Below are positions 1 through 44,238 of a stretch of DNA of 44,238 nt, one piece after another. The position numbers and the translations under genes are program-made. Where the stretch lies: contig CDROCS010004985.1 of the NCBI GenBank assembly GCA_977020255.1, positions 1-44,238 of the forward strand, written 5' to 3'. How positions within the stretch are numbered: the stretch's first letter is position 1; each line of letters opens with the position of its first letter. The notes under the pieces were generated by a model, which saw nothing but the letters and a program-made list of their open reading frames with translations, did not search any database and was not told where the DNA came from. The DNA comes from Obrimoposthia wandeli (Eukaryota).

Positions 1-1098
1 CTCAGTATGCCCGTTTCGAGGGGGGTTACGTATTGCTGTCAAGTTGGTTGTGCTGATCCTTAACACTGACTGAAGATTTGAATCAGTGAGAGAGAAAGAG
101 AGATCTGTTCTTTGACTTGTGCTTTCATTATAGAGAAAGTCTGCTCACAAGTAGCAAGTTGATGCAAACAACACAAACATCTTTCTTTAATTTCTTTGAG
201 TTTAAGGGTACTGCGGGGACTGAGAGATTAATAAAACTCATTCGACCAAAGTGAAATTTCAAACATCCTCAAAGGTTGTCAGCTTGTGATCAATCAGTTC
301 AATATCTGCAGTTCTTCAGTAAGCTGTTTCAATGAGTAAAAGGTAGGCTAAATAAAATCGAACTGTCAGCTAATTGCCAAAATCAACAAATCTTCACGAT
401 AGATTCCTCTTTTAAAAGCCATCATCTGGGAACAGTACTTGTCTGATAATGCTTGTGTAACTTGCTCGTGTTTTTCAACAGAGGAAAATGAACAAAGTTT
501 GCTCATTCAGCTGCTTAAAAGTTTCAATTGAAAGACTTTCCTTCGGAGTATAATTCATGAGCAAATAAACCTTTGCCTTGTAGTTTTGTGTTTAACTCAT
601 TCAGCTTTGCATTATATCCACAGCAAATGCAAAATCCACAAATCCATTTAATACTCTCCTTTCCCTTTGAAAAGTCACAAAGAGATTTCTTATAACCCAT
701 AAACTATACCGCGGAACTTGAAAGAATTTTAAAAACTGCCGATATAAAGTAAATGAATATAGTTATCTTTTCTGTTAATTATACCAAACACGTTTAATTT
801 CTTCCAATTCGGCAATATCAATGAAACATTGATTGAAAATTCTTTCTCGAACCTCAAACCTAGATATTTTCAATATTGAATGACTAGAAATGGCCCCCCG
901 GTTGTTGCTTAAGACAATGACACCAAGCTTTGCTACTATTTATAGCTAATGTTATGTTTCTCTATACTTAACTTCTGCAAGATTGCTGACTCAGAGTTAT
1001 ATTTTTTGAGATATTCACCTTTGAAAATACATAACTTTGCATCAACGTAATCAACGTAAACATGAATATTCATTTTGGCAAAATTGACATTTTGTTAG

Positions 1099-1485
1099 TT
1101 TCACTGTGTTTTCTTTGAGAAAGAGGCTCACTGATGATCTTGACGAAGAAGACGGCACTGGTCTACCCGTAACCGTTGACGGCCTCACACTGAAAGACAG
1201 TGGTTTGTGCAATGGTTGCAATTGCGAGGGGCACGCAGGGGCAGCGGGCGGATTGTTGGCGATTCCATCAGAACCACCGGAACCAGGGTCTCCAGAAAGC
1301 ACTGACCATTACTGCAATGGTATGTGCTTCGCTCAAAGCGGTATCGGGCTGTTGACGTTGGACACCGCGAAGAACTCCACATTGCGGAACGGACAGGTCA
1401 GATTGAGGCTGACTCCCGGCCGGCACGATCAGGTACTGCTGAAGAGGACCATTGGCAACTGGAGGCTCTGCAACAACAACAACAG
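1099..1485 (+). CDS. Probable host protein-coding exon, product unidentified
   Basis: GC-rich island in AT-rich DNA. Frame of ORF 1106-1489 is open. Ends in a consensus donor CAG|GTGAGT (1486-1491). Candidate acceptor TTTGTTAG at 1097-98, so the 5' boundary is uncertain. Peptide not recognised. Confidence 0.5.
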
Positions 1486-1751
1486 GTGAGTTCATCAATG
1501 TTCAATAAAATCAATACAACGTTAATTAAAATTTAATATTTTTTATAAAAGTAAGTCTGATTATTTTGTATAAATTCCGAAACCGTTTATTTTTAATCAA
1601 TTATATCCCCCAAAAACAGAAAAATAATAATTTTAACTCCAATTTTACAACTTTAATTCCTAGCAATTTAAATAAAGTTAATATGCGCGCAACAAAAAGA
1701 ACTTTTTATTTCTATTTTAAAAATATTTTCAGACATGCAGTAAAGTAGAAA

Positions 1752-1850
1752 AAAGACTAATCAAACCATGTAGTAGCTGATTTCATCCAGAGTTTTCCTT
1801 AGAAAAGCAGACATTTGGAACGTAGTTTTATCAGGTAAAGCGAATGATTA
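1752..1850 (+). pseudogene. Degenerate 28S (LSU) rRNA-derived fragment
   Basis: AAAGACTAATCAAACCATGTAGTAGCTG...GTTTTCCTTAGAAAAGC...GGTAAAGCGAATGATTA matches the conserved eukaryotic 28S segment AAAGACTAATCGAACCATCTAGTAGCTGG...GTTTCCCTCAGGATAGC...GGTAAAGCGAATGATTA (reference recalled from memory). Confidence 0.7.
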
Positions 1851-4800
1851 TAATCGATTTCGATCACATTTTCTGAATATATTTGATCAATAAAGCGAGA
1901 TACAAGTATTTTTAAGACAAATTGAAACTGATATTTAAATGTAGAAACGAAAAGAATGGAAGTAAATAGTTTTTTTATTCTGGAAAATATGTATATACTA
2001 AACTTTCTATTATGTAAGAGCATTATTTTTTAATTATGAAATAGATTTTTTAAAGTTTGAATATCTTTCAAATCAAATTAAATATTTAAGTGAAACTTTG
2101 TCACAAGTTTAAAAAATGATATAAGCAACAATGTAAAATAGCTTTGGATCATAACTTTTCCTGAAAAAATGTTAGACCAGTGTTATAAATACTGATGATG
2201 GAATGTCTACAACTTATTTAAAAAACTTTAAACGATTACGTTGTGTGGCTTTGACCTTTAATGTCACACAATTTAATACAAAATCAAATTTCGGAGAAAT
2301 TCTTGAATAGGTCTCCAAATTATGTTTGAATGTGATGATAATTCTGAAATTTCTTATGGTTGATGACAATTCATTGAACAATTCCATGAAGTAAAGTTTT
2401 TTTATGTTATGTTAAATTTTCTAGAAATATAAAAGCAAATATAGTCAAAATAATATGAACTATTTAACAAACTTTGAAGTTGAAAATAATTTGGCATTAT
2501 TCAATGACAAAAGAAATAAGTCCTATAGAAAATCCGGATGATGATTTTTCCACATCCCAGAGATCCATTGTTATTTAAGATCAGCAGGCATTCCGTTCAT
2601 TTTGTAAAATTTCACTCAAATATTCAGGATAAACAAAATATAACCCATACAAATCATTATCAAAAGATTTTTCTAAATTCATATTTCAGATGACTTTTAA
2701 TTAGTTATTATTTTAAACGTAAAAATATAAATAAAAAAACTAAATATCTGGAATAAAAATAATAACCTTTATCTTATTCTCTTTCACAAAGTAACATATT
2801 TCTAAACTGAATGTGTTCGCTAATTACGAAATTGTTATTTAAAAATTCCATCGACAGGATTTTGAGATATTGACTTGGTAAGAAAACACATTTTATATAC
2901 AAAATAATGACTTGACATTTATGAAACAGTATATTTAGTTTTAACTAATCATTATCAGATACGATCTGTTAGAGAAAAAAAAATGAAATGTTTAACTTAT
3001 TTCTAATAGACTCCATTGTTGCAAACTTGCAAATCAGTCTTTCAACACCATTTAGTACGATTCAAATCGCATAATAAGTCATTTAACTGACTCTGATTTA
3101 TTAATAAAGAATCTCTAGACATCGGCATTTTCTAATCAGTATCCGTAATATTATTTTCACGGTAATCTCTTCAGTGTCTACATCCGATATTTGAAATTTT
3201 ACAATTTACAGCGATAATTTAATAAAATAGCAATAGAAATACTAAAATGACCTTTTATAGACATGAAATCAAAATTTAAAATTATTTTCGTCGTCATTAC
3301 TACAAACTATACTTAAAAATCCTTTTGTCATCCCCATTTTCATGTTGTCCTGTATTATTTGAACGATTTGTTGATAGAAATTACAATAAATATTTATCTA
3401 CGACGACGCATTTAAAAGCACTTTCAAATGGCTGCTACGCTAGATCATGGCGCTATTTAAATGCTTTTATGGATACAATATGCACGTATGCACATCAATA
3501 ATGAAGCCAGAATAAGGTGAAATATTGTAATAAAACAAGACTAAATTTCTGAAACATATTGTAATATTTGTCAAGCCATAAAAACAAATACGAAGTCCAG
3601 TTCGTTAATTAGGAAAATGAATGCAGTATTATCGACATAGATGTCCCATCGAATAATCAAGTAGTAAGCAAGTTTGTGGAGAAAGGCAATATTGGTTGAG
3701 GCAGCACTGTGACAATCGTACAAAACAACGGCAGAAAGCTGAGGTCGGGTTGGAGGCAAGATAGTGGTAACAAGCCCGATCACCTGATATTGAGAGGGAG
3801 AAGGGGAGCAAGCAAACCTGAACAGGAGCGAAATTGCGCAGGCTCAATTGAAGTTGGATAATGATGATGAGGATGATGACAGAGAAACGAGGGAACAAAG
3901 CAGCGGGAGTAAAGTGTAGTGCAATCGGTCGGGACGGGAGATTAAACACGCGCTATCAATGGGAGAAGCGGCGTCATCGGCAGCAGCAGTAGCCATCTCA
4001 TCGGTGTCATCAGGCCCAACTAGATCCAGGCAGATAAACTCGCGCTACATCTATTCCCCATCTAGCAGAAACTATAGCAAAAGTAGCACGAGCGGGGACT
4101 GAGAAAACAAGTCGCTTTCCGATGATTTTGTCAGACATAGTCGACCTTGCTCTCCAGCAACGGACCCGGTGTACTCGGAATTAGTGTCTGACATACTACA
4201 CACACAGAGCTCTACGGACATTTCAATGGACATCTCTATGAACAGCACTTCTGAACTGGAATTGGATTATCTGTAACAGAGAATCCATCATCTCCTTTCG
4301 GGTATTTGTACCTCCACACTGTCTGGTCAGTTGGTGAAGCTACTGCAAACTAACAAGCGGAATTTTGAAATTGAAAACTCTTCACCCGTAAACTAAAAAT
4401 AAATTAAACAGCCAGTCATTTGTTTCTCAGTGACATTGTTCAAGAACTCGATAAAAGCCTCAAAACCGAACGGGCAACTCTCTTCCCTCATGTCAATTCT
4501 TACATTTTGAGCCATCAAACATTTAAACTTTTTGAAAAAGACAAATTTGATCAACTTGTATTATTCCCAGTTTTCTCTGCATTCTCTTAATGAGTCCTAT
4601 TAGCAACCGTGTTTGTTCGTATTCATCTTTATGTTCTACATACATATTAGACCAGGTCTCTTTGTCTCTATTATTGTCTCTTTACACCGAAGTGAAGAGC
4701 ATGGAACGCTCTTCCACTATGAGGACCACTACGAATGCCTACCCGATCATTGCTATAATTTAAGAGGCGTTGTTTTCAACGATATAAGTCTGTCGTTAAA

Positions 4801-5073
4801 GTATGTCTTCTATCGAGAGAACGCCATAACATTCTATCAGTCACAGGACTGTAAAAGAGCATTGTTTTCAGTCAAAGCTGTACTCATAGTTGTTGAGTTT
4901 TAAATTCTTAATATTTTATTCAATTATTAAATCCTCCAAATAACTTGATTTCTAACATTGAGTACATTTTGCCGATTTTGATTGCTAACAAACTTAAATT
5001 ATATTCATAGTTATTTAACGTCACTTGTGAAGTATAGGCATACAATCTTCTATGTTTCAATTAAACCACTTTA

Positions 5074-5174
5074 GGTGTAGAACAAAGTTGACAGCACCCC
5101 ACCGTCAGTGGCGTTACAGCAGCATGAGACAGAGAACAACGCGATAAAGAGCACGATTAACAAACAAAAGTCAA
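5074..5174 (+). repeat. 101-bp exact direct duplication, copy 1 (copy 2 at 7514-7614)
   Basis: GGTGTAGAACAAAG...CAAAAGTCAA is identical at both sites, offset 2440 bp. Confidence 0.95.
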
Positions 5175-5699
5175 TCAACCATAAACCAATCTTGAATTTA
5201 TTAATGAATTATCATAATAATCATTATGCTTCATTTCATATCCAACTTTTATTTCGTGTAAAAGAATTAAAATACAGTTTTATAATGTAAATATTTTAGA
5301 TTAAAGAGTCACATTTTTTAAAAGTTAATTTGTTAAAAGTAAAATGAAATTGTTTCAAAAAGTGTTAAAGCCATTGACATTAGATAAGCACTTAAAATGG
5401 AAACAAAAGAAAATAATAATTCTAAATTGGAAAATTATTGTTTTGAAAATTTTCACAAAATAATCTGTAAGTTCCTAAAGGAATCTAATATGAACATATT
5501 GTAACTTTTTATAGCATTTATTAAATAAGAAAGCCTTCAAAATTGACCCATCAGTATATTTTTTTCAATATACAATGTACGTTAAAATGTGTCGAAGATT
5601 TCTTAAGCTTATTAATTTTTTTAAAATATCAGTTATAATGTTTATTTTTTATTATTGAAATTTTTTATTATTGTATATTTTGAAATTATTATGTTCTGA

Positions 5700-5900
5700 G
5701 TCACGTGATCGAATACAACATTTTATTCAGAGCTTGTACGAAGGAATCTTACTGATGATCAACACTTTTTGCAAGATGGTGCTCCTCCCCACTATTCAAA
5801 AATCTTATGAATAATAGTCAATGATAAAAATTCGGGTAAATCGATGAGACATGACACCAGGTGACTTTTTCTTTGAAACTTGAAACATTTAATCAATTCA
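5700..5900 (+). mobile_element. Tc1/mariner transposase fragment
   Basis: 5772-5795 encodes QDGAPPHY, the second catalytic Asp motif. Flanks are degenerate. Confidence 0.6.
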
Positions 5901-5947
5901 AAGCAGGCCAAATATTTTGAGCAAATTTTACAGTGCACTCTGATATT

Positions 5948-6636
5948 CAGGGTGTCCCACAGAAAAACAAACTATTATAAATTAAAATCACAAAGCTATA
6001 TAATATATATATTATAAAAAGTACTAATAAATAGATTGTAGACAAAAGGGATTTATATAAATCTATCATAATGTTCAATATGTCCATCATTTTGCTCAAT
6101 ATTTGCTTGAAGTCTTAACGGTACATTATTTAATCACTTTTTCGAAATTTGTCTATAACTTCTTTGGCCAACGATGTACGGTAATTTACTGCATCCAACT
6201 TTTTCAGCTATCTTTTTTACGCTTGTTAATCCATTATTACTTTGTTTCATCAAACTTTCTGTGCTGTCTTCTAATCCTTTACCATCGTCATCAAATATCA
6301 TTTTTTCACCACTTCCAAATTTTCAAATTATTTTTAAATTTCAAATTTCAAACTTCTTTATTTTTATCCGAACTTTATTTTTATCAAAGATATTGTGCTT
6401 CAATTTATATTTCTTATTGTAGGCTTTAATAGTCAAAATTATATTCATGTTATTTTCATAATATAAAATTATGATGTCCGAATCGATATTTTCCATAATA
6501 AACTATTATATATATTGTAGGTATAATAAAATAAAAAGCCTTACTTTATAAAATATAAAAATCAATATTCAATACAAATTGTATGTGTGTGTTTTTATTT
6601 ACATAAGAAATAGTTCAAATTTAATGGGACACCTTG
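5948..6636 (-). mobile_element. Internally deleted Tc1/mariner-type element
   Basis: Inverted ends CAGGGTGTCCC (5948) and GGGACACCTTG (6626-6636, followed by TA), 10/11 match. Minus strand encodes RLQANIEQNDGHIEH, resembling the Tc1/mariner C-terminal R..CI...GGH.E motif. Confidence 0.6.
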
Positions 6637-7429
6637 TATTTAGAATAATTTCATTTTGTAGATTTTTTAAGGCTCGGTCTTCAAGTTTGAAATAATTTTG
6701 ATTGAGCTCACGTGGTGGACAATTTGAAGATCTTCAAACAAAGCCCTGAATTGTCATTGACTACTTCTGCACAGAAGCCAAATCATTAATCACGTTAATA
6801 CAGAAAATATGAAAAATATTTAGGGTGCTGTGAAAAAAATGTTTGGGAGCTCCTGGTTTACTAGAATAGTACACAAATTTGACACAATTTGGTGTTTGAG
6901 TGGTTCTTTCCTTCACTATAAATATGTATGTGAAACACTGAAATAAAAATCAAATACTGAAACAAAATTTTTACAGCGATATATTTGAGGATTCGGATAT
7001 CAACATCGACAGGATTATTGCTTCAAAATCACAAACCTGTTCGTATCACTAAAACCTAAACCTAAATTATAACTTTCGTTATTAATTTGTTTTTGTGAAT
7101 TTGAATCTTTGTGCAATAATGTCTTCTTTTTTGTGTTTGCAGGAAACCACATCGCTGAAAGGTGTTCGTGGCAAAAACCCCCGTTTGAGAACCACTGTTT
7201 CAGAGGAATTGCAAAGAAACATTATCAACAGTTGTATGGAAATACAAACCGACGACGGGTCCAGACCGGCCTGCGAAAGTGTGTAAATACGTTGTGATGA
7301 GACAGGAAAACAATTTCAATATTTGTATTAAGCAATGTTAAAACATAATGAAATGTTATTGTTTTGAATGTATAATTTAAATTTTAATTAATCTTTCGAA
7401 TCGCTCGACACATTTTGACCCACGTACGA

Positions 7430-7960
7430 AAATTAAGCAACACGTATAAACGCGCTATTAAAGCAACAATCAGCTGAATTTAGAGAAAGTTCGCGGAGGC
7501 CAGCTCCATTGTTGGTGTAGAACAAAGTTGACAGCACCCCACCGTCAGTGGCGTTACAGCAGCATGAGACAGAGAACAACGCGATAAAGAGCACGATTAA
7601 CAAACAAAAGTCAAACTGACTAAACACTAAAACGTTTTTCATTAAAAGAAGAGACGTCAAATTGACTGAGGCAGAGCCATATGCTGTCTTCGATGTCAAT
7701 GTGCAGTTCTTTGTACAAACTTGACAAGACACACACACACACAGACACAAGATTTATCAAGAGTGCCTCTCTCATCAAGACGGCCTTGCAGATCGTCGTC
7801 GGTGACAGTGAAGTCAAGTGTGTTGTTGCTGCTGTTGATCTAATCTCTGTACATCCAAAACTACTCCTCCCTGCTATTTGAAAAAAACGAAACGTAAGAC
7901 ACAAGTCCAGACACACACTCAAATGGAGACAGTGTAGTAGAGAATCTGACAACTGGCAAT
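7430..7960 (-). mobile_element. Possible decayed non-LTR ORF1 (PHD-like) relic
   Basis: Minus-strand TTICKAV...VCVCVLSSLYKEL...IWLCLS resembles the CxxC...H..C..L....Y..L....W.C..C PHD pattern of CR1/L2 ORF1, but several ligands are missing. Confidence 0.3.
7514..7614 (+). repeat. 101-bp exact direct duplication, copy 2
   Basis: Identical to 5074-5174. Confidence 0.95.
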
Positions 7961-9633
7961 GCAGTGCAAAATAACACAGTCAAACGACAGATCATTATCA
8001 CATTTACCATTAGCGTAATTGCACTATTTGGTAGAAGAAAATCATCAGAACTGTGTTGTCGAATTGCCGTTTAAAATTGAAGATTTTGATGTAGTGAAAT
8101 AGCACCTCCTGTCGCTCTTTGGACTGTTTTTTCTGCTGTATAAAATGAGGACGTTGCTACAACAAAAGGGAGGGAGTCAATGTAGCAGAAAATTCTGTTT
8201 TACACACAATGTGGAGACAGGCAAAGCACACAGACAAAATTGTGCAAGAACCGTATTTTTTGGATCAGAACACAGAAAGCCCTCTTCTTCTTTTGCTGCT
8301 GTTAGTGTTTACACTGTAGTGCTGCCATTTCACTGCAGCACCGACACACAGTACAGGCGGGCATTGTACTGAGAGTTATTGTGCTAAAAGCTAATTAAAT
8401 AGCAGACCGGCCTTCTAGCAATTAGAGAAACGTGTACTATCAGCGATAAACTCGAATACTATAAGGTACAATAAAAGCAGTAACACACCGAATCTCTCTA
8501 TCTTGCTCTCTCGAAAACGATCACATTTGTCAACATGTTACTTCAGGTAATTATGAAAAACCAGAAAATGCAATTTTATCTTCTAGAACTGTTTTGATTT
8601 ATTTTAACGGAAAAAATACTTATTTTGTCCTTAAAAACCATCAGTCAATCGAATTATAACAATACTGATTGATTATTCACAAGTGCTGCCGATTTTCGAT
8701 TATTCTTTATAATATTTTCTGAACAGCAAAGTCTTTTACCCTTTTTTGAACTATGCAACATTGTTACAGTTTCTTATAACCATCGGTAAATTGTTGAAAA
8801 GTTTCAAATATCCCATCAGTTCGTTTGTCATATCAAAATCTCTTAACCACTCTGTTATCATAATCATTGCCCTATATACTCATATACATGCTCACTGCAC
8901 TAGGCTAGAGAAGATCATATAAAATATCTGCTGCTATTCTTTTCTTTAATTTAAGTATATTTCTGACAGATTTGTTTAAATGTTTTGCAGGCGATTTAAT
9001 TGATAATCTGGAATATTAAAAAGTAAAGAACTTTGAAAATAACGTATTGATGTATTAACCGCATTTCTTATTAGATAAACATTTTTGATATGACTGTTGC
9101 ATATTCTTATCACTTTTTTTAATTTCGCAGTTCATTGTAATATTTTTATCAATAATATTTGTTTTACTTTAAAGTAAAAATAATTATAAAAAACCATGTT
9201 ACCTTTTATTAATTTAGTTTTACTGTGTCTGCTTTGTTTACAATTTATGCATGACAATGCGATGAAAATGGTGGTTGAATGAATTTTAAAAAGTGTCACT
9301 GGAGAGGCTTATAACACGATTGAATGTTGGGAAGCGATATTTTACAAATATTAAAGGAAAACTGTGTTCACATAATTTTTAAAAGCTGAGATGCCAAACT
9401 GTCGATTTGGTTGTTACAAATAATTTGGAAACTGTGGAGCTTATTGGAGGCTGTGGATGAAGCAAGAACTCCAGTAATGAAAACAATCAGGAAAGAAATG
9501 CTCAAAGAAATTGAAGTATATCACAGAAAAACAGAGATTCTTTCAATTTTCCTCCTGTAATCATGAATTTTGTTGACACTCGACTGTTAGTATGAATCAA
9601 ATTTAGTAAAACAAACCAGGTTGACTGTCAGTG

Positions 9634-9830
9634 CCGAGGTTTCCTCGAGATATCTGACATATGGAGCGTAGTTATTGCAGGTAATATGAGTACTATAGAT
9701 GTAATATCCTGATTTTAAAACCTCAAACAGAAACGATGGGTGAATTTCTTAATTGACGTCTTCAATGCCTATTAGGGTCATTTCTGGTAAGCATAACTGG
9801 TGATGTGGGATGAACCAAACATTTAGTAGA
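9634..9830 (+). pseudogene. Second degenerate 28S rRNA-derived fragment
   Basis: 9782-9820 TTCTGGTAAGCATAACTGGTGATGTGGGATGAACCAAAC resembles 28S TTTTGGTAAGCAGAACTGGCGATGCGGGATGAACCGAAC. 9634-9654 resembles CCGAAGTTTCCCTCAGGATAGC. Order is colinear. Confidence 0.7.
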
Positions 9831-10744
9831 GGCACAAAATTATTGGATCATGCTCAAGAGTAATCTACCAACATCGAAAATTCTTACAAGCATTTTCTTA
9901 TATCTTAAATAATATTAGATTTTAGGTCATTTCGTAGTTGATTTCAACAACATAAATTATTTTAAATTAACTTTTCTTTAAGACCACTCAGCTGATAACT
10001 ATATCAAAATTCTTTGAAAGTGTTATTATCTATATCATATACACTTCAAATTGATCTATGATTATTAGTTGAGAAGGCTCTCTTGTTTCGTAGTACAAAT
10101 TTTACAAATAGATTCATCTCTCTTCTTCTGGGTACACCACAATGAGAAAATTAGGGAGTTAGCATTTGTTTACGAAGAAATCAATGCGCTAAGCAAATTC
10201 AAAATTGTCCACACAATTCATTTTGACAAAACTTTAATTACAAAACAGTAATGGAAATTTATGGGCTTCACTTTAGTGAATCACACTTCTTTTTCTGACA
10301 TTTGCTTGACAGATTTCCCATTTTGACATTTGGATACTTTTTGTTGTATACATAATTATGGGAAAATTTATGGGAAAATTTATGGAGTCTCTTCAGACTT
10401 ATTTTTCGACTTCCAACTCCGAAACTAAAATTTCACTTCTTTATAACTCCAATATAATAATTAACAAAATAATAAGGTAAAATATTGCTAGTTTTACTAA
10501 ATATTTAAATTAAAATTACGAATTTTTATAATTCTGTATTTATAATTTGATACAGAAAAATATTAATTTTTTAATGTGAGAAAATAGTCAATATTCGATT
10601 TTTCTTTAATAAATATTTTTGTTTAATATGATTTACTTGAAATCATAATTCAAATCTCAATTTCGGAGTTATTCTATTCTGAAGTCTATCGTTTAGTTTA
10701 AATGTAATAAAAACATCAAGGAGAACATTTCGATAGTTATAGAG

Positions 10745-10820
10745 CAGGTGTGGGCAAACTTTTCTTCAAGAGGGCCACATGGAACATCGGTTGGGTTTCC
10801 CGAGGGCCGCATTAAAAAAA
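10745..10820 (+). mobile_element. hAT (Charlie-like) terminal sequence / MITE end
   Basis: CAGGTGTGGGCAAACTTTT...GAGGGCCACAT resembles typical hAT-Charlie termini. Partner end not located. Confidence 0.45.
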
Positions 10821-11389
10821 CATTGAAAAGTATGATGATGTAAGTTCTTACATACATAGAGAACAATTAAAGACCAGTAAATTAAAAGCAATATTAACAA
10901 ACAATAGTTTTTATTGAACTAATACAAAATAAGCAAAACATAAAAATTCAGTAGATATAGAAATTCCAAGTAAAAAAATGTAAACTAAATAACTAAGGAT
11001 ATTTTCATTTTCTTTTTGAACGGTTGCAAAATTGCGTAATATATTAATAATTTTTTAAACAAAACACAGATCTATAGTTAAATATTTTAGTTTATGAATA
11101 TCTATATTTGACAAAATTTGATACTACGTGCAAGTGCAGTTTTTTTTAAAATTTATTCATGTCTGTTGAATTGCAAAAGCGAGTAGTGTTTGTTATTACA
11201 CATACTTAATGTTTTTGGTGCTGTAAATTTGTAGTGCCTAGAAAAATATTTCAATAGGCTATAAAATTCGCAAAAAAGAAAAGTGGGTCCTTTCGATTAG
11301 CTAAACAAGGTTATTCTAATAATAATTTTTGATGACATATATCAATTTAGTTGTCATATGAGTGTGAATTAATTGTTTCATTTACATTT

Positions 11390-11960
11390 AAAAAGCTTCG
11401 TACAATACCCAACATAGACCACCAAACAGTTATCATAATTTTCTGTTTTAATGCTGATCTCAGTATTGCCTGGTGTGATTCAACTGCTTTACACTACTGA
11501 AATTATCCACTTTTCACCATAAATTATCAAACGTGCGAAAAACTTCATTCATTTTGTCTCAATAAAAGTGATCATAATTCTTTCAATATTTTTCAATTCT
11601 GTTAATTCATGAGGTACCTATTTTTCTAATATTTTTCCAACAATATATTAAAATTCCTGGAATGGTTGAGTAGTATACCTGAAACATAATTGTGAATTTT
11701 CGAAACGCACTATAAGGATTTCATTTCACAGCTTGCTTCATGTCATCTATATCTATGATAATATGAGCTCCACAACCTATTTGATCTTCTAATTCAATGA
11801 TAACAGACAAAATTTTCAAACCATATTTGAGTGGTTCTTTCAATAGCAGAACCTTTACCAAACGCTATATACTTCCGCTGCCGTGTGACCTAATTTATAT
11901 TCTGCAAACCATATATATTTAAGAAATGCCAAATAAATGAATAATGCAGGTATACAATTT
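11390..11960 (-). mobile_element. Decayed mariner (DD34D) transposase
   Basis: Colinear minus-strand motifs: EYKLGHTAAE (HTH start), *VPHELTE (WVPHEL, 11601-11620), RLIIYGEKWI (TGDEKW), MITVWWSMLGIV. Stops and frameshifts throughout. Confidence 0.8.
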
Positions 11961-13164
11961 TATACATAAAACTAATATTAAAGATTTATTGAAATTCTGA
12001 TATTGAAAACAGACATTAAATATGCAACAACTTTTGATTTTCATCTTATATCTCAATTTGATTAATTTGTGTTAAAATACACAGTAAAATTCACATATAA
12101 AAATCCAAAATTCACATAAAGAGTACAGATGGGTCGATTCGACCCAGATAGTCCTAGTGTTAAGAATACGTAAAAAATATTTTTCAGCTATGTTTACAAA
12201 TAATGTTATAATTAGGATTTCAGTTAAGGTTATAACTAGGTTAAGATAAGAAATAAAATCACCTATTGCGAATTCAGATTTAATTAAAATATTCGAATCT
12301 TTAAATAATGCAGCACCAAGTATGAAGGAAATTTAGATTGACTCCTTCATTTGGTTTCAAATTTTAAGTTCGACCAATTCGATAAACAAAAAGAAAACAC
12401 ATAAACATTTTTATAACGAATGGAAAGCCAAATCTAATTTACGTAGAATATTGTGAAAAGTCAAATTACAAATAAATTGTAAAGTCAAACGTAGACAGAT
12501 AAATGATGCCAAGTATCTAAGTCGACTCCTGTTTCTGACCTTAAAATTCTTTAAAGTCGAGGTTCAGAAAATGAAGCTAGCATCTGGCGATCGCTTTGCA
12601 TTTGAAACTGACTCTTCATGTGATTAATAATATACGAGACGCCTGCCTGCTTTCTTTACCAACACAATACAGCGTAATTCTGCAAATCGATTGCTAAATA
12701 TAACTCGCCTTACGTTATTAAAAATGCAGCGTTACATCTATCAGATAACATTCAAAGTTTTGCGACGTCATTGTTGGCTGTTACTTGAACGATTTATTTT
12801 CCTTGAAGTTACTTCAACGGCTATTAACAGAACGATAATGTGGCTATCTCATTCAGGCAGCCGGATTTTTATACATATCCAGCCTGTTATAAGTTATATA
12901 TGGGTTGAACAGGCATGTAAATTGATCCAAAATATCATTCATTCCACATCGCCAGTTCTGTTTACCAAAAATTCGTATTAAATCGTGACTTCAATGAAAA
13001 TTATATGAACGACTTCATGTAATAACCAAATCTCTTAATTTCTATAACAAATATTTAACCCCATTTTCAATTGTGACCTATACAAGGAAAAAGAAGTAGT
13101 GAAAATAATGCAATTTTAAAGAATGCTACAAATGCAGATGATGTTAAATAAGACGCTGGACCAT

Positions 13165-13709
13165 TATTCGATAGTTCGGTGCATACAAGTCGAGAATTGG
13201 AGGCCCGACTAGTCGTCATTCAATCAACGAGGTTGATTTATTGAAATTTGACTTCGAAAACAGGCGGGTTTAATTGAAAGGTCGTGAATCGGGACAGCTT
13301 CATTTTGACACACGATATACATCTGCAGAGTATGCGAGGCCGGATTAGTGGCATAATAGTATGAGCCAACACTGTTATTATGGTTACGGCTGCCATATCA
13401 GTTTCTGCTAGTGTGTAGAGGCTAACCTATTCGATAATTCGGTGCATACAAGTCGAGAATTCGAGGCCCGACTAGTCGTCATTCAATCAACAAGGTTGAT
13501 TTATTGAAATTTGACTTGGAAAACAGGCGGGTTTAATTGAAAGGTCGTGAGAATTGGGACAGCTTCAATTTGACACACGATACACATCGGCAGAGTATGC
13601 GAGGCCGGATTAGTGGCACAATAGTATGAGCCAACACTGTTATTATGGTTACGGCTGCTGGCTGTGGAGGAGGCTGATCAGTTTCTGCTAGCTGTGGTGG
13701 AGGCTAACC
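13165..13709. repeat. Tandem duplication, two ~263-280 bp copies
   Basis: Copy 1 at 13165-13427 and copy 2 from 13428 both start TATTCGATA.TTCGGTGCATACAAGTCGAG. They are highly similar, with scattered substitutions and small indels. Confidence 0.95.
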
Positions 13710-15183
13710 CAGCAGCTGACATTTGCAACTAACATGACCTGATTATGATAGTGACAGTTGCTAGTTATGAGACTAATGGTGCTGGTGTTGTTGCTTCTGC
13801 TGCCTCTGATGACGACGCTGATGATCATGATGAGGTTCTTTGGTAGTTAGGCCAATCGCCGGAAGCTGAATATTACGGTGCAACTTCAACTGCACACCAC
13901 ACATTAATATGGGAAGATATTTCTAAACTAGATTGAGAAAAACAAGACAAAAGTTTACTGCTTATTTTAAAAATCGCAAATAGGCAGATAAATTTAACAA
14001 AACATATTATTCAATTTTATGCTAAATGTTGAACGAATAAATAAATAAGTATAAACATCTGTAGACTATCATCTGAGGAATACGTCCACGGCTCGTCAGC
14101 ATTTATTAAGGTGATTTTATATATTATTCTACTCTAAATTCAAAATGCAACTCGTTTTTTGTGTCACATCACCATTTTTATAAACCGGTAACACAAAATT
14201 GCAAATAAACATACATAAACTTGTATACATCCAAAAATACACAGAAAAAATATTTATTTTCAGTCTTTAAACTCCTTATAATGAAGTGAAACTGCGGTGT
14301 GACTCTTGATCATCGCCGTCACAAATGCATATAAAATCATATTATTTTGGAACCCTTCCTTGGGAATTATAAATTCACCCGACCCTGTTTATCCACTATA
14401 TAAATGATGGATTTCACGCTGGTAACAAAATTAATCACAGAAAAAACCATACTAGACTGCAATATATATTAATATCAGTTAACTAACAGCCACTTTAAAA
14501 CACATCCGACTATGTTTATTACAACAATAAAAGTTTTCAAATCAGCACTAAAATGTTTATAGAAAATTAAAATATAATTTTGTAATTGGCCAACAACTAA
14601 GATAAGTCGAATTCAACTAATTCTAAAGAATTATGTTATATTAATATTGGTTATCGAGTAAAACGAGAATTGAATTCAAAATTTCTTAAATTATTCAGAG
14701 AAGCCAAGATTTATAAATAACTGAACATGAATATTGTTAATTAAAGACGACAAAAAAATTCAAAAGTAGCATTTTGCACTAATTTCAGATTTCAAGCAAA
14801 ATATTCCAGCACGTCTAGATTTTTGTAAAAATTAAAATATAGACTTTCAAATCATTATACACATATTACGTAATAAGTAGAGAAACATAGGAATTAATAT
14901 ACAAAATTTTAAATTTTATAATGGCATTAATTTATCGATTTGACAAATTTTCTTTTGTAGAATGTTTCGGAACATTTTTTTATCCAAGTAAACAACAAAA
15001 TTCCACCAACCTTCTTTCTGAAAACCACTTTTCTATAAATGTCATTTGCTGATAAAACTATTTACTATGCTCTTCATTTAAATCATCTAAATTTTCTGGA
15101 AAAATATGAATGAGAATGAAGAAAATGTAGTCTTAATGAAATTTGACATCTGATATTTTTATAGGCTTCTAAAAGTTCACTCA

Positions 15184-15700
15184 CTAATAAAATAACTTTC
15201 TAAGATTAATATTACGGCTTCGAAAAAGGCTTTTATTGAAATGAGGTTTAGAAATATTCAATTTTGCAGCTTTGGGTCGACATTTTTGATTTATTTCGAC
15301 ATCGCTTGATTTGACTTGATTTATCAAATGAATTCCCTCATTTTTTAGGCAATAATCCTCATTTGAATGTTCATCGGAGGACATAGTTTTACTAAAATTG
15401 TCATTTGTTACATAATTTATTTCATTAATCAGAACAGGAAAGCCGGTTTTGTAGATACATTCCTTTTTTGGAAAAACTGTTTACTTTAGTTGAAAAATGA
15501 GATCTGTGGCTTAATTTTCGGATTCTCACAAAATCATAGAAATGTTTAAAGTCATTTGACTTTGTTCCATTTCTGAATAAATTACAACAAGAAACTGGAA
15601 GAGCTATGCTTTATCTTGGTTTGCAACCGCACATCCAAAATACTTTAAATTTGCTCCTGGTAGTTGGGATGTTATTGCAGTCCGTCGATTTTAAATAGTT
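15184..15700 (-). mobile_element. Decayed DNA-transposon transposase N-terminal region (superfamily not assigned)
   Basis: Minus-strand LKYFGCAVANQDKA* followed by MIL*ESEN*ATD matches the YFG...QDK.WAPH / M.WREP.NH..DCYFC pattern of an invertebrate transposase family. Confidence 0.5.
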
Positions 15701-18700
15701 AATTTAACACAAATGTAACAAAAATGTGGAGGATCATCGATGCCACCACGTTTTGATAGCATTAGATTTTTTTATTTTTATAAGATTTGTAATTTTAAAA
15801 TTATAAATTACTGCGAATTAAAAAATTATATAAAATCATATAACTTGAAAGCTGTACGTGTTGATAGAATTTTGAAATCAATTCAAAGAATGGATTTAGA
15901 AATTTATATTTATAATTAATTAACAAAAGGAAAAAATGTCTAGTGTAATGAAGAAAAATTAAAAATGACGCTAAACCCTAGAAATAAAAATTCCAAACTA
16001 TTAGTGAGAGTTTTAAATAAAAAGAAGATAGAATATCTTAAGTTTAGTGTAAATTTATAAAACGATGACCACATAGAAGAAATTCTTAAGCACAATTTGT
16101 TCAGCGATTATTTTCTTCTTACTGAATTTGTTCCTGAAAAGACTCAATAGCTAGTTATCTGCAATATTAATTAATCCGAAATTGTCACCACCACCTAGAA
16201 AAAGCCTGTACGGAGCCCATCTATTATTTCTAATTATAACAAACTCCGCAGAAAAATTCCTCCAGATGTTTTCCAGGAAATGACAAACGATTAGTGTCAT
16301 GGGAACGTTTTGAGTTCAGTTCTGTGTGTGTGTTTGTGTGTAGTGATGTGAAGAAGCTCCATAAAACACGGCATGACTGAGCCAATAAATCATCTCGACT
16401 CATCAATGCGACAGCAGTAGGCAGGAGAAGTAATAAAGCAAAGTTCTTTGATACGGTCTCGGGTTTGGTCAGATTGATCTGGATTGCTCGGATGAAGCTG
16501 TCCTATTGGCCTCAGTTGCGTGATGGGTGTGGATTTATGGACGGATACAGAGACAGAAAGAGACAGCGTGTCTGGTCAGAGACGAAGCTTGGTTTGTGGT
16601 CCCGATCGACGATGAAGTGGGTGGGCCACAATGCGGCCAGATAAGCCTGATTGCTCGGGTCACGGCTAATTCCGGCCTGGATATCCTATACACATGTCGC
16701 GTCAGCTTTGTAGCCGTATCGACAAATTCAGTGCAAGTGGTGGTGGGAAGCAGCCATATTTTGAGCTTCCAAATTTACCTCCCAAGGCAAACTGGATTGA
16801 CAAAAGGATAAGAAATACATTTTGCGTTCTCTCATTCATCTTGGTAAGAAATGGCCTCCATTGGCAGAAGCACTAGACTCTAAAGCAGTGATCTTCAATC
16901 TTCGAATACCTCTGAAACTCTTGAAAAAGCTTATATTTTCCGTAACCTCAGGTTAGCCCAAGTCAATATAATGAAACATAAACTATAGAATTAAAAATGT
17001 ATTACTAGATAAAAAATAAAACTTCAACACTATCAGGATATAATTTTTAATTACGAGAGTAATTGAATATTTTAAAATTTACAAGTATGGTGAAGTGTTT
17101 TTTATAAATAGGAACAATTGTTTAAAATAATCATTGAAACCAATTACTGTGCGAAAATTAAGAAATCCTAAACAAAAGCGACGGACAATAAAAGAAGAAC
17201 AAACATAATTACATGTGAATACTTTGATTTTTCTAGAATCTTTTTGAATTTCGGTTTCAATTTTTGAAATTGTGGACAATATGAACCCCATAAAATCTAC
17301 TAAGAAATATGCAACATCATCAGTAGGGAACGCAGGTAAAGAATATTAACATCCCCAACTGTTCCAACTTCGTTTTCAATATAATTTGATCGTTTTTTAA
17401 ACTTAGTAAAGAACATAGAAATTGTATCTAAACAAACTTAATGGACATGCATATAACATTTTCAATGTTTTCTACCCTACTGATCGGTGGAGTACCTCAA
17501 AATACAATGCCCACCTTTAGATGAAACTCGGACTCCGAGAAGCAACAGCAGCAGAGTGAATGCAGTCTGGAAATGGGATGGTTTAGTCAATTAAAGATAA
17601 CTACAATGTAATTTTATTAAGATATATTATTTAAATGATAAATATCTTGAAGAGTCGCGGTTTTATTATTACCCATTTTTGAGAGAGTCACCTGTAATAA
17701 TTATCTTTGTTACTATTTCAATAACTTCCTCCGATGTATGTAGAAATTTGGTATAGGATCATTTTCGTATGTCAATAGTTGAATTTTCTTCCTCCATAGT
17801 AAATCAAGTGACATGGTGAATATTGTTAATCGGTAAATATCCATTGAAATTTCAAATTAATAGTGATAAGAACATGCAACAGTCATAACGAAAATACTTT
17901 TAAGAAAACCACTTACTGCTAGTACATTAGCGTATCCATTAAATTGCTTCGAAAAATGTTAACAAACCGACAGAATTGAAATCATGTTAAATAAAAATGC
18001 TTATAAAAGTGAACATTGGATGAAGAGTCATTGGCTAGAATATAATTCAAGATCCTACAGATTATCAACAAAAATTACATTCCCGCAAAGCCCAACTATT
18101 TATATGATATTCTCCAGCCTGGAGCAGCTGGCATGTATATGCATCTTTTGCTCAACTATGATGACTGCAGATTCGTTAATAAATTCTCAAATAAACAGAG
18201 TGATGAGATATTTGAAATTATTGCATAGAATCTTTACAACAATCTAATGATGAATATAAGAAACAGCAATTTTTTAAACAATAAGAGAATCAGTTAAAAA
18301 CTTTATGTTCAGAAAAAATTACCTTGATAAATAGAAAGCGCTTTGGATAAATCAAACAATTCCATTTACATGTCTTATTATTGTTAAGATTCTGCTTAGT
18401 ATGCTAAAAGAGCATTCGTTCAATTGCAGACTAACTCACTCACTCGAGAGAAATAGTCAAACACAATTTCTACATCAAGGCTTCAGAAGGAAATGTATAA
18501 TTTAGCGACAGAACAGCCGTAACTACTAGACTATTTGATGTTTTAAATTGGTCTACAAGAAGTCACATAAAATTAGCTTTAATATCAGGAAGAAATTGTA
18601 CAAATCTCCGCTCGACTTGGCCTACAGCGCACATTCCAATGTCAAAGTAGGGAAGGACATAATGATAAACAAATATAAAGAAAAAATCAGGATGTTCAAA

Positions 18701-19575
18701 AGTCACTCTGAAATTTCAAATTGTTATAACCAGAAATTATTTGCGATCATCAAAATATTCTTTAAACATTTAAAATAAACAAAATCAAGGATTTATTTCA
18801 ACATTTTATTGAGTCATATTTCTCACATTTTCGGTGTCTTGATGAACACCCTATAGTTAAAACACACCATATGTTAAAATTGAGTGGAATCCTAATTGTA
18901 GAAAAGATAAAACGATCAAGTCAAACATTTTGTGTGAATTTCATATATAGGTACTCAAATTGAATCCCTTTTAAAAAGATAAATATAAATTAAGTCTTGG
19001 CTATGCATATTTTGACATATATCTCAGTCCAGAATGTGGTATCAGATTGTGCCTGTGCATAATATCTTCAAAAACTTAATTGACTTTTTCTCAAGTGAAT
19101 GTCACTAAACAACTAACATTATTCATTCATTTTTTAAATCAATTATTACATTTTCAAAGTTAATCTTTTTATATCAGAATTATAATCGATCACAGTACAG
19201 ATTAAAAATAGTTCATTCATTCTTTTCATCTACTGATTTTTTTTGTAAGAAAATTCTTTGAAAAAAAAATTATTTAAAAATTAAACTGATTATTAATAAT
19301 TTTTACTTTCGATAAATTTTATAAAAAAGAATACCAAATGCAATAATTGCTAAAGTAATGTTGCTTTTTAAGTTATACGTTACCAAAATTTATTTAAAAA
19401 TTAATAATGCAAATTTGTGTTAACCTGATATCTAAGACATTTGCACTTTGAAATTGATCGAGTGTATATGAAGATTTTTTAATGCATTTTCATTTCAAAC
19501 ATACATTTAATACCACATAGAGGATTCTCATTTTTATCTGAATTTTTGGTTTGATTGTCTGTATAACATATACAT

Positions 19576-19850
19576 TGGGGTTTCAGGTACCGATGAGTTT
19601 CTTTAGAACCGGTATTGAAATGGAGTAATACCGGTACTCAAAGACAAACTTAAAAATGAGAAAAAATAAGTCATTTTATGTTGGTGACTTTCAAGTCGTT
19701 TTTCATAAAAGAAATATACAAGTATTTAAACATTCTTAAACATAATTAAACATAAATATTTAAAAATCTATCGGTAAAATTCCGTACCGAACTAACGCGT
19801 TTTTTAATTTTCTATTGCATTTTCTCTGGTAATACCTGTATTTGAAACCT
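19576..19850. mobile_element. Possible MITE
   Basis: Imperfect inverted ends GGGGTTTCAGGTACC and AATACCTGTATTTGAAACC, with internal ATACCGGTA repeats. Confidence 0.35.
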
Positions 19851-19924
19851 TTTACAATTATGGTTACTATTATGGTTTTTAAATAAGGATCTTAAATAGA
19901 GTTAGATTTAAGGAAAAAGTCATT

Positions 19925-19996
19925 GCTGCAACCGGGAATTGAACCACGAGTCTCACGCACGGGTTCATAATTTCTCTCGATTACCCATCTGAGGCA
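19925..19996 (-). mobile_element. tRNA-derived SINE head (degenerate)
   Basis: Minus strand has a Pol III B-box GGTTCAATTCCC at tRNA-like spacing from a degenerate A-box region. No complete cloverleaf. Confidence 0.5.
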
Positions 19997-22900
19997 TTTT
20001 TAATTTGTAAGTTGCTGAATTTTGTCAAATATTTATTTTAACAACATTACAATAGTTAATGTATTACATTAAATATCTAGAATGTCGATTATTAAACAAT
20101 GTTGCAAGTTGACTGTACAGCGATGTCTACAAATCAATGGTGCTGCTACAGAGGTCCGAGATAAATTTCCCATTTCCGTCGATAAATTCGACACACGCAC
20201 ACAGACGGAACAACCTAATGTCGTGTCCCGCCCATTCTGTCATGTTTAATCGCCCAGCTCCGCCCGAACATCCACGAGTCAGGCTAATCTCTGTGGACAG
20301 TGATAACCCTCGCTGATGCCAACAAACTGCAGTCGTCTCACAACCCCTCCACTTTCAGCTTGGACATAGAAATCTCATCATAACAATCCACAGATAAGCT
20401 GCTGTCAACTATTGGCCTGGACAAGACTGTGTATCGATATGAATGTTTATTTATATGTCAGTCATACATGTTTTAGACAAGACGACTTTGATTCACTGTG
20501 CTGCAGAATCATTACAAAACGAATACATCAAACACATGTATATCTTAGCAATATTAATGAAAATAATTTAACAGAATTTGAAATAAAATGTCATAATGAA
20601 AGTAGAAGAAATAATAAAATTAGTCTCATAACTCAACCAAATATGATTTGTTGCTGACATTAAGATAAGAAATCTAGTAATTAATTCATTTATTGATTAA
20701 CTCATAATCTCACAATCAAATGTAGATTTTCAAATTTTAGAGCATTATGTTTTTATATAGATATGTAATATTTTAAAATGAAATCAGTATCATGATTTGA
20801 GTTATATTCTTCAACCGGCAGTGTTCAAGATTCAAGTACTACACAAAACTAAATCCCAATGCAAATCAACCAGCTCTCGCCGTGTAACTATCAGAAAACT
20901 TATACGAATTAGACTACCAGAAAACATGAATTAATCTGAAATTTAATGTACATTTCTACATGGGAGATTTATTTATTGAAACGTTATTTTTCGTTCGTGC
21001 TTGTCAAGAAAAATCATCTATTATATCTACATGACTTTCCAATTAAGGCAAAGATGGAAAAAACATTCCAGATTTGTTCTATCTGAATTACAAATTCATT
21101 TTAGTAGGCTGGCTATATTTCTGAGTTAATTAGTGGTTAAAATTGAACTTCAAAATACAAATCAAGTACTGTTTTTCAAACAGATATATGCATGTTAGTA
21201 ATATTGATTTTTGGTTTATTTGGACATGTCTGTCTGTGATTATCACAAATCTCATATTCGCAACTCAACCATAAATTGAAACATATAAAAGGTTGTATAG
21301 CTAGAAATATCTTCATTGTCACTAGAAGACAGTGCTCAATACCAATAAAATAGTTTAATCATTGCGTCAGAAACTGATAAGAATCATAACAAATGTTTAC
21401 GGCAATAATTGATTCCTTTGTTTTCCTAGTCGGAATAGCTATCTTATTGTATCCAACAATTGGCTGGAGAAATTGTGTATTTATAGTTGGTATTTACAAT
21501 GTTGTCAAGATTGCCTAACTTGTGAACGGAATTCGTGTTCTATAACATATGTTATTAAAGGAGTTCAGTCAATGCTCTTCTGCGCTTCTCTGGCTCCTGG
21601 TGTGCCAGATGACGTCTAGCACAACTATTGTCAACTCAACTAGTTTCTCATAATCTTCTCTGATGATCAATTCCTTGGTGATCTCATCTTTTAGAAGACC
21701 TATTATTGATTTCACAACTACCAACTTCTTCATTTAGCACAAAGACTTAGCTTGAAGCTTTTAAAGAGAAAAATAATTGGTAAACTGAAGAAAACGATTA
21801 TGCAAAAATTCATTCCACAACGTTTGAGCGATAGACAAGCTAATGTAGGTGCCAGTGGAGCATAATTTCATGGCAAGTAATCAAGACCCGATGTGCTGTC
21901 AAAGCCTCTTGACTGCAATTGGTTAGCCTACTTCATATTTATCAGAAGACCATAATAGTCTAATGGAATTACAAAATAGCCAACTATATTGAAATATGAA
22001 GATGTGGCAATTGTTGTTGATTTTGCGATTCACTGAGTAATATTTCTCATTTAATAAGAATTTTTCAATTTGAACATATGATTTTTTGAGAGGGTCACTA
22101 GAAATGTAATTTTGATAAAAATTTAAGACCTTTAATAATGAACTCGAAATGTTGAAATCGCTCATTTATTTATGTGAAATAGTGTGAATTACACTATAGA
22201 ACAGTATTTTTACCGTCTATTAAATTTTTTAGTTTGACCTAGACATAGTCTTGTTCCAAGTGGCTACAATATCCTACATGATCCACTTTCCAAGGAGAAA
22301 AATTATTTCTTCCTCTACATAAACTTGATTTTATTCTTGGTTAAAAAGCGCATTTTTTCAATTTTAACATAGGCTAAATTAAGACCCGTAATATTTGCTT
22401 CAAAATATTCAAAGGAAACATATACAGTTGAAAGAAATGAATAGGCATTTTTTGCAATGTCGTCTATGATATTTTAAGGCGTTGTTTTCTATTCCTATTT
22501 TGATGGTTTTAATGCTATATTTTTGATATGTTATTCAATATTTATGATATTTGTAAATAATTTAAAATGCCTAACAAAACATTTTAAACTCATGAAAAAG
22601 TAATTTTTGAAATCAGTGTCAAAATTTCGTTCTAGAAACACTTTAAATGATAGGCAAACAATGTTGTCGTTGCATAGTGTTATCTGTTAGGCCTTTTTCG
22701 CAGTCTGGTTAATTGTGTTTTTTCTTCTCTTTTCTATCCATATATTACTTGCTTTCAAATGTTAACTTCTCTTTTTAGTTTCAAACTTCACTGGTGATTG
22801 AAAACAGCAAATAGAAATTCAAAATTCACAAAAGGCTAATTCAAAAGTGCAAAATAGAAAAAAAACTTGCTGAATCCGTCAAAAATATCAAGAAAACATT

Positions 22901-24129
22901 TTTCTGTTTCAAAGCAAAATTCTTAATTTTTGTTCTGAGTAACAATTAAAAAACAGATTAGCTAGACATCTTACATGGAGCTTGTCGATCTCGACATCTT
23001 CACAGAACAGAAATACTGTAAAAAGTACTCAGCAAGTCTGAATGAATTTCTGACTAGATGACATGCTTGCTTGTGTGTAGAAAATGTGGGTTTCGTCTCA
23101 CAAGAGTCACTTCTGTGTCGTATTTTATGAGGCAGAAAGAGAGAGAAAGAGATACAGTATGAATTAATTATCACAGTGGCAGTCTGCGGCACCGCTGAGA
23201 GAGTGACAACAAAGAAGGCGGGCCATTCATTGTGCCTGGCCACCCAACAATGTGCCACATTACCACAGCGGCGGTGGTGGCAGCAGCAGTGTGGTTGACT
23301 GACTCATGCTTCTATTGAATGTCCCCTCTCTCCACAATACAGTGGGCAGGCGTGACGCCCGGTTTATTGCCCGGCAGCGCAACTAGACTACAATGACTGG
23401 TTTATGATCCCCGACCCAAATGGCCCGCCTAACTGCGACCTTGACTTTATTGGGCAGGGGGGAATTGCGGCCAGTCACGCGCGATCTTACTGCCATCTAA
23501 CTGTCTGACTGTTCAGCTCCGTTGCCTATCAATTAACAAGGATTCCTGCCTTCACTTGCACTCATTCAATGTAACACAAACTGAATTTGAAAGGTTAATG
23601 GAAAACATTTTAAAACTAACTGCGAATAATGTATCTGTAGCATTCTCTGACCTATTTACCCCCTTTGGTTGTACATTCTCAGATAATCAGTATAATCTAA
23701 ATTCCAGCAGTGAAAATAACAACTAATAGCAGATGCATAGTTTAAAACATAAATTTACTTATCAGTTTTACCGGTAAAAACTGTCAGCTTCTCCAAACAT
23801 ATTATATACTTAAATCCCTATGCAGCAAACAATATCATGGGGAAGATAGTCAAAACCATGTTAATTGATTATGGTTTTAATAAAATTTAAAAAAATCAAA
23901 TTGTAAATTTCTTTTAGGGTGTCCGAAAAGTCCTTAAAACAACAGTTCCTTGTAAAGCCTCAGAAAAATCGAGACAAAAGTTAAGCACCTTTAAATGCAC
24001 AATAATATTTTTTAAAATGATCACATTAATCAGTAACATATTTGTCCAGCGGTTATACCAAATTTGAAATACCTTTTCAGCGTATTTGATGTTCAAGTTT
24101 TCAAGATCAGTTTAAATTCTGTTTCTCAA

Positions 24130-24790
24130 TGTATTTGATAACTCGAAGTTATTACACCATATTAGATCACGAGGGAAACAATATGATACTGCTAAATCTC
24201 GTAAACGTGCCAACTATTCTATTGTTATTCAATGTCCAATCCAGAGGTTTGCACGTCTGTGTCCAACAGGTTTCTCCCATTGCGGTGATAATAAGCTGGC
24301 GCTCCCTCTTGATGTAAAAATATATCTCGTGCAGTTGTACTATTGAAATAGAAAATAACCTTTGGCTTCAGAACATTCCTCGTTACAGTCCCTCTTTTGT
24401 CCAGGAACTGTCCTCCTCTAAAGCTGACAAGTACCAAAATGGTCGAGTAATATAGGTTGTGCTTATCTACTTTCCTGTCATGGTAAAAAGAGTAGCATTT
24501 TTTTCCATGAGCAGCAATAATTCGTTTCACTTTGACTCTCCCATTTCATTTGGTAGTCTTCTCACTGAAATTGTTAGTTCTTGGTCTGTCACAGCTTTTC
24601 TGGTTTACATATTTTCATCACCACCGGATGTTACCGGTCTTACTGAACAAGTTTCAAGTTTTAAAAAATTCAAGAATTACTCCTCCCAGGAATCTGCTCT
24701 GGCAACATTGAAGCTACGTCCATCTACTTTTTGGATGTATAACTTTTGGCAATCGATTAATTGACATGTGTGTAGAAGTCACCTAATCAT
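24130..24790 (-). mobile_element. Decayed Tc1/mariner transposase
   Basis: FKKLETCSVRPVTSGG (resembling KF.ETGSV..R.RSGRP HTH), then HQEGAPAYY (QDGAPAHY), then a degenerate RSPDL region. Confidence 0.7.
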
Positions 24791-24999
24791 TAACCAACGG
24801 AAAATTCACTGAAATTTCTATTTATGCAGTTAACAAAAATGAATTTTAGATTCAAACATGTAACCTTAACCATTAACTCATTTATTTTTATATTCCAATG
24901 ACTTTCGAACACAATATAAAACCTAAAAACCTGTCTAAAATGACTTATCTTATACAGTTCAAAAATCATCAAATTGTAAAAGTTTCCATATTTTACAGG

Positions 25000-25620
25000 T
25001 ATCAGGCAAAGGTCAGCCTGACATTATCACACTCAAATATTTTAGTTATTTTTGCTATGCATCGGAAGACGTGTTTCATGTCAACCTCCTTACCACATAC
25101 ATGGTACAAACTATCTTCATGGAGGCCTATACGCTTGCAGTAGCTCATCAGCACCAGCCAGCGCACCACATGGAATCTCCAGAAACTAATGGACTCATTA
25201 TTCGGCCAGCTGCACTCAAGCTCTTCATTAACCACACCCTTTCTGTAAATTGCCCTAATCCTGTCTTGTTCAATAGTTCTCCTTCGGCACTCCCGATAAT
25301 TGCTTTGGCAACATCATTGAGGTACCCATTTCCATTATGAAGTGTGCCGTTCCCCCACTCATTCCCTATCACATCGCAGTGGCCTGGAATCCAGGTCAAC
25401 AAAATTGATCTGCCTTTCTTTTCAAAGATCTTCCACCAACTCAAATTGTACTTAGTGGTACCTGAAGCTCAAAAGAATCTGGAATTACTGTCCGTCGCTA
25501 TTTTCAGTTTCTTCCCATCTTAAATGTAGTCCACCAGTCACTTCAGTGACAAAGACAGATCCAACATAGGAAATTCAGTACCTTCCAGTCGTAATATTCA
25601 TTGTTGCTGTCTGAATCTCA
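25000..25620 (-). mobile_element. 3' relic of RNase H-bearing non-LTR retrotransposon
   Basis: KIATDSNS (TDS motif), WIPGHCDVIGNE (RNase H WIPGH..GNE), then C-terminal RIGLHEDSLYHVCGKEVDMKHVFRC (CCHC knuckle). Confidence 0.75.
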
Positions 25621-28600
25621 CTAAAGAACATCTACTATTTTAAGTTATATTATATATTTATGAAGATGTCGAAGATATAAAAATATTTAAGAAATGTTTA
25701 TAAGAAATGCAATTTCGTGTGAAAATTACCTTCTCTATGATGGTGTTTATGGTAACTTTTTGATGGTAACTAAAATTCCGTCAAGTACACACAGTTTTAA
25801 TTTATAAAATGTTTAAGAATAAATAAATTAAGTTTGATAAATAATGTCAGCAGTAAAATTTGATTTGGAACGCCTTTTTATTATTGAATAATATTTTTTC
25901 CAAATAGCACTTTAAAAACTTAGATTTTAATCTCACAAAAGTTTAATATCTGAAGTTAATCTATGAATAAGGTTATTTTTTGTTAAGATTAATAATATTA
26001 TATGTTTGTAAATTAATTGTTTATTTTTCAAAAATGTTTAAGAGAAATCTATATACAAGAGTATTCAGAAGTATGTATATTTTTAGTTTAAATAATATAT
26101 AAAGTTTATTCACATAAAAGAAATATATTATAATTTATACTCTACATTTGTAATTCTAAAACAGTTGTCTATATTCATCAGTAGGTTGTTTGTATTTAAA
26201 TTTACGGCCAATCTGCTGTGACAAGATAATGTCGAAGAATTCATAAAACAAATCAAAACATTCCTGTTTATAAATTCTGCGGTTAATCATTCAATGTTGC
26301 TGATTTAAAAAGCACCTTTGAAAAATAATTCTTAAAATTATTAAGAAATTCTCGATAAAATAAAATTTATAATAGGTTAAAAAATTATATGCAACATGTA
26401 TCAAAATGTAATGATAACCATTACTAAGATAAGGTGTTTACAATGTGTTTCAGTAACCTACAATTGAATCAGAAAAGTTTAATATACCTTAAATACAGTT
26501 TCAAAACAGTATTCACCGAAGAATTGAACGAATAAGTAGTATAAGATGGTCTTTTTGTGTGAACAGAAATATTCGATTTACATTATCCTAAAATTTGTGG
26601 GCTCAGCTGTTATTTTTTGGTTTTGTGATTGTCAGAATTTTAGCTATGAAAACTGTTGGTGTGCAGTTCAAATATGTTCAATTCCTAAGCCGATTCCCGA
26701 CTGTTCTAGATCGATTAAAAACTTTCCTAAGAAACTCGGTACATCAAAATGTATTATTTTGCCAGTGAAACATATTGATTTTGTAATATATTTTAGTTTA
26801 CACATTTCTTATATACATGGAAATATGGAAACAATTACCTCAAGAATGTTGAGCGTTCTTTAATATCTCCCTAAACATAATGAGTATTATGTTTCAATTT
26901 AAAATATACATTGATAACATTTATTCGTGAATTTTAGGATTATTTCGGAAATGTTAACAATTATTGAATAACGACTGAATCCCGCTTGAAAACATGATAT
27001 CTACTTAGTATATAGAGTTATGCTTTAAAAAATAAACTTCTAGAATTATCCACTTCTATCTCGTGTATTAGGCATACAAACAATTTTCTAGCCGAAAGCT
27101 TCGTAAAATGCTTTAGTGTTTAAATTCAAGAAAACTTTATCAAGTTCAGTAATTTAATAAAATAAAGGAAATTTCTAATATATAACAATTTACAATGAAA
27201 AATGGTAACGCAAATATATAACAATCAGTCAACCTAATTATCAATTATGAGGTTTCGAGAATTCATGTAATTAAAAAAAATCATATATAAAACAATAAAC
27301 TGCATGAATTATTAACAAAATAAAATACAAGAATAAATCAAAAGTCAATTTAAAAAGTGATAAAATAAAATTACAAAAAATAGCCGAAGATTTATTACCA
27401 ATTAAATATATGTATTAAAATCACATAAAAATTCAACTGTCTAATGTACTAATTATCAAATAGCAATAAATCTATTTAAAAATGTACTCACTTTGAATAT
27501 AAATATCTCGGACATTTCTCACGGTGCAATAGAACAGGGATATATTTTCAAAATCTGTATCAATTTTGTGCTAGACAACCGACTCTTACAACTGTGACTG
27601 ATATAAATCACTCACTCATTTCTATGTATTAACTTCAGAACAGTACACACAGTAGTAGACAAACTATCTTCAATTGGCAAATATCATTGGCCAGAGAAGG
27701 CCAGAATAATTTTCAATAGAAATAGATGGGCACACATACTTTTGGGATAATTACAAACGTATCCATCAAGATAATTCAAGAAATGCAATTTATTCTTTTC
27801 CAATTTACTAGAAATTTACAACTCTAATCTTCATATTTTTACATTATATGTGTATGATCATGCGTTGAATTTAATAAAATCAAATCTTTTTTAACACTAA
27901 GACTTCTATATAATTTTATTTTCTAAAATAAAAATAATATATCTAATTAAATAAATTAATCAACTAAATGGTAGTTTCAAAAACTCTATATATGATTTTG
28001 GAAATATAAATTTGATTTAATACTTATAAGTAGGTTAAGTTGTCTAATTTATATATAAAGTTATGTATTTGTTTATTTTAAAATTAACTACGTGAAAGTC
28101 AAATCTAATTCAATTAAATTGAACTTATTTTCTTTATTATTGCAAATAAGTACCGATATGAAACTGTCAGACCAAACAATACACACTTTCAGTGAAGTCA
28201 GTGAATGTCAAGTTATATTTTATCACCAAGCATCCAATCAAATTGTCATAAAATTGTCAGTATTGAAATTTATAGCGTCAGTTTACAAGAGGGGTGGGCC
28301 TCAGGCACTGTCAATCATTGCAGTATCTTACACAAGTCTAGTCAGCCAGGCATAGCAGGTTTGAAGTGGCCTGTGTGTGACTGAATGCAATGCCGGCTAT
28401 ATAATTGAATTCTAGTTTCATATTTTCACTTTGACTAATAAATGGGACTGCTTGAAAATCGATAGTTACGTTTTCAAGTTGTGTTGATTATTAAAATAAG
28501 TCATAAATTATCATTGACAAAGTAATTTGAGGAATTGTGCAGTCGGCTCATTGTTTAGTTAACGTATAATCAAACTACTGTGATTTTTCACCAGTCATTT

Positions 28601-28757
28601 AAAAACCATATTATTTCTTTAATTCTAGATTCATGACTAGATATTTTAAAAAAATGAATATTAACAATTATATAACATTTGTCTTGAAATATTATTCGTG
28701 GATCATGAAATATGAAATTGATGTAACCATACATGAATTGTTATGAGTTCATGCTTT

Positions 28758-28777
28758 ATATATATATATATATATAT
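28758..28777. repeat. (TA)n microsatellite
   Basis: About 10 TA units. Confidence 0.9.
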
Positions 28778-28973
28778 GCATTTCAGTTGCTGATACGAAC
28801 TTTTGACAATAATGAAATTATATTCGATTCAAATACAACGGAATTGTGCATTAACTACTTATGAAAGACCAGTTTGTGAATAAAATCCTGGTCTATTCAA
28901 GTAATTTTTAGAAATTCTTCTCAGTTGTGTGAGTATGATTTTTCATTTAAATGAAAATTTCTAATTTTATGCA

Positions 28974-29370
28974 AGTAGTATATAGTGTCGCTTTGAGTTA
29001 GTACTAACACTATAGTGCCTAAATGTCTATATATAGTCATTTTTTAGACAAAATGACGTTAAAATGGCTTAAAATTACACATCAAGTCTCAAAATCGCGC
29101 ATACTAACTCAAGATGCAAAATCTATTTGAGGTAGTATGTGTGATTTCCGGACTTGACCTAAATTTAGTCTTGAAATCGCGCATACCAACTCAAGGCAAT
29201 AGGTCCGCCCCGGGAGGTACCCTTTACTACAAAACCATTTTTAACGTAGTATGCACGATTTCAAGACCATTTCATACCGTTTAAAATAAAATTATATTTT
29301 AAGTGACCAAAGTCTCCCTTGCGGAGCCTCATAAGAGGGGAGCCCTTCATCCGAATACCGGACAGCACCT
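28974..29370. repeat. Probable left terminal (TIR) region; candidate 6-bp TSD TATGCA at 28968-28973
   Basis: AGTAGTA start; palindromes GTTAGTACTAAC (28997-29008), CACTATAGTG (29008-29017), CTATATATAG (29027-29036); four 21-bp repeats; GC-rich hairpin at 29315-29345. Partner TIR not in window. Confidence 0.65.
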
Positions 29371-29474
29371 TTGGCAAAGAATATATATTTATATTACTTT
29401 TGTTTATAGTAAAATACAAGAACACACACTAAAATCAATATTTATTAAACTTTCTTCTGTCCTTCAGTAATTCT

Positions 29475-29783
29475 TCAAATAAGCTTCTGTCTCCCGAGTC
29501 TATCGACTTTGAAACCTTGAAATTGAACAAATAAAATCCTATATTTGCTTTCTGGAAATTCTTCTTCAGAGTAATTATATATTCTTGTGAACAGATGTTC
29601 ATCAGCTTTAATAAAAGTACTAAAGTTTTCAATTTTGATATCCGATTTCATTCTTTTGAAAATAGCATTGGTATTATTAATGTCCGTTTGATGGATCCTT
29701 GAGATGACATAATCAAACTTAGACTTTGTTAGCATAACAGGATATTTTAATCCCAAGGTAACAGGCATCTTGAGGAAATTCAT
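29475..29783 (-). CDS. Hypothetical element protein, 102 aa
   Basis: Open frame with an ATGA start/stop overlap with the upstream ORF, the same coupling seen elsewhere in the element. No recognised motif. Confidence 0.35.
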   Translation of the reverse strand: MNFLKMPVTLGLKYPVMLTKSKFDYVISRIHQTDINNTNAIFKRMKSDIKIENFSTFIKADEHLFTRIYNYSEEEFPESKYRILFVQFQGFKVDRLGRQKLI

Positions 29784-29962
29784 TGTATAGGTGAAATAAG
29801 GTACAGATTCTTTAAATAAGTCTTCTTTTCTCCATTAAAAATTTCTTCTAATTCTGTATCATCATCAGAATCTATCGGAATTGGGTTAACTTTGGTTGTA
29901 TTTAAAATTTCATTCTTCCTCTTCTTCGTGCTCTTCAAAATCGATTTTTGTAAATTGAACAT
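29780..29962 (-). CDS. Hypothetical element protein, 60 aa (basic patch plus acidic DSDDDTELEEIF)
   Basis: ATG start, divergent from the 30087 gene. No recognised family. Confidence 0.35.
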   Translation of the reverse strand: MFNLQKSILKSTKKRKNEILNTTKVNPIPIDSDDDTELEEIFNGEKKTYLKNLYLISPIQ

Positions 29963-30086
29963 GATGAATGAGAGTAAACTGAAATGTTTCGGTAGTTATA
30001 GTTGACTACTTGAACTAAATTGCTTGATTCTCATTGGATAATATTAAACTATATATGTTTGTGACATCATCAATTATTATCATGCA

Positions 30087-30313
30087 ATGAAAATAATCAA
30101 TATAAATTATAAAGGTAAATTTAAGCGAAGTAATAGTCACTTACCTTTTCGATCAAAGAAACCTATACAATATGTTGAAAAGTTAAAGGATTACACTATA
30201 GTTATATTTCCATCAGGTATTATTATTATTACTATTACTATTATTACTGCTACTATTTAGGCTCATGTATAATTATGGGTTGCAAACAACCAATCAAACA
30301 TGCTCAAATATAG
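30087..30313 (+). CDS. Single-repeat TBP-like protein, 60 aa, spliced (exons 30087-30216, 30261-30313)
   Basis: MKIININYKGKFKRSNSHLPFRSKKPIQYVEKLKDYTIVIFPSG/SCIIMGCKQPIKHAQI. 30/55 identical, without gaps, to the N-terminal repeat of the 42356-42882 protein. Same 130-nt first exon and phase-1 GT-AG intron (44 nt). Confidence 0.75.
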
Positions 30314-30578
30314 AAATTGAACTTATTCAACTTCTACGTCGGAACCATCAACATCGGCTGCACCTCCTCCCAAAAAGTTGCGACAACTATTGCCAAAACC
30401 TGAGGGAAGGACAATTGCTACAAAGCAACCGGTGAAGCTGAAAAAGAAACCGGGCCGGCCAAAGAAGAAGGAACCAGTACCGCTTTCTCCTATAATACTT
30501 AGTCGGAGGGATTACGACCCGAATGATCCCAATGATGACTTCGTAAAGATGTTTAAAAATATAATTTATAAACATTAG
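30300..30578 (+). pseudogene. 92-codon Ser/Thr-rich, AT-hook-like basic protein with one in-frame TGA (codon 7)
   Basis: MLKYRN*TYSTSTSEPSTSAAPPPKKLRQ...KKKPGRPKKK...; ATG at 30300 is in the frame of track ORF 30378-30578; TGA at 30318-30320. Confidence 0.55.
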
Positions 30579-30773
30579 TTTCATATGTTTTCTTCTTAAT
30601 ATTTATTTTTTTAAATGTAGAAATACTATCTTTAAGTTTATTTGCAATGATAAGTTATAGATTTATTAAACACTCATTTGATAAATAAAAATATATCATT
30701 TAATTGGATTAAAAAATATCTTTAATTTATATATATAGGTTCAAATTTATTAACCTTTTCATAATTAAAAAAA

Positions 30774-31103
30774 ATGGAATTCATTAAAATGAAGAGTCTG
30801 GTGACGAAGATTGAAGCAAACATCAGAATAAATGAGAAGAAAGGGGACTTAAGAAAGAGGATCCTCAACCAGAATTTATATACTGCTGTCGCGACCGAGT
30901 GGAATCGTCGGGTGGAGATTCAGGACAGGCGGCTAGCAGAACGACGTCATGTTGTGGAGTGGAACAAGAAAATCGAAATGGAAAAAAGGAAGGTGGAGGA
31001 AAAAAGAAGAGAAGAGACGGAGGATGTTCGGCGAGCAGCAAGAAAGCGAATCCTCCAGATTAAACCAGAAGAGGGTCCTTCCACAAAAAAATTAATTTTA
31101 TAG
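30774..31103 (+). CDS. Hypothetical highly charged coiled-coil protein, 109 aa
   Basis: ATG start, E/K/R-rich composition, TATA-like sequence ~40 bp upstream. Confidence 0.6.
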   Translation: MEFIKMKSLVTKIEANIRINEKKGDLRKRILNQNLYTAVATEWNRRVEIQDRRLAERRHVVEWNKKIEMEKRKVEEKRREETEDVRRAARKRILQIKPEEGPSTKKLIL

Positions 31104-31227
31104 ATTATTATTTTGTCTTTATTGATTATGTTATAAATTGTCTAAATACTACCTCGTCATTTTAATAAATTTTTGATTAATAGTTTTTCGTTATAAACAA
31201 CGGGATTTGCTACAGATTTGGGTAATT

Positions 31228-31716
31228 ATGCAGGAATATATCATATATTTTGAGGCTTTCATTAACAAAAATGGGGATTATATTATAAAAGAATTATGTA
31301 TTATGGATGTATGCGACGTTTTTCATCCTTTGCATTTCATATTTCATATAGATATCCCATTTAAAAGTTTAGATTATAAGAAAAAATTTACTAATTTATA
31401 TCTAACTAAATATTTCCATTTATTAAAATGGAAAGAAGGACATAAGGCTTTTTGTGAAATATGTATTTTCGATACTATTAAATCTAATTTTGAAATTGAA
31501 AATGGAATTTTTTATGTTTTAGATGACATGGATGGCAAAAAATATAAGACTTTAAAAAAATATTTTTCTAAATTGAGGTTGAATACTTTAAATATTTCAC
31601 GGGATCATCTATTAAATATTCCACAAAATATTTGCTGTCCATATCGTAATCATGGTGACCATTGCGCATATAAAAAATGTTTAAGTCTTTCTTATTATTA
31701 CTTGACATGTAGATAA
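31228..31716 (+). CDS. DnaQ/DEDD-fold, Maelstrom-like protein, 162 aa
   Basis: IIYFEAF...IIKELCI (beta-1/2; first catalytic Asp replaced by Tyr), H..F, YFHLLKWKEG (HGL.W..G-like), and C-terminal CPYRNHGDHCAYKKC (C..H....CA zinc pattern). Likely ATG at 31228. Confidence 0.6.
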   Translation: MQEYIIYFEAFINKNGDYIIKELCIMDVCDVFHPLHFIFHIDIPFKSLDYKKKFTNLYLTKYFHLLKWKEGHKAFCEICIFDTIKSNFEIENGIFYVLDDMDGKKYKTLKKYFSKLRLNTLNISRDHLLNIPQNICCPYRNHGDHCAYKKCLSLSYYYLTCR

Positions 31717-31980
31717 ACAATTCTTCTAATTGGAGGAATTCTATATTAAAATTTTACATTTATTTACAAATAAGCCTTTTGATTAGAGGAATAAATTTTT
31801 TTTCAAAATTTAATATATGAATAATCCTTTTCTTTAATTGGAGGAATAAAATTATTTTTTCAACCTATAATAGATTAACAATCCTTCTCTTTAATTGGAG
31901 GAATAAAATTATTTTTTCATCCAATAACAGATAAACAAACCTTCTCAGTGGAGGAATAAATTCAATTTTTTAATCCAATA
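31715..31980 (+). repeat. Degenerate tandem array, 5 units of ~53-57 bp, core (TT)GGAGGAATAAA
   Basis: Cores start at 31732, 31785, 31840, 31897 and 31950 (spacing 53, 55, 57, 53). Ends ~30 bp before a TATATAAG at 32010. Confidence 0.9.
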
Positions 31981-32057
31981 GGAAAAGAGCATGTGTGCAT
32001 AAATTTTAGTATATAAGCAAACACTTTCTTCATTTAAATCCCCGACAATTTGAAATA

Positions 32058-35000
32058 ATGCCTATGGTAAGAATTTATTTTTATTATTTCCTTATTAATA
32101 TTTATTATTTCAGATTACGTGTAACCTATTCCCTGAGTATTGCGGTGCTTCGGCTCTGCATGGAGGAGAGTCCTGCATGGAGACAATGTCTGCATACTAC
32201 CGGACCAAGTCTCAAGGTGTTCTGTTCTTCGTCTGCCCCTTCTGCAGAACAATGGAGGAGAAGGAGTTTCGAGAATTCTTCTGTGAACATCGAGCTCACC
32301 TATCGTGTTTCACGGCCAACAACAAGAAGAGGGATATCGTCCAATTGGTGCGCGATTCGCAGGCCGCTCGAGCTCCACCTCCATTTACAGTGGCAGTCAG
32401 TCTACCAGTTTATGGTCCTGCCATTGGTCCTTCTCTCCCGGCTCCTGATTCTGCTGCTGCCCCATCCACTCAAATGTCTAACAATGAGTGGATGAACGAC
32501 ATCTCCGAAGAAGATTTTGAGGAATTGGCACCAGCAACCCAATTCTCAAACAATGACTGGATGCGAAATATCACCCAGTCAGATTTCGAGATGGAGCAGC
32601 CTCAATGGAGCGATAACTCATGGTTGGAGACCATCGAGGAATCCGATTTCATCGAGTCAACGGACGACAGGTGGATGGATTCCATCAATGAAGAGGACTT
32701 CGTTCCAGCTCAACTTGGATTGTCTTCATTAGGTATTTTTTTATTTTTGTAAATTGTAATTATATATTTTATTTTTAATATATATATTTTATTTTTATTT
32801 TTTATTCAGGAAATACAGTTCTACAATCGTCATCTGCTACAACAGATATGCCTCCACCATCGCGAGTGCCTACATCGATGTTAGCACGTCTTAGTAGTAA
32901 TAATTTTTAAAAATATATTTATTTTTTTAATATATTTATTTCAGCAGCACTAACTTCTACAACAGCCGCTTCTTCATCGGAAAGGTCAGCGGTCCCTTCA
33001 ACATCATCTACAGTTGCCTCAACATCGGCAGCATCACCAATAGCAGCACCTTCAACCTCAGCTGCGATTGTCTCAACTATTAATATAAATAGTTGTCTTC
33101 CCGTTCAATTAGGGGGAGGTTTGTCAGCGACAAACGGAAGAAAGAGGCGAGGCCAATTTCTTAATAAGGTCCCACCCAAAAAACGTAAAGAAAACGGTGC
33201 TACTATAGAGTATCACCTAAATAATAAATATGTTATAGTTAAGGTTCCATTAGGAAATGAAATTTTATTAAACGTAGGTGTAGATTCAAATATTGAAAAT
33301 CTTTTAAAATCAGAAGTGACTAAATTAGGACAGGCTAAGGTTCAATTTTGCGCAACAGTGCAGTTTAAAAATGTCAATGAGGAAACTAAAACTTGGGTCA
33401 TTTCACATAAAGCAACTGTTTTTTATGATAATTTTGTAACTGAAATTGGAAGAAACCTGGATGAAAAAATTGCTAATTATAGTGAGTTAAGTAGTGGATG
33501 GACTCTAGTTAGAATTCACGATGTTAGCTTTGTTCTAACAAAGTTCACTGACATGATATATCTTCCGGGGAGTTCAAACATTCCTTCACCTAGATCTCTT
33601 CAACTTTCACGTTCCATTGTTAACGTACAAAACAGCGATAACCTTTGCTTTCTGTATAGCGTGTTGGCCATCCTCAAAAGGGATGTAATTACTGAGCATA
33701 GAGAGCGTGTCAGTAAATATACCCCTTTTTTAAATGAATTGCAGTATCATGGAATAGATTTTCCTGTTAAATTAACTGCGATATCAAGATTTGAACATCT
33801 TAATAACTTGAGTATTAATGTATTCAAATATAATACTGATATCCCAGTTAATGTAACAGATGAAGAAATTTTTAAAAATCCTTTTGTAGATGTAATTTAT
33901 AGGAGCAAAAATGAGTGGACTCAGGTCAACTTAATTTTGCTCGAACAGAATAATAAATTCCATTATGCTGCAATTCCCAGTTTAGATCGTCTTCTAAATT
34001 TAGATAATGGAGCCTTACCGGTTAGGATAAGGTGTAAGTGGTGTCATAGATGTTTGCATGGGTTCCGATCCGAGCTCTCTTACAGCAAACATCTGACATT
34101 ATGTTCACTGAATCCTGATGACAATACGCTATATAGCATGCCTAAGGATAAGGATTTAAAATTAAGGGATTGGGCAAAATGCATACCCATGGAATTCAGG
34201 GTGTATGCAGATTTTGAGTCAATTTTAGCATTGCACGACCAGTATGAGAGTATTCACCTACCGGCTTCGGCAGGACTACTATTCTTAGGCCCCAATATTA
34301 CCCAGTATCATAAATTTTCCGGTCCAAATTGTATTTTAGATTTTATGTTAAAATTAGAGGAATTAGGAACAACAATTGTCAAACCGTGGTATGATCTCAA
34401 TGCTCATCAAGAAATGATCATGATAGGCATAGACTGGGTTAATTTTAATTCTTGTAGATTATGTTATTTGTGTGGAACCCAGTCTAAGTTAGTCAGAGAT
34501 CACGATCATGTTACGGGGCGATACTTGGGAGCGGCGTACAACCTTTGTAACCTTGGCCGTTGTCTCCCTAAAAAACCACGCATTCTCATCGTGTTTCATA
34601 ATCTCAAAGGATATGATTTGCATCATATACTTAAATACGCGTTGGGTACATTAAGCTCTTGGGAAATTTCATGTATACCTCAAACTTCAGAGAAATATTT
34701 ATCTTTAACTGCATATACTGAATTCTGTAGTTTAAGATTCATAGATTCTCTGCAGTTTTTGAGCGGGTCTTTAAAAAATTTAACGGCATCTTTAAATGCA
34801 TGGCCAATTACACAGTCAGTGTTCCCAGCTTCGGTTAACGATAAGGGGATTTTTCCGTATAAATTTGCGAAATCTTTCGCAGATTTAGAAAATACAACTG
34901 AAATCCCACCCATAACTGAATTTGAGGGTGTAAGTCTTCAAGACTATAATGAGGCCCGTACATTTTGGGTGAATAATTGTCGAAATCTTCTCGAATATAT

Positions 35001-36495
35001 GCTTTATTATATGAAGTTAGACATTTATCTTTTAGCTGATCTTTTTGAGTCCTTTCGTGTAAAGTCTTTAGCAGAAGATGGGCTAGATCCCATGCATTTC
35101 TTTAGTTTACCTGGTCTTTCATGGGCAACAGCAATAAAAACTCTTAAAATTAATATCGAGTTACTGCAAGATCCCGCGATGTATCAAATGTATGATTATG
35201 GTATACGCGGTGGAATGACTTTTGTCAACAAACATCATGTTGTCAAAAATCAATCCACGGAGATTCTGTACATCGATATTAATAATTTGTATGGGTGGGC
35301 GCTTACTCAACCTCTACCTCATGCCAACTTTAAGTGGGTTTATGATGTGGATCAGTTGAATAAGTTGATGACAGATTTGGCTACTGTTGATACAGTTTCA
35401 TCCGACGTCGGCTATTTGGTTGAGGTGGACATAAAAATCCCTCCCAATGTGCATGATAAATTAGATGATCTTCCAGTAGCGCCTGTTCATCAATGCCCAC
35501 CTAATTCAAAGGTTAAGAAATTATTGTTAACCCATGAAGACAAGTTGAATTATGTTGTGCATTGGCGGATTCTTCAATTCTACTTAAAGTTGGGAGCAAA
35601 AGTTACTCGAATTCATCGTGCTATAAGCTTCAGTCAAAACTTTGTGTTTAAAGACTATATTGAGAAGAATTCAAGAAAACGTAATTTGGCCACTAACAAA
35701 TTCGATCGAGATTTTTACAAGTTAAAAAGTAATAGTCTCTTTGGAAAAACTGTAGAGGACTTGCGGAAACGTATTTGTCTACGGTTTTGCAATGATGAGC
35801 GTAAACTAATAACATATACTAGCAAGTACAACTTCAAGCGTAGTTTTACAATTGCAGATGACTTGGTAGCAGTGTTATTAGGAAAACAGAGTATTTGTCT
35901 CGATCGACCGAGTTATATAGGTCAAACGGTTTTAGACATTTCTAAACTCAGAATGTATGAGCTTCAATACATAGAATTGGAGAAATACCGACAAGAATTT
36001 AATTATGAGATCAAAATCGCGGCAGGGGACACTGACTCTTTCTTTTTAGAATGTAGGAATGTTAGTTTAAATAATCAATTATTACCAGCAATGTTTAGGG
36101 ACAACTTACTAGATATCCATAAATATCCCGCTAACCATCCTCTACACTCTATGAGTTTAAAGGACATTATCGGGAAATTTAAGGATGAAAGCGAGGGACA
36201 GGTTTCGTATGATGATTGTATTTTCCTACGCCCTAAATGCTACAGTTTACATGCATCTAATAATACATGTTCAATGAGAGCAAAGGGTGTGGGAAGAAAC
36301 AATCTTACACATGAGGCCTACCGGAAAGTTTATGATACTGGGTGTATTGAAAGCGTTGAGCAAACTAGATTTATTTCAAGAGCCCATCAACTGTATTCCC
36401 ATAAATCAACAAAAATCGCTTTGAGTAGTAATGACGACAAGCGCTTTTGGGTAGAAAAGAACGCTAGCCTGGCTTATGGACACTTCAGAATTTAA
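32058..36495 (+). CDS. POLB: Protein-primed family B DNA polymerase with spliced N-terminal leader (exons 32058-32066, 32114-32732, 32810-32896, 32945-36495; predicted 1421 aa)
   Basis: ExoI VYADFES, ExoII FHNLKGYD, ExoIII YMKLDIYLL, PolA YIDINNLYGWAL, PolB KLKSNSLFGK, PolC GDTDS; endonuclease-VII-like insert VRDHDHVTG...YNLCNL. Confidence is ~0.97 for the 33121-36495 core and lower for the spliced leader (three GT-AG introns of 47, 77 and 48 nt, all preserving frame). Confidence 0.9.
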
Positions 36496-36769
36496 ACGGT
36501 TTTCATTTTTTGATTTTTTTAGTTTAGTTTTTTAAAATTTTACATCCTTATGGCACTTAGACTCTAACTTATTTGTTATTTCGATACTTTTTTAGGATGG
36601 ACCTTATTTATTATGCCTTATCTTTGCTGACATATCTCATTGTGATGTTGTGATTAATAAATGTATTAAAAAAATTGTCTTATGTCTTTTATTATTTTAC
36701 TCTTATATTTTTAGAAATTTAAAAAATAATTCAAAATAAAACATTTAAAATTTTTATTTTTATAACACA

Positions 36770-37150
36770 CTAATTGTTTTGCAACGATAACCATAAAATA
36801 CATAAATGTCCACAGTTTCTCGTCGCAGGATCCTGATATTGTATCTTGTTGTAAAATACTCTTCTTCGTCCTTTTTGAATAGTTGAAACAAGTTTGTGTG
36901 GATAATACATTGCAAGTGGATCAAATACATGTATTGTCCACTCTCTAACATAAATAGCTATCCAATGTTCTCCTGGTAAATTCGAAGTATGAGTATTGAT
37001 AATGTAACCTCCAGATTGAAAAAATGGAATCATATCAATAGGATAAACTCCATTGAATTTATCACCCAGGACCTTCTCTGCTGATTCTTTTACTTGTTTT
37101 GAACTCAATAAAAATTAATAAATATAAATTTAAAATATGTCTTACTCCAT
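36770..37150 (-). CDS. PRO: Adenoviral-type (adenain/Ulp1-like) cysteine protease, 112 aa
   Basis: GEHW (His), VFDP (Asp), YQD (oxyanion Gln), NCG (Cys). The track start is TTG. A 42-nt intron 37145-37104 (GTAAGA...TTGAG) would give an ATG start MDSKQVKE; the acceptor is an atypical GAG. Confidence 0.9.
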
Positions 37151-37151
37151 T

Positions 37152-38381
37152 CTATAATATGACAGTTCTGTTTTTATTGATTTGTATTTCCGAATCAAAT
37201 ACTCCGTAAATAAGCACCGTAGTAGGATTTGTTAAAGCTGCATTGAACTTAATTTCTAGTCGTAAATTTCCATCCTTTGGTAGTTGGCATTGGTTTATAT
37301 CAAAGTCTGGTGCCAAAACAAATGTGAAGAACGGGCAGCTGTTTTTAAAGTCAGTGAAAGAAATACCATTGTTCATATTTTTATCTAGTTGACCCAAATT
37401 TCGAATAATAGATTGGGCATAAGCCAAAGCATAAGCGTTACCTTCGAAATCTGTTTTATATGTTTCACGATAATCAGTATTTCTTGAAAGTGTCACTGAA
37501 CCAACATTAAGATTGTCAAATTGAGTTGCATCTGTCGTATAATTTCCTAGAAACTTTGCAGTTTTTTGAAAAGAAATTAAAATGAATTTCGGTAATCTTA
37601 CATCACCAAAAATTTGATCCTTATTAAAAGCTTGTGTACCCGTACCTAAAGAATAAGATATAAGTTTAGTTTCTCTAATAGGATAACAAGCATTGTTTTT
37701 TTCCATTCCTATATTATGTGCCATTAAAACTGATTGTTCGGTTTTAACTCTTCGGACATACAATTTTGCATCCAAAATATCAAGTCTAGGTTTTAGAACG
37801 TCTGTGCTTATCAAAGAAAAATTCCATTTATTACGTTTCAAACGAAGATGTACATTAACACCGGGAATTAAATATTTCGGTTGTTCAAAGAAATTCAATC
37901 TCAAAGACTCACACATTTCGTAAGCTTTAGAACCTGCAATCCATTCTTTGCGAGTTGCATCAGTTTTATCATAACCAATGGTTGCCAAATTAGTATTTTG
38001 AGTATCAGTACTATAATTCAAAAGACTTTCAATCAAAGCTTTATGAGCATAGGAAGAATTTCCACCTTCAATTTTGACATTATTAAGAGTAACAATGGCA
38101 TCATTAAATAAAGAATTAAATAGATAATTTATAGGTGTTACATCGGCATTTTCATCTAAATTAGTACCATCCCGATTTAATACTTTTATTTGAACATAAA
38201 GCAAAGTATCATTCAAATCTAAATACTCGCTATTGGAACCATTAATATTAATTTCTAAATCGGTTAAAGTGGTTCCTGAAACTGAGTTAACAAGGAATAT
38301 TTCTTCAAAGGAAGCATTATCTACAACTACTTGTGGAAGCGGTTTATCAAGAATACATAATTCAGTTTTGGCGCAACTCAT
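37152..38381 (-). CDS. PY: Double jelly-roll major capsid protein, 409 aa
   Basis: Typical Polinton MCP sequence (start SCAKTELC.., EYLDLNDTLLYV, end GNLRLEIKF...V.IYG.F...I.I). Located between core protein and protease. Confidence 0.9.
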   Translation of the reverse strand: MSCAKTELCILDKPLPQVVVDNASFEEIFLVNSVSGTTLTDLEININGSNSEYLDLNDTLLYVQIKVLNRDGTNLDENADVTPINYLFNSLFNDAIVTLNNVKIEGGNSSYAHKALIESLLNYSTDTQNTNLATIGYDKTDATRKEWIAGSKAYEMCESLRLNFFEQPKYLIPGVNVHLRLKRNKWNFSLISTDVLKPRLDILDAKLYVRRVKTEQSVLMAHNIGMEKNNACYPIRETKLISYSLGTGTQAFNKDQIFGDVRLPKFILISFQKTAKFLGNYTTDATQFDNLNVGSVTLSRNTDYRETYKTDFEGNAYALAYAQSIIRNLGQLDKNMNNGISFTDFKNSCPFFTFVLAPDFDINQCQLPKDGNLRLEIKFNAALTNPTTVLIYGVFDSEIQINKNRTVIL

Positions 38382-38755
38382 TTTGCAAATATTGTTCCTT
38401 CAACTTTCTTACGTTTATTTATATTAATTTTTAGCTTCTTTTTACTTTTAAATCCACTACCTCCTTGGCTTTTATTTGATTTACGTTTTCTAATCAAATT
38501 AGCAACTTCAGGTAAAACATTATCAAGTTCATCAAGCGCATGCTTCTTAAAAGTTGGTATTGGTTTATTGTCATTAGATGAAAGGTAATCCTTTCCTAAT
38601 TTTGATATAAATCGCCCGAGTCTCTTTAAAAGAGGAAAGGCAAATCTACCTAATGTTCTAAGCCAGCCAGATCCGTATTGTTTACCAACAAAATATGGTA
38701 ATTCTCCACCTTGTTGGCTTTGACTATAAGCTTCAATTATTGCTGGATTCGCCAT
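38378..38755 (-). CDS. Small virion core / membrane-active protein (pVI/pVII-like; 'cupiennin-like' in adintovirus descriptions), 125 aa
   Basis: Protease-type sites QQGG, QYGSG, QGGSG; amphipathic helix WLRTLGRFAFPLLKRLG; basic tail; ATGA overlap with MCP. Confidence 0.75.
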   Translation of the reverse strand: MANPAIIEAYSQSQQGGELPYFVGKQYGSGWLRTLGRFAFPLLKRLGRFISKLGKDYLSSNDNKPIPTFKKHALDELDNVLPEVANLIRKRKSNKSQGGSGFKSKKKLKININKRKKVEGTIFAK

Positions 38756-39794
38756 TTTGTTTTCTTAAATGTATTGTTAAACTTGTCTTGGCCTCGTACG
38801 TGAAATCTATTAGTTGTCTGGAATCATCTCTAATATTTACTTCAATATTGTTTATAGAAAAGAGAGAAACTGGAAGATACATTGGTTGATCTATACACAT
38901 ACCGACAGTGTCCCCATCTCTAGTTTCATTTTTAGATATCCATATTGTTCTCAAAAGTGGAACTCGCTGTCCTCCTACAAGCGTTGGTTCTATTAAATTA
39001 GTATAAATATATAAATGATTAACAGCATTTAAAAGTTTTGCCTTATTTTTAGCTTTTATGGTTTATATTGTATGGGTTTCAAAGGTATTTCTGTTTAAAC
39101 CAAGGTTTTTAGCGAGTTTATCATCAAATGAAACTCGTTTTATATTGCTCTTTACTGTAAATGTTAATTTACCATTTAATGTTTCACATTTATCCAAATA
39201 TTCACTACATTCCTTATATATTAATTTACAGAAATTCACTTCACTATCTATTTTATAATCTTTTGAAAACGTTTTCAGTTCCACTACATACTTTGGTCTC
39301 GTTTCAACTAAAAACACTTTTGTTACTCTATCAGGAACATTTTTAAACGATTTAGATGAGGCTATATCAGATCTCTTCATACCTACTACATGTCCACTGT
39401 CAAACCCGAATTGAAGAGCTTCTCTATCAGATCTAAATATAATTTGTATAGGTTTTAAAAAATGTTTTAGTCTATTTTTAAATCTGACTTTGTTTTTTTC
39501 ATATATTACTTTCACTTCTTTATCTATACAATTGTAATAGAATTTTCCTTTACTATCAAACCCAATCACAACTTCAATTGATTTTTCATGATCAACTTCT
39601 TTTGTAAACGAAATATGTGAGTTTTTTCTGATAGTAATTGGAGAATAATAAAAGGAAAATTCTGTTAAAGCCGCTTCCCATTCTCCTTGGAGATTTATAA
39701 AATTTTCCCAATCGATAATAAAGCTACTAGCGTAATTATCTGGTTGAGTCTTCGGACATCTGTTACTAGGTAAAACCATATACATAGACTTCAT
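38733..39794 (-). pseudogene. PX: Minor capsid protein (penton), 353 codons with one in-frame TAA at 39063-39065
   Basis: N-terminus YMVLPSN...PDNYAS.F.......L.GEWEAALTE; C-terminus LYIYTNLIEP..VG....PLLR...MY.PV....I..IEV.IRD. Track ORFs 39063-39794 and 38733-38954 are the same frame across a single stop. Confidence 0.9.
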
Positions 39795-40813
39795 ATTATA
39801 TTAGATGCTGATATCCAAGTTGGATCTGAATAACCATGCCATTTAACATATGTTTACGTTTACCGGCACCCTTAGATTTTAATATTTTTTGAATATGGAA
39901 AACGCTAGGTTTATTTGATATTACTTGTTGTTCTTGCTCGAAAAATTTACCGTGAACGATATTATTGTCAGCATCTTTAATAGTATACATTATTGGATTA
40001 CTCTTTTGATCAATTTTACTTATACAAAATATTTCATCGCTCCAATTCTGATCAAAGTTTTTAATAAATGGAGTAGAGCTAATTTTCGAAATTCAAACAT
40101 ATTCGTTTTTCTTATATTTAGCTTTTTTAATATTTTCTTTTTTATTCCTGTTCATCCAAATATCCATAGAATTTTTATTAGTAACATCAACAGGTCTCAT
40201 TTCTTTTGAGACCTATATGTTCCGAGTGATTATAGGCATGTATTATTTTAGGTAAAACTTGGATCCATTTTTTATTTCCTTCTTTTGTGAAATACTTTTT
40301 TATTCGATCTCTTAGAGTACGATTAAATCTTTCTACTACTGCTGCTTTGTATTGTGAAAACACAGAGTAATGATTTATATTATTTTGTTTGATTTATATT
40401 ACTTGCTTATTATAAAATTCTTTTCCTAAATCAGTTTGCACATTTTGGGGAATGTCCTCTTTTAATATTTCTTTAATGGCTTCAAGCATAGCTATTGAAG
40501 ACTTTGCTTTAACTGGAATTGCACGAGCAAACCTGCTAAATACATCAATACATGTTAAAATATATCGATATCCCTTATTAATGGAAGAATATGGGATCAT
40601 CTCCATCAAATCCATTTGCCATAAATTATTAGAACCGCTGGTTTTGTAAGCTCTAGTTGGAAACCTTCTTCTCATCGGCTTGTTCAGACTGTAGGCTAAC
40701 TGGTCGCTCAGCCATTTCTGCGTTTTCTTGTAATTTTGTTTTGTTCTTTTTGCTAATTTTGAAACTCCTGTGTAGCCAATTGGATCTTTTGGATTGAACC
40801 ATATCTTCTCCAT
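39791..40813 (-). pseudogene. INT: Retroviral-type (rve) integrase with C-terminal chromodomain, disrupted
   Basis: D (WQMDL), D (QTDLG), E (VVERFNRTL); chromodomain tail YVKWHGYSDPTWI. Lesions: TAA 40394-40396, +1 shift ~40204-40207, TGA 40093-40095 in YV(R)ISK, -1 shift ~39852-39855. ATGA overlap with penton start. Confidence 0.92.
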
Positions 40814-40871
40814 TACAACAATTTGAATATAAAGAAAATTTAAGTTTAGGTAAAGAAGGGCTAGCACCCAT
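40653..40871 (-). CDS. Overprinted 72-aa ORF with N-myristoylation-like start (MGASPS) and a CC pair
   Basis: ATG 58 nt upstream of the integrase ATG in another frame; open through the integrase 5' region. Confidence 0.4.
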   Translation of the reverse strand: MGASPSLPKLKFSLYSNCCNGEDMVQSKRSNWLHRSFKISKKNKTKLQENAEMAERPVSLQSEQADEKKVSN

Positions 40872-40899
40872 ATCTTTAGCTGATTTTAGAAATAATTGT

Positions 40900-41228
40900 T
40901 TATGAACGTGTCGCAGCTATAATACTACTGATAATTGAAGCAACAACTGGAATAACAGCCCCTATGAAACCACCATTCTGTTTAAGAATAATATTTCGTT
41001 TCCTTTTTTACTTTTTACATTAGCAATATCTAGAAGAGTTTTTCTATATTTCTTTAATATATTTTTCCGATTTCCAACTTTTACTCGACCCAAAACTATA
41101 TTATACAAAACTTCCAATAAATCATCTACAACAAAGGATGGAAATGCTTTAAGAATAATCATTCTCTTATTAGAAGAGGCTTTGACTAAAGCTTTAAAAT
41201 AGGGTATGCTTCTTTGTATTTTCTTCAT
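40900..41228 (-). pseudogene. Conserved small Polinton virion protein (helical, QxGGF site plus hydrophobic C-tail), 1-nt frameshift
   Basis: Adding one A to the A6 run (plus T6 at 41004-41009) gives 109 aa ending KRKRNIILKQNGGFIGAVIPVVASIISSIIAATRS. Confidence 0.75.
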
Positions 41229-41259
41229 TTTAATAAAAAAGGTTCAATTTAAATATTGT

Positions 41260-41399
41260 TTATATTCGAAGCCATTTAAGTTTTTTTTTATTTTTAACTA
41301 TAGATTTGATTAATTTTTTCACTTCTATTTTCTTAATGACTTTTTTTTTGATTTCTTAGATTTTACTTTACGTTTTACTATCAACTTTGTAAAAGGCAT
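41260..41399 (-). pseudogene. Small Lys-rich basic protein, 46 aa if a 1-nt frameshift is restored
   Basis: MPFTKLIVKRKVKSKKSKKK|VIKKIEVKKLIKSIVKNKKKLKWLRI; needs one extra A in the A9 run (plus 41341-41349). Confidence 0.55.
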
Positions 41400-41406
41400 T
41401 GCGAAT

Positions 41407-42053
41407 TTATTTTTTATAATTGTTCTCTATTTGTTTATAAACAGTTACTCCCTTAGAATTAAATATGTCTGTTAAAACACGTAAATCATCTGGGCAAGCT
41501 TGTGTAAAGTCAATAAATATATACCCATGTGCTTGTTTAGCAGCATCGTGGAATGAATCAACTAGGAAGTTCTTATTTTGAGGAAATGCTTGTCTGGCCA
41601 CAAAATCAACAACTGTTTGATCTCTAGGATTTTTAAATAAAACTAAGTAATGTACATTAAGATTTCTTGTTCTATGGTGACCTCCTTGGTGAAACAGATT
41701 TTGAGTGATAAATATAACTGTAACTTCACGATGTCTTGCAATCTTTGTAAATAAATTATTAAAGTCCGATTCCTTGTTAGCCTCCTCATACAAATCATCA
41801 ATTATTATTACATCTTCTTTTTCAATCTTTCACACCAATATGCATCAAATCCTTCAATAAATTTTATACCCTTCAACTTGCAAATTTCTGTTTTGTTTAA
41901 ACCGCTTTGTCCTCCTACACCATGATGCCAATAAATATTTTTGAAACTAGATTTGAAAAGAGATTCATTTTGCAACAATTTACAGACGAAATGTGTCTTT
42001 CCACTTCCACTTGGGCCAACTATTTGAAATACAGCATTATTATTTAGCTCCAT
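41407..42053 (-). pseudogene. ATP: A32/FtsK-like packaging ATPase, 215 aa if a 1-nt frameshift is restored
   Basis: Walker A GPSGSGKT; Walker B VIIIDDL appears after adding one A to the A5 run (plus 41818-41822); RHREVTVIFITQNLF; R-finger RTRNLN. Confidence 0.92.
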
Positions 42054-42090
42054 TGCATATACTCTTTCATTTTTAATATTGTTTATATTA

Positions 42091-42372
42091 TCATAGAAGT
42101 TTCCTTATTGAAATGTACATTGTTAGAGCTATTGTAGATGAAATACAAAAATTAATTAATGAATATTTGGCTATAATTTTATTTATTTGTGTACGATTTC
42201 TAAATTCTCGAATAACGTGTGATCTAACCAATATTTCAATGTTATCTCTTGTTATATCATTATTTTTTAATTCTGATAAAATTTCTTTACCCCTAATTTT
42301 TCCAGAAAATATTTCATCGGCAAGCCGATCCACTTCATTGTCTCTATTTATAGTATTATTCATTTGAAACAA
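42091..42372 (-). CDS. Hypothetical protein, ~90 aa, with hydrophobic C-terminal segment
   Basis: Overlaps the TBP-like stop and is co-oriented with the structural module. C-terminus YSLINFCISSTIALTMYISI is TM-like. Confidence 0.55.
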   Translation of the reverse strand: MFQMNNTINRDNEVDRLADEIFSGKIRGKEILSELKNNDITRDNIEILVRSHVIREFRNRTQINKIIAKYSLINFCISSTIALTMYISIRKLL

Positions 42373-42882
42373 TAATTTTAAACGGTTTGTTTATAGAAAA
42401 TATGTAATAAGATATATTTTCTAAAATCAAATCAACAAAGTTTGGATAATCAAAAATTTTCAATCCCAATATCATAACTTTACCACTGGAAAATATATTT
42501 ACACATAGAGGTTTAAACTTCAAATAACTGAGAGCAGGAAAAATTTCTGGTTCAAAGATGCATTCTTCTTTCATTTTCTCTGCAGTTTTAAAAAGATTTA
42601 TCTGTTTCCCGAGATTAGCCGAAATCGTGATTGATTGTATTGCAGTGATTTGAATTCCAAATGGTAAATTGAACCCAAGCATTGGTATTTTGCATCCCAT
42701 AACACGACAATTTCCTAAAGAATTCAATATAAAAATAAAATAAAAAACTAACCTGTAGGAAAATTAACAACTGTGAAATTGTCAAACTTTTCTACATATT
42801 GTCTCGGCTTCCATTCATTGAATGGTAAGTACGAAACATCATCTTCTGTTCTACCTTTATAATTTATATTTACGAGTTTCAT
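42356..42882 (-). CDS. TATA-binding-protein-like protein, 162 aa, spliced (exons 42882-42753, 42714-42356)
   Basis: Repeat 2 IQSITISANLGKQINL...FEPEIFPALSY..KPLCVNIFSSGKVMILGLK aligns to TBP IQNMVGSCDV.FPIRL...YEPELFPGLIYR..KP.IVLLIFVSGKVVLTGAK. Repeat 1 MKLVNIN...TVVNFPTG/NCRVMGCK aligns to LQNIV...TALIFSSGKMVCTGAK. The intron CAG|GTTAGT...CTTTAG|G is 38 nt. Confidence 0.85.
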
Positions 42883-42884
42883 TA

Positions 42885-42920
42885 GACTGAAATTGTATTC
42901 TGTAAAATCTTCTTTATATA
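42885..42920 (-). promoter_or_regulatory. TATA + initiator core promoter of the TBP-like gene
   Basis: Minus-strand TATATAAAG at 42920-42912 and TCAGTC at 42890-42885 (A+1 is 32 nt from the TATA start), the arthropod-type Inr at canonical spacing. Confidence 0.65.
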
Positions 42921-43021
42921 TGTCTGAACCTGCTTTTTTATTGCACGTTTCTTGTAATTATCTTGCAAACCTATTATAATTGGATGCTATATTTAGTCCA
43001 ATCAAATTCAATGCTTTTGTT

Positions 43022-43095
43022 ATATTAACCAATGAGATTCATGTTTTTGTTAGAAATTAGTATAAAAGAATGCGCCATTGGAGGACAAATCATAG
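43022..43095 (+). promoter_or_regulatory. CCAAT-containing 19-bp motif plus TATAAAAG promoter of the 43099 gene
   Basis: ATATTAACCAATGAGATTC (43022-43040), TATAAAAG (43061-43068), TCA at +31 (A at 43092). Confidence 0.55.
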
Positions 43096-43098
43096 TAA

Positions 43099-43575
43099 AT
43101 GCATTCATATCAAAGACAATTATCAACAATGGACGATAGCCAACGGGTATTAAGCGATGACGAAGAAATGTTTGAAGAATCGGATAAGGATATGTATGAA
43201 GAAGTGAAACAATATTTCAAATACAAAGTCAGATTCTTGAAGAAGGCTCAGCTGATTGCTTTAGTAAATCCTGTGACAATTGAAAGAAGAAAGTTCAGCT
43301 ACTATCTATCAGGTATTCAAAAACCTGATTTTCAATATCTTAAACAGAAAATAGAAAAGGCAGTTCCGAATTTTACTTTCAATAAGAACGAATTTTATAT
43401 CCGAGGAGCCGATGAAGCATTTCTAGATGACTATGGAAGATATGTTGATATTGATGCGTTTCCGAAAAAGAAGCAATGGACTCTAACAATTCGACTTTAT
43501 GGTTACAAGAAAGATGAAATGGGAACAAAGTTGCCTATGTGGAAAATTGAACGTGCTCATATTTCTATGTTTTAA
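43099..43575 (+). CDS. Hypothetical protein, 158 aa (148 from ATG 43129), paralog of 43709-44113
   Basis: Shares L...Q.I...NPV.I, DF..LK, F.DD.G and W...IRL.GY..D..GT..P.W with the next gene. Confidence 0.75.
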   Translation: MHSYQRQLSTMDDSQRVLSDDEEMFEESDKDMYEEVKQYFKYKVRFLKKAQLIALVNPVTIERRKFSYYLSGIQKPDFQYLKQKIEKAVPNFTFNKNEFYIRGADEAFLDDYGRYVDIDAFPKKKQWTLTIRLYGYKKDEMGTKLPMWKIERAHISMF

Positions 43576-43708
43576 CTTTTGTGTGTAATAAATTGTAATC
43601 GGTTTTACTATGTTTCTTTCATTTAATAATCAGTTTTATTTGTATCTTATTTGTATCTTATGTGTATTTTTTATAAACATTGTTTTTAATCAGTTTCCTT
43701 ATTTTAGA

Positions 43709-44113
43709 ATGGATAAAAGATGTGTAGCAAATTTTTATTATCCAGAAAGAATATCAAAAGGAAAACTGTGTAATATATTAACGAGGCATCAAATTATACG
43801 AGTTATGAATCCTGTGAAAATATCAAAAGTGCAGAAAAAATATCTCATCGAAATTTTAACAACAACTGATTTTGATCAACTGAAAAATATTTTGGGATTT
43901 TACATTCCTGATTATGTATATGAAGGAAATTGTTTCGAGCTTGAAACTGATCCCAGTCTGGATTTTAAAGATGATCTAGGATATTTGATTGCTCCAATTC
44001 TAGATGAAGAACTATGGAATATCTCAATACGTCTGAATGGATATTTTGCTGATGACGGGACAATGCAGCCTCTCTGGACTTTGAGTGAAGCCAATATGTT
44101 GTTTTATGTTTAA
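43709..44113 (+). CDS. Hypothetical protein, 134 aa, tandem paralog of 43099-43575
   Basis: The track start 43610 reads through T-rich intergenic or intron-like DNA; likely start MDKRC at 43709. Followed directly by AATAAA. Confidence 0.75.
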   Translation: MDKRCVANFYYPERISKGKLCNILTRHQIIRVMNPVKISKVQKKYLIEILTTTDFDQLKNILGFYIPDYVYEGNCFELETDPSLDFKDDLGYLIAPILDEELWNISIRLNGYFADDGTMQPLWTLSEANMLFYV

Positions 44114-44238
44114 TAAATATTTTGAAAAATAATTTTGTCTCGTATTTTGTTTTTGCTCCTCTAAATTATATAGATCTGACCGATGTTTTTCGTGCCTTTA
44201 GATCAAGAATGAAGCAAGCCCCTAAGGGGCGGGCGGAG

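What the first reader, a model, noticed from the sequence alone, without database searches (positions are those of the whole stretch)
42356..42882. A Polinton/Maverick encoding its own TBP-like protein
Seen: a spliced 162-aa two-repeat protein. Three of the four DNA-kinking Phe positions are kept (FPTG, EIFPA, IFSSG), as are the acidic TFIIB-contact stirrup (FEPE) and the repeat-1 Asn; repeat 2 has Ser for Asn and repeat 1 is shortened. It heads the minus-strand structural gene cluster and has its own TATA+Inr promoter. Established: TBP is not part of the canonical Polinton core gene set, though large nucleocytoviruses encode TBP homologues. Whether it has been reported in this group was not checked. 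Inference: an altered-specificity basal factor redirecting host Pol II to element promoters.
Basis: partly seen in the sequence, partly recalled or inferred. Interest (0 to 1): 0.9.

Follow-up and report, generated by a model that had tools for sequence, protein, structure and literature searches.

The report
Miniature TBP gene in a Polinton
A virus-like Polinton/Maverick element carries an intact, spliced gene for a shrunken TATA-binding protein that a whole clade of such elements conserves, and it probably steers host transcription onto the element's unusual TATAAAC promoters.

Summary
Window 42356..42882 (-) is a two-exon gene with a 38-nt GT..AG intron, encoding 162 aa.

- **Fold.** Exon 2 passes Pfam TBP (E 3.4e-11). 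A 40-member family profile aligns end to end with cellular TBPs (hhalign 99.7%). An AlphaFold model of a relative (pLDDT 94.6) has only TBPs as its top 44 PDB matches.
- **Residues.** Every residue claim holds and is family-wide. Three of the four Phe, the repeat-1 Asn and the E-P-E-x-F stirrup are kept. Repeat 2 has Ser for Asn. Repeat 1 lacks its stirrup and both helices.
- **Context.** The gene is not a stray host capture. About 60 cluster representatives and more than 45 metagenomic or genomic loci carry it, always in Polinton synteny: pPolB, rve integrase, A32-like ATPase, adenain-like protease. Pairwise dN/dS is 0.11-0.33.
- **New here.** Most other element genes have TATAAACA 30-39 nt before the ATG (60 observed against 4 expected). 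The TBP-like genes have canonical TATA boxes, often with CCAAT boxes, instead.
- **Inference.** This fits a host-then-element cascade, which is not shown.
- **Prior report.** Only a "TBP" label in a map legend (Starrett 2021).

This copy sits in a partly decayed element. Novelty: new variant of a known kind.

The parts
42356..42882 (-). TBP-like gene: two exons, 162 aa, intact
42753..42882 (-). Exon 1: the miniature repeat 1 (strand S1 with Asn5, no helix H1, no stirrup, F41)
   Evidence: Aligns to the N-termini of the unspliced relatives P0003, P0004 and P0005. tblastn with family proteins ends at 42751.
42715..42752 (-). 38-nt spliceosomal-type intron, GTTAGT..CTTTAG, phase 1
   Evidence: The paralogue at 30087..30313 has an intron in the same codon and phase. 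Relatives are contiguous across the site.
42356..42714 (-). Exon 2: last strand of repeat 1, short linker, complete repeat 2 with the E-P-E-I-F stirrup, and the stop codon
   Evidence: Pfam TBP E 3.4e-11. AF2 pLDDT 91.3. 2.2 A rmsd over 84 columns to human TBP 1cdw_A.
42886..42920 (-). Core promoter of the TBP-like gene: TATATAAA (42920..42913) and TCAGT initiator-like motif (42890..42886)
   Evidence: Canonical TATAWAWR is present upstream of 18 of 43 relatives' TBP-like genes.
42883..43128 (.). Divergent intergenic region between the TBP-like gene and the p158 gene, with four CCAAT/ATTGG pentamers and a second TATAAAAG facing the plus strand
   Evidence: CCAAT/ATTGG occurs upstream of 12 of 43 relatives' TBP-like genes.
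42091..42372 (-). 93-aa ORF overlapping the end of the TBP-like gene; ATAAACAA lies 31 nt before its first ATG
41407..42053 (-). A32-like packaging ATPase, broken (one frame change)
   Evidence: Walker A motif and a weak Pox_A32 hit. 76-83% aa identity to relatives' ATPases, which pass Pox_A32. Break count.
40962..41228 (-). 88-aa conserved small gene
39797..40871 (-). rve-type integrase, broken (two frame changes and two in-frame stops)
   Evidence: Pfam rve E 1.4e-9. Relatives are 351-357 aa, with rve at 49.5 bits. Counts; bounds.
38760..39794 (-). Homologue of the relatives' 346-aa protein, broken (one in-frame stop)
38378..38755 (-). 125-aa conserved gene (function not tested)
37152..38381 (-). 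409-aa conserved protein, intact. It is the major-capsid candidate by size and position only.
   Evidence: 160 homologues at E<=1e-10. No Pfam or PDB sequence match.
36770..37108 (-). Adenain-like (Peptidase_C5) protease
   Evidence: Weak in the window (E 0.032). Relatives score 34.8 and 28.2 bits, above the cut-off.
32058..36495 (+). Protein-primed family-B DNA polymerase gene: the long ORF 33121..36495 plus apparent upstream exons from 32058
   Evidence: DNA_pol_B_2 E 1.3e-29. The upstream exons are read from the sequence only. A homologue of that upstream part lies in the gene upstream of PolB in L052.
31778..31946 (+). Three 57-nt tandem repeats, each with ATTGG, upstream of a TATATAAG box that precedes the polymerase gene's first exon
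31228..31716 (+). Cys/His-rich ~162-aa protein (p169 family), usually linked to the TBP-like gene in relatives
   Evidence: No Pfam or PDB match.
30087..30313 (+). Truncated second TBP-like copy: about 60 codons, repeat 1 only, with a 44-nt intron in the same codon
29475..29962 (-). Diverged paralogue of p158; together with the truncated TBP copy it forms an inverted duplicate of 42680..43611
43099..44113 (+). Two ORFs (158 and 167 aa). The first belongs to a family that flanks TBP-like genes in relatives; the second had only one short match in the loci (L017). The element runs off the window beyond them.
   Evidence: The TIR-bounded relative L052 has about 4 kb beyond its TBP-like gene.

Best explanation
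**What it is (shown).** An intact, spliced 162-aa gene for a miniature TATA-binding protein. It is a conserved accessory gene of one clade of Polinton/Maverick elements.
- Repeat 2 is a complete TBP repeat.
- Repeat 1 is cut down to about 50 residues: four beta strands, no stirrup, no helices.

**How it most likely works (inferred).**
- The beta-sheet saddle still binds and bends AT-rich DNA using three intercalating Phe.
- The unchanged acidic E-P-E-x-F stirrup of repeat 2 still docks host TFIIB, and so RNA polymerase II.
- The protein lacks the repeat-1 stirrup, which is the TFIIA site in cellular TBP, and the convex helices of repeat 1, which are a regulator-docking surface. It would therefore act outside TFIID and its regulators.
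- Repeat 1 reads the 3' half of a TATA box in cellular TBP. Here it is remodelled on its DNA face: the stirrup Phe is lost, Val is replaced by Arg47, and Thr by Met49. The element's own promoters differ from the canonical box in exactly that half (TATAAAC-A, with C at position 7).

**Proposed cascade.** Host TBP and CCAAT factors transcribe the mini-TBP gene from its canonical TATA/CCAAT/Inr promoter. The mini-TBP then nucleates initiation at the TATAAAC promoters of the ATPase, the capsid candidate and other element genes.

**This copy.** Its element is partly decayed, so this copy may no longer take part in any cycle.
For: **Fold and family**
- Pfam TBP E 3.4e-11. All 35 PDB sequence hits are TBPs.
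- The family profile against canonical TBPs gives hhalign 99.7%, E 1.4e-26, over 151 columns covering the whole length.
- AF2 of relative P0009: pLDDT 94.6, pTM 0.85. Its secondary structure shows four strands and no long helix in repeat 1.
- Foldseek: the top 44 PDB hits are TBPs (E 1e-9 to 7e-7, TM about 0.7). The next fold is at E 0.06.
- Model of the window's own exon 2: pLDDT 91.3, 2.2 A to human TBP.

**Conservation**
- E98, E100, F102, F118, F41, N5, S71 and M49 are in 40 of 40 family members. R47 is in 39 of 40.
- The stirrup F-P-G is deleted in 40 of 40.

**Selection**
- 37 intact CDS; dN/dS 0.11-0.33 for pairs with dS 0.1-2.0.

**Linkage to Polinton genes**
-. Hallmark domains pass Pfam cut-offs in relatives. 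The relative L052 is bounded by TIRs about 17.3 kb apart.

**Promoters**
- An unbiased 8-mer scan found TATAAACA 60 times in 265 upstream windows, against 4.25 expected.
- 82 of 211 ATAAACA sites have an ORF start 30-39 nt downstream.
- ATAAAC is present upstream of 17/17 ATPase, 8/13 p409, 8/12 p88, 10/16 p169 and 4/8 p243 genes, but only 2/43 TBP-like genes (Fisher p about 6e-13). The TBP-like genes carry TATAWAWR in 18/43 and CCAAT in 12/43.
- In the window, 10 of 16 ATAAACAA sites lie in the element, all on the coding strand.

**Precedent**
- Beta- and gamma-herpesviruses use a viral TBP mimic for non-canonical late TATT promoters (PMC4893493, PMC7498053).
Against: - No binding, expression or structural data exist. 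DNA binding, TFIIB contact and specificity are all inferred from homology.
- TATAAAC still contains TATAAA, so host TBP could probably use it without help.
- The promoter split is not clean. Some probably early genes, such as the MATH genes and the gene upstream of PolB in L052, have GTATATAAAC. The protease, p125 and integrase genes rarely show the motif.
- No control set of related elements lacking the gene could be obtained.
- The full-length model is of a relative that is 44% identical to the window protein over exon 2, not of the window protein itself.
- The stirrup Glu residues would be conserved equally under a decoy model.
- This copy's element has a broken integrase, ATPase and one more gene.
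Confidence: 0.5

Rival explanations
1. Decoy or repressor. The mini-TBP occupies TATA boxes, or sequesters TFIIB, but cannot support full pre-initiation complex assembly because the TFIIA-side stirrup and the repeat-1 helices are gone. It would dampen host or element transcription, for example to keep integrated copies quiet or to shut off host genes.
For: - The repeat-1 stirrup and helices are lost in 40 of 40 members.
- The TFIIB-type stirrup is retained, which a sequestering protein would also need.
- The gene is kept under purifying selection.
Against: - The position-locked TATAAAC motif in front of most element genes, and its near absence in front of the TBP-like gene itself, fit an activator cascade more simply.
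- Archaeal TBPs work with TFB alone and without TFIIA (established knowledge), so losing the TFIIA site does not imply inactivity.
Confidence: 0.2
2. Architectural DNA-bending protein with no role in transcription. The saddle would bend AT-rich element DNA, such as termini or a packaging signal, to help protein-primed replication or genome packaging.
For: - In one synteny type the gene lies directly upstream of the packaging ATPase.
- The saddle and three Phe are conserved.
- The terminal repeats of the relative L052 are AT-rich and repetitive.
Against: - Both surface Glu of the TFIIB/TFB/Brf-binding stirrup are invariant in 40 of 40 members, which would be unexplained.
- The neighbour changes between synteny types.
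- No TATAAAC enrichment at termini was looked for or seen.
Confidence: 0.1
3. A relic in this locus. Whatever the family does, the window's copy is a passenger in a dead endogenous element and has no present function.
For: - Integrase: two frame changes and two stops. ATPase: one frame change. One further gene has an in-frame stop. A second TBP-like copy is truncated.
- No terminal repeats were found inside the window.
Against: - The TBP-like ORF, its splice sites and its promoter motifs are all intact, as are PolB, the 409-aa gene and the protease.
- Some apparent breaks could be unrecognised short introns or assembly errors.
Confidence: 0.2

Closest known systems
Cellular TATA-binding protein (Pfam PF00352; e.g. 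PDB 2z8u, 1mp9, 1cdw, 1ytb)
   Same: - Same fold over the whole length.
- Repeat 2 is nearly canonical, including the E-P-E-x-F-P stirrup and both Phe.
- The repeat-1 Asn and the second Phe of repeat 1 are kept.
   Different: - 136-194 aa with no N-terminal tail.
- Repeat 1 lacks helix H1, the stirrup with its Phe, and helix H2.
- Only one residue of the central Asn/Thr quartet is kept: Asn to Ser in repeat 2, Thr to Met and Thr to Leu.
- An invariant Arg sits on strand S5 of repeat 1.
- It is encoded by a mobile virus-like element, not a host locus.
TBP homologues of nucleocytoplasmic large DNA viruses
   Same: They are virus-encoded TBP-fold proteins and are the best BFVD structural matches, for example Heterosigma akashiwo virus 01 and Mimiviridae sp. 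ChoanoV1.
   Different: - Those proteins are 186-500+ aa with two fuller repeats. Sequence identity is only 9-24%.
- They belong to cytoplasmic viruses with their own RNA polymerase (established knowledge). A Polinton encodes no polymerase subunit seen here and would need host Pol II.
Beta/gamma-herpesvirus TBP mimic (KSHV ORF24, EBV BcRF1, HCMV UL87) and TATT late promoters
   Same: - A functional analogy: a virus-encoded TBP-like factor dedicated to a non-canonical TATA variant in front of late or structural genes, using host Pol II (PMC4893493, PMC7498053, PMC12529657).
- BcRF1- and UL87-family proteins appear as weak structural hits.
   Different: - The herpes proteins are large (440-1000+ aa), need five further viral partners and bind Pol II directly rather than through TFIIB (PMC7498053).
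- There is no sequence relationship. The family here keeps the TFIIB-type stirrup.
"TBP" gene label on MELD-virus maps (Starrett et al. 2021, Virus Evolution, PMC8502044)
   Same: - It is a gene "similar to TATA binding proteins" drawn on maps of mid-size linear dsDNA elements with adintovirus-like PolB.
- The same legends list a TRAF-like gene, and relatives L006 and L052 carry MATH/TRAF genes next to the TBP-like gene.
   Different: Only a legend entry exists, with no text, architecture, residues, distribution or promoters. Which element carries the gene cannot be read from the text held, so identity with this family is likely but unverified.
TBP-related factors of animals (TRF2/TBPL1)
   Same: They are TBP paralogues with altered DNA-contact residues that serve special promoter sets (own knowledge; not retrieved by any tool here).
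   Different: They are host genes with two full repeats. No specific similarity was seen: the best sequence matches to the window protein are archaeal and microsporidian TBPs, not animal ones.

Membership tests
TBP (PF00352) superfamily | A TBP repeat is detectable by the curated profile above its cut-off | tested here: met
   Repeat 2 of the window protein scores 43.3 bits against a cut-off of 22.9. Exon 1 alone gives no Pfam hit.
TBP (PF00352) superfamily | Two tandem repeats forming one saddle | tested here: met
   Whole-length hhalign to canonical TBPs: 99.7%, 151 columns. The AF2 model of relative P0009 aligns to whole TBP chains at TM about 0.7. Repeat 1 is much reduced. The full-length window protein itself was not modelled.
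TBP (PF00352) superfamily | Four DNA-kinking Phe, two per repeat | tested here: not met
   Three of the four are present. The repeat-1 stirrup Phe is deleted in the window protein and in 40 of 40 family members.
TBP (PF00352) superfamily | Central minor-groove Asn/Thr quartet | tested here: not met
   Only the repeat-1 Asn is kept. The others are Ser71, Met49 and Leu126.
TBP (PF00352) superfamily | Acidic C-terminal stirrup that contacts TFIIB/TFB/Brf | tested here: met
   Sequence only: E98, P99, E100 and F102 are invariant or nearly so. Actual binding is not testable here.
TBP (PF00352) superfamily | Sequence-specific binding to a TATA box | not testable with these tools
   Only an indirect sign: the TATAAAC motif is position-locked in front of the element genes.
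Polinton/Maverick | Protein-primed family-B DNA polymerase | tested here: met
   DNA_pol_B_2, E 1.3e-29, in the intact 1124-aa ORF.
Polinton/Maverick | Retrovirus-like (rve) integrase | tested here: met
   rve E 1.4e-9. The gene is broken in this copy (four lesions) and intact in relatives.
Polinton/Maverick | A32/FtsK-like packaging ATPase | tested here: met
   The window pieces have a Walker A motif and a weak Pox_A32 hit. Relatives 76-83% identical to them pass Pox_A32 at 30 bits against a cut-off of 22.8. One frame change in this copy.
Polinton/Maverick | Adenain/Ulp1-like cysteine protease | tested here: inconclusive
   The window ORF gives E 0.032, below the cut-off. Homologues in L001 and L007 pass at 34.8 and 28.2 bits.
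Polinton/Maverick | Double jelly-roll major and single jelly-roll minor capsid proteins | tested here: inconclusive
   The 409-aa family has no Pfam or PDB sequence match.
Polinton/Maverick | Terminal inverted repeats and a target-site duplication | tested here: inconclusive
   None were found inside the window, where the element runs off the right edge. The relative L052 has inverted terminal repeats about 17.3 kb apart. Target-site duplication was not examined.

The most novel reading that the evidence does not exclude
The family is the smallest natural TBP. It would be a self-sufficient initiation factor, independent of TFIID and TFIIA, whose remodelled repeat 1 reads a C-containing 3' half-site (TATAAAC). 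That would give a Polinton clade a two-step transcription programme of its own: a host-driven mini-TBP gene first, then mini-TBP-driven packaging and capsid genes. It would be the first transcription cascade described for Polintons. It would also be a natural experiment showing which parts of TBP are dispensable.
Probability: 0.3. Interest if true: 0.85.

Novelty: new variant of a known kind. Interest (0 to 1): 0.64.

Why it matters
- **Polinton gene expression.** Polintons are seen as the ancestors of, or close kin to, several groups of eukaryotic DNA viruses, yet almost nothing is known about how they control their own genes. A conserved, selected, element-encoded basal factor together with a position-locked promoter motif gives a concrete, testable model.
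- **TBP biology.** The family shows that the repeat-1 stirrup and both repeat-1 helices can be lost while the saddle and the TFIIB stirrup stay under constraint.
- **Annotation.** The M-x-I-V-N-I-N-Y-K-G start and the TATAAAC box are useful markers for this clade in metagenomes.

Tried and rejected
**Searches that found nothing**
- IMG/VR scans for the TBP-like family and for the 409-aa family gave no relatives. As a result, no control set of related elements lacking the gene was obtained.
- Rfam on the whole window gave no match.
- Profile searches of the 409-aa family against PDB gave nothing. The p169 family gave nothing significant against PDB or Pfam. The capsid assignment therefore stays untested.

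**Host identity**
- Exact look-up of the 409-aa product was not on record.
- Pfam on flanking ORFs gave nothing. My first impression of mariner- and RNase-H-like remnants at 24-25.4 kb is therefore unverified and is dropped.
- Two NCBI assemblies carry relatives (GCA_031406105.1 and GCA_965192255.1). Their organisms could not be looked up, and no paper cites them.

**Element ends**
- The inverted-repeat search in 28000..44238 found only the start of the two TBP-like genes, not terminal repeats.

**Not attempted**
- Phylogeny against host, archaeal and giant-virus TBPs. Only about 85 alignable residues are available and the retrieved canonical TBPs carry no taxonomy. Best-hit ranking shows no affinity to animal TBPs.
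- I did not try to decide whether the frame changes in the ATPase and integrase are short introns. That would mean picking stretches to bridge breaks.
- The bacterial promoter/terminator scanner was not used because it is the wrong model for this sequence.
- The full-length window protein was not folded.
Full report
**1. Observation.** On the minus strand an ATG at 42882 opens a 44-codon ORF that ends ...F-P-T-G followed by a stop. A second ORF, 42727..42356, continues with N-C-R-V-M-G-C-K. A 38-nt interval, 42752..42715, starts GTTAGT and ends CTTTAG. Removing it joins the two ORFs in phase 1 inside a Gly codon, giving 489 nt = 162 codons and one terminal stop. The window has no N.

The intron was not picked to bridge a defect.
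- Unspliced relatives from metagenomes (P0003 154 aa, P0004 163 aa, P0005, and locus L005) run straight through the junction. Both window exons align to them collinearly without a gap.
- tblastn with seven family proteins breaks at exactly these bounds.
- A truncated paralogue in the same window (30087..30313, +) has a 44-nt GT..AG interval in the same codon and phase.

The coordinates, length and splice model of the finding are therefore confirmed.

**2. It is a TBP.**
- *Sequence.* Exon 2 scores 43.3 bits on Pfam PF00352 (cut-off 22.9, E 3.4e-11). It matches 35 distinct PDB sequences, all TBPs, the best being Sulfolobus 1mp9 at 1.3e-12, aligned to repeat 2.
- *Family size.* A full HMMER scan of 1.84 billion representatives gave 591 hits at E<=1e-3 and 71 at E<=1e-10. 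The top ~60 are 135-200-aa proteins that start M-x-I-V-N-I-N-Y-K-G like exon 1. Ordinary two-repeat TBPs follow below about 1e-10.
- *Profile comparison.* A 40-member alignment of these proteins (A3) matches PDB TBPs at up to 6.4e-21. It aligns to a 26-member canonical TBP alignment (A5) at 99.7% probability, E 1.4e-26, over 151 columns spanning both repeats.
- *Structure.* AlphaFold2 of member P0009 gives pLDDT 94.6 and pTM 0.85. P0009 is 153 aa and lies in a 16.2-kb contig collinear with the window element. Foldseek against the PDB returns TBPs as the top 44 hits (E 9.9e-10 to 6.7e-7, query TM 0.60-0.72). The next fold is at E 0.06. Against viral models the best hits are giant-virus TBPs.
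- *The window's own protein.* Exon 2 folds at pLDDT 91.3 and superposes on human TBP 1cdw_A at 2.2 A over 84 columns.

**3. Anatomy of the protein.** The model and the profile alignment agree.
- *Repeat 2* is complete: S1', H1', S2'-S5' and H2'.
- *Repeat 1* keeps strand S1 and three further strands. It has only a three-residue helix stub in place of H1, lacks the stirrup turn, and lacks helix H2 altogether. It goes directly from M-G-C-K into the linker.

The table gives the column counts over 40 family members and 26 canonical TBPs.

| Position | Window residue | Family (of 40) | Canonical (of 26) |
|---|---|---|---|
| Repeat-1 Asn | N5 | 40 | 26 |
| Repeat-1 stirrup F-P-G | deleted | deleted in 40 | Phe in 23 |
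| Repeat-1 second Phe | F41 | 40 | Phe in 24 |
| S5 of repeat 1, first DNA-face site | R47 | Arg in 39 | Val in 16 |
| S5 of repeat 1, second DNA-face site | M49 | Met in 40 | Thr in 12 |
| Repeat-2 Asn | S71 | Ser in 40 | Asn in 24 |
| Repeat-2 stirrup | E98, P99, E100, F102, P103 | 40, 38, 40, 40, 39 | E 22, P 23, E 23, F 26, P 25 |
| Repeat-2 second Phe | F118 | 40 | 26 |
| Repeat-2 Thr | L126 | Leu 19, Thr 9, Met 8 | Thr in 16 |

Every residue statement in the finding is correct, and each is a family trait rather than a quirk of this copy.

**4. Context: a Polinton clade.**

The window element carries these genes:
- a 1124-aa protein-primed PolB ORF (DNA_pol_B_2, E 1.3e-29);
- an rve integrase (E 1.4e-9);
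- a Walker-A ATPase whose close relatives pass Pox_A32;
- an adenain-like protease, weak here but above cut-off in relatives;
- conserved 409-, 346- and 125-aa genes.

Linkage of the TBP-like gene to this gene set:
- In every locus long enough to show its neighbours, the TBP-like gene is linked to these same genes. That includes the 42 loci from the metagenome scan and contig JANOGQ010000345.1 of NCBI assembly GCA_031406105.1.
- Two arrangements recur. In type A, as here, the order is [p158-like][TBP][ATPase][88 aa][integrase][346 aa][125 aa][409 aa][protease], followed in most type-A relatives by [p169] and a reverse-strand PolB. In the window the p169 homologue instead lies at 31228..31716 (+), beyond PolB and on the PolB strand. 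In type B the order is ...[409 aa][protease][p169][TBP].
- "Heads the cluster" is therefore true for this copy only.

Other observations on relatives:
- L052 is bounded by inverted terminal repeats about 17.3 kb apart. It contains a MATH/TRAF gene beside its TBP-like gene, as does L006.
- The 409-aa protein has 160 homologues at E<=1e-10, nearly all metagenomic.
- IMG/VR holds none of this clade.

**5. Selection and state of this copy.**
- Thirty-seven relatives have complete CDS of 136-194 aa. Pairs with dS between 0.1 and 2.0 give dN/dS of 0.11-0.33. The "no purifying selection" refutation fails.
- In the window, the TBP-like gene, PolB, the 409-aa gene and the protease are intact.
- The integrase has two frame changes and two in-frame stops. 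The ATPase has one frame change. The 346-aa homologue has one in-frame stop.
- Whether any of these is an unrecognised short intron or an assembly error was not decided.
- The left part of the element (29406..30295) is an old inverted duplicate of 42680..43611. It carries a truncated TBP-like copy and a p158 paralogue.
- The element runs off the right edge of the window, and no terminal repeats were found inside it.

**6. Promoters.**
- *This gene.* It has TATATAAA at -38 and TCAGT ending 4 nt before the ATG. The A of TCAGT lies 32 nt after the first T of the box. Four CCAAT/ATTGG pentamers lie in the 246-bp divergent spacer.
- *Relatives' TBP-like genes.* They show the same layout: TATAWAWR in 18 of 43 and CCAAT in 12 of 43.
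- *Unbiased scan.* I ran an 8-mer scan of -70..-10 before 265 non-identical ORF starts in the window element and all loci held at that point (L001-L049). The top frequent word was TATAAACA: 60 observed against 4.25 expected.
- *Position and strand.* Of 211 distinct ATAAACA sites, 82 have an ORF-opening ATG 30-39 nt downstream. Sites lie on the coding strand.
- *By gene class.* The table shows how many genes have ATAAAC upstream.

| Gene class | With ATAAAC |
|---|---|
| ATPase | 17/17 |
| 409-aa gene | 8/13 |
| 88-aa gene | 8/12 |
| p169 | 10/16 |
| 346-aa gene | 4/8 |
| TBP-like gene | 2/43 |

- The difference between the TBP-like genes and the five other classes in the table pooled gives Fisher p about 6e-13.
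- *Caveat.* The split is not perfect. The MATH genes and the gene upstream of PolB in L052 have GTATATAAAC, and the motif is rare before the protease, 125-aa and integrase genes.
- *The window's polymerase gene.* It seems to start near 32058 with short-intron exons, behind TATATAAG and three 57-nt ATTGG-bearing repeats.

**7. Mechanism.**

*Shown:* fold, conserved residues, linkage, selection and promoter statistics.

*From established knowledge of TBP complexes* (entries such as 1vol, 1ytf/1nh2, 1jfi, 3oc3 and 4b0a appear among the hits; the contact details are from my own knowledge):
- the C-terminal stirrup Glu residues dock TFIIB;
- the N-terminal stirrup docks TFIIA;
- the convex helices of repeat 1 are a regulator-docking surface;
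- repeat 2 reads the 5' half of the TATA box and repeat 1 the 3' half.

*Inferred:*
- The mini-TBP binds and bends DNA and recruits TFIIB and Pol II, but escapes TFIID, TFIIA and TBP regulators.
- Its remodelled repeat-1 face matches the altered 3' half of the element's TATAAAC box.
- A host-transcribed mini-TBP then switches on the TATAAAC genes.

I put this at about 0.5. A decoy or repressor role is about 0.2 and a non-transcriptional bending role about 0.1. Independently, there is about a 0.2 chance that this particular copy is a relic.

**8. Comparison and novelty.**
- It belongs to the TBP superfamily by profile and fold. It fails two classical TBP hallmarks: four Phe, and the Asn/Thr quartet.
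- Its nearest functional analogy is the herpesvirus TBP mimic that serves TATT late promoters (PMC4893493, PMC7498053, PMC12529657). It is unrelated in sequence to that mimic and keeps a TFIIB-type stirrup.
- Giant-virus TBPs are the nearest viral structures.
[quoted passage not shown] 2021.
- The architecture, the distribution, the selection and the promoter dichotomy appear undescribed. The verdict is a new variant of a known kind.

All residue mapping reported here rests on tool alignments.
- Mechanical BLAST tables list match ranges, and the script lists ranges in relatives' residue numbering. These bracket the frame changes of the ATPase and integrase. I also discussed the ATPase junction in my reasoning.

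Noticed in passing
window 30087..30313 (+) and 29406..30295 against 42680..43611: A second, truncated TBP-like copy (about 60 codons, repeat 1 only) has an intron in the same codon. It forms part of an old inverted duplication together with a diverged p158 paralogue. The duplication is 70% identical in nucleotides over 212 nt.
   Followed up: partly
window 29400..42394; loci L005-L025, L050, L052: A position-locked, strand-specific TATAAACA box lies 30-39 nt before most gene starts of this Polinton clade. This implies 5' leaders of only a few nucleotides.
   Followed up: yes
window 31778..31946 and 32000..33121 (+): Three 57-nt tandem repeats, each carrying ATTGG, lie upstream of a TATATAAG box. 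The polymerase gene appears to begin near 32058 with several exons separated by short AT-rich GT..AG intervals. Those exons encode a Cys-rich stretch, acidic D-W-M repeats and a Ser/Thr/Ala-rich linker.
   Followed up: partly
window 31228..31716 (+); alignment A6: A conserved ~160-aa Cys/His-rich protein family has invariant C24, H64, C76, C137, H142, C146 and C151. It sits next to the TBP-like gene in type-B relatives and has no Pfam or PDB match. It is a candidate zinc-binding partner or regulator.
   Followed up: partly
L006 854..1858 and 5476..6447; L052 3952..4941: MATH/TRAF-domain genes lie inside the relatives' elements, within the terminal repeats in L052 and beside the TBP-like gene. 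This echoes the TRAF and TBP labels in the Starrett et al. 2021 map legends.
   Followed up: partly
L052 4989..5463: This relative's TBP-like gene is split into two frames by a ~37-nt interval at a different position from the window's intron. It may be another very short intron or a frameshift.
   Followed up: no
window 33121..36495 (+), residues about 160-190 and 444-478 of the ORF: The polymerase ORF has an N-terminal Cys-protease-like motif (not tested) and a weak Endonuclease_7 hit (E 0.0068, below cut-off).
   Followed up: no
window 43099..43575 and 43610..44113 (+): Two adjacent ORFs of similar size, 158 and 167 aa. The 158-aa one has homologues that flank TBP-like genes in L006, L011, L012 and L016-L018; the 167-aa one had only one short match in the loci (L017). 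Neither has a Pfam match.
   Followed up: partly
window 1..29000: The flank is AT-rich (24-41% GC per kb) with only short ORFs and no Rfam or Pfam hit in the ORFs tried. The host organism could not be identified.
   Followed up: partly
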